Part shown: piece after piece, positions 1 to 64,000 of the stretch | Position numbering within the stretch: the first letter of the stretch is position 1 | How the letters are laid out: every line of letters starts with the position of its first letter | Assembly: GCA_903937035.1 (NCBI GenBank) | Contig: CAIZXS010000009.1 | Coordinates: 11,141 to 75,140, forward strand | Direction of reading: 5' to 3' | Source of the DNA: an uncultured bacterium | GTDB taxonomy: Bacteria > Patescibacteriota > Minisyncoccia > Moranbacterales > UBA2206 | DNA length: 64,000 bases | Program-made: the position numbers and the translations under genes | The notes under the pieces: generated by a model | Databases searched by the model: none | What the model saw: the letters and a program-made list of their open reading frames with translations, nothing else | Told to the model about the DNA's origin: nothing

Positions 1-22
1 TTGAAGATAAAGATAAATAATT

Positions 23-883
23 ATGTCAGAACAAGCGACTATTACAACCAATTCTGAAATCATGGAAACGCCAAGCGCTCCGGTGAGCCATGAAGCAACG
101 CTTTTTGCTGAGCCATTGGGACATATTGGAAGCCTTACCGTTACCAATTCATTGCTGGCTAGTTGGATTGCTGTTTTTGTGTTGGTCATGTTTCTTTTGT
201 CTGTTGGTAAGAGAGTTCGGAAAGTGCCGAGGGGCGTACAGAATATTTTTGAAATTATTCTGGAAAAAGCTCTAGAATTGGCTGACAGCGTGACTGGTTC
301 AAGAAAAAAATCAGAAAAGTTTCTACCAATCTCATTGGCTCTATTTCTTTTCATCTTTGTGAATAATTGGATGGGACTTCTTCCGGGAATGGGAACAATC
401 GGTTTTAATGAGGTGGAAGATGGACATAAGCTTTTCATCCCGCTTTTTCGCGGAGGAACGGCTGACATCAACACGACACTGGCGCTAGCACTTTTTGCGG
501 TTATTGCTTCGCATGTGGCTGGTGTGCTCACGGTTGGCGCGTGGAATTATTTCAATAAATTTGTGAACATTAAGCTTCTCCTGGAGATTCCAGGAAAGAT
601 TAGAAAAGATTTCACAATCGTACTGGTTAACCCGATTAAGATTTTTGTTGGTCTAGTGGAAATTATTAGTGAATTTGCCAAGATGGCTTCACTTACTTTT
701 CGTCTTTTTGGCAACATTTTCGCGGGAGAAGTGCTCCTGGCTTCGATGATGGCGCTTTTCGCCTATATCTTGCCACTGCCATTTATGTTTTTGGAAATGA
801 TTGTGGGAATAATTCAGGCGCTCATTTTTTCGATACTGGCCATGGTGTATATGACAATAGCAACGCAAGAGCATGAACATTAG
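23..883 (+). CDS. atpB: F0F1 ATP synthase subunit a
   Basis: 286 aa polytopic membrane protein. Conserved Arg-containing C-terminal helix motif 'LTFRLFGNIFAGE'. First gene of an atp operon in canonical order. Confidence 0.9.
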   Translation: MSEQATITTNSEIMETPSAPVSHEATLFAEPLGHIGSLTVTNSLLASWIAVFVLVMFLLSVGKRVRKVPRGVQNIFEIILEKALELADSVTGSRKKSEKFLPISLALFLFIFVNNWMGLLPGMGTIGFNEVEDGHKLFIPLFRGGTADINTTLALALFAVIASHVAGVLTVGAWNYFNKFVNIKLLLEIPGKIRKDFTIVLVNPIKIFVGLVEIISEFAKMASLTFRLFGNIFAGEVLLASMMALFAYILPLPFMFLEMIVGIIQALIFSILAMVYMTIATQEHEH

Positions 884-956
884 AGTTAATTAATTTTTTT
901 AATTTATTCTCACGGCGACGTTAAAAACAATAAAATTTAGTCGACCGTAAGAGTAG

Positions 957-1181
<225 letters not shown>

Positions 1182-1199
1182 TCTAGCGAATTTATTCGA

Positions 1200-1341
1200 T
1201 TTCTCTTTGCTAGCAGAGGGAAATCGAGATAAGCACGCTAAAAATTGTTAAATTGTTTCATTGCTAAATTGTTTTTTAAATAACGATTTAACGATTTAAC
1301 GACTTAACAATTTAACCATTTAGCAATATAACAATATATTT
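1200..1341 (+). promoter_or_regulatory. Structured intergenic region between atpE and atpF: 11-bp hairpin plus imperfect tandem/palindromic 8-mer repeats (TAACGATT)n / (AAATTGTT)n
   Basis: Hairpin 'TCGATTTCTCT-N10-AGGGAAATCGA' at ~1218-1249. The repeats 'taacgatttaacgatttaacgacttaacaatttaacc' mirror the upstream 'ttgttaaattgtttcattgctaaattgtt'. Confidence 0.45.
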
Positions 1342-1830
1342 ATGGACGAACTCATCAAAACATTCCACATTGAAGTTAATCTCCTTGTGGCACAGATGGT
1401 TAACTTTGCTATCGTGCTCTTTGTGCTCTACAAATTTGCCTACAAGCCAGTTCTGAAAACTCTCAATAGCCGAACGAACAAAATTGAAAAAGGCCTTGAA
1501 GACGCTGACGCAGCTGGAAAAAAACTGGAAGAGATTGTTGAGAAAGAAAAGGAAGTGATGGCAGTGGCCAAAAAAGAAGCGCAAGAAATCATCAAAGCGG
1601 CTGAGGAGCAAGCCAAGGCCAATTCAATGAGTATCGTGCTGGAAGCGAGAAATCAGAGTGAGAAACTGCTAGTCAGCGCTAAGAGTCAGATCGAACAAGA
1701 GAAAAATAAGATGCTCACAGAAGTGAAAGGCGAAATTGCTAATTTAGTAGTTTTGGCGACAGAGAAGATTATTGGGGAGAAATTGGATCAGAATAAAGAT
1801 AGGGAATTGATTGAGAAGGCGATAAGATAA
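1342..1830 (+). CDS. atpF: F0F1 ATP synthase subunit b
   Basis: 162 aa with an N-terminal TM helix followed by a long charged coiled-coil rich in AEEQAKA/KEK. Position in the operon fits. Confidence 0.85.
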   Translation: MDELIKTFHIEVNLLVAQMVNFAIVLFVLYKFAYKPVLKTLNSRTNKIEKGLEDADAAGKKLEEIVEKEKEVMAVAKKEAQEIIKAAEEQAKANSMSIVLEARNQSEKLLVSAKSQIEQEKNKMLTEVKGEIANLVVLATEKIIGEKLDQNKDRELIEKAIR

Positions 1831-1872
1831 TCATGCAACATGAAGCATGAAACATGTAACATAAATTAGAAT

Positions 1873-2274
1873 ATGCGAATAACATCAACACAATACGCAA
1901 AATCACTATACGAAGCAACTGCGGAAAAATCTCCCGGCGAGGTGGATGTTTTGGTGTCTAATTTTGTGAAAGTGTTGGCTAAAAATGGACAGATGAGACT
2001 GAAGAATGAAATTTTGCGAAAATTTGAAGTGGTATCGAACATGAAAAACGGAATCGTTGTGGCGGAAGTGAAATCGCGTGAAAAATTGAGCGAAGGAATG
2101 ATTGAAAAATTGATGGGTTTTATTAAAGCTAAATATCAAGCAGAAAAAGTGGTAATTGAAAATATTATTGATGAAAAGATTGGTGGCGGGGTGATTGTGA
2201 AAGTGGGGGATGAGATTTTTGACGCGAGCGTGAAGGGGCAACTCAAAAAAATGCAATATATTTTAGGGAAATAA
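1873..2274 (+). CDS. atpH: F0F1 ATP synthase subunit delta (OSCP), short form
   Basis: 133 aa, located between atpF and atpA. The C-terminal '[21 protein letters not shown]' is typical of the delta/OSCP C-terminus. Confidence 0.8.
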
Positions 2275-2309
2275 TTTATTTTAAAATTTTAAATTTCAAA
2301 TTAAAAATT

Positions 2310-3893
2310 ATGAATAAAGACTACATCATCGAACAACTGAAAAAACAAATTGGCGAATTTGAAAGTGTTGCCACGACAGAAAAAGTCGGAACCGTGGTGG
2401 AAATCGGTGACGGCGTGGCGCGGATCATTGGATTGGAAAATGCGGTGTCGAGTGAAATGCTTGAGTTCGTACCCTCCTCCGCCAAGGCTACGGCGGGCGA
2501 TGTCGAAATGAAGGCCGACTTGTCCGCCGAAGCTTCAGCGAAGGCGGAACCGATTTATGGAATGGTGCTTAATCTTGAAGAAGATCGGATTGGAGCGATG
2601 ATTTTGGGTGCTTATGAAGGTATCAAAGAAGGCGACACCGTGCGCTCAACCGGGCGCGTGCTTTCTGTGCCGGTTTCAGAGAATTTTATTGGACGCGTGA
2701 TTAATCCACTGGGAGTTCCGATTGATGGCAAGGGAGCAATCGCAGCAGATAAATTCATGCCGATTGAAAAAATTGCACCGGGTGTGATCACTCGAAAATC
2801 TGTGCATCAGCCGTTGCAAACTGGGATCAAAGCGATTGATGCAATGATTCCAATTGGTCGCGGACAACGCGAACTGATCATTGGAGACCGTCAAACAGGA
2901 AAGACTGCGATTGCAGTGGACACTATCATCAATCAAAAAGGTCAAAATGTGAAATGTATCTATGTGGCAATTGGACAAAAAGAATCTAAGATTGCGAGAA
3001 TTGTAGCAGAATTGGAAGCACGTGGAGCAATGGAATATACGACTGTGGTTGTGGCCGGCGCATCTGATCCAGCGCCACTATCATACATCGCACCCTATGC
3101 TGGTTGTACATTGGGAGAATTCTTTATGGACAAAGGTGAGGACGTGCTCATAATTTACGATGACCTTTCTCGTCACGCTTGGGCTTATCGTCAAATTTCT
3201 CTCATTCTTCGTCGCCCACCAGGACGTGAAGCCTATCCTGGCGATGTTTTCTATATTCATTCCAGACTTCTTGAGCGTAGTGCAAAACTAAATGAAAATT
3301 TTGGCGGTGGTTCAATTACAGCATTGCCAATTATTGAAACGCAATCGGGCGACGTGAGTGCCTACATTCCAACAAACGTGATTTCCATTACGGATGGTCA
3401 AATTTATCTGGAAGCTGATTTATTCTACAAAGGAATTCGCCCAGCACTTAATGTGGGAATTTCCGTGTCGCGCGTGGGTTCTTCCGCGCAAACCAAGGCG
3501 ATGAAAAAAGTGGCGGGAAAATTGCGCTTGGATATTGCCCAGTTCCGAGAGCTCGAAGCGTTTGCTCAATTCGGATCTGATCTTGATGAAAACACCAGGC
3601 AACGCATTGAAAGAGGACGCAGAACCGTAGAAATTTTGAAGCAAGGTCAATATGAGCCGATGCTTGTCGAGCATCAGGTGGCCATTATCTACGCTGTGAT
3701 CAATGGATTCTTGGACGACGTGGCGGTGGAACAAGTAGCCAACTGGGAACGTGATTTTCACAAATATCTTGATTCATCAGCGAAACCGGTCATGGATTTA
3801 ATTTCCGAGAAAAAGGATTTAACAGATGAGGTAGTGGAAAGACTGGTTGGAGCGATTAAAGAGTTTAAAGAAGTATATCAAAACGGTCACTAA
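2310..3893 (+). CDS. atpA: F0F1 ATP synthase subunit alpha
   Basis: 527 aa with the Walker A 'GDRQTGKT' and a conserved alpha C-terminal domain. It carries an unusual ~22-aa Ala-rich, GC-rich insertion in the N-terminal beta-barrel domain (nt ~2468-2553). Confidence 0.95.
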
Positions 3894-3899
3894 AAAAAT

Positions 3900-4859
3900 A
3901 TGAATTCAGCACGCGACATCAAACGTCGAATTAAATCGATTAATAATACTAAAAAAATCACCCGCGCGATGGAGATGGTTTCGGCTGCCAAAATGCGCAG
4001 GAGTGTTGCCAGCGTGGTGGGAATCCGACCCTATGCTCACTCAGCTTGGAGCGTGCTCACGAACTTAGCCAGAGCTTTCAAGGATCATCAGACAGGACTT
4101 TTGGAAGTGCGTGAAGTAAGAAGTGTTTTGGTGATTGCCATTGCGTCAAACCGGGGACTGTGCGGATCATTCAATGCGCAGGTGGCGAAAAAAATTAAAG
4201 ATGAAATTAGCAACCCAGAAAAATTAAAAGTTAATCGGATTGGAGATAAAAAATTGGAATCAAGCGTGCCGAATGTGGATTTGAAAATCGATTTCATTAC
4301 CGTTGGTAAAAAAGGCGAAGCGATGGTGAGGAGACTTGGCAAAGAAATTGTGGCCACTTTTCCAGAGCTAACCTATTTGCCAAAAATTGAAGATGTGCGG
4401 GCTGTTGCCAAAATTGTGATTGCGGATTATCTGGAGAAGAAATATGACAAAGTTGCCGTGATCTATACCGATTTTGTTTCCGCCATCAATCAACAAACAA
4501 AAATCAGACAAATCTTGCCAGTTTCAAAGATTGACCTGGAAAAGCAGATTGCTGAGATGGATATTTTGGCTAATGAAGTAGGTCTTAATGAGCCTGATTT
4601 GGAATACAAGATTGAACCAAGTCCAAAAGAACTCTTGGACTATATTTTTCCGCGTCTGATTGAAATGCAGATTTATCACGCCATTCTCGAATCGAACGCT
4701 TCCAAAGAATCTTCCAGAATGCTAGCTATGCGAAACGCCACGGATGCAGCGGGGGAGATGGCAGATGGACTCACGCTGGCCTACAACCAACTCAGACAAG
4801 CGAAAATTACACAGGAGATCGCGGAAATTTCAGCGGGGAAGGCGACACTTGAACAGTAG
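3900..4859 (+). CDS. atpG: F0F1 ATP synthase subunit gamma
   Basis: 319 aa with N-terminal 'IKRRIKSINNTKKITRAMEMVSAAKMRR' and C-terminal '...ITQEIAEI' gamma signatures. Confidence 0.9.
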   Translation: MNSARDIKRRIKSINNTKKITRAMEMVSAAKMRRSVASVVGIRPYAHSAWSVLTNLARAFKDHQTGLLEVREVRSVLVIAIASNRGLCGSFNAQVAKKIKDEISNPEKLKVNRIGDKKLESSVPNVDLKIDFITVGKKGEAMVRRLGKEIVATFPELTYLPKIEDVRAVAKIVIADYLEKKYDKVAVIYTDFVSAINQQTKIRQILPVSKIDLEKQIAEMDILANEVGLNEPDLEYKIEPSPKELLDYIFPRLIEMQIYHAILESNASKESSRMLAMRNATDAAGEMADGLTLAYNQLRQAKITQEIAEISAGKATLEQ

Positions 4860-4968
4860 ACAGGAAGCAGTGAGCAGAAGACAGTAATTGAGAATAATTT
4901 ATTTATAACACATTAGTATTTAATAACATTTCACAGTGGTCAAGGAATAGAAATCAGTATGGAAAATA

Positions 4969-5000
4969 CTGTTCACTGTTCACTGTTCACTGCTCACTGA
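4969..5000 (+). repeat. Tandem heptamer repeat (TGTTCAC)x4 upstream of atpD
   Basis: 'ctgttcactgttcactgttcactgctcactga', read directly from the sequence. Confidence 0.6.
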
Positions 5001-6386
<1,386 letters not shown>

Positions 6387-6411
6387 TATAACAGGGTAAT
6401 ATATTAACTCT

Positions 6412-6855
6412 ATGTCTGAATCAAAGATAAATTTTAAAATAGTTACTTCGGAAAAAACCGTCTATGAAGATGTGATTGATCAAGCGACTTTTATGACGAC
6501 CGATGGCCAGATTACGATCTTGCCAAATCACCGTTCATATATTACAAGTCTTGAGTCAGGTGAGGCGATGGTAAGGATTAAGGGGGAGGAAGTCTTTCTT
6601 TCTATTTCTGGCGGATTTATCGAGTTTCATAACAACACTCTCATAGTCCTCGCTGACACGGCTGAGCGGGCGGAAGAGATTGACCTTGCACGCGCGGAAG
6701 AAGCGCGAAAGCGGGCTGAAGAATTGAAAAAAGAGGCAATCTCAATGGACGATGAAGACTATGCGCGTGTTGCGGCGGCAATTCAAAAAGAATCAGCCAG
6801 AATCCGCGTGGCGAAAAAGCATTATACGAAGAAGGGGATTAATATTGGTCAATAA
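6412..6855 (+). CDS. atpC: F0F1 ATP synthase subunit epsilon
   Basis: 147 aa, last gene of the operon, with a beta-sandwich N-terminal part and a helical C-terminus rich in AEEARKRAEE. Confidence 0.8.
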   Translation: MSESKINFKIVTSEKTVYEDVIDQATFMTTDGQITILPNHRSYITSLESGEAMVRIKGEEVFLSISGGFIEFHNNTLIVLADTAERAEEIDLARAEEARKRAEELKKEAISMDDEDYARVAAAIQKESARIRVAKKHYTKKGINIGQ

Positions 6856-6957
6856 TTCTCCTAGTGGCATCACTGCCTACCGGTAGCACGCTGCCAAAGG
6901 TTATGGCCGACGGAGCGCGGGCAGGCGAATGTATGAATAAATAAATTTCTCAAAATA

Positions 6958-7106
6958 GTCTCCTCGCCCCTCGGGAGAGGATGTCCGAAGGACAGGTGAG
7001 GGTGCTTACTAATACAGAGAAATTATCAGTTAAATTAAGTTTTTTTTGTTTTTGAAAGAACCCTCATCCGCCCTTCGGGCACCTTCTCCCGGAGGGAGAA
7101 GAGGAT
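6958..7106. repeat. Structured inverted-repeat intergenic element, family 3 (GTCTCCTCGCCC.TCGGGAGAGGATGTC ... CCCTCATCC.GCC.TCGG...TTCTCCC..GGAGAAGAGGAT)
   Basis: Two GC-rich arms, each able to form hairpins, flank ~55 nt of AT-rich sequence. A second copy at 22661-22817 shows compensatory changes in the hairpins. Confidence 0.6.
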
Positions 7107-7143
7107 ATAAAAATAAGTTTACTAAAAATTAAAAAATACTATT

Positions 7144-7935
7144 ATGTTAGACGGTAGTAACTATTTTGATAAGCCGGCAAAAAATGATGTCGAGAATTTA
7201 TGGGAAAAATCCCAGGAAAATAAGCTCATCCGAGATTTGAAGGAAGGTAGGAATTTGCAAGAGGTGATGGAATCTTTGGATAATTTCCAAGAAGCCTTTA
7301 CGACGCTGGACGTGATTGTTTGTTCAGACGGAAGAGTTTTGCCTTCTAGCGGAGCAAAGCTTGGCTTGGCCGGGGAAGGTATTCTTCTTAGTCAAGAAGA
7401 ACTGGATCATTTTATCGTAGAATACAAGGGTAAGATTGCAAAAGTGACTAGTCATGAAGATTGTGGCGCAGCGGGTAAGGCGTTCAAAGATCAGAAAATT
7501 GAAACCGGGACCGCCGATGAATTGGGCGAGAATTTTGCTGAGTGGCTAGCGAAGCAATTGGGCGCCACATATGAACATATTCCGATGAAAGACATGAAAA
7601 ATTCTGTTCACAATGAGCGGGCAATTTGTTTTGATGGCACGGGGAAATTCAATCCAGCCACACTCACAGAAATGCCCGGACATTTTGTTTCTAGTGGCTT
7701 TGGCTTCGGTTTGAGTGAGGAATATATGAAAGAAGAGCTGGGAATACTAACCGGAATTGCGCTGGGTGATCATGGATTTGGAAAAAGATTTACCGGAGAG
7801 GATAAATTCTATATTATTGTTTCTGCTAAAGACGCGCAGCAGTTGGAGGAGATGAAATCAATCGCAAAAGAAGCAGTTGCGAAATTTGGAGACAGCGTGG
7901 ATGTGGTTGGTTTTGTGCATGAGACCGGAAAGTAG
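7144..7935 (+). CDS. Hypothetical protein with beta-carbonic-anhydrase-like zinc-ligand motifs
   Basis: 263 aa. Contains 'VIVCSDGRV' (Cys-x-Asp-x-Arg) followed ~47 aa later by 'SHEDCGAAG' (His-x-x-Cys-Gly), the two zinc-ligand motifs of beta-class carbonic anhydrases. Inferred from motifs only. Confidence 0.4.
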   Translation: MLDGSNYFDKPAKNDVENLWEKSQENKLIRDLKEGRNLQEVMESLDNFQEAFTTLDVIVCSDGRVLPSSGAKLGLAGEGILLSQEELDHFIVEYKGKIAKVTSHEDCGAAGKAFKDQKIETGTADELGENFAEWLAKQLGATYEHIPMKDMKNSVHNERAICFDGTGKFNPATLTEMPGHFVSSGFGFGLSEEYMKEELGILTGIALGDHGFGKRFTGEDKFYIIVSAKDAQQLEEMKSIAKEAVAKFGDSVDVVGFVHETGK

Positions 7936-8062
7936 GGCGCTTTTTGTAAAATTGACGAGAAATTGATTTAGGTATATATTACTAAGTTGTGTGGCGAAAC
8001 TTGTCCGGAACATCGGACGGGTTTTATTATTGTTATTTGACAGGTTAATGGGAGGTGTGGGA

Positions 8063-8998
8063 ATGTGGGATTATAGAAAGAGAGACATTATTACAACGAA
8101 GAAGTTTTTTCATGGAGGTAATCATGATGGATGTGGGCAGCTGGCGATATTATCATCAGCCTATAAGCATTTTCCGTTTATGATGACATGCATGAAAAAC
8201 TCTTACTGCGGGTTAGTTGGTCCAAATCATGCTTACCGAAAGCCCTATGATCTGCTTTCGGCAAATGCTTTTCCGCAGAAGATTGTTAAGCGAAGTCGAA
8301 CTGCGGTTAGAGCACTTAAGCTGGCTATCAATGTGCACGGCGTACAAAGGATTCTTCTTTTCCAGGGGCCAGATTTTCATGAGAATAATGCTTCTTCGCG
8401 ATTTAGGACACGATGGGACGAAGAAGTCTTTCATAAGCAAAATCTGATGGAGGCATCAAGGACAATCAATATTCTTCATCCAGATGTTGAAGTTGTGATC
8501 GTCTATTTTCGCATAATAAACGAAGGGCGAGACGCGCAGTTTGTTGAAATTTCAATGGATGGGGATGAGACTGTTCGACTAGTGACGCCGTATGTAAATT
8601 TCGAAAGCTGCCAAGTAGCGATAATTCTTTGTATGGACTATCGCTTTGCAAAACAGGGGATAGACTGTGTTAGGGAGTTTGTAGGCAGCCCATTTGAAAT
8701 TATCAGTTTTGCTGGAGCAATCGGTAGCTTCATAGAGGGGTCGGACCATGCGCGAAAAGCTGTGGCCGTTGCTTACAAAAGGGGATGCCGAAAATTTGTG
8801 GCTCAGCCACATCAAGATTGCGGATATTTTAAGAGTTCAATGTCTTTCACAAATCCTGAAGAGGAGCAGATGTTTCATGAAGGACAAGTCGAAGAATTCA
8901 GGAGTATGATGCTAAGTGAGTATGCTGATGTTGAAGTTATCGGCATTTACAATGGACTCACTGAAGATTTATCGAGGATAAGGTATATGGCTTGTTAA
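8063..8998 (+). CDS. Paralogous protein with beta-carbonic-anhydrase-like motifs
   Basis: The track ORF runs 7991-8998, but the ATG at 8063 is preceded by a 'GGAGGTG' RBS. 'IILCMDYRF' (C-x-D-x-R) and 'QPHQDCGYF' (H-x-x-C-G) lie ~51 aa apart. The N-terminal half also has 'NHDGCGQ'. Confidence 0.4.
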   Translation: MWDYRKRDIITTKKFFHGGNHDGCGQLAILSSAYKHFPFMMTCMKNSYCGLVGPNHAYRKPYDLLSANAFPQKIVKRSRTAVRALKLAINVHGVQRILLFQGPDFHENNASSRFRTRWDEEVFHKQNLMEASRTINILHPDVEVVIVYFRIINEGRDAQFVEISMDGDETVRLVTPYVNFESCQVAIILCMDYRFAKQGIDCVREFVGSPFEIISFAGAIGSFIEGSDHARKAVAVAYKRGCRKFVAQPHQDCGYFKSSMSFTNPEEEQMFHEGQVEEFRSMMLSEYADVEVIGIYNGLTEDLSRIRYMAC

Positions 8999-9042
8999 AA
9001 GCTCACCTTCTTTTGCTTAATCTACGTTCACAACAAACAATC

Positions 9043-9085
9043 AACGCCCGTTCAGATATTACTTCTGAACGGGCTGTAGTTTTTT
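9043..9085 (+). terminator. Rho-independent terminator
   Basis: GCCCGTTCAGA-loop-TCTGAACGGGC followed by TTTTTT. Lies after 8063-8998. Confidence 0.7.
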
Positions 9086-9256
9086 ATGGGCGCTTGCGCA
9101 AAAGATAGGAATCTAGTAGGATTTAAAAAAGTTCAAGAGGAATTGACTAATATTGGCCCATTTAAGCCAAAGCAGGCTTTTGGGAGATTTTGATTGACAT
9201 TTGTTTGAATCTGTGCTATTGTTCAATGTTAATAATAAATTGGACAAATTATACAT

Positions 9257-9961
9257 ATGGGTAATAACAAAGAAATTAGCTTAGAAATGATTGTGCGTAG
9301 TTGGCGGACAATTTTAGTTTCCACTGTTGTTTTTTCTGTCGTGGCATTTTTCATAAGCACCATCATTGCTCCGCAATATGGCAGTGAAACGCAGATTTTG
9401 ATTTTGCAAAAAAGTGTGGACATCGATGCTTATCGCGCCACAAAGTCTTCTGAGTTTGCTGGTGAGGTGTTGACTCGCGTGGTCAGTTCATCTGATTTCA
9501 TGACAGGGGCGCTTGCAAAGGCAGGGGAGAATTATCTTAAATATGGCGCTACCCCAGAAGATCAGATGAAAAATTGGAACAAAGCAATCAACGTATCCAA
9601 CTTTGGTAGCACAGGAATCATCAAGATCGAAGTTTCTGATACCAGCAAAAAAGAAGATCGCAAGATGACGGAAGCGATTATCTCCGAGCTTTTGGACAAT
9701 GGTGTTAAGTATCATGGTAATGAAAACATCACACTGAAAAAAATTGGTGGTCCAGTCTATTTTAGTGACCCAGTCTTCCCAATTATCTGGCTCAATGTTT
9801 TGGCCGCAGCAATTGCAGGAATATTTTTCTCAATCGGCTTGGTATTCGTTTTGGGCGAAAGAGTGACATCTTGGTTTTCCAAAGGATCTCATGAGAGTTA
9901 TGATTATGCGAATAGTGGCCTAGTGGGTGGAGCATTCGAATATCGCAGAGATAGTTTTTAA
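9257..9961 (+). CDS. Wzz / polysaccharide chain-length determinant-like protein (short)
   Basis: 234 aa with an N-terminal TM (after 'MIVRSWRTIL'), a periplasmic domain and a C-terminal TM 'IIWLNVLAAAIAGIFFSIGLVFVLG'. It opens a polysaccharide biosynthesis locus. Confidence 0.55.
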   Translation: MGNNKEISLEMIVRSWRTILVSTVVFSVVAFFISTIIAPQYGSETQILILQKSVDIDAYRATKSSEFAGEVLTRVVSSSDFMTGALAKAGENYLKYGATPEDQMKNWNKAINVSNFGSTGIIKIEVSDTSKKEDRKMTEAIISELLDNGVKYHGNENITLKKIGGPVYFSDPVFPIIWLNVLAAAIAGIFFSIGLVFVLGERVTSWFSKGSHESYDYANSGLVGGAFEYRRDSF

Positions 9962-10212
9962 GCTATGGTTTGTTTTTCTTTTAGTCCTGACTTTTTTTAA
10001 AAAGGCAGGACGAATAAGAAACGCAAGTTTCAAGGATTGTTCTTTTGAAAAAACCGCTTAACCAATCGAGTTTGGAATAGATGTATTTTGCAGATTGGAT
10101 TGGCTAAGCGGAAAATCCCTTGCATACCAACAAGGGTTAACGTTTTTTTCTGGCGTTGATTGGTAGTCATCGCTAATGCGTGCCTGCGCGAAAAACAGGC
10201 GGAGGGAGAATT

Positions 10213-10824
10213 ATGAGAAGATGGATTTCAGGTATCTTAGGAGGGTTATTTGTACTGGCTGTGATAATTGGCGTGGGGTATTACGGTAATTATCTTTGGA
10301 ATCAAGGAATAATTAGAAATCTCTCTTCCAGAGGGACGGCGGCGGATCATTTAGTTTTGGACAGATCCGAACCATCAACGCTTCGTTATGAGCTTCCGCA
10401 AGTTTCGGCGGCGCAGCAGTCACCAGCACTTCCCGTTGGAGAAAAAACGATGACAATTGACAAGCTCATCGTCAGGGAGGTTGTTGTTGACAGACAAACT
10501 GTTGAAAATTCGCATGTGAAGAAGAAGGAGGTTGATTATTCACATACGAAAAAAAAGGAAGTCGATCAGGAACAAGTGAAGTGTCAGAAAGTTGACCATT
10601 CAAAGGTCGACTATCAAGATGTCGATTACTCGCATGTCAAGCGCCAAGATGTCGACGACCAGTATGTCAATCGTCAGCATATCAACAAGCGGCGCACTGG
10701 TGGAGGCGCAGTCGCAAGGGTTGCGACAAAAGCTCCTTGTCCATCGGGCGTATGCAGCGAGTACGCCTGGAATCCGGCGGATTCCCGCCAGCCTGCTCAG
10801 GGGACAGTGTCCCTGAGGCAGTAG
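10213..10824 (+). CDS. Small membrane-anchored/secreted repeat protein (paralog A)
   Basis: ATG at 10213 preceded by 'GGAGGGAG'. N-terminal hydrophobic anchor, six tandem 10-aa repeats (HVKKKEVDYS...), and a C-terminal 'APCPSGVCSEYAWNPADSRQPAQGTVSLRQ' tail shared with paralog B. Relatively GC-rich. Confidence 0.6.
   Translation: MRRWISGILGGLFVLAVIIGVGYYGNYLWNQGIIRNLSSRGTAADHLVLDRSEPSTLRYELPQVSAAQQSPALPVGEKTMTIDKLIVREVVVDRQTVENSHVKKKEVDYSHTKKKEVDQEQVKCQKVDHSKVDYQDVDYSHVKRQDVDDQYVNRQHINKRRTGGGAVARVATKAPCPSGVCSEYAWNPADSRQPAQGTVSLRQ
10510..10692 (+). repeat. Six in-frame 30-nt tandem repeats encoding decapeptides (HVKKKEVDYS-like) within 10213-10824
   Basis: HVKKKEVDYS / HTKKKEVDQE / QVKCQKVDHS / KVDYQDVDYS / HVKRQDVDDQ / YVNRQHINKR. 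Confidence 0.65.
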
Positions 10825-10884
10825 AAAATCGATCCTGGGGTGTGTCGTGCATGCACGCATACTCTAGGATTGTCTCAAATTAAA

Positions 10885-10990
10885 AATTACATTTCTTTAG
10901 AACATATAAGATTAATTACTTATATATTTCATAAGGAGTGGAAATTTAGCTCCGATGTTCTTATCAGAATAAGTCTTCTCGTGGAAGACT
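10885..10990 (+). promoter_or_regulatory. Conserved ~110-nt leader upstream of paralog B (copy 1 of 2)
   Basis: 'aattacatttctttagaacatataagattaattacttatatatttcataaggagtgg.aatttagctcc...' is repeated at 11594-11705 with compensatory changes in a distal hairpin. Confidence 0.55.
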
Positions 10991-11030
10991 ATGAAATTAA
11001 ACACTTTTTATAAAGAGAAGGGAGTCTATT

Positions 11031-11405
11031 ATGAAGAAGATAGTGTTTATCGTAGTTTTGGCAATTGCAATGGCTATCATGTACGCTTCGCCAAGGTATG
11101 GTGAGGCGGGAGAGTGGCCAAATATTGGCCACACAGAATGGAAAAAATCCGTACATGGTGGGAACGAAACCACCAAACAGTACTATGACCGGATGACGGT
11201 CACCTCACATGAATCTTTTCCGGAATCATTTTCGTCCGGACCTTCCCTGGAGGATAATTGGTTCCCAGTAGAGGGAAATGACAGCTCGAAGAATCCAAGC
11301 GATGAGCTTTTAGGCACAGCTCCGAAGGCATCGAAACCAGAAGCAGGGGTTTCTGCGAGTCCAGCGCTGTTAGTGGAGAAATTGCCATGTCCAAACGGTG
11401 GTTGA
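11031..11405 (+). CDS. Small signal-peptide protein (paralog B), ends at a TGA aligned to a Cys of paralog A
   Basis: 124 aa with a signal peptide 'MKKIVFIVVLAIAMAIMYA'. It ends 'LPCPNGG' + TGA. The next 60 nt in frame encode '..AAWNPADPHQPAQGTVSPRQF', homologous to the tail of paralog A. Confidence 0.6.
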   Translation: MKKIVFIVVLAIAMAIMYASPRYGEAGEWPNIGHTEWKKSVHGGNETTKQYYDRMTVTSHESFPESFSSGPSLEDNWFPVEGNDSSKNPSDELLGTAPKASKPEAGVSASPALLVEKLPCPNGG

Positions 11406-11593
11406 TCCTCAGCTGCCTGGAATCCAGCTGATCCGCACCAGCCCGCACAGGGGACAGTGTCCCCGCGGCAGTTTTAAAACCAATCTTGGGTGTGTGTTAT
11501 GCAAAATCATCGCATACATGCCCCAAGGTTATCTCAAAATTCAGCTATTGACAAAAAAACGAGAATAGGTATACAATAATTAGTTAAATGAAT

Positions 11594-11705
11594 AATTACA
11601 TTTCTTTAGGACATATAAGATTAATTGCTTATATATTTCATAAGGAGTGGTAATTTAGCTCCGTAGTTCTTATGCCAGAAAGCAGGTGTTCTGCTGGAAG
11701 GCTAC
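11594..11705 (+). promoter_or_regulatory. Conserved leader upstream of paralog C (copy 2), preceded by a TTGACA-17-TACAAT promoter-like insert
   Basis: Same leader sequence as 10885-10990. Upstream, 'ttgacaaaaaaacgagaataggtatacaat' looks like a sigma70-type promoter. Confidence 0.5.
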
Positions 11706-11736
11706 AAATCAAAGTTTATTTTAAGGAGGAGTCGCT

Positions 11737-12120
11737 ATGATGAAGTGCAGCAAATCTTTGTATTTTCTGGCAATCATTTTGGTGGTTGGGATGGTTTTTA
11801 TCCAGACCGCTTCCGCATTTCAAACCTATAACAATACCCGTCCAGGAGGAACGCAGCAATTGACTGGTGTTGATTCGGCTGAAATTCGTCCGAATTTGTT
11901 GAACCCCGGCGCACAGCTGTGGTTCCACGATGACGGAAGATGGGACGCACAGGGAGGAAAGTTTTCCCTACTGTTTCCTTCACAGGAGGCCTTTCAGGCC
12001 TACTGTGCCAACCCCAACCCCAGCCCTGCTGAGCTCCGACGGCTTGCAGAAGCAGAGCCTTTGTGTCCAAGCTCCGTCGGTAAAGGACAGAAGTGGTTAA
12101 TGTTTAAAGTCAACCGCTAA
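11737..12120 (+). CDS. Small signal-peptide protein (paralog C)
   Basis: 127 aa with signal peptide 'MMKCSKSLYFLAIILVVGMVFIQTASA'. Same conserved ~110-nt leader as paralog B. C-terminal 'EPLCPSSVG' echoes the 'PCPxG' motif of A and B. Confidence 0.6.
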   Translation: MMKCSKSLYFLAIILVVGMVFIQTASAFQTYNNTRPGGTQQLTGVDSAEIRPNLLNPGAQLWFHDDGRWDAQGGKFSLLFPSQEAFQAYCANPNPSPAELRRLAEAEPLCPSSVGKGQKWLMFKVNR

Positions 12121-12205
12121 TGTCCGACAGTCCTAATTCCAAAGTGTGGAAAGTGTGCCAAAAGCACGCCGACCACCAAGGAGTTGGGACTGGTTTTATT
12201 TTAGA

Positions 12206-12236
12206 CAATCAAAAAACAGGCCATAAACCTGTTTTT
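12206..12236. terminator. Bidirectional terminator between convergent genes 11737(+) and 12262(-)
   Basis: AACAGGCCATAAACCTGTT flanked by an A-run and a T-run. Confidence 0.6.
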
Positions 12237-12261
12237 ATATTGCAAAAAAAATATACATTTT

Positions 12262-13269
12262 TTAAATATTTATTTCATACTTTTGTATTAATTTTTTCAA
12301 CTTTTCCATTTTTTCAGTTTGATCTTTTTTCCACCAGATGTGAAGAGTCATAAGTGAGCGGATCATGAGAGCGGCGTTCAGAGATTTTTCATCAATCGGT
12401 GTGATTGAGTTATAGCCGATTAGGATTTCGCTTTCTTCCTCAAGTCCGACTTTTTCACTTTCTGCTTCGATGCGTGATTTTATCAGTGTCGAAGCTAAGC
12501 ACATCATTGGGTGAGTGATTTTTGGGTTTGGGTCAAAAACGATGATCTCACCATCTTTGTAAAATAAATTATAAGGCCGAAAATCGTTATGGGTGAAAGA
12601 GGGTTTCTTTCCCGTTTTCATTTCATCGTCTAGAAATGCGAGCGCCTTATTCAGGGGCGCGTAAATTGCCTCCTGCAAAATACCCGCTTCAAGCATTTTG
12701 GGCAGTTTTTCTTCGAAAAGATTGTCTTTGATTTCTTCTTGAAAAGTGGCAAATTTGCCATGCACATTTGCTCCTGCAATTGCGTTGCCAAATCCATGAC
12801 TGGTCAGCTTGTGCAGCTTAGCCAAAATCTCTCCACTGGTTCTTGAAATTGCGCTGCTTATGCGCTCCTTGGTGTCCATGCTGTCGCTAAGCAGTGGTGC
12901 GTCAATATATTCCATTGTAGTAAAAGAGATTGGTGTTTTTTTATCTGCCATGTGTTTTCCGAGGATCTTGGGCACTCTTATCCCTGCCTTCCCCCAGCTT
13001 TCCAGAAAATGAGGTTCTGCTTCAATTGTTTCTTTGGCCGTTCCCATCTTAACGATATAGGGATTTTCTTTCCCAAGGTTAAGGCAGAAAACAACTGAAC
13101 GTGAACCGCGAGAAAACAACTCTAGATGGTCTAAGTCGATTGCTTGTTCAGGCAGGAGTCCATTTTGAGCAGCTAAAACTAAATTTGCCTTCGCTTCTTG
13201 GCGGAACTTAACTTCCTGCTCTTTCATCCAAGGTTCAATATTTATAGTTGCCTTAAAAATATTTTCCAT
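12262..13269 (-). CDS. Aminoglycoside/choline-kinase-like phosphotransferase (protein-kinase-like fold)
   Basis: 335 aa with a Brenner-type catalytic motif 'HNDFRPYNLF' and a downstream 'DPNPK' (DFG-like) region. Confidence 0.55.
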   Translation of the reverse strand: MENIFKATINIEPWMKEQEVKFRQEAKANLVLAAQNGLLPEQAIDLDHLELFSRGSRSVVFCLNLGKENPYIVKMGTAKETIEAEPHFLESWGKAGIRVPKILGKHMADKKTPISFTTMEYIDAPLLSDSMDTKERISSAISRTSGEILAKLHKLTSHGFGNAIAGANVHGKFATFQEEIKDNLFEEKLPKMLEAGILQEAIYAPLNKALAFLDDEMKTGKKPSFTHNDFRPYNLFYKDGEIIVFDPNPKITHPMMCLASTLIKSRIEAESEKVGLEEESEILIGYNSITPIDEKSLNAALMIRSLMTLHIWWKKDQTEKMEKLKKLIQKYEINI

Positions 13270-13287
13270 AATCTTTGATTGCTGCGA

Positions 13288-14226
13288 CTATTGTTTTTTT
13301 CGCGCATTGAAATCTACGCAGCCTTCTTTGATTGCCAGGGTGCATTTGCAATAGGGGACTTGGCATTTCTGCACTTTCTCATGCAGGTTTAACTTTCCTT
13401 CGAACATATTACCGAGAATTTCATTGTCGTGCGGGCAGCGCGTGATTGATCCATCAGGACGAATGCGGATAAGATCTTTTCCGGCCGTGCAGGGGACATT
13501 CATAAAAGATAGACTTTCAAAGCTAGCCACGCGATCGACTTCGGATGGAATGTGATCATGGAAAATTTTTCGCTCTTCCTCGCTATAGGCTTTGGGATAA
13601 TTTTTTCCCTCATAAGTTCCGCGGAAAGCACGCGCTTCCAGAATAAAGCCTTCTTTTTTGAACTGCTCAAAAATGGCCGGGAAGCGTTTGATGTCTGGTG
13701 GGTACATTACATAGTTAATTTCGACGCGAAAGCCCGCATCGCGCAAGCGCTTTACTTTCTCGAGCAGATCATCAACTGTGAGTCCTTGGCGCTCACGTTC
13801 AGCCAGATGCATCGAAACATAGAATGACCAGATATTTTCAGGACTAACTTCGGCGAGAAATTTATCAATCGGAAGTCCAAGGTTTGTGCCAATTGTTACT
13901 AGATGTTTTTGAGAGAGACGTTTGACGATTTCCACAAAGCGCGGATAGACGAACGGTTCTCCGCCGGAAATCACTAACCACCATTTCTTGCCCGTGTCGT
14001 CAAAAAATTGGCCGATTTGCTCGGGCATGATGAAATGCGTTTTATAGGGATTGATGGCGGGGACTTTGCTTCTGACCCAATCGCCAGCTCTTGTTTTGAG
14101 GCTGCGTTGTGAGTCATCAAAAAAGCAATAGGGACATTTGAAATTACATTCCAGGTTCAGTAGCCACATGGCAATTTTGTCATAACTCTTTTGTTTCGGG
14201 GAGCTTATTTTTGGGTTTTGGTTCAT
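13288..14226 (-). CDS. Radical SAM domain protein
   Basis: 312 aa with 'CNFKCPYC' (CxxxCxxC) near the N-terminus and a Cys-rich C-terminal region (SPASM/twitch-like). Confidence 0.7.
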   Translation of the reverse strand: MNQNPKISSPKQKSYDKIAMWLLNLECNFKCPYCFFDDSQRSLKTRAGDWVRSKVPAINPYKTHFIMPEQIGQFFDDTGKKWWLVISGGEPFVYPRFVEIVKRLSQKHLVTIGTNLGLPIDKFLAEVSPENIWSFYVSMHLAERERQGLTVDDLLEKVKRLRDAGFRVEINYVMYPPDIKRFPAIFEQFKKEGFILEARAFRGTYEGKNYPKAYSEEERKIFHDHIPSEVDRVASFESLSFMNVPCTAGKDLIRIRPDGSITRCPHDNEILGNMFEGKLNLHEKVQKCQVPYCKCTLAIKEGCVDFNARKKQ

Positions 14227-14273
14227 AATATTTGGTCTAATTAATTTTAGAATTTATAAATTTAAAAAAGTGC

Positions 14274-14311
14274 TGTCATCCTTCGACTCCGCTGTGCTAC
14301 GCTCAGGATGA
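14274..14311. repeat. Collapsed family-1 hairpin (the two TIRs joined: GTCATCC..TCAGGATGAC)
   Basis: A 38-bp stem-loop between the radical SAM and Wzy genes. It carries the same flanking 'CAAGCTT' as the other copies, in the opposite orientation. Confidence 0.55.
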
Positions 14312-14324
14312 CAAGAAAGCTTGA

Positions 14325-15779
14325 TTATGTTTTTTTCCGCCAATATTCTTGACTTGCTCCCAGCCAACTGCCAAGGAGTAGCCAGCTGATGATTTGATAG
14401 GTGAAATCCATCGATGGTGATTCGACCATTGAAATTATTATCATTGAGCCGAAAAGAACGAGTGGAACAACGCCTAGAGTTTTTAGTTCCACATTGAAAT
14501 CCTTGCCCCAAAAATGAAGTTTCTCATTGAATTTTGGGTAACGCAAGAAGCTTTTGCTGGCATAATAGAGCGCTCCAATCAGATAGATGAGATAGAGAAG
14601 AACCCCCAAGACTCCACCTTCCAGAAAGAAACGAACAAGGTCATTGTGCGGATAGACATTGCCAGTCTCTTTACCCTGGGTATCTTTGATGATTTCGCTG
14701 AATGAGCCGATACCATAACCAATGAAAGGTTTTTTCCAGGCCTTAAAAAGGGCCATATCCCAAATCTCATAACGTCCATACATTGAGTCATACATGTGAT
14801 GTTCGAAAATTCCTAAAATTCTCTCTCTAGTTTTATCAAAGAGTAAAACAATAGAAGAGAGCAAGAGTCCGCAATAGACCATTAGCGTTCTAACGTGTGG
14901 CTTCATAATGAAGATTGCCAGCGCTGAAATGAGAAGTCCTGACCAAGCGGTTCGAGAATAGGTCAGGATAAAAAGTAGGCCTAAGATAAAAGCAAAAAAA
15001 TAGATTCCAAGCTTGGAGAGATTTGTTCTTCTGTTTTCCAGGCTTACGGCGAAAAAAGTTACTAGAAATAAGGTGAGGACAATGAAGAGAAATGAGCCGA
15101 AAGTATTGGGATGGGGAAATGTGGCGGCAATTCTCCCAAGGCTTGAGTCATTTTCAAAAAAATAATTACCAGTCAGAAGCTGAAAGATGCCAGTCAGGGC
15201 TGGGATTACAGCGGAAAAAATAATCACAAGGATTGTTTTGAGAAAATTCTCCTTTGAGCTTAGAAAGAGATAACCCAGAAAATAGGCAGAGAATCCAGCC
15301 AGAAGGTAGACTTCAAAGATAAGTCCAATGGCCAGATACTTAGATGGCAGGAGAACTGTAATGCTTAAAGCGGCTGATATGAGTAGGATGAAAAACAAGG
15401 GGATTTTTGCCATTTTCTTGCCGACTCGCAGGATTTCGATGATTGCCAGAAAGATAAGAAAGAGACAAGTTAATGAAAAAGGATTAACATATAAATCTCC
15501 TATATTCACGATATTTTGGAAAAGAGTTCCAATATTAATCTGATAGTTATTGAGCCCGACAACCACGGGAAGAAAAAATAGAATTGTCCAAAGCACTTTT
15601 TTCATATCAAAAAATGCTAATCCAGTAAGGAACATGAAAATAAAGGCGCCCATTACCAAGCGAACGTTTCCTGCGAGTTGTCCAAAGAGCAGTCCAGTAA
15701 GAAAAAAAACAACAGAAAAAAACAGTACGTAAGCATAGAAGCGAGAATTTTTATTCAATTTTGGGATTAGGCTTTGCAT
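14325..15779 (-). CDS. O-antigen ligase / Wzy-like polymerase family membrane protein
   Basis: 484 aa with ~11-12 TM helices, a large periplasmic loop and 'YSRTAWSGLLISALAIFIM', typical of the O-antigen ligase (Wzy_C) family. Confidence 0.7.
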   Translation of the reverse strand: MQSLIPKLNKNSRFYAYVLFFSVVFFLTGLLFGQLAGNVRLVMGAFIFMFLTGLAFFDMKKVLWTILFFLPVVVGLNNYQINIGTLFQNIVNIGDLYVNPFSLTCLFLIFLAIIEILRVGKKMAKIPLFFILLISAALSITVLLPSKYLAIGLIFEVYLLAGFSAYFLGYLFLSSKENFLKTILVIIFSAVIPALTGIFQLLTGNYFFENDSSLGRIAATFPHPNTFGSFLFIVLTLFLVTFFAVSLENRRTNLSKLGIYFFAFILGLLFILTYSRTAWSGLLISALAIFIMKPHVRTLMVYCGLLLSSIVLLFDKTRERILGIFEHHMYDSMYGRYEIWDMALFKAWKKPFIGYGIGSFSEIIKDTQGKETGNVYPHNDLVRFFLEGGVLGVLLYLIYLIGALYYASKSFLRYPKFNEKLHFWGKDFNVELKTLGVVPLVLFGSMIIISMVESPSMDFTYQIISWLLLGSWLGASQEYWRKKT

Positions 15780-15791
15780 ATTGTTGTGCGG

Positions 15792-17018
15792 TTATTTTTG
15801 AAAAAATTTATCAAATAGATCGAAATAGAGCGGCAAAACTTTTTCGGATGAGTATCTTGCGGTTTCTTCTAGATAAGTATTGTTTTTCTCAAAAAGTTTT
15901 TCAGGGTTGATTTTTGCAATCGATTCTTCCCACTTTGTGTAATCAACCAGTGCTCCTGTGCCAGTTTTTTCAATCATCTCTTCGATGACCCCGATTTCTT
16001 TATTGGCAATAATGGGTAGTCCGGCCCCCCAGAAATCTACAATCTTGATGTAAAGCATCATGGTTTTGAACTTGGCGGTAGTTGTCAGGCAAATGCCTGC
16101 GTCGCATGCGCAGAGGTAGTGGTAGCGTTCTGTGGGAGCATAGGATGAAATAGCATAGGAGTCTTTTTCAAACCCATATTTTTCAAAAATTTCTGGTAGA
16201 GATTTTAAGATTCCATAGGATTCTGTTCGCGCGTAATCTTCTTTCAGAAATAGCTGGAAAAAAATAGCAGGATTTTTTTTCCTAAGTCGAGACACGAGAT
16301 CAACCATCTGCTCAAATTCATACCAAGCTTCAACTGTTCCAGTATAGGCAATTACCTTTTTTCCTGTAAATCCGAGCTTTTCGCGCATTTTCTCTCGATT
16401 CCAGTCTTTGTCAGGAAGTAGTGTGGCGTCCCAATAATTTGGTATGACCGTAAATTGTCCCTCATTAAGTTTGTATAATTCTCCTAGATGCTTTTTAAAT
16501 TCTTCAGTTTCTACGATAGTGGAGAAGCTTTTTCGGATAGCGATTTTTTCCAGAAGTCCAATCGCGTTGGCATAGAGCAGATCTTTGAATTTTCTGTAGT
16601 ACTTACGTTCTGCCACATAGGCGCCGCGCGGGCTATAGATGAAAGAAGTGTGCCAAAAATATTTGGCCCAGAGGAGAAAGGGGATAAACTTATAATTTCT
16701 GGCATAGATGACGGGCGATTCACTGGCCGTATCTTTGAGTTGTTTTTTGAAAAGCTGATATGATTTCAGTGAGAAATATAAAATAGAGGGCAGTAGGGTG
16801 AAACGGGGGACATTGATTTTTTGCAAAACTATCCCCGCCCCAGTCAATTTTTTTTCTGCTTCAGTTCGATATTTTTCTTGGGCGTCGAATCTTCCGCTGG
16901 TTTCCAAGACTTCAGTTGCATATCCAAGGCGAGCAGCTTCCAAGAGAATAGGAAAAAGCTGAGCTTGGATAACCCCATTGGTAATTGGCATTTCTGATAG
17001 AAACAAAATCTTTTTCAT
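15792..17018 (-). CDS. Glycosyltransferase, GT-B fold (GT4-like)
   Basis: 408 aa. C-terminal 'GAGLPIIANKEIGVIEEMIEKTGTGALVD' resembles the GT4 donor-binding region. Confidence 0.65.
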   Translation of the reverse strand: MKKILFLSEMPITNGVIQAQLFPILLEAARLGYATEVLETSGRFDAQEKYRTEAEKKLTGAGIVLQKINVPRFTLLPSILYFSLKSYQLFKKQLKDTASESPVIYARNYKFIPFLLWAKYFWHTSFIYSPRGAYVAERKYYRKFKDLLYANAIGLLEKIAIRKSFSTIVETEEFKKHLGELYKLNEGQFTVIPNYWDATLLPDKDWNREKMREKLGFTGKKVIAYTGTVEAWYEFEQMVDLVSRLRKKNPAIFFQLFLKEDYARTESYGILKSLPEIFEKYGFEKDSYAISSYAPTERYHYLCACDAGICLTTTAKFKTMMLYIKIVDFWGAGLPIIANKEIGVIEEMIEKTGTGALVDYTKWEESIAKINPEKLFEKNNTYLEETARYSSEKVLPLYFDLFDKFFQK

Positions 17019-17033
17019 GCTAGCTATTCTATG

Positions 17034-17178
17034 ACTTACGCATTTACCAAAAACAAGCTTTAAAGCGCGTGGCTGTTTGAAGTTCGTTTTTTACTTATTT
17101 TAGCATCTGAAACTATTGAAGTTTTTTCCGGATCAACCTGGGCTATAGAAAAGCTTATTCTTAGCAAACGCGTAAGTT
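17034..17178. mobile_element. MITE-like element, family 2 (~145 bp, TIR ACTTACGCGTTTGCCAAAA / TTTGCAAACGCGTAAGT)
   Basis: Second copy at 39733-39872, and a left-end fragment at ~18266-18290 that abuts the family-1 copy. Intergenic. Confidence 0.65.
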
Positions 17179-17193
17179 ACATGTTCTTTGCTT

Positions 17194-18207
17194 TTAGGTT
17201 TTTTCGATAACCTGATTTATAAACAGTATATCATTTTTCCAGCGAATAGTATCCTTTTTTAGAAAAGTGTCTATTTTTTCCTCTATCTCAGTTTTCTTTG
17301 CTTGAGCTAGTTGAATTTTTTCTGCCAGATCACTTGCCTTGTGATTGGTAAAGAGAGCGACGTCAGAAAAATAATGCTTAATTGTTTCGGAATCTGAAGT
17401 GACAAAGGGTTTTTTGAGCGCCATGATTTCTCTGATCGACCAAAGAACAGTGTCTCGTCTCTTAGTAAGCGCAAGAACGACGTCACAGCGATTCATGAGA
17501 GTCATAAACTCTTTGTGCTTTAGATACCCCGTGGTGGTAACATTCGCCGGGAAAGCATCTTTGATTTTTTGGCTAATCTTTTCGTCATTTCCAGTGAGAA
17601 AAAAAAGTGCCTGTGGCATTATCCTTGCCGTCTCAACTACTTCCTGCCAGGCATCATCAGCCTCGGCAAAGCGATTGACCATAAAAACTTTTAAACCAGC
17701 TTGGTTTTTTAGTTTTGCCTCTAACTCATCGGATAGTGCTATATTTTCCTTTAGAATTTCTAGCTTTGTCGGTGTGTAAAATTGCAAAACAGAACTTTTT
17801 TCAATTCCCCAATTTTTGAGATATTCTAAATTCTTATAATTATGCGCCGTATTCCAAATTGCCCGCTTGGCTAGGAATTTATGAAGTGGGTGAAAGTAGG
17901 TCCATTTTTTGTCGATAAATCCAGCTGTATGTGTGTCGATGATATATGCGGCCGAATTGAATTTGGCATAAAGGTAGACAACAGCGACAGCAATGATGGG
18001 CGGATTTTGTACGAAGATGATTTGTGGTCTAATTTGCCTCAATTTTTTGTATGTGTCAAAACCTTGAATGATATAGCGTACAATTGTGGGAATGGCAAAA
18101 TTACCCCAATACTTTTCGCAAGAGATGATAATTTCGGCGTCAATTTCTCGAGCGAGAAATTCGCTCAATTTGACTTCCTGGACCCAGATTACAAATGCTT
18201 TTTTCAT
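17194..18207 (-). CDS. Putative glycosyltransferase-like protein (GT-B-like), function unclear
   Basis: 337 aa, located between glycosyltransferases in the polysaccharide locus. No strong motif recognised; called from context and length. Confidence 0.35.
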   Translation of the reverse strand: MKKAFVIWVQEVKLSEFLAREIDAEIIISCEKYWGNFAIPTIVRYIIQGFDTYKKLRQIRPQIIFVQNPPIIAVAVVYLYAKFNSAAYIIDTHTAGFIDKKWTYFHPLHKFLAKRAIWNTAHNYKNLEYLKNWGIEKSSVLQFYTPTKLEILKENIALSDELEAKLKNQAGLKVFMVNRFAEADDAWQEVVETARIMPQALFFLTGNDEKISQKIKDAFPANVTTTGYLKHKEFMTLMNRCDVVLALTKRRDTVLWSIREIMALKKPFVTSDSETIKHYFSDVALFTNHKASDLAEKIQLAQAKKTEIEEKIDTFLKKDTIRWKNDILFINQVIEKT

Positions 18208-18301
18208 ACTTTACGAATTAGTACGAATATACGAATAAATATTAGTTCAATTTTTGTCTTATACAGGGCTTACGCGTTTGCCGAAAAAATAATCAATCTG
18301 T

Positions 18302-18439
18302 GTCATCCTGAGCGAAGCGGAGCGTAGTCGAAGGATCTACTTTCCATTATCATAAGCGTTGCTATTAAGTAGAAAGCTCTGGGTTATGGTTAGCAGATCC
18401 TTCGGCTTTGTCCGGGTACGGACTTCGCTCAGGATGACA
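18302..18439. mobile_element. MITE-like element, family 1 (~138 bp, terminal inverted repeats GTCATCCTGAGCGAAGC / GCTTCGCTCAGGATGAC)
   Basis: Near-identical copy at 59161-59299 and a collapsed 38-bp version at 14274-14311. Intergenic. The spurious ORFs 17881-18327 and 14254-14511 read through these copies ('CHPERS'). Confidence 0.7.
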
Positions 18440-18452
18440 ACTTTTTTATTCC

Positions 18453-19661
18453 TTATTCTTTATTATTTACGAACAGCGAACTATACGCGCGTAAGAGTTC
18501 TTTTTGCGCTGAGGCTTGGCTAAAGAGGTAACTCCCGGCTCGTTTCTTGCTTTCAGCTGACATTGACTGGCGCAAGGCAAAACTATCAATAAGGCTGACT
18601 ACCGCCCTGGCAAATTCTTTTTCATTATTATTTTTAACGTAGATTGCTGCATTGCCCGCTGTCGTCTTAGCCTCTTTTAGGTCGTAGGCGATAACTGGCA
18701 GTCCTGCAGTCATATACTCGAGAATTTTATTGTGCAGAGAATTATCTGTGTAGTCATTTTTTGGTTCTGGCATAAGGCCAATTTGAGAGGCATAAAAATA
18801 GCTCGAGATGACTTTGGCATCAGCCCAGCCAGTAAAGATGACATTATCTTTTATTTTATACTCTTCACTCATTTTTACCAAGCGTTCAAAATCATCGCCA
18901 TCACCCATAAGAACAAATCCGATGTCAGTTCTTTTAAGTTCATGCACGATTACTTTGATGCTGCGCAGAAGTTTATCCACTCCGTCCTGCGGGCCCATTA
19001 CACCAAGATATGAGCAGATTGAGCGATACTTTGCTTGAATTTTTTTGGTCAATTCCGTATTGACTAGTTCCGGGCTGATTTGGGTTGGGTCTGGCGCGGA
19101 GCGGACGATGAAATTTTTTGCTCTTACTTTGACGCGAGAGAGGGTTTTCTTTTGACCAGACTCGCAAGTTGAAAGATGAATATCGCAAAAGCGGTAACTC
19201 ATTCGTTCCATGAAAAGCAAGATTTTATAGAGAAAATGCTCCTTGGTTTTACCAAAACGGCAAAGCAACATTTCTGGCATCAGATCGTGTTGATCGTAAA
19301 CAAATTTGACGCCAAGAGGTTTGAAAAATAGAGCGATGATAAAAAAGAAATCTGGTGGATTGGCAGAGTGTAGAATAGAAAAACCACGCGTGAAAAAAAT
19401 TTTCCAAGCTAGATAGAAAGTTAACGTAAAAGAATAAGAATATTCCCAAAGATAGCTAAGGTAGCCAGAAGATTTTGGTGCCATCAAATAACGATGCATG
19501 TGAATGCCGTCTGCTATTTCAAATTTAGTCTGCTCTGGCTTTCTTGGAGAAATAATGGAAACAGTATAGCCAGATTTTTCAAGGGCTCGCGCTTCCATCA
19601 TGATCCGACGGTCCTGGGGGACGGGCAGATTTTGGACTAAAAATAGAACTGATTTTTTCAT
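18453..19661 (-). CDS. Glycosyltransferase family 4
   Basis: 402 aa with GT4-type organisation; C-terminal region 'GLPVIAYDLKEAKTTAGNAAIY'. Confidence 0.65.
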   Translation of the reverse strand: MKKSVLFLVQNLPVPQDRRIMMEARALEKSGYTVSIISPRKPEQTKFEIADGIHMHRYLMAPKSSGYLSYLWEYSYSFTLTFYLAWKIFFTRGFSILHSANPPDFFFIIALFFKPLGVKFVYDQHDLMPEMLLCRFGKTKEHFLYKILLFMERMSYRFCDIHLSTCESGQKKTLSRVKVRAKNFIVRSAPDPTQISPELVNTELTKKIQAKYRSICSYLGVMGPQDGVDKLLRSIKVIVHELKRTDIGFVLMGDGDDFERLVKMSEEYKIKDNVIFTGWADAKVISSYFYASQIGLMPEPKNDYTDNSLHNKILEYMTAGLPVIAYDLKEAKTTAGNAAIYVKNNNEKEFARAVVSLIDSFALRQSMSAESKKRAGSYLFSQASAQKELLRAYSSLFVNNKE

Positions 19662-19666
19662 TTGAT

Positions 19667-20326
19667 TTAGGATTTGATAATTTTTCTGAGCATGAATAAT
19701 GCTGTTTCAACTATAATAGCAAAATCCAAAAAGATTGAATAATTTTCGATGTAGTGCAAGTCGTGGTCAATATTTTCATGGATCGGTTTTTTGCGATCAG
19801 CATGAATTTGCCAGAGTCCAGTAATTCCCGGTTTAACAAAGAGTCTTGTTCTTTCAAAAAGGCTGTAATCTTTTGCAATAAATTCCATTTCTGGTCTTGG
19901 TCCGACAATGCTCATCTCACCTTTGAGCACATTTACGAATTGTGGCAATTCATCTAGTCCTGTGTTTCTCAGAAATTTTCCCAAGGGGGCTATTCTCGGG
20001 TCGTCGCTTTTATTTGGTGTTACGGCATAGGGATTTGTATTGGCATAGAGTGTGCGGAATTTATAGAGGCGAAAAAGTTTTCCGTCTTTGCCAACGCGTT
20101 TTTGAGAAAAAATGATCGGATCGCTCGAAGTCAACTTTTTAGCAATGGCGATGAAAAGCATGAGGGGAGCGGAAAAGATTAGAATCACCAAAGACAAAAA
20201 GACGTCAATGAAGCGTTTGAGGAAACTTGAAGCTGAGCTGATTCCGAAATAATTCAGTTTGTTGGAATTATTTGCGATGCTGATTGAGGCGTATTGGAGG
20301 TAATTTTCCGTATTTAGTTTGTTCAT
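19667..20326 (-). CDS. Initiating phosphoglycosyl transferase (bacterial sugar transferase, WbaP/PglC-like small form)
   Basis: 219 aa with a single N-terminal TM and the hallmark 'DELPQFVNVLKGEMSIVGPRPE'. Confidence 0.85.
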   Translation of the reverse strand: MNKLNTENYLQYASISIANNSNKLNYFGISSASSFLKRFIDVFLSLVILIFSAPLMLFIAIAKKLTSSDPIIFSQKRVGKDGKLFRLYKFRTLYANTNPYAVTPNKSDDPRIAPLGKFLRNTGLDELPQFVNVLKGEMSIVGPRPEMEFIAKDYSLFERTRLFVKPGITGLWQIHADRKKPIHENIDHDLHYIENYSIFLDFAIIVETALFMLRKIIKS

Positions 20327-20384
20327 GGGTGGTCAAAATTAGTCAATTAAGTAACCGTCAATCATAGCGCATTTTTCATTCTTT

Positions 20385-20417
20385 GTCAATAGCGAAGGTC
20401 TTGAGCTATTGACAAAT
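20385..20417. promoter_or_regulatory. Perfect 11-bp inverted repeat TTGTCAATAGC-N11-GCTATTGACAA in a divergent promoter region
   Basis: Lies between the phosphoglycosyl-transferase gene (minus strand) and the secreted-protein gene 20528 (plus strand). Overlaps TTGACA-like -35 hexamers. Confidence 0.5.
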
Positions 20418-20527
20418 TTTAAATATGGTGCTATGCTTGACTGTTACCAATTTTGACAGATTTTTGACAAAAAAAACCGGCTCAAATCCGAGCCAAAATT
20501 AGCATCACAAGAAAAAGGAGAATCACC

Positions 20528-21127
20528 ATGAAAAAAAGCATTCTTATGGCAGTGGCAGTTGTTTTTCTGGTAATGGCGATGTTTTCAGCTGCGTTTGGGC
20601 AGTATGAGGACATCAGAGTTGTACCTCGTGATTCTGATACTTATGCCTATGGAACAGTAGGGATTAAGTTGTACCTGAACAGTAGTAATGTTTGGGAGAA
20701 ACAACTCAATCCTTTCGGAGGAACGCCCACGCCCGGGTTTAATAACCCAGTATGGGCTGCGGCCGAAGCGATGACCCAGGCCAATACAACACCGGGATCG
20801 GATGGCAAAACCCGTTATCCGGCGCCATGGATTTATCCGGCGGATGTAACGACCGCTCCAGCAGTCAGCTACTATGTGTTTGGTGATTCTGGCGTGCTCG
20901 ATACAATCAAGGGCGCACTCTCGGGGACTGGTATTTCCGTGTATTATAGCAAGGTTGATTACCCGGTTTCGGTGGAGACAGCCTTGGGAAATGCAAACAC
21001 CGGACTTCTCTATTCGATGGTATCTGGGTTGGTAGCCTACATACCCGTTGAAGATCAGTCTGGCCAACTGATATTCAAAGACAAATGGTTTAAAGCACTG
21101 ATTGCAGTTGATTCGTTCAAGTTCTGA
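20528..21127 (+). CDS. Secreted hypothetical protein (signal peptide)
   Basis: 199 aa with signal peptide 'MKKSILMAVAVVFLVMAMFSAAFGQ'. Noticeably more GC-rich than its surroundings and preceded by an RBS 'AAAGGAG'. Confidence 0.6.
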   Translation: MKKSILMAVAVVFLVMAMFSAAFGQYEDIRVVPRDSDTYAYGTVGIKLYLNSSNVWEKQLNPFGGTPTPGFNNPVWAAAEAMTQANTTPGSDGKTRYPAPWIYPADVTTAPAVSYYVFGDSGVLDTIKGALSGTGISVYYSKVDYPVSVETALGNANTGLLYSMVSGLVAYIPVEDQSGQLIFKDKWFKALIAVDSFKF

Positions 21128-21142
21128 TAATACATTGGAACA

Positions 21143-21196
21143 GCACAGGTCGCTTTGTCTTTCTGAACCAAGAAAGATAAAGCGGCCTGTTTTTAC
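21143..21196 (+). terminator. Rho-independent terminator (19-bp stem with two G-U wobbles, then TTTTT)
   Basis: CAGGTCGCTTTGTCTTTCT-gaacca-AGAAAGATAAAGCGGCCTG-TTTTT after 20528-21127. Confidence 0.7.
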
Positions 21197-21286
21197 ATTA
21201 AAAAATGCTTGACAAAAAGCTAGATTTAGTGTAGGCTGAACAGTTAATATGATTTGGCAATAATAACCTGTAAATCGTTAATTTTT

Positions 21287-22651
21287 ATGCAAAAAAGTAA
21301 TCGCAATTTTATTTTATTTTGGATTTTTTCTATCCTATTTCTCGTAGGTTGGTATTTTTATTGGCAAGTGAAAAATAATAAGGAATTTGGGACAATGAGT
21401 GCTGTTATCGATTTTTTGCCAATGAACGAACTTAAAAAGGCCAAGTTCAAAACAATGGCTGGCTTTGCTGAGTATCTTTTTGCGAAAGACGGAGAGGAAA
21501 AAACGTTTATGTTGCTTTTTCAAAATAACATGGAGCTTCGTCCCGGCGGGGGATATATCGGTTCGTTTGGAGTTTTAAAAATGCAAGACGGAAAAGTTTT
21601 AGATCTTTCCACGCATGACCTTTCGAATTTTGATGGACGCGTTCCCAATGGCATTGCTCCTCCATATCCAATCAAAGAAACCTTACGCGTTTCGGATTGG
21701 AAGCTGCGCGACTCAAATTTTTCTCCAGATTTTTTGGAGAATACTAAGAAAGCTGATGAGTTTTATCGCTTGGGTCAGGGACAGGAAGATTTTGCGGGGA
21801 TTGTGGCAATTAATAGTAATGTGCTCACTTCTTTTCTCAAAGTGACGGGACCGGTGGAGATTCCAGGTTATCCGGGAACTTATGACAGTGAAAATGCAGT
21901 TCTTGATCTAGAATATCAAGTTGAACAAGGAGCTTACAAGCAGGGTATTGAAAGAGGCGAGAGAAAAAGCATAATGAATCTGTTGGCAAAAGAAATCCAG
22001 AAAAAAGTTTTCACGCTTAGTATGAGTGAGAAAATAAAACTTGCAGAGATCATTTTGGATGATTTGAATCGCAAAGACATTCAATTGTATTTTAAGGATG
22101 ATAAACTGGAAAGACAGGCGCAGCTTGCGCAGTGGGATGGTAGCGTGGACAAGAATTGGTCAGAGGACTACCTGATGTTGGTTGATGCCAATATGGGATC
22201 TTTGAAAAGCGATTATTACATGCGCCGGTCATTTAACTATACGGTAGATTTATCAGGAGATGTTCCTCGGGCTAATTTGAAAGTGACCTACAATCATACT
22301 GGGAAGGAAAAAAATTGGATGACAAAAGATTATCTGACTTATCTGCGAGTCTACGCTCCAAAAAGTAGTTGGCTTACAGATTCGAAGAATTTGGGCGAGA
22401 AGCGATTTGGTGATGACTTGGGCAAAAAATATTTTGGGACATTAGTGGGCGTCCCTTTGGGTCAAACGAAAACAATTGAATTTTTCTATGATCTGCCAAG
22501 AGCAGCGGTGGAAAATTATGACCTCTTAATCCAGAGACAATCTGGCTCTGGCGAGGTGAAGGGAGAAGTGATAATTATATATAAGAGTCAAAAGAAGATG
22601 GTCTATCAGGTTAATCTTTCAAGTGATTGGAAATTGAGTGATAATCAATAA
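21287..22651 (+). CDS. Membrane-anchored extracytoplasmic protein, paralog of 57651-59111 ('NNMELRPGGG' family)
   Basis: The track ORF begins at a TTG at 21254; the first ATG is at 21287. N-terminal TM. Shares long blocks with 57651-59111: 'KTFMLLFQNNMELRPGGG', 'W+LRDSNFSPDF', 'GIVAINSNVL..LKVTGP', 'MMVDANMGSLKSDYYM'. Confidence 0.6.
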   Translation: MQKSNRNFILFWIFSILFLVGWYFYWQVKNNKEFGTMSAVIDFLPMNELKKAKFKTMAGFAEYLFAKDGEEKTFMLLFQNNMELRPGGGYIGSFGVLKMQDGKVLDLSTHDLSNFDGRVPNGIAPPYPIKETLRVSDWKLRDSNFSPDFLENTKKADEFYRLGQGQEDFAGIVAINSNVLTSFLKVTGPVEIPGYPGTYDSENAVLDLEYQVEQGAYKQGIERGERKSIMNLLAKEIQKKVFTLSMSEKIKLAEIILDDLNRKDIQLYFKDDKLERQAQLAQWDGSVDKNWSEDYLMLVDANMGSLKSDYYMRRSFNYTVDLSGDVPRANLKVTYNHTGKEKNWMTKDYLTYLRVYAPKSSWLTDSKNLGEKRFGDDLGKKYFGTLVGVPLGQTKTIEFFYDLPRAAVENYDLLIQRQSGSGEVKGEVIIIYKSQKKMVYQVNLSSDWKLSDNQ

Positions 22652-22660
22652 TTAATTTTA

Positions 22661-22817
22661 GTCTCCTCGCCCTTCGGGAGAGGATGTCACGAGCACGTGA
22701 CAGGTGAGGGCAAGGGCTATAAATTAAGAATAAGCTAATTTAGTTTTTGCTTGACATAGTACCATTTCCCTCATCCCCGCCTCGGCGGGGCCACCTTCTC
22801 CCTGATGGAGAAGGATC
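22661..22817. repeat. Structured inverted-repeat intergenic element, family 3, second copy
   Basis: Same arms as 6958-7106. Internal hairpin GTCACGAGCACGTGAC here versus GTCCGAAGGAC in copy 1. Followed by a terminator. Confidence 0.6.
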
Positions 22818-22827
22818 TATATAAAAA

Positions 22828-22858
22828 ATCCCCTGCCTTGGCAGGGGATTTTTTATGC
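22828..22858. terminator. Bidirectional terminator between convergent genes 21287(+) and 22853(-)
   Basis: AAAAAATCCCCTGCC-ttgg-GGCAGGGGATTTTTT. Confidence 0.8.
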
Positions 22859-24355
22859 TCCTCCTATTCCTAGGATTGGAACTGGTTCGGGGAAAATAAA
22901 GGAATTGAGGATTGTGACACCATCTTTTTCATCAGTAAAGAAGAGTTTCTCCAGGCCATTATTATGGATGACGAAAGGCGTGTCTAGGCTGCCACTAATT
23001 AGATCTAGGCAGTTGCGATGATCGCGTGCGTCTAGCTCGATTATTTTTGTGTATTTTCCAACACTAAAAATGATGTGTTCATAGTCTTTGTACCACTGGA
23101 TGTTTTTTAGGTTTTCAGAATAGCGTGTGATATTGTTCAAGTCATTTTCATAGCGAATCGGCTGTACGGTCCAATTGCGAGTGTAGTATACGGAGATTTC
23201 ATTGTTGCTATAAAAAAGTAATTTTTTCCCATCATTAGAAAAGTGCATTTCTGTTACTTGACTTCCGAGTGCTCGGAAATATTCTTCATTTTCTCCATTA
23301 TTATAGATGAAAAGATTTTGATTTTGATCAAGAAAGGCGATACGAGATTCGTCATAGACAGTGATTCTTTTTATGGTTGGGTTATTCGTGTCGGGAAAGC
23401 TATTGGTAATTTGAACTTTTTCCGATTTTCCATCAAGACTAGTCTTGAAAATGAGATTGTTGGGTGATTGGACAAAATAAACACCATTATAGGCCAAGTC
23501 ATATGCACTGATGTCGCTTGCAATTTTGGTTATGTCACTCGCATCTTTGATGTTTGCCCGAAAAAGCGATGTGCCCTCCAAAAAGAAGAGATAGCCTTTT
23601 TCTTTTGGATCCCACCTTGCATAACGAATATCATTTTTTCCAAAAAAAGTGTTCAGGTTTGTTGTGCTATTATCACTAAGATCAATGACGAAATAGGCGG
23701 TTTGGAAGTGGTTTTCCAATGAGCTTGTTTTTAATTCTGCCACATTATTTTTTTCCACAGGGACAGAAAGATAATTTTCATCTGGTGACCACTCGATATT
23801 TTCCTTCTTATCCTCCGCGAGAAGTTTCCATCCGGTAAGCGTGTAATTGCTGATAACGAGTTCACTATCTAGATCTAATTCTTTCACGAGGAGTGCATTT
23901 TCCGCGTTGGTCGTGAAAGCAATGAAGCGATTTCTGGGTGATGTAAAAAACTTATCGATTCCACGTGCTGCTTCATAGGGGGTTTTTTCGTAATTTTTTC
24001 TTGTTAGGACAACATTCCAAAATTCGCTAGAGATGCCGCTATGGACGTCGATTTTTTTATTCCAGGAATAGAAATCTTTTGCAGAGATTTCAATTTCGTA
24101 ATCTGCAGGAAGGAGGCCTGAAAGGTTGAATGAGTTATTGATTCTGTTTGGCGTAGCCGTTTCATCAGTATTGCCATTGAGAGTTGTGGTGATGTTTTGC
24201 GGATTGGCTTTGAAAGAAATCGTTCCGCTATAAACGAAAACACCTCGATGCCAATCGAAGCGATAACCGCGGGCTTCCAAGACGATAATCGGGGTAATTA
24301 TGAAGAAAATTAAGACGAGGGACCAAAAAAATAGAGTGCGTTTGAATCTTTCCAT
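22853..24355 (-). CDS. Membrane-anchored hypothetical protein with a large extracytoplasmic domain
   Basis: 500 aa with an N-terminal TM 'LFFWSLVLIFFIITPIIVL'. The remainder is rich in beta-strand-like repeats (propeller-like). Confidence 0.5.
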   Translation of the reverse strand: MERFKRTLFFWSLVLIFFIITPIIVLEARGYRFDWHRGVFVYSGTISFKANPQNITTTLNGNTDETATPNRINNSFNLSGLLPADYEIEISAKDFYSWNKKIDVHSGISSEFWNVVLTRKNYEKTPYEAARGIDKFFTSPRNRFIAFTTNAENALLVKELDLDSELVISNYTLTGWKLLAEDKKENIEWSPDENYLSVPVEKNNVAELKTSSLENHFQTAYFVIDLSDNSTTNLNTFFGKNDIRYARWDPKEKGYLFFLEGTSLFRANIKDASDITKIASDISAYDLAYNGVYFVQSPNNLIFKTSLDGKSEKVQITNSFPDTNNPTIKRITVYDESRIAFLDQNQNLFIYNNGENEEYFRALGSQVTEMHFSNDGKKLLFYSNNEISVYYTRNWTVQPIRYENDLNNITRYSENLKNIQWYKDYEHIIFSVGKYTKIIELDARDHRNCLDLISGSLDTPFVIHNNGLEKLFFTDEKDGVTILNSFIFPEPVPILGIGGA

Positions 24356-24380
24356 GGATAAATATTAGCGGGATTTTGCG

Positions 24381-24464
24381 GTTTTGTCCAGCCCCGCACT
24401 AACCTTGCACTTGCACCTCCGGTGCGAATTGGCCAAAGGCCAGTGCAAGGTTAGTGCGGGGTTG
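24381..24464. promoter_or_regulatory. GC-rich 20-bp perfect palindrome CCCCGCACTAACCTTGCACT...AGTGCAAGGTTAGTGCGGGG around a 30-nt loop, abutting a TATAAT box
   Basis: Sits in the divergent intergenic region between 22853-24355 (minus) and 24510-25250 (plus). Unusually GC-rich for this genome. Confidence 0.5.
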
Positions 24465-24509
24465 TGCTATAATAAATTTAGCAATAAGTGATTTAACTTA
24501 AGTTTTCAT

Positions 24510-25250
24510 ATGAGTCGGAATAGCAGTATATTATTAGTAGGCGTATTTTGTTTGGTTGCCCTGATTTTTGGCAATGTTTTTTGGCAGATGTTTAATCAGG
24601 GTAATGACGAAGCTTTCGAAAAAATCAAAAAAGAAACAGATGCTAATTTGGCAAAAAAACAAATTGCTGCTGCCACTTCGCCAGCTTCAGGCGCGCCGGC
24701 TGCATTGGGCGCTTCAACGAATACTGTGCCAGAAAACAATCCAAGTGAATCAGAAGCTGCCCAGAGCCTGCCTCCAAAAAATACTGACCCACAAGTGAAG
24801 GAACTAGAGAAAACTCCAGACAGTACAATAGAAAAGCCGAAGGATGGCACGGAGGACTGGAAAACCTATACAGATGAAAAAAATAAATTTGAATTTAAGT
24901 ATCCAAGCGATGCACAAGTGGTCCATGGCGGGGATTTAGTTCGTGTTTCTCAAAATAATAAAACTTGGAAGTTCAGGGTGTATTCCGATGAGGATAAGTT
25001 AGATTTGCAATCTTGGTATAGCAAGGAGTTTTCAGAAAAGGAGCGAAAGAATTGCACTCTCACAGAGTCGACCTTGAAAGTGGGAAGTTATGAGACAAAA
25101 TATGTCAACCCTAACTCCGGCCAAACGGAATGCGAGAAAGCCGGTTACTATTCAATTAGTAGTACTAAGGAGCGGGTAATTAGAGCGGAGCTTGGCGATG
25201 AAACGATGGACAATGTGAATAAAATTTTGAAAACTTTCATATTTCAATAG
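24510..25250 (+). CDS. Membrane-anchored/secreted hypothetical protein
   Basis: 246 aa with an N-terminal TM, a low-complexity Ala/Pro/Ser linker, then a globular domain. Confidence 0.5.
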   Translation: MSRNSSILLVGVFCLVALIFGNVFWQMFNQGNDEAFEKIKKETDANLAKKQIAAATSPASGAPAALGASTNTVPENNPSESEAAQSLPPKNTDPQVKELEKTPDSTIEKPKDGTEDWKTYTDEKNKFEFKYPSDAQVVHGGDLVRVSQNNKTWKFRVYSDEDKLDLQSWYSKEFSEKERKNCTLTESTLKVGSYETKYVNPNSGQTECEKAGYYSISSTKERVIRAELGDETMDNVNKILKTFIFQ

Positions 25251-25443
25251 GGTGTAAATTGTGACGCATCCGGGGCACACATTTTTTTTGACAGAATAAT
25301 TGATAAATAGTATAGTATAAGAAGTAAGAGAATTTCGTTAAGGCTATTCTTAATAGCTTAGCGAATGACAGCGATGGTGGGCCGGTCGATCTTCCGAAGC
25401 CCTCTTACTCGAAGTTAATAATCTTTAATCTAGAATTGCGTTT

Positions 25444-25785
25444 ATGACTACAATCCAAGTTACTGACAAAGAGTTTGTTGAATATGTTGTAAAACAAATT
25501 GTTAACAAACCAGATGATGTTAGAGTGGAAAGGAAGATTGATGAAATGGGTGTGCTAATTACGCTTGATGTCAATCCTGAAGATATGGGAATGATCATCG
25601 GTCGTGAGGGTGCTACAGCAAAAGCTTTGCGAACACTTTTGCGTGTGATTGGTGCAAGGAATAATGCTCGAGTTAATCTCAAGATTAACGAGCCAGAAGG
25701 ATCTGAGCGAAAACCAAGAGAAGATAGGGAGCCAAGAGAAGAGGTACGAAAAAGTATTGACGATGTCGTAGGTGATATTGTTTAA
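25444..25785 (+). CDS. khpA: KH-domain RNA-binding protein (KhpA/YlqC-like)
   Basis: 113 aa with a 'MIIGREGATAKALRTLLRV' KH motif. It sits immediately upstream of trmD, as in the rpsP-khpA-rimM-trmD context. Has a charged C-terminal tail. Confidence 0.7.
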   Translation: MTTIQVTDKEFVEYVVKQIVNKPDDVRVERKIDEMGVLITLDVNPEDMGMIIGREGATAKALRTLLRVIGARNNARVNLKINEPEGSERKPREDREPREEVRKSIDDVVGDIV

Positions 25786-25865
25786 TACTACCTAAATTTA
25801 GAAATATGCAAAAAGGCTGGCGGATGCTGGCCTTTTTTGATTTGTTTTGCTATTATGAATGTATT

Positions 25866-26534
25866 ATGCAATTCCACATTGTTACAATTTTTCCGCGTAT
25901 TTTGGACTCATATCTTTCCGAGTCTATAATTGGCCGTGCTCAAAAAAGCCGGATTATAGAAATTTTCACACATAATTTGCGGGATTATACGACAGACAAG
26001 CATGGGAAAATTGATGACACTCCTTATGGTGGTGGGGCAGGAATGGTACTTCAAGTTCAGCCGATCTATGCTTGCGTCGAGGCGGTGAAAAAGCTGATTG
26101 CGAAAAAGTCTAAAAAAACTATAGTCATCGGGAGCAAAACGCGCATAATCCTTTTCTCTGCCAAAGGCAAAAAATATACCCAGCGGTCAGCGGAAAGATT
26201 GGCGAAATATGACAAGCTGATTTTAATCTGTGGACGATATGAAGGTGTGGATGAGCGCGTAGCGCAGAGTATTGCTGATGAAGAAATTTCCATTGGAGAT
26301 TATGTTCTCACGGGAGGTGAACTTCCGGCAATGGTTGTGATTGACTCGGTGACGCGGCTTTTGCCTGGAGTTTTAGGCAATGATGCCAGTTCCAAGTACG
26401 AATCGCACAGTCGGAAAAATTATAAAGAGCATCCTCAATATAGTAAACCAGCCAGTTTCAATGGTTGGGAAGTCCCGGCAGTTCTTTTGGGTGGCAATCA
26501 CGGCGAGATAGGAAAGTGGCGAGAAAAAAATTAA
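25866..26534 (+). CDS. trmD: tRNA (guanine37-N1)-methyltransferase
   Basis: The track ORF starts at 25806; TrmD-like N-terminus 'MQFHIVTIFPRILDSYLSESIIGRA' begins at the ATG at 25866. Conserved 'DDTPYGGGAGMVL' and 'GRYEGVDERV'. Confidence 0.85.
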   Translation: MQFHIVTIFPRILDSYLSESIIGRAQKSRIIEIFTHNLRDYTTDKHGKIDDTPYGGGAGMVLQVQPIYACVEAVKKLIAKKSKKTIVIGSKTRIILFSAKGKKYTQRSAERLAKYDKLILICGRYEGVDERVAQSIADEEISIGDYVLTGGELPAMVVIDSVTRLLPGVLGNDASSKYESHSRKNYKEHPQYSKPASFNGWEVPAVLLGGNHGEIGKWREKN

Positions 26535-26555
26535 ACTTATTTAATTTCGAAAAAA

Positions 26556-27668
26556 ATGGCCAAACGTGAACGACATGGAGTGAATAAAAATTTACTTTTC
26601 GTAGTGCTTCTCCTCATTACTTTTGGCCTGGCAATGATCGCTTCAGCCGGAATTGCCTATTCTCGCAGTCGCTTCGGAGATTCCTATTATTTCTTTAAAC
26701 ATCAACTTTTCTACGGTGTTTTGCCAGGATTTTTTGTTTTATATGTCACGCAAAAAATTGACTACAACTTTTGGAAAAAAATTGCCTTCCCCCTTTTTAT
26801 CTTAAGTATTTTCTTTCTCGTTTTAGTCTTTGTGCCAGGAGTCGGCTCGAAGATATATGGCGCGAGCCGCTGGCTTCAATTGGGTCCGTTTTCTTTTCAA
26901 CCTTCGGAAATGTTGAAATTGTCGATCATTATCTATCTCTCGGCTTGGCTCGAAAGTCGCGCTGAAAAAGTGAAAGATTTCTATGAAGGCTTGATTCCCT
27001 TTCTTGCCGTGGTGGGAGTTGTCAGTTTTCTTTTGGAAAAACAGCCAGACATGGGAACGCTAGGCGTAATCATTTTTATTGCCATGTCAATATTTTTTAT
27101 TTCAGGCGCTCGACTCTCACATATGTTTATGATCGCTGCTTCTGGATTTGCCGCGCTTGCCATTCTCATTAAATTTGAATCCTATCGCATGGATCGTTTT
27201 TTGGTATTTCTTCACCCCGAACTTGATCCGCGCGGGATTGGCTATCAAATCAATCAAGCGCTTCTTGCAATCGGTTCCGGGGGAATTTTTGGAGTGGGAT
27301 TAGGCCATAGTTTGCAAAAATTCAACTATTTACCGGAACCGGTGGGCGATTCAATTTTTGCTATTATTGGAGAGGAGCTTGGGATGATTGGTGTTGTTTC
27401 GTTGGTTTTATTATTTTTGTCTCTTGCGATGATTGGCTTTCGGATTGCCAAGAATGCCCCTGATCGCTTTTCCCAACTCACGGCGATTGGCATTACATGC
27501 TGGATCACTTTTCAAGCTTTCATTAACATCTCAGCTATCTCCGGACTCATTCCACTCACCGGTATTCCATTACCATTCATCAGTTACGGCGGAACATCAC
27601 TGGTTTTTTTGATGGCAGGAATCGGGGTGCTTTTGAATATTTCCAAACAGACGAGTTTGAATAATTGA
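26556..27668 (+). CDS. SEDS-family peptidoglycan glycosyltransferase (FtsW/RodA)
   Basis: 370 aa, ~10 TM helices, conserved 'PEPVGDSIFAIIGEELGMIG' and 'PLPFISYGGTS'. Confidence 0.85.
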   Translation: MAKRERHGVNKNLLFVVLLLITFGLAMIASAGIAYSRSRFGDSYYFFKHQLFYGVLPGFFVLYVTQKIDYNFWKKIAFPLFILSIFFLVLVFVPGVGSKIYGASRWLQLGPFSFQPSEMLKLSIIIYLSAWLESRAEKVKDFYEGLIPFLAVVGVVSFLLEKQPDMGTLGVIIFIAMSIFFISGARLSHMFMIAASGFAALAILIKFESYRMDRFLVFLHPELDPRGIGYQINQALLAIGSGGIFGVGLGHSLQKFNYLPEPVGDSIFAIIGEELGMIGVVSLVLLFLSLAMIGFRIAKNAPDRFSQLTAIGITCWITFQAFINISAISGLIPLTGIPLPFISYGGTSLVFLMAGIGVLLNISKQTSLNN

Positions 27669-27692
27669 TTTAATTTTTTAAAATCAAAAAAT

Positions 27693-28526
27693 ATGAGTGA
27701 AAAAATGGGAAACGGAGGAGAAATTCTTTTTACGAGGCATAGTAAGGCAAAGTATGGAACCTACGGAGAAGCAGTTAAATCGGAGAATCCGGAGGCCCCT
27801 CATGATCCAAACAGGCAATTGGAGAATGATTTGCCAGAAGCGGGGATTGAGCTAGCGAGAAAAAAAGCAGAAGAACTCTTCGCGACAATGAATCCGGAAA
27901 CGGACGCGCTATTTTTTGCATCCAGCAAAGAGATGCGAGCGTTTGAGACCGCTAAAATTTATCGGGACATTGCCAAGGAAAAAGGTTTTGAAATTATTAT
28001 TCCCTATACCGAAGAAAACAAGGAAAAAAAGAGCGGCATAACCAGAAAATTAGCCGACGAAAATATCAAAGCAATTGACAGTCTATCGCTGAAAATTCCA
28101 AATTCATTAGTGGGAAATGTGTTTAATCCGGAAGCGTACTTGGGTGAAATCAATTGGAGTGCAGTTGACGAAGAGACTAAGCGAAAATGGAAAGAAGCGA
28201 GAGAAATAATCAACTCGGATGATCAAGGGTCATGGGGCGCTAATTTCTATAAACATTCAGAGGCGATCCAAAAAATATTTCCCGAAATAAAATCTTCCCG
28301 AGATGAATATGCAACAACTTTTCAAAAATTATTAAGACTTACTGAATTTGCTCAAAATAAGATTAAAGAAGTCGGGCATGGTAAAAATGTAAAAGTGCTA
28401 TCTTTTGGTCATGAAAACTACATGGGATATGCAATGAATAAATATTTGGGAGATCATAATTTGGGCAATTGCGAGACTGTTTCAATTGATGTGGATGGGA
28501 AAGAGCTTATTAAAAAAAGAAGTTAG
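27693..28526 (+). CDS. Histidine phosphatase superfamily (PGM/SixA branch)-like protein
   Basis: 277 aa. 'LFTRHSKAKYG' (RHG-like), 'LFFASSKEMRAFETAKI' (like the SP.xRAxQTA motif) and a second His in 'VLSFGHENYM'. Paralogous to 37413-38258. Confidence 0.5.
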   Translation: MSEKMGNGGEILFTRHSKAKYGTYGEAVKSENPEAPHDPNRQLENDLPEAGIELARKKAEELFATMNPETDALFFASSKEMRAFETAKIYRDIAKEKGFEIIIPYTEENKEKKSGITRKLADENIKAIDSLSLKIPNSLVGNVFNPEAYLGEINWSAVDEETKRKWKEAREIINSDDQGSWGANFYKHSEAIQKIFPEIKSSRDEYATTFQKLLRLTEFAQNKIKEVGHGKNVKVLSFGHENYMGYAMNKYLGDHNLGNCETVSIDVDGKELIKKRS

Positions 28527-28557
28527 ATTGAATTAACAATTTACAGTAGTCAGCTAT

Positions 28558-30057
28558 ATGAAAGAACTTAAAAAGAATAAGTATAAAATTTTGCGTAACA
28601 GGAGGGTGATGCCGCTTCCTGCGATTTGGAATGGCAAAAGCCAATCGAGTGAGGGCGCAAGAAATATCCATCATGTCGCTCTAAAAAAGATCTGGAATTA
28701 TCTTGAAAATGAAGAAATAATCGCATTTTACATAGGAGAGGAGTGGACTGATATTGGAGAATATATCGCAAAAAGAATGATTGAGGATAAAAAGTATATT
28801 CCCAATGTGTATAAGCTGCAAAGGGAAAGGGGGAGATTCTTGGTTTTGCTTTCAAAGGAAATCCGAAGATTGAAATTGGGCAATCTCAATTTAGACCAAC
28901 TTTTTGCGGAGTATCAAAAAATTGAAAATGCGTGGGTTGATTTTGATCATGTTAATATGCCGACTTGGCTTATCGGAGGTGAATATTTTCAAATAAAGCT
29001 CAAAAACAAGCTGGGTATGTTGGGTATATCAGAAGAAGAGATATATACACTTTTGACACCGAATGAATTATCCTTCAGTGCAAAGGAAGAGTTGGGAATT
29101 TTGAAAATAGCGCTAAAATTAAAAAGTGATTTGCGAAGCAATAAGAAGTGGATTCTTTCAGGTGATGCAAGGAGGGGCATGGCTGCATTGGTAAAAAAAT
29201 ATCATTGGATTCCTTTCGGTTATGATGGTCCAGATCTTTATGATACAAAGTATTATGAAAAAGCCGTGCGAGAAATGGTGGAAAAAATGAATTCAAGAGA
29301 AATTAAGCAAAAAATTGAAAAAATAGACAGCTACAGCTCGAAAATAAAAGAAAGGCAGGGAAAAATTTTTGCAAAATATCACTTATCGAAAGAGCTGAGA
29401 AGACAGATCAAAATCATCCAGACCTTAGCCAAAATGACGGACGAACGAAAGGAGTATACTTTTCAATCGCACATTGCATTTCAAGGTGTAATAGAACATA
29501 TAGCACGAATCTTGGGGCATGATTGCTTGGTGCTAAAGCATCTTATTTTGGATGAGATTAGGCAATATCAGAATGATCCGAAAAAAATTATTAAGTTGGG
29601 AGAAGAAAGAATGAAAAGCCCTGTGATGTTTTATAGGCATGATGGGAAGCTGGACATTATCACTGGCCCAAGAGCGAAAAAAATGTTCAAAGAAATGATT
29701 GGAGAGGATGTCGCTTCGGATGGTTTGATTTTAAAAGGCAGTGTGGGAAGCAAGGGGAGTGTTCCAATTGTGCGAGGAATCGTTAGAATTCTTAGTACAC
29801 CGCAAGAGATGAATAAATTAAAAGACGGAGAAATTTTGGTGACGGCGATGACTACGCCGGAATATGTTCCGGCGATGCGTCGCAGCCTCGCCATCATCAC
29901 CGACGAAGGCGGCGTGACGTGTCACGCGGCGATTGTGAGCCGCGAGCTGGGAAAGCCTGCGATTATCGGCACAAAAATCGCGACAAAATTTTTGAAAAAC
30001 GGAGAGTTCATTGAAATGGATATGAAAAAAGGCCAAATAAAAAAACTAGCCCAATGA
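28558..30057 (+). CDS. PEP-utilizing-enzyme mobile (swivel phosphohistidine) domain protein with a ~380-aa helical N-terminal domain; no ATP-grasp domain
   Basis: The C-terminal 100 aa 'GEILVTAMTTPEYVPAMRRSLAIITDEGGVTCHAAIVSRELGKPAIIGT' match the phosphohistidine swivel domain of PEP synthase, PPDK and rifampin phosphotransferase. Confidence 0.75.
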   Translation: MKELKKNKYKILRNRRVMPLPAIWNGKSQSSEGARNIHHVALKKIWNYLENEEIIAFYIGEEWTDIGEYIAKRMIEDKKYIPNVYKLQRERGRFLVLLSKEIRRLKLGNLNLDQLFAEYQKIENAWVDFDHVNMPTWLIGGEYFQIKLKNKLGMLGISEEEIYTLLTPNELSFSAKEELGILKIALKLKSDLRSNKKWILSGDARRGMAALVKKYHWIPFGYDGPDLYDTKYYEKAVREMVEKMNSREIKQKIEKIDSYSSKIKERQGKIFAKYHLSKELRRQIKIIQTLAKMTDERKEYTFQSHIAFQGVIEHIARILGHDCLVLKHLILDEIRQYQNDPKKIIKLGEERMKSPVMFYRHDGKLDIITGPRAKKMFKEMIGEDVASDGLILKGSVGSKGSVPIVRGIVRILSTPQEMNKLKDGEILVTAMTTPEYVPAMRRSLAIITDEGGVTCHAAIVSRELGKPAIIGTKIATKFLKNGEFIEMDMKKGQIKKLAQ

Positions 30058-30120
30058 TAGTGTGAACACAAGGTTCACGATATATCATTAGGCTAGCGAC
30101 GTAGTTGGTTGGTTTGCCAA

Positions 30121-30624
30121 TTACATTTGGAGTGCGGGGTCAAAAACTCCATATGCAATCATCTGATCAATCTGACGAATTTCTCCGTCATTACAGAGGA
30201 TGCGATATACTGCCGCGCTCTTTCCGTTGATGCCCAAGGCGATCATGAAAGGTCTGCCGGAACAAACCACAGTTTTATCTGCAAGCCCTGTGATAAACCT
30301 TTTTGCAGATACGGAGTTGTCGGCGAGGGAGGTGTACAGGGCGATATTGATATGGGTTCCATCGGACAGGATTACAATTTTTTCACCGTCAATGACTTCC
30401 ATGCTGTCGGGATCGCCAACAACGGAAGAATAACGACGGATTTCATTGTAATTCAGTGCTGTGGCCACATCAAGATGGCGTCCCCCGGTTCCAACAACCA
30501 AAACGGGTATTTTTACGGGAAGGAGGTGGCGGAGAGATGCGATTTCTTCAAATCCCTTGGGAGTCATGCGGGGATTTGGGCCATTAGTCTTATCACCATG
30601 AGTTACTACAAAAATTTCGTTCAT
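30121..30624 (-). CDS. Small SixA-like histidine-phosphatase-fold protein (degenerate RHG as THG)
   Basis: 167 aa. 'FVVTHGDK', then 'MTPKGFEEIASL', then 'VLVVGTGGRHLDVATAL', matching the SixA layout RHGDA...PLT.xG...LVSPFxRAxQT. Assignment is tentative. Confidence 0.35.
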   Translation of the reverse strand: MNEIFVVTHGDKTNGPNPRMTPKGFEEIASLRHLLPVKIPVLVVGTGGRHLDVATALNYNEIRRYSSVVGDPDSMEVIDGEKIVILSDGTHINIALYTSLADNSVSAKRFITGLADKTVVCSGRPFMIALGINGKSAAVYRILCNDGEIRQIDQMIAYGVFDPALQM

Positions 30625-30714
30625 TCTCGGGTCCTTTCATAATTGCTATTGGTTTGTAAAATGTACTTCCAAGCTTTTTATTTTAACTGCTAATTATATA
30701 TCAAATTCAGCTAA

Positions 30715-33700
30715 TTGTCAAGCCGTCGCTTAGCTAGAGCTGATTTGAGCCTCAATATGCTTACAAAAAACTTCCAACAACTATCCAAATCAGACGCTCA
30801 AATCGCCGGTGGCAAAGGTGCGTCACTTGGCGAAATGACAAACGCGGGAATTCCAGTTCCACCCGGCTTTGTCGTGCTTTCTGATGCTTTCGAACAGTTC
30901 CTTGCCGAAACGGATTTGAATGTGGAAATTGAGGCAATTCTCAAAACTGTGGATAATCAGAAAATGCATACGGTGGAAAATGCGTCAGAAGAAATTCAAG
31001 CGCTAATTCTCCAAGCTAAGATGCCGGAAGATATTGCAAAAGAGATTCAGGAAAACTTCAAAAAACTAGATGCCAAGTTTGTAGCCGTGAGATCAAGTGC
31101 CACCGCCGAAGATGGTGCAGAAGCGGCCTGGGCTGGGCAGCTAGACAGTTATCTCAATACGAACCAAGAAGCACTTCTCAGAAACGTCCAAAAATGTTGG
31201 GCGTCACTTTTCACGCCGAGAGCCATCTTTTATCGCTTTGAAAAAAAACTGCACAAGCAAAAAATATCCGTGGCAGTGGTCGTGCAAAAAATGATCCAAA
31301 GTGAAATTTCTGGCATCGCTTTTTCCGTTCATCCAGTCACCGAGGATTATAATCAAATGATTATCGAAGCTGGCTTTGGTTTGGGCGAAGCGATTGTTTC
31401 CGGGTCAATTACGCCGGATGCCTATGTGGTGAGCAAAAATCCGAGAAAAATAGAGGACATCAATATTTCCCAGCAGCCCAAGGGACTTTTTAGAAAAAAA
31501 GATGGCGGAAATGCCTGGCAAGATATTCCCGAGAAAGAAGGCAAAAAACAAAAACTATCAAAAAAACAAATCCTGGAATTGTCAGATCTAATCATAAAAA
31601 TCGAAGACCACTATCAATTCCCGGTGGACATTGAGTGGGCATATGAAAACAAGAAATTCTATATTGTGCAATCGAGACCGATTACGACGCTTATCAAAAA
31701 GTTGGGAGATATGCCAAAGAAAAATGTTGGCAGTGGAAGTGGAATCTTGGAGAATAATTTAGGCAAAAAGGATGGAAAAGTAATTGGGAAATTGTCGGAC
31801 TACCAACAAATGTTTAAATGGCAAAATTCTCTTCCTTATCTCGTAACGTCACTTTTTTTGACTTACTATAAAAAATTAGATGTTTTGATTCTGTCTGATC
31901 CTAAGTTGTGGGTAGCATATTTGCCTCTATCGAAAATGGAAAAAACTCACCAAGATGGGTTTAAGATTTATGGTGACAAAAAAAGATATGCAGAGTATAG
32001 GGATGACTTTAAGAAGTATATGGAAAATTCCGAGAAGTTCTTTAAGAATGTTATCCACAGTAAAGATTTGGACAAAAGCCAGACAAGAGAATTCTTGAAT
32101 AGGGTGGCAAAACTTTTTTCGTATTATTCAAAAGCAGAATTTTTTTATACTGAAAAGGCATACTTTGAGCAGGAGAATAACCTGGCTATCAAAGAAAATT
32201 TTGCAACTTTTGAGCAGCTAAAAATAGATGGTCGAAAATTTTTGAATAAAATATTTTTCGAAAAAGATACCTACTTGCTCCAACTAATGAATAGATTATC
32301 CGAAAAATTCAAAATTTCATCAGATTTTCTTCTGACATATAATCAACAAGAAATTCTCGATTTGTTTGAGGGGGGTATTGTGGATGAAAAAATAATTTTG
32401 CAAAGAAAAAGAGCGTATATTTCAAAAGGAAAAAAGGAGGGGATTGCTAGTTATCATGGAACGGAAGCGGAGAAAATGATTAAAGAATTTAATTCGGAGC
32501 AATCTGAAAGCGGAAATGTGTTGAAAGGGCAAGTTGCCAATAAGGGATATGCGAAAGGCGAAGCTCGAGTTTTTAAATTTGGCTTGAATGATTTTCATCT
32601 ATTGAAAGAAATGATTGATTCTATGAAAAAGGGAGAAATATTGGTAGCTGAAACTACGGCGCCTGAAATAATGGTAGCTTGCCAAAAAGCTAGCGCTATC
32701 GTGACTAATCAGGGAGGCATGATGAGTCATGCAGCGATTATTTCACGAGAAATCGGCATCCCGTGTATTGTGGGGACAAGTATTGCAACAGAGGTTATCC
32801 AAAATGGCGATTTGGTGGAAGTGGATGCTAATGAGGGAGTGGTGAGAATTTTAAGAAGAAACTCTGATGAAGAAAGTGGAATTGTTTTCAACAAAAAGTA
32901 TGAGCGTGTTTTTGGCGGACCGAATATGTCGTTTCTAATTTCGGATATTATTACGGATGTGTATGCCCCAAAATATGGATTCGTGACGATGTATAAAAAT
33001 TCCATTTGGACATGCTACATGCCCATTGAAGAAAAAAACAAAACTTTAGCAGAAGGAGCGGAGTTGTATGAGAATATGGAGAAGTATGAGGAATTTAGAA
33101 GTGAATATCTGAAATTTATTGATGCTTATGATAAACACTTTCGCGAAATATTTAATCCAAATAAAGTTATTACCAAAGAAATATTTGAAGCGCTTATTGA
33201 TCTATTTAAAAAAGCGGAGTCATATTATGCATATACGCAATATTTCTACACCGATGGGATTTCCCAAGCAAATAAAGAATTTGAAGTAGAATTTGGAGCT
33301 CTCAAAGAAAAGGGTCGAGAACTTTTGAATAGGCAATATTTTTCTGGCAATAATTACCTAAACGAAGTCCTTGAGGCAGTTTCTAAGATAATAGCTATTA
33401 AAAAAGATGAACTGTATAATTATGCCTGGCAGGATATTAGTTTGCTTTGGAATAGCAATAATGCCAAAAAAGACATTCGTAAATGGGAAACTTATGTCAC
33501 GTATCCAATAAATGGGTCCAAGAGCACTGCCTTTGAATCGGAAGCTTTGGAAATTATTGATCAATTTTTATCAAATCATAACGATCACCGTGAAATACTG
33601 AGTGGCACGGTTGCCAATAGGGGCAAAGTCGTGGGTAATGCTTATGTTCTTGATAAGGGCTATGATCACAGGGGTATCGGAAAATTTATTGATGAGATGG

Positions 33701-35241
33701 AAAAAGGCGCTATTCTTATCACTGAGACAACTTCGCCTGAGATCATGACTGCTTGCGAGAAAGCCAGCGCAATTGTGGCTAATCAAGGAGGACTGATGTC
33801 GCACGCCGCCATCGTTTCTCGGGAATTAGACATCCCTTGCATTGTCGGATTGGAGGGAGCGACTGAAATTATAAAGAATGGTGATTTGGTTGAAGTGGAT
33901 GCGGATAATGGAATCGTTAGGATTTTGGAAAAGGCGAAAAATGATGAATATTTCAAGTTCAAATTTCCGGCCTATCGGTATTTTATGGCAAATAGGCTGA
34001 TTCCTACTTTTAAATATGAAGGGGTCTATTTATGGGGGGAGATATTTGGCGAATATTCTTTCGATGGTATACACAGAACTTGCACTAATAAAAACGTTCT
34101 CCTTGAGCCGGGAAAAAAACTTTTTGCGCTACTGAAAAAAGGTGATCAAAAACTGGAAAAAGAACTTCTTGCGCTTGTGAATAAGATTATTCCATTGGCA
34201 AGAGATCTTCAAGAAATTATCTTGAGAGATAAGCTCACCGGTCATGTTTCCAATCTCAATGATTTTTTCCCCAATTACGAGAAAGTATTCAATAAAGCCT
34301 TGGCGTTCGGTTATCCTCTTGATTATGCTATTGATGAATATCTCAAGAAAGATGCTTCGCTCTCAGAAAATTTGCAATCCCCATACAGTTCTTTTTTGAT
34401 GGAGGAGGAATATGAATTGTATGAAATATTTTCAAAAAAATATAAAAAACCAGAACTAGGCAGGGCACTTGAGCGCCACCTGGCGAAATATGCTTGGATT
34501 AAATCTGATTATCAAGGAGAAAATGTGCTGACAATTGATGATTTATATGCAAAAGAAGCTCGGCTGATGGATACGAAACAGGAAAAAACCAAAAGTGTCG
34601 GTGGAAAAATTTCCGCTCCAAAAAATTTGCAGGAATGGATTTCTCTTCTGATATATTTGAGAGATGTGAGAAAAAAAGTAGGGATGATTGGTGTGGTTTT
34701 GCTAGACCGATATTTAAAGCAGGAATGTCAAAGATTGAAAAAAGATTATCTGAAAGCCAGACTGTTATCGGTGGCAGAGTTTGAGCAGTATAAAAATAAA
34801 AAACTTCCGGAATATCTGGACAAAAGAAATGAACGCATGTCTCCTGATGGCATAGAAATTATACCCAATGAAAAATGGCAAAAGTATCCCTTTAATCAAG
34901 AAGTGGTGGTGGACAAGGAAAAGCTTTTAACAGGAGTGGTTGCCAATAAAGGTAAGGTTAAGGGAATAGCAAGGATAATCATTGGAAAACACGATTTTCA
35001 TAAGATGGGAAAAGGAGAGATTATCGTTGCTTCAATGACTAGACCGGAATTTATGCCAATTCTCAGAAAAGCTTCTGCCATACTAACTGAGCAGGGTGGC
35101 ATCACTTGTCACGCAGCGATTATCTCAAGAGAGTTGGGTGTGCCTTGTATTATTGGTATCGAAAATCTGACAGCGGCATTGAAGGACGGAGATTTGGTGG
35201 AAGTAGACGCGGATAATGGGGTGGTTAGAATTTTGAAATAA
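30715..35241 (+). CDS. Giant multidomain phosphotransferase: PEP-synthase-type N-terminal ATP-grasp (PPDK_N) domain plus three [helical domain + swivel phosphohistidine domain] modules
   Basis: 1508 aa; the track ORF starts at a TTG at 30715, and the first ATG is at 30757. Residues 1-325 match PEP synthase/RPH ATP-binding domains ('AQIAGGKGASLGEM', 'VAVRSSATAEDG', 'FSVHPVTED', 'YIVQSRPIT'). Swivel domains with catalytic His lie at ~nt 32560-32850 (QGGMMSHAAIISRE), 33600-33920 (QGGLMSHAAIVSRE) and 34920-35238 (QGGITCHAAIISRE). Confidence 0.8.
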   Translation: MSSRRLARADLSLNMLTKNFQQLSKSDAQIAGGKGASLGEMTNAGIPVPPGFVVLSDAFEQFLAETDLNVEIEAILKTVDNQKMHTVENASEEIQALILQAKMPEDIAKEIQENFKKLDAKFVAVRSSATAEDGAEAAWAGQLDSYLNTNQEALLRNVQKCWASLFTPRAIFYRFEKKLHKQKISVAVVVQKMIQSEISGIAFSVHPVTEDYNQMIIEAGFGLGEAIVSGSITPDAYVVSKNPRKIEDINISQQPKGLFRKKDGGNAWQDIPEKEGKKQKLSKKQILELSDLIIKIEDHYQFPVDIEWAYENKKFYIVQSRPITTLIKKLGDMPKKNVGSGSGILENNLGKKDGKVIGKLSDYQQMFKWQNSLPYLVTSLFLTYYKKLDVLILSDPKLWVAYLPLSKMEKTHQDGFKIYGDKKRYAEYRDDFKKYMENSEKFFKNVIHSKDLDKSQTREFLNRVAKLFSYYSKAEFFYTEKAYFEQENNLAIKENFATFEQLKIDGRKFLNKIFFEKDTYLLQLMNRLSEKFKISSDFLLTYNQQEILDLFEGGIVDEKIILQRKRAYISKGKKEGIASYHGTEAEKMIKEFNSEQSESGNVLKGQVANKGYAKGEARVFKFGLNDFHLLKEMIDSMKKGEILVAETTAPEIMVACQKASAIVTNQGGMMSHAAIISREIGIPCIVGTSIATEVIQNGDLVEVDANEGVVRILRRNSDEESGIVFNKKYERVFGGPNMSFLISDIITDVYAPKYGFVTMYKNSIWTCYMPIEEKNKTLAEGAELYENMEKYEEFRSEYLKFIDAYDKHFREIFNPNKVITKEIFEALIDLFKKAESYYAYTQYFYTDGISQANKEFEVEFGALKEKGRELLNRQYFSGNNYLNEVLEAVSKIIAIKKDELYNYAWQDISLLWNSNNAKKDIRKWETYVTYPINGSKSTAFESEALEIIDQFLSNHNDHREILSGTVANRGKVVGNAYVLDKGYDHRGIGKFIDEMEKGAILITETTSPEIMTACEKASAIVANQGGLMSHAAIVSRELDIPCIVGLEGATEIIKNGDLVEVDADNGIVRILEKAKNDEYFKFKFPAYRYFMANRLIPTFKYEGVYLWGEIFGEYSFDGIHRTCTNKNVLLEPGKKLFALLKKGDQKLEKELLALVNKIIPLARDLQEIILRDKLTGHVSNLNDFFPNYEKVFNKALAFGYPLDYAIDEYLKKDASLSENLQSPYSSFLMEEEYELYEIFSKKYKKPELGRALERHLAKYAWIKSDYQGENVLTIDDLYAKEARLMDTKQEKTKSVGGKISAPKNLQEWISLLIYLRDVRKKVGMIGVVLLDRYLKQECQRLKKDYLKARLLSVAEFEQYKNKKLPEYLDKRNERMSPDGIEIIPNEKWQKYPFNQEVVVDKEKLLTGVVANKGKVKGIARIIIGKHDFHKMGKGEIIVASMTRPEFMPILRKASAILTEQGGITCHAAIISRELGVPCIIGIENLTAALKDGDLVEVDADNGVVRILK

Positions 35242-35276
35242 AAAAACAGCCCAATCTCTCGCAGGAGATTGGGCTG
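35241..35276 (-). terminator. Terminator (T-run on the minus strand) after the LMW-PTP gene; may also pause plus-strand transcription from the giant gene
   Basis: CAGCCCAATCTC-tcgcag-GAGATTGGGCTG, with an A7 run on the plus strand, which is a T7 run on the minus strand. Confidence 0.6.
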
Positions 35277-35288
35277 AGGTTGTGGCGG

Positions 35289-35735
35289 TTATTTTTCAGA
35301 AAACCGGCGCGTTACCACCCTGTACATCTTGGCCATGACGTTTTCGGCAACTTCGTCATGGTCTCGCTGGTCGCTGGATGGCCAGGGGTTGGAGAGTTGA
35401 ATGTTAAAGATCTTTTCGGTTGGTACCTTATACTTCCCGAAAAGTTCTCCGGCTACCGTCTCATCCACGCAAACGATGAGTTCATATCGTGATAGATCAA
35501 GTGAGCCGACCCATCTTTTCTGGTGGCCAGAGAGATCAAGCCCTAACCGTTTGGCAGAAACTACGCCATTAGGACTGGCGGAGCCACCGTTCTTGGTGAA
35601 CTCCATCATTCCAGCGCTTTCTACCGTAACTTCATGGCCAGCGTTTTGGAGATACATCCCCAGAACGGCAGCCATAAGCGGGCTGCGATCGGAATTGCCA
35701 ATACATACACAAAGAACTTGTTTGATATTAAGCAC
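35289..35735 (-). CDS. Low-molecular-weight protein tyrosine phosphatase / arsenate-reductase-fold phosphatase
   Basis: 148 aa with an N-terminal P-loop 'VLCVCIGNSDRSPLMAAVL' (CX4-5R, CxGNxxRS signature). Confidence 0.75.
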   Translation of the reverse strand: MLNIKQVLCVCIGNSDRSPLMAAVLGMYLQNAGHEVTVESAGMMEFTKNGGSASPNGVVSAKRLGLDLSGHQKRWVGSLDLSRYELIVCVDETVAGELFGKYKVPTEKIFNIQLSNPWPSSDQRDHDEVAENVMAKMYRVVTRRFSEK

Positions 35736-35897
35736 TATTCACCTCACTGGTTGATTGTTTTGCCATTGTGGCACATGAAAACTACTTTCCTCGACTGACC
35801 CAATAGTATAGCATATCTAGCGTAAAAAGTCAAATGTCAGTTTGATTTTATGGTTTAAATGGGGTAGTATTGAGTAAGATTGGATAATTTTTGATGT

Positions 35898-37388
35898 ATG
35901 GAGAGGAAAAATAGCTATCAAAAAATGTGGGGAGCGCACGCGATGGGCGTTTTTTGGGGTGAGCTGGTGATGCGCAATTTTTCTAGGAAGAATAAATATA
36001 AAACGGTGGCCGGTATCAGCGAAAAAAACGCTGTTTTTTATTATCACAAAAGCGTGGGAACAGCATTTTATAATTCAGTTCCCGAAATGGACGTATCGGG
36101 CGCAATTGGTCGGGAAAGATTTTCTAATCAAAAAGAACTAAAGAAATATATTGAAAATTCCAAGGAGGCTATTGGAAAATCTGATGCATTGTATTTTGAC
36201 GTGTTAAAAGAAGACTTAGATAAAAAGAACGCTAGAGCGCTTTTCAACCTATTGGAAGCGCAAGCAGATTGTTTTAATGAGATATACAGCTACTATCATG
36301 CTTGTCAGCCACAATATTTTTCTGAAATAGAAAAAGATATAAAATTATATCTGGCTAAAAAAGGACTGAGTCGAGAGGCTAATTATTATATCGGCTTACT
36401 TTCTTCTCAGGAAGAATTGGATGTGATCGCCAAAGAGGAAGTTGAATGGCTGACTATTGCCAGGATGATGCAAGAAAAAAAGTTAGATAGGGCTTCATTG
36501 GTCGAAGCTAGCGAGATGGAAAATAAATTAAAAAGGCATATTGATAAATATATGTCTTTAGGTAGCGGGGAGGGAGGGCGACCATGGGATAAAAAGTATT
36601 ATTGGGGTATTTTTGAAAAAATTGATTTTGATATTAATAAGAAGATATCAGATATTAATGAAAGAAAAAAAGTCTTAATGCAAGAAAAAGAGGCATTTAT
36701 TCGGGAGAAAGAAATTTCCAATGAGGTCGTGGAACTTGCCAATGCCGTGGGAAAACTTGGCATGCTGCGATTGGAGATTCGTCTCAGTTGGATGCGGTTT
36801 AGTCACACTATTACCAACACGCTTTTAGCGCTGGGGAAAGAAATTAGTCTTGATAATATCTTGGAAATAAGGATGGATGAAATCAGGAACATAATAGAAA
36901 ATAACGATCATGCAGTGACGGAAGAAGAAATAAAAAGACGCCAGGAAGCCTTTTTGTTTTTAGTTGAAAATGAAGAGGAAAAATTATTCATTGGAAATGA
37001 AGCGATTAGTCTCAAGGAAAAGCTTGTGCCTTCCGAGATTTCAGACACTTTGGAGATAAAAGGATTTGTGGCTTGCAAGGGTATGGTTCGAGGGAAAGTT
37101 TTTATGATTGATTGGAATAATAAAAATCTGACTGAAGCGATGAGAAACATGGCGGAAGGAGCTATTCTAATAGCTGGACAAACCAGACCTCAGCTTATGC
37201 CAGTTATCAAAAAAGCGGCGGCGATTGTAACTGATGAAGGAGGGATTATGTGTCACGCTGCTATTGTTTCCCGTGAGCTCAACATTCCTTGCATCATCGG
37301 CACCAAAATCGCTACCCAAGTTCTCAAAGATGGTGATTTGGTGGAGGTTGACGCAAATGAGGGAATTGTTAGAATTATAAAGAATTAA
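35898..37388 (+). CDS. PEP-utilizing-enzyme mobile domain protein (helical N-domain + swivel phosphohistidine domain)
   Basis: 496 aa with C-terminal 'GAILIAGQTRPQLMPVIKKAAAIVTDEGGIMCHAAIVSRELNIPCIIGT'. Same modular layout as 28558 and 38277. Confidence 0.75.
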   Translation: MERKNSYQKMWGAHAMGVFWGELVMRNFSRKNKYKTVAGISEKNAVFYYHKSVGTAFYNSVPEMDVSGAIGRERFSNQKELKKYIENSKEAIGKSDALYFDVLKEDLDKKNARALFNLLEAQADCFNEIYSYYHACQPQYFSEIEKDIKLYLAKKGLSREANYYIGLLSSQEELDVIAKEEVEWLTIARMMQEKKLDRASLVEASEMENKLKRHIDKYMSLGSGEGGRPWDKKYYWGIFEKIDFDINKKISDINERKKVLMQEKEAFIREKEISNEVVELANAVGKLGMLRLEIRLSWMRFSHTITNTLLALGKEISLDNILEIRMDEIRNIIENNDHAVTEEEIKRRQEAFLFLVENEEEKLFIGNEAISLKEKLVPSEISDTLEIKGFVACKGMVRGKVFMIDWNNKNLTEAMRNMAEGAILIAGQTRPQLMPVIKKAAAIVTDEGGIMCHAAIVSRELNIPCIIGTKIATQVLKDGDLVEVDANEGIVRIIKN

Positions 37389-37412
37389 AAATAATTAATT
37401 AATAAAAAAAAT

Positions 37413-38258
37413 ATGGAACAAAACGAATCAAGTATGTTTATGACTCGGCACACGATAAAGCCCAAAGGCGAGGATCTTAAATCGGAAAGATATCCTGGCG
37501 CGTCTGAGCGTGGCGTAGATTTGGCAAAAGAGAGAGCGAAGGAAGAGATCTTGAGTTTGATTGAAAAGGCAAAACCAGGAACAGTGGTGATTATTAGCGG
37601 TGCGTCTGAAGTGGACAGAACAAAATCAGCCGGAGAAATATATGGGGATGAGCTCCAGGAGTTACTCAAGGATAATCCGGGCTATCTGGTTGTCACAAGA
37701 AGCGAAGTTCAAGACATGTTGAGTCAAAAAGATGGCAAGGCACTTGATAAATTAGCAGAAATTGTTAGAAGTAATCCTGATAAAAAGATTGTTATTGATT
37801 TTCCATTATTCTTGAAAGAATTTGGTTTCGGTGCTGGGAGGTGGACAGAAAAAGATGGAAATCTTACAAAATATTTTCAAGCATTGTTAGAAAAACACAA
37901 TAATGATGAAATGGCATGCGTCAAGGATTGGATTGAAAATGAAGGACGCATTGATGGGTCGTCTTTGCAAGGACCGAATCCAGCTGAGATGGCAAAAGAG
38001 CACATCGAGGGACTAAAAAGAATTAATGATTTTGCTCGAAAACTGATTGGAGGGAGTCGGCCAATTATGGTGGGCGGTGTAGGGCATAGTGTGAATTTGG
38101 ATGCTACCGCAATATATTTGTCCAATAATGGTCAAGTAACAATGGAGGGATTTGAAAAACTAGGTGGGGAGTTGATAAAAGAAACCGAACTGATGCAGTT
38201 AGAGACAAAAGATGGAAAGACCATCTTCAATTACAGAGGCAAGGAATTTATTGTTTAG
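37413..38258 (+). CDS. Histidine phosphatase superfamily-like protein (paralog of 27693)
   Basis: 281 aa. 'FMTRHTIKPKG', 'VVIISGASEVDRTKSAGEI' and a second His in 'MVGGVGHSVNLDATAI'. Confidence 0.5.
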   Translation: MEQNESSMFMTRHTIKPKGEDLKSERYPGASERGVDLAKERAKEEILSLIEKAKPGTVVIISGASEVDRTKSAGEIYGDELQELLKDNPGYLVVTRSEVQDMLSQKDGKALDKLAEIVRSNPDKKIVIDFPLFLKEFGFGAGRWTEKDGNLTKYFQALLEKHNNDEMACVKDWIENEGRIDGSSLQGPNPAEMAKEHIEGLKRINDFARKLIGGSRPIMVGGVGHSVNLDATAIYLSNNGQVTMEGFEKLGGELIKETELMQLETKDGKTIFNYRGKEFIV

Positions 38259-38276
38259 TCTGCTAATTAGTAAATC

Positions 38277-39722
38277 ATGGATATGACTTGGAAAATTTAT
38301 ACACGAGGAACAATTTTCCCTCACTCATTCTCACTTTCCTTTAAAGCGCATCAGCTGTCAGAAAAGCTGATTGGCTTTAATTTTCTAGCTTTCTTCTATA
38401 TTAATATTGAAGATAAATTGTGGTGGGCATGGAAAGAAGACGATGTTCTTTTCCTAGGCGCTTCAATCCTCAAAAGATGTGAGACGAAGAGGGGGCAAGA
38501 AAGGGATTTTAAGAAATTTGATGAATTTTGCAAAAGAGCGCTAAAAGCGGCGGATAAAGTAAGAAGGATGGATCTGGGAAAATTTAGTGACAGAGAGTTG
38601 CTCGGACTGTACGATTATATTTACAAAGAATCTGCCAACGCGCATGGTCTCATGAATCCCTATATCGACGTAATTGATGTTGTTTTTGAAGATTTTTTGA
38701 TGGAAAAAATTAAGACTGAATTGAAAGCTGCAACAGAAGCTGAGGCGCTGAATGTTTACAAAGAGCTAACTGTCCCAAGCTGTTTGACGTATTTGATTAG
38801 AGAAGAAGAGGATATTATTCGAGGTATTATTAGTGGAAAATCAGTTGGGGAAATAGCTAAAACTATTTTTAAGAAATATTGGTGGATAAGTCTTGGGTGG
38901 GAAAATATGCATCCCCATAGCGAGCAGTATTTTGCGAAAAAAATTACAAAACATTTCAAGCTCAAAAATTTAGCTGAACGCTTGGGGAAAATAAAAAGCT
39001 ATGGTCGGGAGATAAAAAACAAAAGAAAAATAATAATCAAGCAATATGGGTTGTCAAAAAATATTGCGTATTGGCTGGATGTCTTGGACGAGCTGGCCTA
39101 TTATCATGATGTGAGAAAAGAGATGCAAATGAGAACTGTTTATGCGTCGCATCAGGTGCTGGAGGAGATTAGTAAGAGGATTGGTATTCCAGTGAAAAAT
39201 CTATTGTGGTTTTGGGAAGATGAGGTGAAAGAATTTTTGTTAAACAAATCGTTTGACAGGGAGGAACTAGAAAATAGAAAAAAAGCCTTTTTTAGTGTAG
39301 TGTATAAGGGTAGCACTTCTTGGTTATCAGGAGAGAAGGCTCTCAGTGAAAGCAAGAAGTATATTGGCCTAGAAAATGGGAAACATGATTTGGTAAGGGA
39401 ATTTAGGGGTTTTGCCGCATCCAAGGGGATGGTGAGGTCAAAAGTGAAAGTGTGCGCGGGATATGTAGAAGCTTTAAAGAAGGTAAAAAAAGGTGAAATT
39501 TTAGTGTGTGGAATGACTACACCTGACTATGTTCCTGCTATGCGAAAAGCTTCTGCTATAATAACAGATGAGGGTGGTATTACTTGCCATGCTGCGATTA
39601 TCAGTAGGGAGCTGGGCATTCCCTGTGTCGTGGGAACAAAAGTCGCTACTCAAGTTTTACATGATGGTGATTTGGTCGAGGTTGATGCGAATGTGGGAAT
39701 TATTAGAATTTTAAATAACTAA
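38277..39722 (+). CDS. PEP-utilizing-enzyme mobile domain protein (helical N-domain + swivel phosphohistidine domain)
   Basis: 481 aa with C-terminal 'GEILVCGMTTPDYVPAMRKASAIITDEGGITCHAAIISRELGIPCVVGT'. Confidence 0.75.
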   Translation: MDMTWKIYTRGTIFPHSFSLSFKAHQLSEKLIGFNFLAFFYINIEDKLWWAWKEDDVLFLGASILKRCETKRGQERDFKKFDEFCKRALKAADKVRRMDLGKFSDRELLGLYDYIYKESANAHGLMNPYIDVIDVVFEDFLMEKIKTELKAATEAEALNVYKELTVPSCLTYLIREEEDIIRGIISGKSVGEIAKTIFKKYWWISLGWENMHPHSEQYFAKKITKHFKLKNLAERLGKIKSYGREIKNKRKIIIKQYGLSKNIAYWLDVLDELAYYHDVRKEMQMRTVYASHQVLEEISKRIGIPVKNLLWFWEDEVKEFLLNKSFDREELENRKKAFFSVVYKGSTSWLSGEKALSESKKYIGLENGKHDLVREFRGFAASKGMVRSKVKVCAGYVEALKKVKKGEILVCGMTTPDYVPAMRKASAIITDEGGITCHAAIISRELGIPCVVGTKVATQVLHDGDLVEVDANVGIIRILNN

Positions 39723-39732
39723 AGTATTAGAG

Positions 39733-39872
39733 GACTTACGCGTTTGCCAAAAGCAAGCTTTTCCATAGCCAAGATTGGTTTAAAACCCTAGTGATTTTAG
39801 GGGCTAAAATAAACAAAAACAAGCTCTGAGACACCACGCGTTTTAAAGATTGTTTTTGGTAAAGGCGTAAGT
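39733..39872. mobile_element. MITE-like element, family 2, second copy
   Basis: Shares 'GACTTACGCGTTTGCCAAAAGCAAGCTT' on the left and 'GGTAAAGGCGTAAGT' on the right. Lies between 38277-39722 and murG. The spurious ORF 39736-39930 lies inside it. Confidence 0.65.
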
Positions 39873-39891
39873 TATATACTAGATAAATTTT

Positions 39892-40995
39892 ATGCGTATC
39901 ATTCTTGCTGGAGGAGGAACTGGTGGACATCTTACACCGCTTGTGGCGGTGGCGAGGAAGATCAGAGAAAAAGTTCCTGAAGTCGAGTTTTGTTTCATTG
40001 GACCAAAAGGAAAATTAGAAGATGATATTATGGGGCAAGAAAATATTCCTATTAGAAATATCCAGACAGGAAAGTTGCGACGCTATTTTTCTTTTCGAAA
40101 CATCTTGGATTTTTTCAAAATTCCATTGGGAATCGTGAAATCCATGTGGCTTTTATTGGTGTTGATGCCTGACGCCATTTTTTCCAAGGGAGGCTACGCT
40201 TCGTTTCCTGTCGTTGTCGCTGGTTGGCTATACCGCATTCCAATCCTCATTCATGAGTCTGATTCCAACCCGGGCTTGGCCAATTCGATGCTGGGAAAAT
40301 TTTCCAGCCGTGTTGCTGTGTCATATATGGAAGCAGAGAAATATTTTCCGGCTGCGCAGGTTGTGCTCACGGGAAATCCATTACGCGATAATATTAATAA
40401 GGGTAGCGTTGAAAAGGCACGACAATTTTTAGGTTTCACTGAATCACGAAAGATTATTTTTGTTTGGGGTGGGTCACAGGGAGCAAAGAATATCAATGAC
40501 AAAATCGTGCGTCTTCTTCCTCGGCTTTTGCATAAGTATCAGGTTGTTCATCAGGTTGGTGAAAATAATTTCGAGGAAGTTAGTCGTATGGCAGGGGAGC
40601 TTGGTTATAAGGTGGGGCATGATGGCTATTTTGCCGCGCCATTTTTCAAAGAAGAGCTAATAGATATTTTGGCAGCTGCGGATTTGGTCATTTCGAGGGC
40701 GGGGAGCACTTCTATTGCAGAAATCGCCGCCAATAAAAAACCGGCTATTATTATTCCATTGGAGACTTCTGCTAGTGATCATCAAAGAATGAATGCCTAT
40801 TCTTTGGCACGAATCGGTGGTTGTGTAGTGATGGAGGAAAATAATATGGGGGAGCATATGTTATTGGAAAAAATTGATGAAATTATGGATAACGAAACAT
40901 TGCGCAATAACCTCTCCGCAAATATCGGGACATTTTATCATCCGGATGCGGCAGAAAAAATCGCAGATGGAATTTTAGGAATGATTAAAGAATAA
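39892..40995 (+). CDS. murG: Undecaprenyldiphospho-muramoylpentapeptide beta-N-acetylglucosaminyltransferase
   Basis: 367 aa. 'MRIILAGGGTGGHLTPLVAVA' and C-terminal 'GAGSTSIAEIAANKKPAIIIP' motifs. Adjacent to murC. Confidence 0.85.
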   Translation: MRIILAGGGTGGHLTPLVAVARKIREKVPEVEFCFIGPKGKLEDDIMGQENIPIRNIQTGKLRRYFSFRNILDFFKIPLGIVKSMWLLLVLMPDAIFSKGGYASFPVVVAGWLYRIPILIHESDSNPGLANSMLGKFSSRVAVSYMEAEKYFPAAQVVLTGNPLRDNINKGSVEKARQFLGFTESRKIIFVWGGSQGAKNINDKIVRLLPRLLHKYQVVHQVGENNFEEVSRMAGELGYKVGHDGYFAAPFFKEELIDILAAADLVISRAGSTSIAEIAANKKPAIIIPLETSASDHQRMNAYSLARIGGCVVMEENNMGEHMLLEKIDEIMDNETLRNNLSANIGTFYHPDAAEKIADGILGMIKE

Positions 40996-41004
40996 AATAA
41001 CTAT

Positions 41005-42399
41005 ATGGAACTAGATTTAAGAAAATTAAAGAAAGTCTATGTGATCGGCATCAAGGGTTCTGGTGTTGTCGGTGTGGTGGAAATTTTGAACTCCGAAGGA
41101 ATTGAAGTGACGGGCTCGGATACGGCAGAAAAATTTTTCACGGATGAAGTTTTACAAAAAAACAAAATTAAATATTTTGAGAATTTTTCAGTTGAAAATA
41201 TTCCCAAGGATGTCGATTTGGTGATTTACTCTACTGTCTATAATGTGAAAAATAATGTCGAATTTCAGGAAGCCTTGAAAAGAAAATTGCCCATGCTCAG
41301 TTATCCCGAGATACTTGCTCAGTTGTTTAATGTTAAATATGGCATTGCGATTTGTGGGACACATGGAAAAACGACTACCTCGGCGTGGCTTGCTAATACT
41401 TTGAAAGAGCTCGGCGCTGATCCTTCGGCTGCGATTGGTAGCCGAGTGACAAATTGGGGTGGCAATGCACTAATTGGTGAGGGTGAATTTTTTGTGATGG
41501 AAGCAGATGAGTATCAAAATAAATTAGCGCGCTATAATCCTAATGGCGTCATCCTGACGAGTTGTGATTATGATCATCCGGATTTTTTTCTTGATTTTGA
41601 TTCGTATAAACAAGTGTTTAAGGATTTTGTGGCGCGTATTCCCAAAACTGGTTTTTTAGTTGTTTGTGGTGACGCGACGAACACATTAGAGGTTGCAAAA
41701 TCAGCTACTTGTGCGGTTTTGACCTATGGTTTTTCTACTGATTGTGATTATCAGATTTCTAATTTAGAATTGAAAAAAGAAAATGAATTACATGTTCAAT
41801 CTTTTGATGTCTTGCGGGGAGAAGATTTGCTTGGTAGGTTCGAGATTGGACTAGTAGGGAAGCATAATGTATTGAATGCTCTTGCTGTGATTGTCGTTTG
41901 CCATAAGCTTAATTTTGGTGCGGAAAAAATTCAGGAAACGCTTAGATTATTTCGTGGAACATCGCGGAGGTTTGAATTTATTGGCTCGAGGCATGGCGCA
42001 ATTTTGATTGATGATTATGGGCATCATCCGGATGAAATTCGTGCGACGCTGAGCGCTGCGCGTGGCCTATATCCGGAAAAAAATATTTGGGCGGCTTTTC
42101 ATCCGCACACTTTCACTCGCACCAAAGCTTTGCTTTCTGAATTTTCACAAAGCTTTGCTGATGCGGATAGGGTGATAATTTTGGATATCTATGGTAGCGC
42201 GCGTGAAGCGCAAGGTGGTGTGCATTCCAAAGACTTGGTGGAGCTAGTTAATAAATATGATAGAGGAAAAGCGGAATACATTGCAACAATCGATGAAGCG
42301 GTGGGATTTCTCAAAGACAAAATTGGCTCAGATGATGTCGTCATCGCTATTGGCGCCGGAAATGTCTGGGAGGTGGTATCGAAGTTAAAAGAAAAATAA
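41005..42399 (+). CDS. murC: UDP-N-acetylmuramate--L-alanine ligase
   Basis: 464 aa. 'GIKGSGVVGVVEIL' Rossmann and 'ICGTHGKTTTSAWLA' Mur-ligase P-loop. Confidence 0.85.
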   Translation: MELDLRKLKKVYVIGIKGSGVVGVVEILNSEGIEVTGSDTAEKFFTDEVLQKNKIKYFENFSVENIPKDVDLVIYSTVYNVKNNVEFQEALKRKLPMLSYPEILAQLFNVKYGIAICGTHGKTTTSAWLANTLKELGADPSAAIGSRVTNWGGNALIGEGEFFVMEADEYQNKLARYNPNGVILTSCDYDHPDFFLDFDSYKQVFKDFVARIPKTGFLVVCGDATNTLEVAKSATCAVLTYGFSTDCDYQISNLELKKENELHVQSFDVLRGEDLLGRFEIGLVGKHNVLNALAVIVVCHKLNFGAEKIQETLRLFRGTSRRFEFIGSRHGAILIDDYGHHPDEIRATLSAARGLYPEKNIWAAFHPHTFTRTKALLSEFSQSFADADRVIILDIYGSAREAQGGVHSKDLVELVNKYDRGKAEYIATIDEAVGFLKDKIGSDDVVIAIGAGNVWEVVSKLKEK

Positions 42400-42418
42400 A
42401 AATATAGTAAAAATAAAA

Positions 42419-45265
42419 ATGCCAAAACATGTATCCGCCTTGGGCGGAAAAAAACAAATTTACAATCTCACTCCCGAAGAAGTCTTGAAAAAATTCAATT
42501 CAAATCAGGATGGATTGAGTTTGGACGAAGCGAAAAACAGGCTAACTGAGTTTGGAGAAAATAAGATCACTAAAAAGCAAAATTGGAAATGGTTGAAATT
42601 AATTTTCGCTCAATTTAATGATGCACTGGTTTGGATTTTGCTTGTGGCAGCGGGACTGGCTTTGGCTTTTGGGGAATATCGCGATGCGACAATTATTTCC
42701 ATTATCGTTCTTTTGAATGCTACGGTTGGTTTTTTTCAGGAGTTCAAGGCGGACCGAGTTTTGGAAAGCATTAAAAAGTTAACAGCTAGTTACGCACTTG
42801 TGTTTCGCTTGAGCGAGAAAAGACAGCTTGATACGAAGCTGGTTGTGCCTGGGGATATTGTTTTTATCGCGGCTGGCGATAGTATCGCAGCGGATGGATA
42901 TATTTTGGAAAGTTATGACTTGAAAGTTAATAGTTTCATTTTTACTGGGGAATCGAAACCAAAAAGGAAAGAATCAAAAATAATCGAGGACAACGGTGTA
43001 GTTTTTGCTGATATTGATAATATGGTTTTTATGGGGGAGACGGTGGCAACTGGCGAAGCAAGATTTGTGGTGACAGGCACTGGAATGAATACGGAGCTTG
43101 GGCGCATCGCGCATCTTACGCAAGAAGTTGAAAATGATCTGACGCCACTTCAAAAGCAAATGCGTACGCTTGGACGGGATGTGACAATTCTCTCTGTTTT
43201 CATCGGCATTGTAGTTCTTGTCGCTGGGCAATATTTCAAGATGTCTCTCTATCAGAATTTTCTATTTGCCCTAGCTCTCTCAGTTTCTGTCGTTCCAGAG
43301 GGGTTGCCAGCGGCCATTTCCGTGGCGCTGTCTTTTGGTATGAAGCGCCTTATTAAAGAAAATGTGTTGGCTAAAAAATTAAATGCTGTTGAGACTCTCG
43401 GTTCCGTCTCAATGATATGTACGGATAAAACCGGAACGATTACTCGCAATGAATTGGCTGTGACGAAGATTGTAATCAATGGAGAGCTTTTGGAGTTGGA
43501 TGGAGCGGGTTATGTTCCAGCTGGAAATTTTTATTATAAGGGTGAAAAAATTGATCCGAAAGTCGTTCCTAACCTGGAATTGCTATTTAAAATAGGAACG
43601 CTTTGCAATGATGCTAGTCTTGCGTATGACGAAAAAAGCTATAAGATAATTGGCGATCCGACGGAAGGAGCGATTATTGTGGCGGGGCAAAAATATAATA
43701 AGACAAAAAAAATCTACGAGAGAGGGGAGAAGAAGGTTGATGAAAATCCATTTTCTTCAGAGCGAATGCGGATGAGCGTGATATATTCATCTCCCACCAC
43801 TTTTTCACGTAGCTCTCGGCTTGGCAGTGGTGTAACGGGCGAAAAAGTGGTGGGGGATAAAAATGCCAAAACAATCTCCTATGTCAAGGGCTCGCCAGAT
43901 GTAATGATTGATCTTTGTAATTTTATCAAAATCGGGGAAAGTATTTTGCCTTTCAATGAGGAGGAAAAAAACAACGCTAGGTTGATGTATAATCAAATGT
44001 CAAAAGATGCTCTGCGTGTCTTGGCTTTTGCTTATCGCGATCTGGGTGGATTTTCGGAAAATAAATACTTACTGGAAGCGGAAAAAGGTTTGGTTTGGGT
44101 GGGAATGATGGCGATGATTGATCCACCGCGTGCGAATGTGGGGAACGCAATCGCGGAGTGTAGAAACTTAGGCATCAGCGTTGTTATGATTACGGGTGAT
44201 TATGAAATAACGGCGAAAGCGATTGCAGAAAATGTGGGACTGATCAGTGAACAAAAATCAGTGAACAGTAATCAGGAATTGGGAAATAATTTAGTTATCA
44301 ACGGTAAACAACTTGATGAGATATCTGACAAGGAATTATATCAAAAAATCAAAAAAGGCGTTTGTGTTTTTGCGCGGATTGCGCCGGAGCAGAAATTGCG
44401 GATTGCAACAGTGCTCAAAAAAAATGGCGAAGTTGTTGCTATGACAGGAGATGGTGTGAATGATGCACCCGCGCTCAAAAAAGCCGATATTGGTGTCGCC
44501 ATGGGAATCATCGGTACGGACGTTTCGAAAGAAGCGGCAAGTATGATTCTTATGGACGACAATTTTGCTTCAATTGTGAAAGGTGTGCGAGTTGGCCGAA
44601 CGGTTTTTCAGAATCTCAAAAAATTTGTACACTACGTTTTTACTTCCAATGCTAGCGAGTTATTTACGGTGATTATCGGCGTGCTTTTGCAAATTCCTTC
44701 TCCAATTTCGGCTGTGCAAATTTTGGCAGTTGATTTGGGGACAGATATCTTTCCGTCCTTCGCGCTTGGCCTTGAGCCAGAAGAGCCGGGAACATCAAAA
44801 ACGGGATTGAATTCCAAAAATAGTGTGATGAGTTTTGGCGGTTTTCGCCGGATTATCTATCTTGGATTGATTATGGCAACAGGCGCGGTCGTAGCGTTTA
44901 TTTGGTCAATGCTTCGTGGTGGCTGGTATTTTGGTGAGAGTTTTTCTGTGGATAGTGTCTTGTATCTTAAATCGACTACAGCGGCTTACGCGGTCCTTTC
45001 GATGACACAGATGGCCAATCTTTTGCAGGCGCGTAGCGAAACACTTTCACCGTTCCAATTAGGATTTTTCAAGAATATTTATGCGATTGGTTCGATCGTA
45101 GTATCCTTTGTGATCTTGCTTCTTTTTATGTATTTGCCGTTCTGCCAGGAATACCTGCGAATGCTTCCGATTGATGGAAAGGATTGGCTTGTTGTTTTAG
45201 GCTCATTTTTGGCGGTCTTTTTCTGGGAAGAAGTGCGTAAAGATGATAGACAGAAGGGAATATGA
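42419..45265 (+). CDS. P-type cation-transporting ATPase (type II, Ca2+/Mg2+-like)
   Basis: 948 aa. 'ICTDKTGTITRNEL' (DKTGT), 'MITGDYEITAKAIA', 'GDGVNDAPALKKADIGVAMG', and about 10 TM helices. Confidence 0.85.
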   Translation: MPKHVSALGGKKQIYNLTPEEVLKKFNSNQDGLSLDEAKNRLTEFGENKITKKQNWKWLKLIFAQFNDALVWILLVAAGLALAFGEYRDATIISIIVLLNATVGFFQEFKADRVLESIKKLTASYALVFRLSEKRQLDTKLVVPGDIVFIAAGDSIAADGYILESYDLKVNSFIFTGESKPKRKESKIIEDNGVVFADIDNMVFMGETVATGEARFVVTGTGMNTELGRIAHLTQEVENDLTPLQKQMRTLGRDVTILSVFIGIVVLVAGQYFKMSLYQNFLFALALSVSVVPEGLPAAISVALSFGMKRLIKENVLAKKLNAVETLGSVSMICTDKTGTITRNELAVTKIVINGELLELDGAGYVPAGNFYYKGEKIDPKVVPNLELLFKIGTLCNDASLAYDEKSYKIIGDPTEGAIIVAGQKYNKTKKIYERGEKKVDENPFSSERMRMSVIYSSPTTFSRSSRLGSGVTGEKVVGDKNAKTISYVKGSPDVMIDLCNFIKIGESILPFNEEEKNNARLMYNQMSKDALRVLAFAYRDLGGFSENKYLLEAEKGLVWVGMMAMIDPPRANVGNAIAECRNLGISVVMITGDYEITAKAIAENVGLISEQKSVNSNQELGNNLVINGKQLDEISDKELYQKIKKGVCVFARIAPEQKLRIATVLKKNGEVVAMTGDGVNDAPALKKADIGVAMGIIGTDVSKEAASMILMDDNFASIVKGVRVGRTVFQNLKKFVHYVFTSNASELFTVIIGVLLQIPSPISAVQILAVDLGTDIFPSFALGLEPEEPGTSKTGLNSKNSVMSFGGFRRIIYLGLIMATGAVVAFIWSMLRGGWYFGESFSVDSVLYLKSTTAAYAVLSMTQMANLLQARSETLSPFQLGFFKNIYAIGSIVVSFVILLLFMYLPFCQEYLRMLPIDGKDWLVVLGSFLAVFFWEEVRKDDRQKGI

Positions 45266-45318
45266 TTTGGATGGTTTTTGTGTTAGAATGGTAGTATAAA
45301 TAGAGCCAAGATAATTAT

Positions 45319-46290
45319 ATGCTAACCATTCAAAAAAACATTCCACTTGCACCACTTACCACTTTCAAAATCGGCGGACCGGCGAAGTTTTTTTGTGCGA
45401 TAAGGAATGAATATGAACTTTTAGAAGCACTAAATTTTGCCCATGAAAGTAAGCTGGAAATTTTCATGCTTGGCGGGGGGAGTAATGTTTTATTTAGTGA
45501 CAAGGGTTTTGATGGGTTGGTGATTAAGCCGCAATCGTCAGAAGTCAACGAGCAGGAATCAGCGAACAGTAGGCAAGGGGGAATTGAAATTGCAGGAGAA
45601 GCTATCGAGTGTTGGGCGGGAGAGAATCTTTCGCGCATAGTCAATCTTGCTAAAGAAAATAGTTTCACAGGAATGGAATGGGCAATTGGGATTCCTGGCA
45701 CGGTTGGTGGTGCTATTCGTGGCAATGCTGGCGCTTTTGGCGGAGAGATAGCGAACAATATTGAAAGTGTGCGTGCGCTAGAAATTTTTGGCAGTCGTAC
45801 TAATATCGTGGAGTATAAAAAAGCGGACTGTAATTTTTCCTATCGAAATAGCTTTTTTAAGGAAACCCCCGGAATGATTGTTTTATCGGCTAAGCTAAAA
45901 GCTGCAAAAGGCGAAAAAGAGACAATCGAAAAAAAGATGCAAGAAATTATCAAGATTCGCACAGAGCATCAGCCAAAAGGCTTTAGTTCTGGTAGTTTTT
46001 TTCAAAATCCAGTGACAGAAAATCAAGAATTGATTGCGGGATTCGAAAAGGATACTGGGGCAAAAGCTAGGGACGGAGTGATTCCGGCTGGCTGGCTGAT
46101 CGAAGAAGCTGGCTTTAAGGGGAAAAAAATTGGCGGAGTAATGGTGAGCGAGAAGCATGCTAATTTTTTTATCAACGACGGAACGGGCACTGCAGAGGAT
46201 GTTGTAATTCTTGCCGGAATAATCAAGCAGAAGATACGAGAAGAATTTGATACTCAAATCAAAGAAGAGATCATTTATGTCGGATTCTAG
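45319..46290 (+). CDS. murB: UDP-N-acetylenolpyruvoylglucosamine reductase
   Basis: 323 aa with an FAD-binding N-terminus 'PLAPLTTFKIGGPAKFF', 'LGGGSNVLFSD', and a MurB C-terminal domain. Confidence 0.8.
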   Translation: MLTIQKNIPLAPLTTFKIGGPAKFFCAIRNEYELLEALNFAHESKLEIFMLGGGSNVLFSDKGFDGLVIKPQSSEVNEQESANSRQGGIEIAGEAIECWAGENLSRIVNLAKENSFTGMEWAIGIPGTVGGAIRGNAGAFGGEIANNIESVRALEIFGSRTNIVEYKKADCNFSYRNSFFKETPGMIVLSAKLKAAKGEKETIEKKMQEIIKIRTEHQPKGFSSGSFFQNPVTENQELIAGFEKDTGAKARDGVIPAGWLIEEAGFKGKKIGGVMVSEKHANFFINDGTGTAEDVVILAGIIKQKIREEFDTQIKEEIIYVGF

Positions 46291-46365
46291 TTATAGATTA
46301 GTCTAATTAACATATCGGGGTTTTAGGGAAAAAGTCATTTTCCTCATAATCTCGATCAAAAACAT

Positions 46366-46740
46366 ATGGTAGTTAAAAAACCACAAAGCATGAGAATGAT
46401 GTTTAAGGGTATGGAATCGAACAAGAAGGCCGAGGCCTATATTGAAAAAAGATTACAAAAAGTCAATCGAATAATCAAGACTGTTTTGGAGTTTGAGGTG
46501 GAAATTTGCCTAGATAAAAAGGGTAAGTATCGCGTAGAATTAATGGTAAAGACTCCCTACGCGCTTTACCGAGCGGAAGAAATATCCGAAAGCATTGAAG
46601 GCTCAGCTGACATTGCTTGTGAGGAATTGACATTGCAAATCGTGAAAGACAAAAGCAAAATGATTGACCTCAAAAGACGCGGCGCAAGATCGTTGAAGAA
46701 AAAAATTGTACTGGATGAGGATGCGAGGTTTAAGAAATAA
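46366..46740 (+). CDS. Ribosome hibernation promoting factor / RaiA (YfiA) family, short form
   Basis: 124 aa; 'AEAYIEKRLQKVNRI...VEICLDKKGKYRVELMVKT...YRAEEISESIEGSADIACEEL' follows the HPF beta-alpha-beta-beta-beta-alpha pattern. The real start may be an internal Met (MRMMFKGM). Confidence 0.6.
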   Translation: MVVKKPQSMRMMFKGMESNKKAEAYIEKRLQKVNRIIKTVLEFEVEICLDKKGKYRVELMVKTPYALYRAEEISESIEGSADIACEELTLQIVKDKSKMIDLKRRGARSLKKKIVLDEDARFKK

Positions 46741-46780
46741 AATGAAATTTTAGAAAGTTAATTTTTAAAAGGGGAATAAA

Positions 46781-47221
46781 ATGAAGGATTTTTTTAAGCC
46801 AAATAAGACAATTATCATTATATTGTTTATGGTTATCATTTCTGTGGGTGTTATTTTTGTCGCCCCTCAGTTAATAGGCCCGGGAGGTGAGAATTGCTTC
46901 GGTGGCTGTAGATCACCTATAATCGATGTCGTTACAACGAAAATTCTTTGGCTTATTTTTATTCCGTTAGGCCTTGTTCTGCATTCTATCGGTGTTGGTG
47001 GTCCTGACGATTTTCTTGATGGATTGGCTATGCTTTTTTCGGTATTGGCGTATCTTTACCTAATTTCATGTATTTTAAATTTTATAATTTATAAAATTAG
47101 AACAAGAAATGAAGAAATTAGTTACGAAAAACAAAAAAGCGATGCCATTACTAGTGTGCTTATCGTTGTCTTAGTAATTATTGCAGGAATTATAGAATTA
47201 GTATTTTCAAGAAAAATGTAA
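46781..47221 (+). CDS. Small integral membrane protein (hypothetical)
   Basis: 146 aa with 4 predicted TM segments. RBS 'AAAGGGGAA'. Confidence 0.5.
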   Translation: MKDFFKPNKTIIIILFMVIISVGVIFVAPQLIGPGGENCFGGCRSPIIDVVTTKILWLIFIPLGLVLHSIGVGGPDDFLDGLAMLFSVLAYLYLISCILNFIIYKIRTRNEEISYEKQKSDAITSVLIVVLVIIAGIIELVFSRKM

Positions 47222-47231
47222 ATAAAAAGTT

Positions 47232-47270
47232 GACTTGACAGGCTTGACCATTTTTTGCTAGAGTGAAAAC
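47232..47270 (+). promoter_or_regulatory. Sigma70-like promoter (TTGACA-18-TAGAGT) driving a long structured leader
   Basis: 'ttgacaggcttgaccattttttgctagagtg' lies ~230 nt upstream of the 47495 start codon. Confidence 0.4.
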
Positions 47271-47494
47271 GTAAATATTTTAAACACATGCAAAAGGCTA
47301 AAAGAACAATTTCTCAAGGTTTTCCAGTTCCGGCAAGGGCAGGCTGCTTTTGTGTGTTTGGAATCGGAGATTAAACTTCATCATTACAAACAGACATGAA
47401 ACAGCTTGCCTTTTGTGAGCTGTTTTTTTGTTCTTTGGTAGAGGTGTTTCTGTTTTTTACTTTATTGTTTCAACGAGAATGAAAGGAGTAAGCG

Positions 47495-47842
47495 ATGGAC
47501 TACGAAATAGGAAAACTTAATTTGGGACAAGCAGAAGAAGTCAGTGTATTGTTGAGGGAAAAAGGCATTGAAAAAACTGTTGATGAAATTTTAACTTCCA
47601 AGTGTCTCGTGGCGATTGATGAAAGTGGAAACATTATTTCTTTTGCTGAGCATATTGGTCAGGACAAAGCCGATGTGCATCATTTCAGGGCGCTAAGTAA
47701 AAAAGAAAAAACGAGAATAAAAGTTGGATTTTTCTCGGTAATTTTTAGGAAGCAAGTATGGGAGAGCAAGGGACCTATTGAAGTTGGTACCGAGACTGAA
47801 ATTACTGAGAATCATGGCGGCTATATGTTTCCTGGAGGATGA
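47495..47842 (+). CDS. Hypothetical protein
   Basis: 115 aa with RBS 'GAAAGGAG'. Preceded by a ~230-nt leader with a sigma70-like promoter. Confidence 0.45.
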   Translation: MDYEIGKLNLGQAEEVSVLLREKGIEKTVDEILTSKCLVAIDESGNIISFAEHIGQDKADVHHFRALSKKEKTRIKVGFFSVIFRKQVWESKGPIEVGTETEITENHGGYMFPGG

Positions 47843-47865
47843 ACTTTTCCAAGTAAAAACAGAAA

Positions 47866-47900
47866 AATTATGAGAGCGGTCAACGCGCCGCTCTCATAAT
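47866..47900 (+). terminator. Probable terminator after 47495-47842
   Basis: TGAGAGCGG-tcaacgc-GCCGCTCTCA, followed by an interrupted T-run. Confidence 0.45.
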
Positions 47901-47964
47901 GAAATTTTTGACAAATAAGCTAATAAAACCTATTCTTAAACTAATAATTATAATATACATAACT

Positions 47965-49194
47965 ATGAAACAATCACAACTATTTTCCAAAACCAACAAA
48001 GTCGCGCCTAAGGATGAGGAAAGTATTAATGCTCAACTGCTGATCCGCGGAGGCTATGTCGACAAGTTAATGGCTGGGACATATTCCTATTTGCCCCTCG
48101 GTTGGCGAACATACAAAAAACTGGAAGAGATTATCCGAGAAGAAATTAATGCTGTCGATGGACAGGAGATTTTTATGCCTTCAATGCATCCGAAAGAGAA
48201 TTGGGAGAAAACTGGCCGTTGGGATGGACTCGACGTTCTCGTTAAGGTTGGATTAGGCGAAGAAAGGAATATGGCGCTGGCTCCGACACATGAAGAAGTG
48301 GTGGCTCCGTTGGCGAAAAAAATCGTTGAGTCTTATAAGGATTTGCCAAAAGCTGTCTATCATTTTCAGAATAAATTTCGAGGAGAAAAAAGAGCGAAAT
48401 CGGGAATTCTACGTTTGCGCGAATTTATTATGAAAGATTTATATTCTTTCCATGTTGACCAAACTGATCTTGACGCATATTACGACCGAGTGGCGCAAGC
48501 CTATAAAAATATTTTCGAGCGAGCGGGGATTGGCGCGCAGACCTATTTCACCTATGCCTCTGGTGGAACATTTGCCAAATATTCTCATGAGTTTCAAGCC
48601 GAAACAGAAGCTGGCGAGGATACGATTTATGTTTGTGATGCTTGTCACATTGCTATCAACAAGGAAATTATTGAAGATTTGGAGCATAAATGTCCTCTTT
48701 GTGGTAATGCAAGTCTGCGTGAAACAAAAGCTGTTGAGGTGGGTAATATCTTTAAGCTTGGCACAAAGTATTCTACACCCTTCAATTTGACCTATAAGGA
48801 CCAAAACGGAGAGGAAAAGCCAATTATCATGGGTTGCTATGGAATCGGCCCACAACGCCTTATGGGCACGATTGTCGAGATTTTTCACGACGACAAAGGC
48901 ATCCTCTGGCCGGAAGCTGTGGCGCCTTTTAGAGTGCATCTGATTGGTCTCGGAAAAGATCTTTCTGCTGCAGAAGAATTGTATCAAAAACTAGTCACAG
49001 AAAAAATCGAAGTGCTCTTTGATGACCGTGAAGTCTCCGCCGGAGAAAAATTTGCCGATGCGGATCTCTTGGGTCTCCCATATCGTATTATCATCAGCGA
49101 AAAATCCCTCGCTGCTGGTGGAGTGGAGCTCAAAAAACGTAATGAAAAAGACAGTCAAATCGTGAAAATTGAGGAACTTTTAGGGGGGTTATGA
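47965..49194 (+). CDS. proS: Prolyl-tRNA synthetase (short bacterial form lacking the large insertion domain)
   Basis: The track ORF starts at 47899; a ProRS-like N-terminus 'MKQSQLFSKTNKVAPKDEESINAQLLIRGGYVDKLMAGTYSYLPLG' begins at the ATG at 47965. Class II motifs and a C-terminal anticodon-binding domain are present. Confidence 0.8.
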   Translation: MKQSQLFSKTNKVAPKDEESINAQLLIRGGYVDKLMAGTYSYLPLGWRTYKKLEEIIREEINAVDGQEIFMPSMHPKENWEKTGRWDGLDVLVKVGLGEERNMALAPTHEEVVAPLAKKIVESYKDLPKAVYHFQNKFRGEKRAKSGILRLREFIMKDLYSFHVDQTDLDAYYDRVAQAYKNIFERAGIGAQTYFTYASGGTFAKYSHEFQAETEAGEDTIYVCDACHIAINKEIIEDLEHKCPLCGNASLRETKAVEVGNIFKLGTKYSTPFNLTYKDQNGEEKPIIMGCYGIGPQRLMGTIVEIFHDDKGILWPEAVAPFRVHLIGLGKDLSAAEELYQKLVTEKIEVLFDDREVSAGEKFADADLLGLPYRIIISEKSLAAGGVELKKRNEKDSQIVKIEELLGGL

Positions 49195-49207
49195 TAATAT
49201 TAAAGAA

Positions 49208-49642
49208 ATGAAAAAATGCCCATTTTGTGATCCGGAAATAATTAGCACTCAGTCGATATTTGAAAATGGAAATGTGCGCGTTATTTACAACAGGAGCCCT
49301 GTGAATACGGGGCAATGTATGGTTGTGCCTAAGAGGCATGTCACGAATATTCGCGAATTAAACCAGGAGGAGTTAATTGATCTTATTACTACTGTGCAGT
49401 TAGTTTCTCGGAGATATCAAGAAACTATGAAATTGGAAGGTTTTAATTATGGATTTAATGAAGGCCATTATTCAGGACAAAGAGTTGATCATTTTCATTT
49501 TCATATAATGCCACGAGTTGAGGGTGACAAAGAAAAACTTTCAGATTATCATCTTTTCCACAGAAAACCTGAAACAAAAATAACCCTATCTCCCGATGAG
49601 ATGAGGCCTGCTGTGGATGAGATGAAAAATTTGTTTTTGTAG
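49208..49642 (+). CDS. HIT-family (histidine triad) hydrolase
   Basis: 144 aa with 'VDHFHFHIMPR' (HxHxHxx). Confidence 0.8.
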   Translation: MKKCPFCDPEIISTQSIFENGNVRVIYNRSPVNTGQCMVVPKRHVTNIRELNQEELIDLITTVQLVSRRYQETMKLEGFNYGFNEGHYSGQRVDHFHFHIMPRVEGDKEKLSDYHLFHRKPETKITLSPDEMRPAVDEMKNLFL

Positions 49643-49649
49643 TTATTCG

Positions 49650-49684
49650 AAAAAAAGAGCGCTCCAATTGGAGCGCTCTTTTAG
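49650..49684. terminator. Bidirectional terminator between HIT(+) and the nucleotide-sugar dehydrogenase(-)
   Basis: AAAAAAGAGCGCTCC-aatt-GGAGCGCTCTTTT. Confidence 0.8.
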
Positions 49685-49698
49685 TTCTATAAATTCTA

Positions 49699-51024
49699 TT
49701 ATTTCCTCCCAATTCCACTATACTTGATTCCTAGTTTTTTGATTTTGTTTTTGTCGAGGCAATTCATTCCGTCGACGATGGCTTTTACGCCATTTTTCTT
49801 GAATTCTTTTGGATCTAGCGCGGCGAATTCGCTGTGGTTGGTGACGAGGATAATCGCTGTGCATTTTTTGAGAAATGTCGTGAGGTTGGGCACATCGGAC
49901 ATGGAGCTAATGAAGGGGTCATAACGGATGATTTTGGCTTTCTTTTTTTTGAGTTCCAAGATTATTTTGATGGCAGGGGATTCGCGGAGATCATCTACAT
50001 CAGCCTTATAGGAAAGTCCCATTACGCCAATAGCCGTATCTTTCATTGGCAATTTAATGTCATTTAAGAGATCTTGCATGGATTCGACAGTATAGGCTGG
50101 CATTGAGTTGTTGATTTCTCGAGCTACGCGCAGAAACTTGTGATCAAAGCCGGAGGCTTTGGCTTTTTCGATTAAGTAATAGGGATCAACAGGGATGCAA
50201 TGTCCACCAACGCCACGGCCTGGATAATGTGCCATAAAGGCAAAGGGTTTGGTGGCGGCGCCATCGATGACGTTTTTGACGTCGATTTCTAGCTTATCGA
50301 AACTCTTGGCCAGTTCGTTCACAAAAGCGATGTTGATATCGCGGAAAGAGTTTTCTACTACCTTGCAAGCCTCTGCTTCCTTGATCGAGCCCATCAGTTT
50401 GATCGGAGCGTCAATGATAGTTTCATAGAAGTTTTTAGCGATTGCGAGACCCGCAGGAGATGATGCGCCAAGGACACGCGGGATGTTGGTGACATTCCAT
50501 TTTTTGTCTCCCGGATTGATACGTTCTGGGCAGTGGCCAAGAAAAAAATCTTTACCTTCCTTGAGTCCAGCCTGAGTGAGAATTGGAGCGATGACATCAT
50601 CACAGATTCCAGGGTTGATGGTTGACTCAATCATAATGAGTTGTCCGATCTTGTGATTTTTGACAATCATTTCGGTGGCGGAGGTGAGGGGAGTGAGAAT
50701 CGGAAAAAATTTCTCATCAACGGGTGTTGGCACACAAACCACAACGATATCAGCTTTTTTGAGGATAGCTGGGTCAGTCGTCGCAGTTATTTTTTTCAGG
50801 AGATGTTTTCTTTCTTCGATGAATTCTTCCTTGAAAGGACTTTGACCTTTTTTAATCAAATCAACTTTCTTTTTGTCGAGGTCGAGTCCAAACGTCTCAT
50901 AGTCTTTTTCCGCACAACGCATCGCCAGAGGTAATCCGACATAGCCTAGACCAATAATTACTACAGATTCAAGCTTTTTTTTATCCGCCGGAGCCTGGGC
51001 GAAGGTGGACTTTTCATTTGCCAT
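49699..51024 (-). CDS. Nucleotide-sugar dehydrogenase (UDP-glucose/UDP-ManNAc/UDP-GlcNAc 6-dehydrogenase family)
   Basis: 441 aa with N-terminal 'VVIIGLGYVGLPLA' NAD-binding, a central catalytic Cys region and a C-terminal UDP-binding domain. Confidence 0.8.
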   Translation of the reverse strand: MANEKSTFAQAPADKKKLESVVIIGLGYVGLPLAMRCAEKDYETFGLDLDKKKVDLIKKGQSPFKEEFIEERKHLLKKITATTDPAILKKADIVVVCVPTPVDEKFFPILTPLTSATEMIVKNHKIGQLIMIESTINPGICDDVIAPILTQAGLKEGKDFFLGHCPERINPGDKKWNVTNIPRVLGASSPAGLAIAKNFYETIIDAPIKLMGSIKEAEACKVVENSFRDINIAFVNELAKSFDKLEIDVKNVIDGAATKPFAFMAHYPGRGVGGHCIPVDPYYLIEKAKASGFDHKFLRVAREINNSMPAYTVESMQDLLNDIKLPMKDTAIGVMGLSYKADVDDLRESPAIKIILELKKKKAKIIRYDPFISSMSDVPNLTTFLKKCTAIILVTNHSEFAALDPKEFKKNGVKAIVDGMNCLDKNKIKKLGIKYSGIGRK

Positions 51025-51308
51025 AGTTTTTTGTTGTTATTAGTTAATTTCAGACCTTCTAAATAATAGCGAAAAAGTGGATTTTTTGCAAAGGCGTTGC
51101 TAGTGAGGCTATTTTGTGCTAAATTGAAATCGCTAGGGACTGGCTGATGGGTGGGGCGATAGACGTTTAATGTGAATATATGTTTGTCCCAGAAGATTTT
51201 CCAAATACGTTCTTGGCTATATGAGGCTGTATTGCACTTAGGCCAAAAACTATTGTATAATTTATGCGCAGGCTTGAACCCTGCGCTTAACCTTTAAATC
51301 ACAAAATA

Positions 51309-52790
51309 ATGAATGTACGGCCAAAAATTCATCTGGATTCTTTTGAGGAATATCGCATCTCAGTTCTTCGTCGTATCGAATGGATGTTGCAGAATCACTA
51401 TAAGGATTTGAAAAAAATTACGATGAAGGATATTAAGAAGGACGAAGGAGAAATTAATTGCTATGAAAATTTCAATCAACTAGAGTCTATCGATCCCAAT
51501 AAGATTATAATCTTGGATGATGATAAAATTAGTTCAACCCCAGCAGAAAAAGCCATCTTGGCTGGGAAATTTTTATGGGAACATACGGCAGCTGGGGAGG
51601 CGACGCGTTTGGGCTTGGGAACGAAGTATATCTTGAACTTAAGTCAGTTCACTCTTGAAGACGTTGTTTTTCACATAAAGCGTGAGGCCTTATCAGAATT
51701 AGAAAAAAGAGGCACCAAGGGTGCGGAATTGTCCAAGGAAAAGAAAAGAATGAATAGAGAAGTGACTAATGAAAAAGTATTGGCAGTTTGCGAAGGTGAT
51801 CCAAGAAAGTTAATGAATATATCTCTGGGTAATCGCCATATGCTTCAGATGGCTTTTGATGTTTTTAAGATTGCCAAAAAAAATCACAAGGATCCTAAGG
51901 CTGTTTTGGCGAAGCAAACAGCACTTATTGTTCTCAATGAACAGACGGCCGAAGAGATCTTAGAGGAATTTAAGCAATTTAATTTCTTCTGCTTGAATCC
52001 TAAGAAAACCTTTTTCATGATTCAACGCAGTTTCCATGGAATTTACATCAAAGAAGGAGATTTGTTTTATGATCCAACAACCGAGAAGAACAAGAGATTG
52101 CATAACCATGGTCAAATGATGATGCAAAAAGCGCATGATAATGTGATTTTTCGCGTTGATCCAAAAAATACTAGTAAAAGGGAATATATTACTAATAAAG
52201 AATTTGAAAAAATTCTTACTGCCCATGATGATTTATTGTCCTATAATGTGGAAGATTTGGGATTTTTGACTGGTTCAGTTGACTTTCCGAGTCTAACTTT
52301 GGCACTTGAGTTAGGAAAGAAGGGCTATAATATGATTATGGAAATCGTGGCGCAAAATCCAGTGAAGCCGCAAAAAGGGGGAGCATGTTGCTTTGATAAG
52401 AAACTGAAGCGAGTAGTTATGATTGAAAGTAACCAACTCAAGGACATAAAGAACGAAGAAATTAAGCACCTCAATAAGAACTTTAATCATTATCCCAATC
52501 CGGTCCAGTCATATCGGGTAATGAAAGAAGAGGGTTTGCCATTGTCATTTGAGGTTAAAAATGCCTACAATCAAAGTGGCGATCGTCAGGAATACATCTA
52601 TGCTAATCCGGTTCAGGGTAATTTGAATTTTTTGGTTAAAACTGCCTATGTGATGCGTAAAAATCTAAAGTCGATTTATAATTGGAAATCGCCAGCTACG
52701 ACGCCGATTGCCGTGAAAGCCATGTTTGAGCAAGACAAACAGGAAGGTTTTGGAGAATTTGTAAAAAAAATCAAAAAAGGGAGATGTTGA
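51309..52790 (+). CDS. Possible UDP-sugar pyrophosphorylase-like (UDPGP family) protein
   Basis: 493 aa. 'HTAAGEATRLGLGTKYIL' resembles the 'GGQGTRLG' nucleotide-binding motif of UAP1/USP enzymes. Size and the nucleotide-sugar gene context fit. Tentative. Confidence 0.35.
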   Translation: MNVRPKIHLDSFEEYRISVLRRIEWMLQNHYKDLKKITMKDIKKDEGEINCYENFNQLESIDPNKIIILDDDKISSTPAEKAILAGKFLWEHTAAGEATRLGLGTKYILNLSQFTLEDVVFHIKREALSELEKRGTKGAELSKEKKRMNREVTNEKVLAVCEGDPRKLMNISLGNRHMLQMAFDVFKIAKKNHKDPKAVLAKQTALIVLNEQTAEEILEEFKQFNFFCLNPKKTFFMIQRSFHGIYIKEGDLFYDPTTEKNKRLHNHGQMMMQKAHDNVIFRVDPKNTSKREYITNKEFEKILTAHDDLLSYNVEDLGFLTGSVDFPSLTLALELGKKGYNMIMEIVAQNPVKPQKGGACCFDKKLKRVVMIESNQLKDIKNEEIKHLNKNFNHYPNPVQSYRVMKEEGLPLSFEVKNAYNQSGDRQEYIYANPVQGNLNFLVKTAYVMRKNLKSIYNWKSPATTPIAVKAMFEQDKQEGFGEFVKKIKKGRC

Positions 52791-52815
52791 TAAATATTTG
52801 AAAAAATGAAAAGTT

Positions 52816-53931
52816 ATGCGCATCGCTATACAAGCAGCAGATTTAGACGCGAGTCGGATTGATGGGACTCGCGTTTATATTCACAACATGCTTAAGTTTT
52901 TTGGCAAACTGGATTCATCAAGTGAGTTTATTCTATATCACAAAAACAAATTCAATCCGGAACTTACTCCGCCTGAATTTAGTAACTATCAGGTTAAACA
53001 AAAAAGCTTTCCACTTTTTTGGACTCAAGCCTGGCTTGCGAATGAATTGCGAAAAGATACGCCGGATGTACTTTGGATGCCGATGCATAATATTCCAGTT
53101 CTGCATTCTCCAAATTTGAAAACTGTGGTAACTGCGCACGACCTGGCTTATAAATATTTTCCGGAGTATTTTCCTAAAAAAGACCTGTTCAAACTTAATC
53201 TTTTGGGGAAGTGGGCTTTTACCAAGGCGGATAAGATTATTGCGATTTCGCAGTCGACCAAACGAGATATCTTGAAATTTTATCCAGGCGTTCCAGAGGA
53301 TAAGATCCGAGTTATTTATCATGGCTTTGATGCTGAAGTTTTTTCTATTGCGCGTGATTTTGAAATTGAACATGAAGTAAAAAAAAGAATGGGTATTTCG
53401 GGCGAATATATCCTTTATGCTGGTGCCATTCAGCCAAGAAAGAACCTGGGCGTTTTAGTTTCAGCTTTTGATGTGTTTAAGAAAAAAACTAAGTCAGAAA
53501 TAAAATTGGTCATCGCCGGCGAAAGGGCTTGGTTGGCTGATGACGTTTTTGAGCAAATCGATAAAAGTCAGTTTAAAAAAGACATCATCACGCCAGGCAG
53601 GCTAACTTTTTCGGACATGGGAACGCTAGTTCGGGGTGCCAATGTCTATGTTTACCCATCACTCTATGAGGGTTTTGGTATCCCTGTTTTGGAAATTTTA
53701 GCTTCTCGAGTGCCTTTGATTTGTGCATTGAATTCTAGCTTGGGCGAAGTAGGCGGGGATGCTCCACTATATTTTCAAGAAAAAAATCCGCATGATTTGG
53801 CGGAAAAAATCGAACTGGTTTTGGGTGATAAAAACTTAAGAGACGAGATGATAAGAAGGGGCTCTGAACAAGTAAAGAAGTTTTCTTGGGAGAAATGCGC
53901 ACGGGAGACTTTAGAATATTTGAAAAGTTGA
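52816..53931 (+). CDS. Glycosyltransferase family 4
   Basis: 371 aa. 'YPSLYEGFGIPVLEILASRVPLICA' (E-x7-E-like region). Confidence 0.75.
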   Translation: MRIAIQAADLDASRIDGTRVYIHNMLKFFGKLDSSSEFILYHKNKFNPELTPPEFSNYQVKQKSFPLFWTQAWLANELRKDTPDVLWMPMHNIPVLHSPNLKTVVTAHDLAYKYFPEYFPKKDLFKLNLLGKWAFTKADKIIAISQSTKRDILKFYPGVPEDKIRVIYHGFDAEVFSIARDFEIEHEVKKRMGISGEYILYAGAIQPRKNLGVLVSAFDVFKKKTKSEIKLVIAGERAWLADDVFEQIDKSQFKKDIITPGRLTFSDMGTLVRGANVYVYPSLYEGFGIPVLEILASRVPLICALNSSLGEVGGDAPLYFQEKNPHDLAEKIELVLGDKNLRDEMIRRGSEQVKKFSWEKCARETLEYLKS

Positions 53932-53934
53932 AAT

Positions 53935-54423
53935 TTATTCTTCGTGAAATAGAATCTGATAGCTGAGATATCCGATTCCAAGGCAAGCTAAAAGAAAAAA
54001 TAAGTTTAAAAAAACATTCATTTCTAGCTGGCTATTGAAGATGAGTAAGACGCCAAGTAATATAAATGAAATGATGATTTTTTTCGACTCTTTCTTTTGA
54101 GGAGCAGTGTTGACGCTGACTTTTTCAGGCGTGATTTTTTTGGCGAAAATTCTTAGCAAAAGAACATTGAGAAGAATCGTGATGATGATTTTAGAAAAGC
54201 CAATATGAGAAATGATGATTCCCGGGAGGACTGCTTCGGCGATAAGTGTCAGTATGAAAAAAACAAGCACCATAAAAAGGCTGTCATGTAGTAGTTTATA
54301 CATTATAATAATCGTTTCTTTCTCTATTAGCTTTGGATAGATTCTATTATTCAGTTTGGCGAATAGGTTTGGAATTTGCATAGTTTTTGAAAAAAAATTA
54401 TTGCACTGTCGTTTGAATGCCAT
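53935..54423 (-). CDS. Small integral membrane protein (hypothetical)
   Basis: 162 aa with 4 TM helices. Overlaps the upstream gene by 26 nt. Confidence 0.45.
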   Translation of the reverse strand: MAFKRQCNNFFSKTMQIPNLFAKLNNRIYPKLIEKETIIIMYKLLHDSLFMVLVFFILTLIAEAVLPGIIISHIGFSKIIITILLNVLLLRIFAKKITPEKVSVNTAPQKKESKKIIISFILLGVLLIFNSQLEMNVFLNLFFLLACLGIGYLSYQILFHEE

Positions 54424-55744
54424 AGCGCGCTTTTATTTTCAGGATCATATTGCGCAGGGCCAATTTGAGGTTTTGAATTGTCATATTTTTTTCATAGAGT
54501 AAGTTGAGGTTGTCGATTTTTAGATCATCTTTTGTCGTGAATGTGAATTCATAATATTTTCCTGCTGAGTCTTCCGTATCATTAAGGGGGAGAAGGCAAG
54601 AATAATTTCCAAAAAAATCTTTTTTCAAGTCGCATCCACCCAAGACCTCAAGACTCTTAGCTGAAACGGTAATTGGCTTTTTTTTCAACCACGAACTCGC
54701 GATTTTTTTTGATGGTAATTCATGTTTTCGGAGGTTTTCAATCCTATACCATTCGCCTGAGTCGGGTGTGAAGAAGATTGTTCCGTCGGGGTGGACACTG
54801 GTAAGCGTGAATAGCTTCTCCTTTGTATAAAGGGAGAATTCATCGCCGCCGACTGTGATAATGTCGCTCCAATTGTAGCCTTGATTAATGAAAATTTCTG
54901 GGTCGCCGATCGGATAGATTCTATTGGTACTGACAATATAGGCAGATGTTCCGTAGGTCACTATCGACCCATCGGCAAATCCAACCGGATTTTCTGCAAG
55001 AACGTAATTACTAAGAAAATCAACATTTTTGGAAATAGCTATATTTTCATCGTATATGCTATGAAACGCACTACTGCTGATAAATTTTTTTAATGTTCCT
55101 TGCGAGTTTAATATGTAGTATTCTTCGTTAATTTTAAAGATAGAATCGGCGGGGTAATTTTTTGTGTCAGAGATTTCCTCGCCAGGAGAATTGTATTTTA
55201 ATTCGTCGTCACTCTCAACGGAGAGAAAAGCTGTTTGGGGAAAATTTAGTGCCGCAACAGTTGCAAGGCTATTGAATTTTCTTAATTTGCCATCGGAAAT
55301 GAGATAGTAATCACTCTTGTTTTTTATGAGTGTTCCATCTCTGAAGCCGATTGGATTGCCTTCTGGGTAGAGAAATGCGCGGTAGGACTTGCGAAGAGCG
55401 ATATGAGAATCATCTGGCTTTTTCGATTGTCTATTTGGCGTGAAGCTGAGTTTTATTTTGGAAAAACTGCCAACGAGAGAGGCGTCAAAATAGCTCTTCT
55501 GTTTGGCCTGAAATTTTCCATCAGTGATCAGTGTCCCGTCGTTGGTTCTGGGATTTAGCGCATTTCCCTTATTTGAGGTGAGCATCAAAAAGGAAAAATT
55601 GAATTCTTGCGTGGGGAAGAATATGAAATAGGCGACATAGAGCGATGCGCAAAAACAAAAAAAATAGAAAAGTGCTTGCAAACGTCTATAACGTGAGTAA
55701 CTATTTTTTTCTAGCTTGATTTCTTTTGTTAGGTCAAAAAACAT
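54398..55744 (-). CDS. Membrane-anchored extracytoplasmic hypothetical protein
   Basis: 448 aa with an N-terminal TM 'LFYFFCFCASLYVAYFIFF' and a large beta-rich ectodomain. Confidence 0.5.
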   Translation of the reverse strand: MFFDLTKEIKLEKNSYSRYRRLQALFYFFCFCASLYVAYFIFFPTQEFNFSFLMLTSNKGNALNPRTNDGTLITDGKFQAKQKSYFDASLVGSFSKIKLSFTPNRQSKKPDDSHIALRKSYRAFLYPEGNPIGFRDGTLIKNKSDYYLISDGKLRKFNSLATVAALNFPQTAFLSVESDDELKYNSPGEEISDTKNYPADSIFKINEEYYILNSQGTLKKFISSSAFHSIYDENIAISKNVDFLSNYVLAENPVGFADGSIVTYGTSAYIVSTNRIYPIGDPEIFINQGYNWSDIITVGGDEFSLYTKEKLFTLTSVHPDGTIFFTPDSGEWYRIENLRKHELPSKKIASSWLKKKPITVSAKSLEVLGGCDLKKDFFGNYSCLLPLNDTEDSAGKYYEFTFTTKDDLKIDNLNLLYEKNMTIQNLKLALRNMILKIKARYGIQTTVQ

Positions 55745-55754
55745 AGCTTCAGGG

Positions 55755-57548
55755 TTAGCGTTTTAATAAATAGATATTACCTTTAGTTAGAGTTTGAGAT
55801 TCAAATGGGAGGCTTCGAGATAGGACACTGTCTTGGGATAAATCAGGGACAACGAGATATTTTCTTTCGATTTGATACTCTTTTTGTAAAATTAATTTTT
55901 CTAGCAGGCCAAATTTTTCATATAGCGTCAAGCTTTCGTCAGGGATGATTAGATAAACGTTAGTAAACTTCTTGGTATTAATTTTATCTAAATCGGATGG
56001 GTTAAAGAAATAGGCTGTCTGTTTTCCATAAAGAAAATTCATTGGAGCGCTAATCATCGACCAGCCGTCACCTGAAGCTAGTTGATCGATAAGCACTAAA
56101 TCTGTGTCGGAGAAGTTTTCACTGAGCGATTTTGTTTGTGCTAATAGTTGTTTGTTTTCAGAGAAGTTCATGAGTGACAAGGAAAAGATCAAGCTGGTAG
56201 CGACAAATAAGGCAGAAAGAGTGAGGAAATAAATTTTTTTTGCAAAAAGCTGATTGATTAGCAGCGCTGTGTAGAAAATTCCCATCGGAATGATAGCGAA
56301 AGAAAAGCGACGTAGCATCCAAGGATGATCTGGGGAAATTCCCGGGTGGACAATATAGATGAGAAGGGGGATTGTTAGGATGAATGGAACGAGGATGGAA
56401 TAATTTTTTTTTCGAAGAAAATAAAGCAGTCCCAGCACTTCAATAATAAGAAATATTAAAATGCCGTAATAATTGAAAATTTTGCCCAGATAGATTAGTG
56501 TGGGGATCGTGCCAAGGCTAGCACTTTCGAAAGAAAAAGAATGCACTAGCCCCTTTAGGGAGGAAAGGTAAAATTGACTATTGATTTTGAGTGTAGCGAG
56601 ATAGCTGAGCAGAAAAATTCCCAGGAGCCAAAATATTTTTTGCTTTTCAACTTTTGAAAAAATAGTCTTTTCTTTCCTTTGCAGGGCAAAGAGTGTTGCG
56701 CCCAACATAAAAAGAAGTGTCCAGGCTTCGAGTCTGGTGAATGCGAGAAGAAGGAATGTCGAGAGGGCAGTAAGAAGGAAGAATTGATCTCGATATTTCA
56801 AGAAGAGGGAGGTTTCCAGTAGAGCGAACCAGACAAAGCCGAGTGCTAAATTTTCGCCTAAGGTGAGTTTTAGAAACCAAGAAAAAGTAAATGTGCTAAG
56901 CGTGAGAAGCAACCCAAACCAGGCGGTTCTTTGATTTGAGTGAATTTTGACCAGGGCGAAAAAAGAAAGTAGAAAAATAAAAAATAAGATGCCATTTGCG
57001 ATTGAATATCCCAATAGCCCAAAAAGACTATAAAAAACAGCCAGCCATGCGGTATAGCCTAGTGAAAAATGAGTAACTAATTTTCCGTCCTGGGTGTAGT
57101 TAAAACCCGGGTAATTGAGTGCAGTGCCTGGGCCATAAATTCCAAAAAACTCACGGGAAGAAGTTGTCTCAAATGGCAACTTATGGTTTTGGGACAATCT
57201 TGCGGCGGCTTCACTAAAAGATCCTTGATCGCGTCCGGAAAAAACAGACGGTTCAGCGTGGAATGAGAAGTATACGATTACCAGAATAGAAATAAGGGAA
57301 AGGATTATGAATTGGAGGTTATTTAGCACTTTTCGGTTATGAAAAAAAAGAACTATTAATGCGAGTAGCCCGAGCAGGAGGAAAATAGCTAGAATCGGCC
57401 AATAGAAAATTCCAAGCAGTGTTAAAATAATTGCCAAAAATTCCAACCCTAAAAGAAAGATTCCAAGGGCGGAAAATAGCTTATATCCATTGAGATTACG
57501 CGGTATTTTCATTAATCTAATTATATATTCAAAAAGTCTTTTTGCCAA
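55755..57548 (-). CDS. Large polytopic membrane protein, possibly a GT-C-fold glycosyltransferase (ArnT/PMT-like)
   Basis: 597 aa with ~14 TM helices, an Asp-containing first extracytoplasmic loop ('SGRDQGSF') and a soluble C-terminal domain. Sits in a glycosylation locus. Tentative. Confidence 0.35.
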   Translation of the reverse strand: MAKRLFEYIIRLMKIPRNLNGYKLFSALGIFLLGLEFLAIILTLLGIFYWPILAIFLLLGLLALIVLFFHNRKVLNNLQFIILSLISILVIVYFSFHAEPSVFSGRDQGSFSEAAARLSQNHKLPFETTSSREFFGIYGPGTALNYPGFNYTQDGKLVTHFSLGYTAWLAVFYSLFGLLGYSIANGILFFIFLLSFFALVKIHSNQRTAWFGLLLTLSTFTFSWFLKLTLGENLALGFVWFALLETSLFLKYRDQFFLLTALSTFLLLAFTRLEAWTLLFMLGATLFALQRKEKTIFSKVEKQKIFWLLGIFLLSYLATLKINSQFYLSSLKGLVHSFSFESASLGTIPTLIYLGKIFNYYGILIFLIIEVLGLLYFLRKKNYSILVPFILTIPLLIYIVHPGISPDHPWMLRRFSFAIIPMGIFYTALLINQLFAKKIYFLTLSALFVATSLIFSLSLMNFSENKQLLAQTKSLSENFSDTDLVLIDQLASGDGWSMISAPMNFLYGKQTAYFFNPSDLDKINTKKFTNVYLIIPDESLTLYEKFGLLEKLILQKEYQIERKYLVVPDLSQDSVLSRSLPFESQTLTKGNIYLLKR

Positions 57549-57650
57549 ACCTGTTCTTTTCGGATAGAATTATAATGTTTTTTAAATCGTAAATTAAGCA
57601 AATATCCTAATTCAGGAGTTTTTGCAGAAAATGAAACAAAAAATCACCTT

Positions 57651-59111
57651 ATGACAAAAATAAATTTCGAAAGAGGAAGTTCAAATGGATCCAAGGTTAA
57701 GTTTTATCTAGCATTAAAAAAGTTCTTTAAGAAAAAAAATATTATTCGACTGACTCTTCTCACAGTCTTTGTTTTAGTTTGCGTTTTTTTGTTTTCCCTT
57801 GCAAAAAGTAATAAGCAGATAATCGGAGTGAAAACCTTATCTGCATTGAACAAGTTTTCCAATCTGTTACCAATTACCAAGGATGAACAAAAAGAACTTT
57901 CCGTGCTCAATGCACTTGTGGAGAATTTTACTCAAAAAGATGGAGAAATCAAAACGTTTATGTTGCTTTTGCAAAATAATATGGAACTTCGTCCAGGGGG
58001 TGGATTTTTGGGTCAGTACGCGATCATTAAGATAAAAGACGGCGAGGTGCTTTCATCATATTTTGAAGATGCTAATCTATTGGATCAAAGAATCAAAGCT
58101 AAGGTGCCAACGCCCTATCCATTTGAGCGGATGATGCAACTCAAAAATTGGAAATTTCGTGATTCCAATTTTTCCCCAGACTTTCCTATTAATGTTGAAA
58201 AAGCGAAATATTTTTACCGCTTGAGTGGCAAAGGTAGCACTGCGTTTGATGGCGTAATTGCGATTAATGCCCAGGTCCTAAACGACATTTTGAAATTAAC
58301 CGGACCGATCACTGTTCCTGGCTATGCGACTGAGTTCAATTCAGATAACGCTTTTCTCAAGCTGGAAGAGGTTGTGGAAAAACAATATATCATGAATCCA
58401 GAAATTGATACGCAAAACAGAAAAGCGATTATGAAAAAAATGTTGCCAATTGTTATTGATAAGCTTTTTACTCTTGGTAATATTTCCAAGTTGACGGAAT
58501 TGGCTCACCAGGAGTTTCGTTCCAAAAATGTGATGGTCAATTTTTCCGATGAGAAATTGCAAGCACTGGCTGCTGGTGTGGCTTGGACGGGTGAGATGAA
58601 TCAGAATTGGGATGGCGACTATTTGATGATGGTGGACGCCAATATGGGGGCTCTAAAAACGGACTATTACATGAAACGGGAAATTAACTATGATATTGAC
58701 TTGACCGGAGAAAAGCCAGTCGTGAATCTGGGAATCCTCTATAAAAATACAGCGCCCTATGGTGATTGGCGTACCAGCGACTATCACACCTATATGCGAC
58801 TCTATTTGCCCAAAGGCGCGACGCTTTTGGAGCGGGTAATGATGAATAATATCAGCGCGGGAGAAGATTTTGGCAAGAGCTGGATCGGTTTTATGGGGCA
58901 CGTGCTGATTGGCGGGCAGACGGATGTGAAAATTAAATATGAGTTGCCGGCTGAATTTCCACGTGATAATTACAAACTACTCATTCAAAAGCAATCTGGT
59001 GTGTCGGATATTCCGGTTAAGGTCCATGTAAAAACAAAAGACGGTGAATTCAATCAAGAGCAAATAATGAATAGTGATTTACATTTTGAAGTTAAAGAAA
59101 ATACTAATTGA
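57651..59111 (+). CDS. Membrane-anchored extracytoplasmic protein, paralog of 21287-22651 ('NNMELRPGGG' family)
   Basis: 486 aa. 'KTFMLLLQNNMELRPGGGFLGQYAIIKIKDGEV', 'WKFRDSNFSPDF', 'GVIAINAQVLNDILKLTGP', 'MMVDANMGALKTDYYM'. Confidence 0.6.
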   Translation: MTKINFERGSSNGSKVKFYLALKKFFKKKNIIRLTLLTVFVLVCVFLFSLAKSNKQIIGVKTLSALNKFSNLLPITKDEQKELSVLNALVENFTQKDGEIKTFMLLLQNNMELRPGGGFLGQYAIIKIKDGEVLSSYFEDANLLDQRIKAKVPTPYPFERMMQLKNWKFRDSNFSPDFPINVEKAKYFYRLSGKGSTAFDGVIAINAQVLNDILKLTGPITVPGYATEFNSDNAFLKLEEVVEKQYIMNPEIDTQNRKAIMKKMLPIVIDKLFTLGNISKLTELAHQEFRSKNVMVNFSDEKLQALAAGVAWTGEMNQNWDGDYLMMVDANMGALKTDYYMKREINYDIDLTGEKPVVNLGILYKNTAPYGDWRTSDYHTYMRLYLPKGATLLERVMMNNISAGEDFGKSWIGFMGHVLIGGQTDVKIKYELPAEFPRDNYKLLIQKQSGVSDIPVKVHVKTKDGEFNQEQIMNSDLHFEVKENTN

Positions 59112-59160
59112 TTTTTTGAGTTATCATGACTTCGTGTTCGTTTAAAGGCAACCAAGCTTT

Positions 59161-59299
59161 GTCATCCTGAGCGAAGCGGAGCGAAGTCGAAGGATCTATT
59201 TTCCATTATCGTAAGCATTATTGTTAATTAGAAAACTATGAGTTACGGCTAGTAGATCCTTCGACTGCGTCCTGAGTACAGGACTTCGCTCAGGATGAC
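59161..59299. mobile_element. MITE-like element, family 1, second copy
   Basis: ~90% identical to 18302-18439 with the same TIRs. Sits between 57651-59111 and 59341-60513. Confidence 0.7.
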
Positions 59300-59340
59300 A
59301 AATTTAATTCGAACGTGTAAATTCTAAGTTGTAATAAATA

Positions 59341-60513
59341 ATGAGTATTTTGCTTAAAATTGACAAGGTTCGCACCCTAGTTCGCAGCAATGGTCTTTTT
59401 GGAAGTGCGAAAAAAGTTTTTGGTTATGTTCGAAAGTATCGCGCTGCTTTCGTCGTGACTCCTGGGGATATTCTTTTTATTGCTTCTGGTGTGGGGGATA
59501 GTGCGCATTTTCGAACGTGGAACGTGGCCGAGGAATTGTGCTTGCATAATTTGCGTGCATCAGTCACGATTTCTGATAATCCTCAATTGCTTGAATTGGT
59601 GGACCAATTTAAAATCTTTATTTTCCACAAAACAGTTTATTCTGAGAAAATTGCCAAAGTCGTTGAGAAAATAAAAGCGCAAAAAAAGGAGATCATTTTC
59701 GATACGGATGATTTGAATTTCGACCTAAAATATTCCGGACAAATGGATTATTTGAAAAATGCTGGCGAGGCGGAAAAAGCTCAATATGTGAAAGGTTTGG
59801 GACGAGAGATTTTGGAAGACGAATATGTAAAAGTGGCAACGACCACAACGACCTATTTGGCTAGAATTTTGGAAGAAAAAGGCAAAACAGTTTTTGTGGT
59901 GAAAAATAGAATTTGTGATGCTGAATTGGATTTGGCGAACAAGCTTTGGGAGACTGGCAGAAAAGCAAAGGATGATTTTGTCTATTTAGGATATTTTAGC
60001 GGAACGCCAAGTCATAATAAGGATTTTGCCATAATCACAGATGCGCTTGTTGTGGTGATGCGGAAATATGCTAATGTGAAATTGATTTTGGCTGGACCAT
60101 TAGAGAAAGAAAACGGCCTCAATGAATTTGCGGACAGAATCATTACATTGCCATTAGTGCCAAGAGGAGAACATTATCGAAATATTCAAAAAGCAGACAT
60201 TAACTTGGTTTCTTTGGAAAGCAACCCTTTCTGTGAAGCGAAATCCGAGCTGAAATTTTTCGAAGCAGGCATTTTGGGTATTCCGACAGTGGCTATTAGA
60301 AACGAAACCTTCGCGGGTGCAATCGAAGATGGCGTGACTGGATTTTTAGCGGGAAATGCTCTAGAATGGACCGAGAAGTTGGGGCGATTAATTGAGGACG
60401 CCGATTCGCGAAAAGCGATAGGGGAGAAGGCTCGAGAAAAAACGCTCAAAGATTATACAAATAAAAATAGTCATAGCGATGAATATTATAATTATTTAAG
60501 CAAAAAACTATGA
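59341..60513 (+). CDS. Glycosyltransferase (GT-B fold, GT4-like)
   Basis: 390 aa with C-terminal 'FEAGILGIPTVAIRNETFAGAIEDGVTGFLAG'. Confidence 0.65.
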   Translation: MSILLKIDKVRTLVRSNGLFGSAKKVFGYVRKYRAAFVVTPGDILFIASGVGDSAHFRTWNVAEELCLHNLRASVTISDNPQLLELVDQFKIFIFHKTVYSEKIAKVVEKIKAQKKEIIFDTDDLNFDLKYSGQMDYLKNAGEAEKAQYVKGLGREILEDEYVKVATTTTTYLARILEEKGKTVFVVKNRICDAELDLANKLWETGRKAKDDFVYLGYFSGTPSHNKDFAIITDALVVVMRKYANVKLILAGPLEKENGLNEFADRIITLPLVPRGEHYRNIQKADINLVSLESNPFCEAKSELKFFEAGILGIPTVAIRNETFAGAIEDGVTGFLAGNALEWTEKLGRLIEDADSRKAIGEKAREKTLKDYTNKNSHSDEYYNYLSKKL

Positions 60514-61463
60514 AAGTACTTGTAACAGGAGGTGCGGGGTTCATTGGGTCAAACCTGGCAAATAAGTTATTGGAGCGCGGGGATCAGGTGGTGATTATTG
60601 ATAACTTCAATGATTATTATGACCCGAAAGTGAAACGCGATCGCATTAAAACCATTCTTAAGGGCAAAAAATTTAAACTCTACAAAGGCGATATTCGCGA
60701 CGTGAAACTTTTAGAGCGGATTTTTAAAGCAGAAAAGCTGGACAAGGTGGTGCATTTGGCGGCAATGGCTGGCGTGCGTTATGCGATTGAAAATCCCTTG
60801 ATCTATGCTGATGTGAACGTGCTCGGTACAACCAATCTCTTGCAACTCGCGGCGAAATATAAATTGAAAAATTTTGTTTATGCTTCCTCTTCTTCGGTTT
60901 ACGGTAATAATAAAAAACTACCATTTTCCGAAACTGATTCGGTGGATACGCCGATTTCCCCCTATGCTGCGACCAAAAAAGCGACTGAGCTGATGGCGCA
61001 TGTTTTTTCTCATGTGCATGGACTGCCCACAACGGGCTTGCGCTTTTTTACGGTCTATGGACCATGGGGACGACCGGATATGGCCCTTTTTAAATTTACG
61101 AAAAATATTTTGGCTGGACTTCCAATTGATGTGTATAATCACGGAAAAATGAGTCGCAATTTTACCTATGTCGATGATATCGTTTCTGGCACAATCACCG
61201 TGCTCGATGCTAATTTGCCATGTGGCGTGATGAATATCGGCGGAGATAAAGAAGAGACGCTTATACGTTATATTGAAGTACTGGAGAAATGCCTTGGGAA
61301 AAAAGCGCAGATGAATATGATGCCGATGCAACCAGGGGATGTACCTTCAACTGTGGCGGATATTGGGAAATTGCGAAAATTAGGCTGGAAGCCGACGACT
61401 AGGATTGAAAAAGGTATTGCAAATTTTGTGGAATGGTATATGCGGTATTATAAGATAAAGTAA
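60510..61463 (+). CDS. NAD-dependent nucleotide-sugar epimerase/dehydratase (UDP-glucuronate/UDP-glucose 4-epimerase-like SDR)
   Basis: 317 aa. 'VLVTGGAGFIGSNL', the catalytic 'YAATKKATE' (YxxxK) and 'ASSSSVYG'. Overlaps the upstream gene by 4 nt (ATGA). Confidence 0.8.
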   Translation: MKVLVTGGAGFIGSNLANKLLERGDQVVIIDNFNDYYDPKVKRDRIKTILKGKKFKLYKGDIRDVKLLERIFKAEKLDKVVHLAAMAGVRYAIENPLIYADVNVLGTTNLLQLAAKYKLKNFVYASSSSVYGNNKKLPFSETDSVDTPISPYAATKKATELMAHVFSHVHGLPTTGLRFFTVYGPWGRPDMALFKFTKNILAGLPIDVYNHGKMSRNFTYVDDIVSGTITVLDANLPCGVMNIGGDKEETLIRYIEVLEKCLGKKAQMNMMPMQPGDVPSTVADIGKLRKLGWKPTTRIEKGIANFVEWYMRYYKIK

Positions 61464-61465
61464 GC

Positions 61466-62730
61466 ATGATTAGAAAGCTAAAAAATAATGCCTTTGCCTG
61501 GAATAGTTTTGTGCTTTTTTCCGGCAGTATGGTGAATAATGTTCTCAATTACATTTTTCATTTAGTCGTAGGGAGAATGGTGAGTGTGACTGTCTATGGA
61601 GAGACGGAATCTTTGATTTCTCTTATGTCCATTATTTCTGTTCCAGCTGCGACACTGGTGATGGTGATGACAAAATACGCAGCCGAGTGCAAGGCGCAAG
61701 ATGATAAAAAACGGAGCTATGAACTTTTGCGTTATTTTAACAAAAAAATAATGCAATATGGTACTCCGGTTTTTCTACTGACTATCCTTCTAACTCCATA
61801 TATCAGTCGCTTTTTGAATATTGAAAGCAATGTCCCTCTGCTTATCGTTTGGACATCAATGCTGCTTTCGCTTTTTTCTTCTGGCGCTTCCGGGATGCTG
61901 ACTGGTTGGCAAAAATTCAAACAATCGAGTTGGGCGGCGATTGCCGGAGGTGCTCTAAAATTAGTTTCGGCATTGATTTTTATTGCTATTGGACTAAAGA
62001 TAAATGGGTTGATGCTGAGTTTTTTTCTTTCCGCAGTCGGAACGTATGTTATTGCGCTAATTTGCCTCAGATTTATCATTGTTGCGGGAAAGGGGGATAA
62101 TAATGAAATAAGTAAACTAAATTTTGGATCAGTTAAAAGTACGGTGGCAACTTTTTTTATGGGAAATCTGGCGATAAATGCTTTGGGAAATCTGGATATG
62201 GTTTTGGCAAAGCATAACTTGAGTGATATCGAAGCCGGGCAATATGGCGCACTGACGATTGTTTCGAAGATAATTTTTTTCGCGACCGGTGTGATTGCTT
62301 CAGTTCTTTTCTCGATGTCGGCGGAGCATAATCATAAAAATGCGAATACAAGAAAACTCTTTCTTCAGGCCTTTTTCTGATGTTGGGAGTGTCGCTGATC
62401 TCAATCGCAGTTTATTTTGCTGCTCCAAAATTGATTCTTTCTTTGCTTTTTGGTGCAAAATATAATGACGTTTCCGCCTATTTGGGCTGGTTTGCTATCA
62501 TGGTTGTTCTTTTCTCTCTTGTTAATCTTACTTTGCAATATTTGCTTTCCTTGCATCGCATCAAGGTTGTCTATGGCATGCTCACAGTGGCGATTTCGTC
62601 CGCGATTGCAATTCTTTTCCTTGGACACACGATTTCTGCTATACTAACCATAGGTATCGTGGCTCAACTTGTGGCACTGATTAGTACGCTACCTTTTATG
62701 TTAAATTCATTCAGCAAGCATCCTAAATAA
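61466..62730 (+). pseudogene. Wzx-like polysaccharide flippase (MOP superfamily), interrupted by a +1 frameshift at a T5 homopolymer (~62370-62374)
   Basis: ORFs 61466-62380 (304 aa) and 62380-62730 (116 aa) are both polytopic. Inserting one T into 'gcctttttctga' fuses them into a ~420-aa, 12-TM protein ('...LFLQAFFLMLGVSLISIAVYF...'). Confidence 0.6.
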
Positions 62731-62741
62731 AACTTAATCAT

Positions 62742-63686
62742 ATGGAAGAGTCAAGGAAAAAAACGCTCTCAGTTATAGTCCCAGTTTACAACGAAGAGAA
62801 AAACGTTCCACTTTTCTATGAAAAGATTCAAAAAGTGCTTAATGCACTAAATTATGCTTGGGAGATTGTTTTTATTAATGATGGCAGTCTCGACAAGAGC
62901 ATATTGGAATTGGAGAAGATTTCTAAGGATGATTCTCGTGTACGGGTGATCGATTTCTCTCGCAATTTTGGCAAGGAGATTGCTGTTACTGCCGGGATTA
63001 ATAGTTGCATCGGAGATGCTTGCATGATCTTGGACGCTGATTTGCAGCATCCCATTGAGCGCATTCCGGAGTTTATTAAGAAATGGGAAAAGGGCGCTGA
63101 GGTCGTGGTTGGTGTACGAGCAAAGAATAAGGGCGAAGGTTTTGTCAAAAAAGTTGGCTCCTATATTTTCTATAAAATGATCAACCAAATCTCAGACATG
63201 GAGATCGTGACTCGCGCAACGGATTTTCGTTTGTTGGATCGCGTGGTGATTAATGAGTTTAATAGATTGACCGAAAAAAATCGGATGACAAGAGCGCTTA
63301 TTGACTGGCTAGGTTTTCGACGGGAGTATATCCAATTTGAGGCGAATGAGCGGATTCATGGTGCGCCAGCCTATAGTTTTTGGAAATTAGTGCGCTTAGC
63401 TTTCAACAGTATGATTTCGTTCAGTCTGTTTCCCTTGAAATTTGCTGGTTATATGGGAATTATTATCACATTTCTTTCGGGTCTTTTGGGCGTTTTTATT
63501 TTAGTTGATCGCTATATTACGCAAGAATTGCATTTCTCTGGCTCAGTTATTTTGGCAGTCGTGATTCTGTTTTTGATTGGTATCGTACTGATTTGTCTTG
63601 GACTGATCGCACTTTATATCGCTAATATCCACGCGGAAGTGACTAATCGACCGATGTATATCGTAAGGAAAAGCAAAAATGGCTAG
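62742..63686 (+). CDS. GT2 polyprenyl-phosphate sugar transferase (GtrB/ArnC/DPM1-like)
   Basis: 314 aa. 'SVIVPVYNEEKNV', 'FINDGSLDKS', 'DADLQHP' (DxD) and two C-terminal TM helices. Confidence 0.8.
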   Translation: MEESRKKTLSVIVPVYNEEKNVPLFYEKIQKVLNALNYAWEIVFINDGSLDKSILELEKISKDDSRVRVIDFSRNFGKEIAVTAGINSCIGDACMILDADLQHPIERIPEFIKKWEKGAEVVVGVRAKNKGEGFVKKVGSYIFYKMINQISDMEIVTRATDFRLLDRVVINEFNRLTEKNRMTRALIDWLGFRREYIQFEANERIHGAPAYSFWKLVRLAFNSMISFSLFPLKFAGYMGIIITFLSGLLGVFILVDRYITQELHFSGSVILAVVILFLIGIVLICLGLIALYIANIHAEVTNRPMYIVRKSKNG

Positions 63687-63800
63687 TTTACGGGAATTGC
63701 TTGACAAAAATCTTCAAAAGCCTTAAACTATCTCAGTAACCTAAATTATACAAAAAAGAGCGATATTTTCGTCTCTGGTTTTTTATTAAAGACAAACTTT

Positions 63801-64000
63801 ATGCTGACTATAAGACTCGCAAGAACAGGCAAAAGAAATACGGCACAATTCAAGATAATGCTTCAAGAGCGCACAGTTGCTCCAGGAGGGCGTCATGTTG
63901 AGATTTTGGGGAGCTATAATCCTCATTCTAAGGCAGTGGTTCTTAATGCTGATCGGATCAAATATTGGATTGAGAGAGGGGCATTTCTTTCAGATACGAT
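63801..64000 (+). CDS. rpsP: 30S ribosomal protein S16 (5' partial, runs off the window)
   Basis: 'MLTIRLARTGKRNTAQFKIMLQERTVAPGGRHVEILGSYNP' matches the bS16 N-terminus. Confidence 0.8.
   Translation, partial: MLTIRLARTGKRNTAQFKIMLQERTVAPGGRHVEILGSYNPHSKAVVLNADRIKYWIERGAFLSDT

Follow-up and report, generated by a model that had tools for sequence, protein, structure and literature searches.

One ATP-binding domain and three divergent acceptor/swivel units in a 1494-residue protein from a widespread, uncharacterised system of ultra-small bacteria and archaea

The characterised structures of PEP synthase (PEPS), PPDK and RPH that we matched each show a single phosphohistidine swivel domain, in keeping with what had been said of these enzymes. 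A gene predicted to encode one nucleotide-binding domain and three swivels in series raises the questions of whether it is real and what its product might do. We analyzed a 64,000-nucleotide stretch of contig CAIZXS010000009.1 (the window), in which the ORF listing confirmed a 1508-codon reading frame from TTG (30715..35241, + strand) and Pfam bore out one ATP-grasp domain and three [domain + swivel] units in a single chain. The original prediction had left the start open between TTG 30715 and ATG 30757. The ATG is favoured as the probable start, because the N-termini of homologues align to this Met and public gene calls give 1494 aa; the TTG is part of a sequence that, on the other strand, matches a sigma-70-like promoter at 12/12 positions. 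That no in-frame TGA occurs was true, but only by construction; the standard code is supported independently by the use of TGA as stop in 9 of the 32 long ORFs in the window. Collapsed or duplicated repeats had also been raised as a possibility. However, two independent per-run assemblies (ERR4225396 and ERR4210593) contain the entire locus with the same nucleotide sequence, and the repeat copies in the gene share only 60-70% DNA identity, which excludes an assembly artefact; public assemblies contain the identical 1494-aa protein (P0001). The gene is thus real, and its product is a 1494-residue enzyme that combines a single ATP-binding domain with three divergent acceptor/swivel units. It forms the core of a locus of 12 kb (27.7-39.7 kb) that sits as an insertion between ftsW and murG. 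Its features are given below; Pfam positions and His and Arg residues of the big protein are numbered for the ATG form.

30757..35241, + strand: candidate multi-module dikinase gene, 1494 aa plus stop, from ATG 30757 (ORF list, Pfam domains)
30757..31695, + strand: PEPS-like ATP-grasp nucleotide-binding domain, aa 1-313 (PF01326, E 1e-100)
31696..31779, + strand: disordered tether between ATP-grasp and module 1, aa 314-341, 28 aa (AF2 pLDDT <50)
31780..32517, + strand: acceptor domain 1, short type, aa 342-587; Arg493 at nt 32233-32235
32518..32868, + strand: swivel phosphohistidine domain 1, aa 588-704; His658 at nt 32728-32730 (PF00391, GGMMSHAAI)
32869..33594, + strand: acceptor domain 2, short type, aa 705-946; Arg854 at nt 33316-33318 (GRELLN; AF2 fold)
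33595..33939, + strand: swivel phosphohistidine domain 2, aa 947-1061; His1016 at nt 33802-33804 (PF00391, GGLMSHAAI)
33940..34908, + strand: acceptor domain 3, longer type, related to standalone module A, aa 1062-1384; Arg1305 at nt 34669-34671
34909..35238, + strand: swivel phosphohistidine domain 3, aa 1385-1494; His1452 at nt 35110-35112 (GGITCHAAI)

Pfam placed PPDK_N at aa 15-316 (E 1e-100) and three PEP-utilizers stretches behind it (PF00391, summed E 5.5e-73; best stretch for swivel 3, 1419-1488), and found no match to the PEP-utilizers_C TIM barrel (PF02896) in the 1494-aa protein. The catalytic residues His658, His1016 and His1452 were set by GGxx[SC]HAAI motifs, which are present in all six swivels of the window, and a domain of 240-320 aa, predicted to be folded, precedes each of the three in-chain swivels. 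K20, R112 and S131 of the ATP-grasp domain aligned with RPH K22, R117 and T136, and the solved structures that matched this domain best were archaeal PEPS (8a8e, E 5e-90), RPH (5fbs) and, also strongly, HpeI (9goj). In the AF2 model acceptor domains 1 and 2 were confidently folded (pLDDT mostly 85-96 for the block of acceptor domain 1), and the linkers between modules were short, with ~5 low-confidence residues at 704-708.

Pipeline naming would make this protein an ordinary PEPS or PPDK. These enzymes share with it homologous ATP-grasp and swivel domains and the same His-motif consensus, many homologues are named PEPS/PPDK by JGI, and the PEP synthase model NF005057 (NCBIfam) reached a summed score of 628.5 against a cut-off of 598. 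However, that cut-off was passed only because three swivels were summed; the C-terminal PEP/pyruvate half of the model went unmatched, as did PF02896, and TIGR01418 stayed under its cut-off (596 vs 740). PEPS and PPDK further differ in carrying the PEP/pyruvate TIM-barrel, in lacking multiple swivels and in placing the swivel before the acceptor domain, whereas here it follows. An ordinary PEPS/PPDK, or an assembly or gene-fusion artefact, is refuted by the absent PEP-binding domain together with the independent assemblies, and we assign these readings practically no probability.

The domains that precede the swivels had been called linkers. We reject this label, as they are cut-down, divergent versions of the RPH substrate-binding domain, of its acceptor-binding type and with the catalytic Arg kept. 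The top Foldseek match was full-length RPH (E 1e-35, ~900 colinear columns), acceptor domain 1 being colinear with the RIF-binding domain, and in a profile alignment R493 fell on RPH R666, which is among the residues critical for the second phosphotransfer (PMC4844700). When the three in-chain and three standalone modules were aligned, the Arg column was filled in 6 of 6, with an Arg-to-His spacing of 147-165 aa compared with 159 in RPH. The best-conserved acceptor positions over 203 modules were this Arg (78%), a Glu (79%) and a second Arg (90%). The likeness is nevertheless partial: the helical core differs, the sequence alignment is confined to roughly the C-terminal 170-250 residues of the modules, and the Arg-Glu...Lys triad of RPH is incomplete in part (R-K-F in module 1, R-E then N in module 2, R-K-K in module 3).

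As had been proposed, the acceptor domains of the chain are only weakly alike (21-31% identity; 26% over 224 aa between the first and second), while swivels are 39-62% identical to one another. The modules also proved old and divergent, as the nearest relatives of each acceptor domain are modules of other genomes (31-57%, up to 76%) and not its neighbours in the same protein, and the order of modules is shuffled between genomes. Acceptor domain 2, in which K850, R854 and N858 are invariant in A1, recovered as sole query 133 cluster representatives, mostly ~360-aa standalone modules. Altogether, 208 modules fell into about 60-100 BLAST clusters, so hypervariable are the acceptor domains, whereas ATP-grasp domains from CPR and DPANN share 64-68% identity. 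Conserved swivels and ATP-grasp beside variable acceptor domains would fit one docking partner with many specificities.

Three standalone module genes, also foreseen, are present nearby, each with one C-terminal PF00391 domain, and phosphatase genes lie among them:

27693..28526, + strand: divergent His_Phos_1-like gene, 277 aa, directly upstream of module A
28558..30057, + strand: standalone module A, long acceptor domain and swivel, 499 aa; Arg297, His456 (PF00391)
35289..35735, - strand: LMWPc low-molecular-weight phosphatase gene, convergent with the big gene; CX5R(S) loop CIGNSDRS
35898..37388, + strand: standalone module B, 496 aa; Arg291, His453 (PF00391, six-module alignment)
37413..38258, + strand: divergent His_Phos_1-like gene, 281 aa, between modules B and C
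38277..39722, + strand: standalone module C, 481 aa; Arg280, His438 (PF00391), of a conserved ~477-aa family

Fused modules elsewhere (P0041_m2 and P0103_m3, 31%) are homologous to module A from end to end, and positions 206-497 of module A matched 1250-1507 of the big protein at 33% identity (BLAST). Module C gave a predicted structure with pLDDT 94 and pTM 0.92, and its many conserved charged and aromatic residues include R10, D131, H277, R280, K281, Q284, R334 and several Trp. The 277-aa and 281-aa genes belong to the same family of neighbour genes. Although the 277-aa gene has no Pfam match of its own, PF00300 matched 20 of 31 family members, in which RH..G..R is invariant and the H nearly so. 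Of the 42 His_Phos_1-family genes in the fetched loci, 36 are no more than 500 bp from a system gene and the remainder are all within 5 kb; close homologues of the 281-aa gene adjoin the system in four loci (L035, L038, L046 and L056). The LMWPc gene (PF01451, 45 bits vs a cut-off of 23.2) recurs as a neighbour in 6 other loci, and in all 7 cases its distance from the system is at most 500 bp.

The architecture had been described as unusual, which holds among characterised enzymes only; it is common in CPR bacteria and DPANN archaea. Of the best 120 database relatives, 118 carry 2-5 catalytic-His motifs, relatives are encoded in at least 588 species-representative genomes, and the system occurs just as frequently in DPANN archaea. 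The gene thus belongs to a widespread, uncharacterised system of ultra-small bacteria and archaea, and our literature search found no paper describing it. Related loci range from fully split, with a 313-aa ATP-grasp protein and 7-8 module genes, to fully fused, the extreme being 2,967 aa with six swivels in one chain. A standalone ~313-aa ATP-grasp lies beside up to 7-8 standalone modules in 29 of 84 non-redundant loci, and the same module type is free in one genome and fused in another. Since 83 of the 84 have exactly one ATP-grasp, this domain apparently serves up to ten acceptor/swivel units. This level of organisation, with its split-to-fused continuum, single ATP-grasp per locus and dedicated phosphatases, was absent from the original prediction.

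RPH-Lm (PDB 5FBS, 5HV1) is the top structural match of both models and has the same order of ATP-grasp, substrate-binding domain and C-terminal swivel His, with R666 and its spacing to the His kept. Its dikinase chemistry, ATP to AMP + Pi + X-P (PMC4844700), is the one that we propose for the window protein. However, RPH has one module, compared with three in chain and three free-standing here; the acceptor domains here are shorter (240-390 aa vs ~430 aa) and superpose only in part; the ATP-grasp is nearer to PEPS; and the system has its own linked phosphatases. A set of RPH-like modules, each inactivating a different antibiotic or toxin from hosts or neighbours, would agree with the closest structure, with the hypervariable acceptor domains, with the name 'rifampicin phosphotransferase' that JGI gives to some homologues, and with the counting of CPR 'rph' genes as resistance genes (PMC8651080). 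Yet the RPH NCBIfam models scored far below their cut-offs (445 vs 999 and 315 vs 1700), the RIF-binding part aligned in part only, DPANN archaea carry the system as often, the dedicated phosphatases would undo the inactivation, and the conserved charged and aromatic residues of module C suit a polar ligand better. We regard this explanation as quite improbable.

For the split layout, the closest known systems are the two-component small-molecule dikinases HpeHI, CreHI and PpsAB (phenylphosphate synthase). In each, one protein contains the ATP-grasp and charges, in trans, a second protein made of acceptor domain and swivel (PMC12167813). Our standalone modules and the loci with a free ATP-grasp match this layout, but the ratio is 1:1 in those systems, 1:6 at this locus and up to 1:10 elsewhere. 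HpeH/PpsA-like PRK08296-type models matched the swivel part only, far under their cut-offs, and no pathway genes for aromatic catabolism, where phenols are the acceptors, were seen here.

Altogether, we favour with moderate confidence a multi-module dikinase of the PEPS/RPH superfamily that acts as a one-to-many small-molecule hub. ATP would be bound by the single PEPS-like ATP-grasp domain; a swivel would dock on it, its catalytic His would attack the beta-phosphate, the gamma-phosphate would be lost as Pi and AMP released. The charged swivel would then return to its own acceptor domain, the RPH-type one on its N-terminal side, where the conserved Arg (the R666 equivalent) may help to move the phosphoryl group to the bound acceptor, giving X + ATP + H2O -> X-P + AMP + Pi overall. 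Charging would occur in cis at His658, His1016 and His1452 and in trans on modules A, B and C, so that a single nucleotide site would drive six different phosphorylations, presumably of small molecules that differ between modules. Charging in trans is suggested by the Rosetta-stone pattern of one ATP-grasp per locus with the same module types fused or free. The His_Phos_1 and LMW phosphatases could take the phosphate off again, from products or from phospho-histidines, and dikinase and phosphatases might together form a controlled phosphorylation/dephosphorylation cycle. A parallel is plant starch turnover, in which the dikinases GWD/PWD and the dedicated phosphatases SEX4/LSF2 cycle one substrate class; the plant enzymes differ in domain order, carbohydrate-binding modules, polymer substrate, single swivel and eukaryotic origin. 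Several points count against the hub reading. The acceptor domains resemble that of RPH only in part and do not all keep its triad complete, and at least one RPH-like protein, PspR, is a DNA-binding repressor. Internal swivels are tethered at both ends by short linkers, which makes the route of the distal swivels to the ATP-grasp puzzling; a dikinase spends two ATP equivalents per phosphorylation, a strange outlay in organisms short of energy; and phosphatases dedicated to the system would produce a futile cycle unless regulated.

The swivels also resemble those of enzyme I and pyruvate kinase. They might phosphorylate other proteins, in the way that HPr is phosphorylated by PTS enzyme I, or the acceptor domains might bind macromolecules, the linked enzymes then being phosphoprotein (pHis, pTyr or pArg) phosphatases that reset a relay. 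Both phosphatase families include protein phosphatases, LMWPc being a phosphotyrosine-phosphatase family and SixA being among the PDB matches of the His_Phos_1 profile, and the RPH-like PspR now works as a repressor that binds DNA (PMC10948481). However, the Arg that RPH uses for phosphotransfer is retained in most of the 203 modules, as are the conserved Glu and second Arg, the profile prefers the small-molecule phosphatases PhoE, CobC, phosphoserine phosphatase and PGM over SixA, and no HPr-like or receiver-like gene recurs beside the system. Such a phosphorelay or regulatory device is therefore unlikely, although conceivable.

The reaction might instead run backwards, the modules taking phosphoryl groups from varied energy-rich metabolites and the ATP-grasp making ATP from AMP and Pi. 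The hosts are fermentative, energy-limited symbionts, PEPS and PPDK run in the ATP-forming direction in some anaerobes and archaea, and the ATP-grasp is closest to an archaeal PEPS. In addition, HpeH alone moves phosphate reversibly between product and substrate (PMC12167813). Against this, the PEP-binding barrel is absent, ordinary phosphate esters are unable to drive ATP synthesis and the tightly linked phosphatases would waste the donors, making energy scavenging improbable in our estimate.

Finally, one more gene and two candidate regulatory signals flank the big gene:

30121..30624, - strand: 167-aa ORF, function unassigned, divergent from the big gene (public gene predictions)
30693..30721, - strand: 12/12 sigma-70 match, TTGACA-17-TATAAT, facing the 167-aa ORF and overlapping the rejected TTG (consensus only)
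35247..35276, strandless: GC-rich hairpin with a 12-bp stem, between the convergent stops of the big and LMWPc genes

The 167-aa ORF, and not a 177-aa + strand ORF, is probably the real gene of its interval, because public predictions call it, the perfect promoter-like site faces it and its homologues lie near the system (within 500 bp in L012, L072 and L079). Like the His_Phos_1 and LMW phosphatase genes, it is tightly linked to the system. The total of promoter-like sites in the region was not above that of shuffles. With an A-run before it and a T-run after it, the hairpin is likely a bidirectional terminator.

We first considered the ORF at 30715-35241 on the plus strand, here called the big gene, whose product was predicted to carry a single ATP-grasp domain followed by three swivel domains. 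Pfam searches bore this out, as one PPDK_N domain and three PEP-utilizers domains were found. PPDK_N covered aa 15-316 of the form starting at ATG 30757 (E-value of 1e-100; PF01326 score of 337.6 bits vs a cut-off of 27), and the ATP-grasp residues K20, R112 and S131 aligned with K22, R117 and T136 of rifampin phosphotransferase (RPH), with Ser replacing Thr. Three separate stretches matched PF00391, and their swivel residues His 658, 1016 and 1452 lie in GGMMSHAAI, GGLMSHAAI and GGITCHAAI, respectively, all of which conform to the GGxx(S/C)HAA motif. Judged by sequence, the protein is a PEP-utilising dikinase superfamily member, having both a PPDK_N-type ATP-grasp and swivels with the catalytic His. 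The concern that its tandem modules might be an assembly artefact was excluded, because the locus was nucleotide-identical in the independent single-run assemblies ERR4225396 and ERR4210593, and because the repeats are just 60-70% identical at the DNA level. The start codon had been left ambiguous between TTG 30715 and ATG 30757. Both candidates were considered and ATG 30757 was taken as the start, since the N-termini of homologues match the aligned Met, public gene predictions yield 1494 aa, and the TTG sits within a perfect sigma-70-like match on the opposite strand. TGA is the stop codon of 9 of the 32 long ORFs in the window, which confirms that the standard genetic code is used.

The locus contains the following features.

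26556-27668: ftsW
27693-28526, plus strand: putative divergent histidine-phosphatase (His_Phos_1) gene, 277 aa
28558-30057: standalone module gene A, one swivel (PF00391)
30121-30624, minus strand: 167-aa ORF, divergent from the big gene and overlapping a plus-strand ORF at 30109-30642
30715-35241, plus strand: big gene, ATP-grasp and modules 1-3
35247-35276: GC-rich hairpin with a 12-bp stem, between an A-run and a T-run
35289-35735, minus strand: low-molecular-weight phosphatase (LMWPc) gene, PF01451, convergent with the big gene
35898-37388: standalone module gene B, one swivel (PF00391)
37413-38258, plus strand: putative divergent histidine-phosphatase (His_Phos_1) gene, 281 aa
38277-39722: standalone module gene C, one swivel (PF00391)
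39892-46290: murG, Mur ligase, P-type ATPase and murB

The regions preceding the swivels were originally labeled linkers, a term that proved inadequate, as they are folded RPH-type domains with a catalytic-type Arg. In modules A, B and C, approximately 370-390 residues without Pfam assignment precede the single swivel. An AlphaFold model of aa 1-1066 of the big protein, built from 32 homologues (mean pLDDT of 84.8), showed both inter-swivel regions folded into compact domains of alpha/beta-plus-helical type, with disorder mainly in a 28-residue tether behind the ATP-grasp. The top Foldseek match in the PDB was full-length RPH (5hv1), with an E-value of 1e-35 and colinearity over ~900 columns; superposition on RPH extended just ~120-130 residues past the swivel. 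Profile alignment placed Arg493 of module 1, a nearly invariant residue, on Arg666 of the RPH motif YR666E667YPK670, which is critical for the second phosphotransfer (PMC4844700). When the internal and standalone modules of the window were aligned, this Arg column was filled in all six (contexts GRKF, GREL, VRKK, ERKE, LRLE and VRKE), with Glu at +1 or +2 in four of them and without conservation of an RPH Lys670 equivalent. The spacing from this Arg to the swivel His was 147-165 residues, vs 159 in RPH. In a set of 203 modules drawn from about 80 genomes, three acceptor-domain positions were the most conserved: this Arg at 78%, a Glu at 79% and another Arg at 90%, which correspond to R666, E709/E710 and R728 of RPH. 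The modeled fold and its Foldseek match, together with the alignment, spacing and conservation of the Arg, indicate that the supposed linkers are acceptor-binding domains of RPH type, reduced and divergent, which appear to keep the phosphotransfer core.

The big protein was compared with known dikinases. PEP synthase (PEPS) and pyruvate phosphate dikinase (PPDK) contain a PEP/pyruvate TIM barrel (PF02896), whereas Pfam found no PF02896 match in the big protein; its identity as a PEPS or PPDK is excluded by this lack of a PEP-binding domain. NCBIfam PEPS models matched at the ATP-grasp and swivel positions only: NF005057 (PEP synthase) scored 628.5 vs a cut-off of 598, exceeding it solely through the summed triple swivel, and TIGR01418 failed with 596 vs 739.75. 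Annotation pipelines may nevertheless name such proteins "phosphoenolpyruvate synthase" despite the missing domain. RPH has the order ATP-grasp, substrate-binding domain and C-terminal swivel, which the big protein keeps, but with the acceptor and swivel unit present three times. Its scores against the RPH family models NF041857 (444.6 vs 999) and NF000283 (314.7 vs 1700) were far under the cut-offs. An RPH that acts on multiple antibiotics is unlikely in view of these scores, the commonness of the system in archaea, and the phosphatases linked to it. In the two-component dikinases PpsAB, CreHI and HpeHI, the ATP-grasp and the acceptor plus swivel reside on separate polypeptides that act in trans; the window locus has three standalone modules, but its ATP-grasp is fused to modules 1-3. 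Nor is the big protein a member of the HpeH/PpsA-like subunit family, as the PRK08296-type models NF006149-NF006153 matched the swivel alone, with 59-104 bits vs cut-offs of 578-730.

The architecture was originally considered unusual, and it is so with respect to the solved PEPS, PPDK, RPH and HpeI, which have a single swivel or none, but not with respect to sequence databases. A motif count in the best 120 database relatives gave exactly three His motifs in 30 of them, and two to five catalytic-His motifs in 118 of these 120, with lengths of up to 2,533 aa. A genome scan detected relatives in at least 588 species-representative genomes, distributed over many CPR lineages, Woesearchaeota and Nanoarchaeota. 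The big gene is one ordinary member of an uncharacterised dikinase system of the ultra-small CPR bacteria and DPANN archaea. Exactly one ATP-grasp was present in 83 of 84 non-redundant loci, and up to ten modules per locus. In 29 loci the ATP-grasp is a free protein of ~313 aa, found beside up to 7-8 free module genes (e.g. L017, L037 and L072), and the most swivels fused onto one ATP-grasp was six (L047, 2,967 aa). Module order varies between genomes, and a type that is fused in one genome is encoded as a free module in another. For example, module 1 of the window shares 45% identity with the second module of the homologous protein P0004, and standalone module A, compared along its entire length, shares 31% with fused modules in the homologues P0041 and P0103.

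The suggestion that the modules arose by old duplication and divergence was supported. Acceptor domains of the window modules are only 21-31% identical to one another, in agreement with the weak similarity first noted among them, and are closer to their counterparts in other genomes (31-57%; up to 76% for module C), so the duplications are older than the divergence of these genomes. The acceptor domains fall into size classes of about 230-260 aa and about 340-420 aa, and 208 modules yielded about 60-100 BLAST clusters. Acceptor domain 2 as the sole query in an exhaustive search of 1.84 billion proteins retrieved just 133 cluster representatives. Swivels are 39-62% mutually identical. In loci L004-L087, a sample biased towards query-like sequences, archaeal (DPANN) and bacterial (CPR) ATP-grasp sequences are ~65% identical, which equals the identity within each domain of life. 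These swivel and ATP-grasp values point to strong constraint on shared partner surfaces, and the cross-domain identity is suggestive of gene transfer between bacteria and archaea, of very strong constraint, or of both. A scan of viral contigs gave just two weak (36%) relatives, and therefore the system is not phage-borne. PADLOC defence models gave no meaningful match.

The commonest neighbour of the system was the His_Phos_1 family, with 31 genes identified by single-linkage clustering and 42 by the family HMM in 84 loci. RH, G and R are invariant in this family and T and H nearly so, a signature that assigns it to branch 1 of the histidine-phosphatase superfamily. PF00300 was matched by 20 of the 31 members (best 1e-38). 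The 277-aa and 281-aa proteins of the window, which contain an RHS/RHT motif, a further Arg and a GH motif, have no Pfam match of their own, though they appear to be divergent family members. Against PDB structures, the family profile ranked the small-molecule phosphatases and mutases PhoE, CobC, phosphoserine phosphatase and PGM above the phosphohistidine phosphatase SixA. Of the 42 genes, 36 lie <500 bp from a system gene, 5 at 0.5-2 kb and 1 at 2-5 kb; none was found >5 kb from system genes in 467 kb. A fixed pairing of phosphatase subtype with module subtype was sought and none was seen. In two related loci (L039:12415-14385 and L017:12001-13077), an N-formylglutamate amidohydrolase-type (PF05013) domain is joined to the phosphatase family member or takes its place.

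A second phosphatase type is represented by the LMWPc ORF (PF01451, 45 bits vs a cut-off of 23.2), whose CX5R(S/T) loop reads CIGNSDRS. Six other loci also have this gene, in every case no more than 500 bp from a system gene. NPW is found where the DP general-acid motif is usual. The hairpin that separates it from the big gene is likely a bidirectional terminator. Upstream of the big gene, the minus-strand 167-aa ORF, rather than the plus-strand ORF that overlaps it, is probably the real gene, based on public gene predictions, a facing 12/12 promoter-like site (30721-30693), and homologues that adjoin the system in L012, L072 and L079. Its assignment as a degenerate histidine phosphatase, considered because of a "THG...TPKG...GR" pattern, was not confirmed: the family HMM was silent, hhalign gave just 37% probability over 30 residues, and PDB matches were noise. 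M23/LysM peptidase, Fic, methylase and several unknowns were unconvincing as linked neighbours, being present in at most 2-4 loci each.

By homology with RPH (PMC4844700) and with PpsAB, CreHI and HpeHI (PMC12167813), we propose a reaction cycle in which the ATP-grasp would present ATP, the swivel His would attack its beta-phosphate, the gamma-phosphate would depart as Pi, and AMP would be released. The charged swivel would then return to its own acceptor domain and phosphorylate the acceptor bound there. One ATP site would charge every module of a locus, in this case three in cis and three in trans, as suggested by the one-ATP-grasp-per-locus rule, the continuum of split and fused forms, the trans mechanism documented for HpeHI (PMC12167813), and the conservation of the partners vs the diversity of acceptor domains. 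Reverse, ATP-forming operation of this cycle is conceivable but unsupported. The acceptors would be small molecules that differ between modules, since the modules combine an RPH-type catalytic core with conserved residues specific to each module family, and the linked phosphatases match small-molecule enzymes. A role in protein phosphorelay or regulation is possible, in that protein phosphatases occur in both of the linked families and a haloarchaeal RPH-like protein acts as a repressor (PMC10948481), but the conserved catalytic core of the acceptor domains argues against it. The linked phosphatases may recycle products or reset phospho-histidines.

A full-text literature search found no account of multi-swivel dikinases or of the present CPR/DPANN system, and the nearest mention was of CPR "rph" genes included in a count of resistance genes (PMC8651080). 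In our reading, the system would be an RPH/PpsAB-type dikinase with one-to-many multiplexing and with dedicated phosphatases of its own. To our knowledge, the characterised superfamily members (PEPS, PPDK, RPH, PigC, PpsAB and HpeHI) each have one nucleotide site, one phosphocarrier and one acceptor site. The one-to-many layout, if true, would be a new way of multiplexing a swivelling-domain enzyme, and it raises the mechanical question of how one ATP site is shared among several tethered or free swivels. We tentatively suggest, as a possible but somewhat doubtful overall picture, that CPR and DPANN share a hitherto undescribed system of phosphorylation, which probably spread through inter-domain transfer. 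In this system, one highly conserved ATP-grasp "charger" would serve up to ten variable modules, each with its own acceptor, dedicated phosphatases would form part of it, and it would replace conventional kinases missing from reduced genomes, e.g. by trapping or activating host-scavenged metabolites. The system genes are present in hundreds of species-level genomes and are among the largest genes in many of these ultra-small genomes. As they now carry the labels "PEP synthase", "rifampicin phosphotransferase" or "hypothetical", the system is probably mis-scored in metabolic reconstructions and resistome counts of CPR/DPANN, and knowing the acceptors could partly explain how these symbionts handle scavenged metabolites.

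Finally, the 12-kb dikinase/phosphatase locus of the window lies among cell-division and cell-wall genes, between ftsW and murG. This dcw context (ftsW, murG, murC and murB) is peculiar to the present genome and absent from the related loci examined, and the locus therefore looks like a lineage-specific insertion into a dcw-like cluster. No tRNA, rRNA or Rfam family was detected across the 64 kb of the window by Rfam search at the gathering threshold and a tRNA scan. GC skew was positive over almost the whole window, and the plus strand carries most genes.
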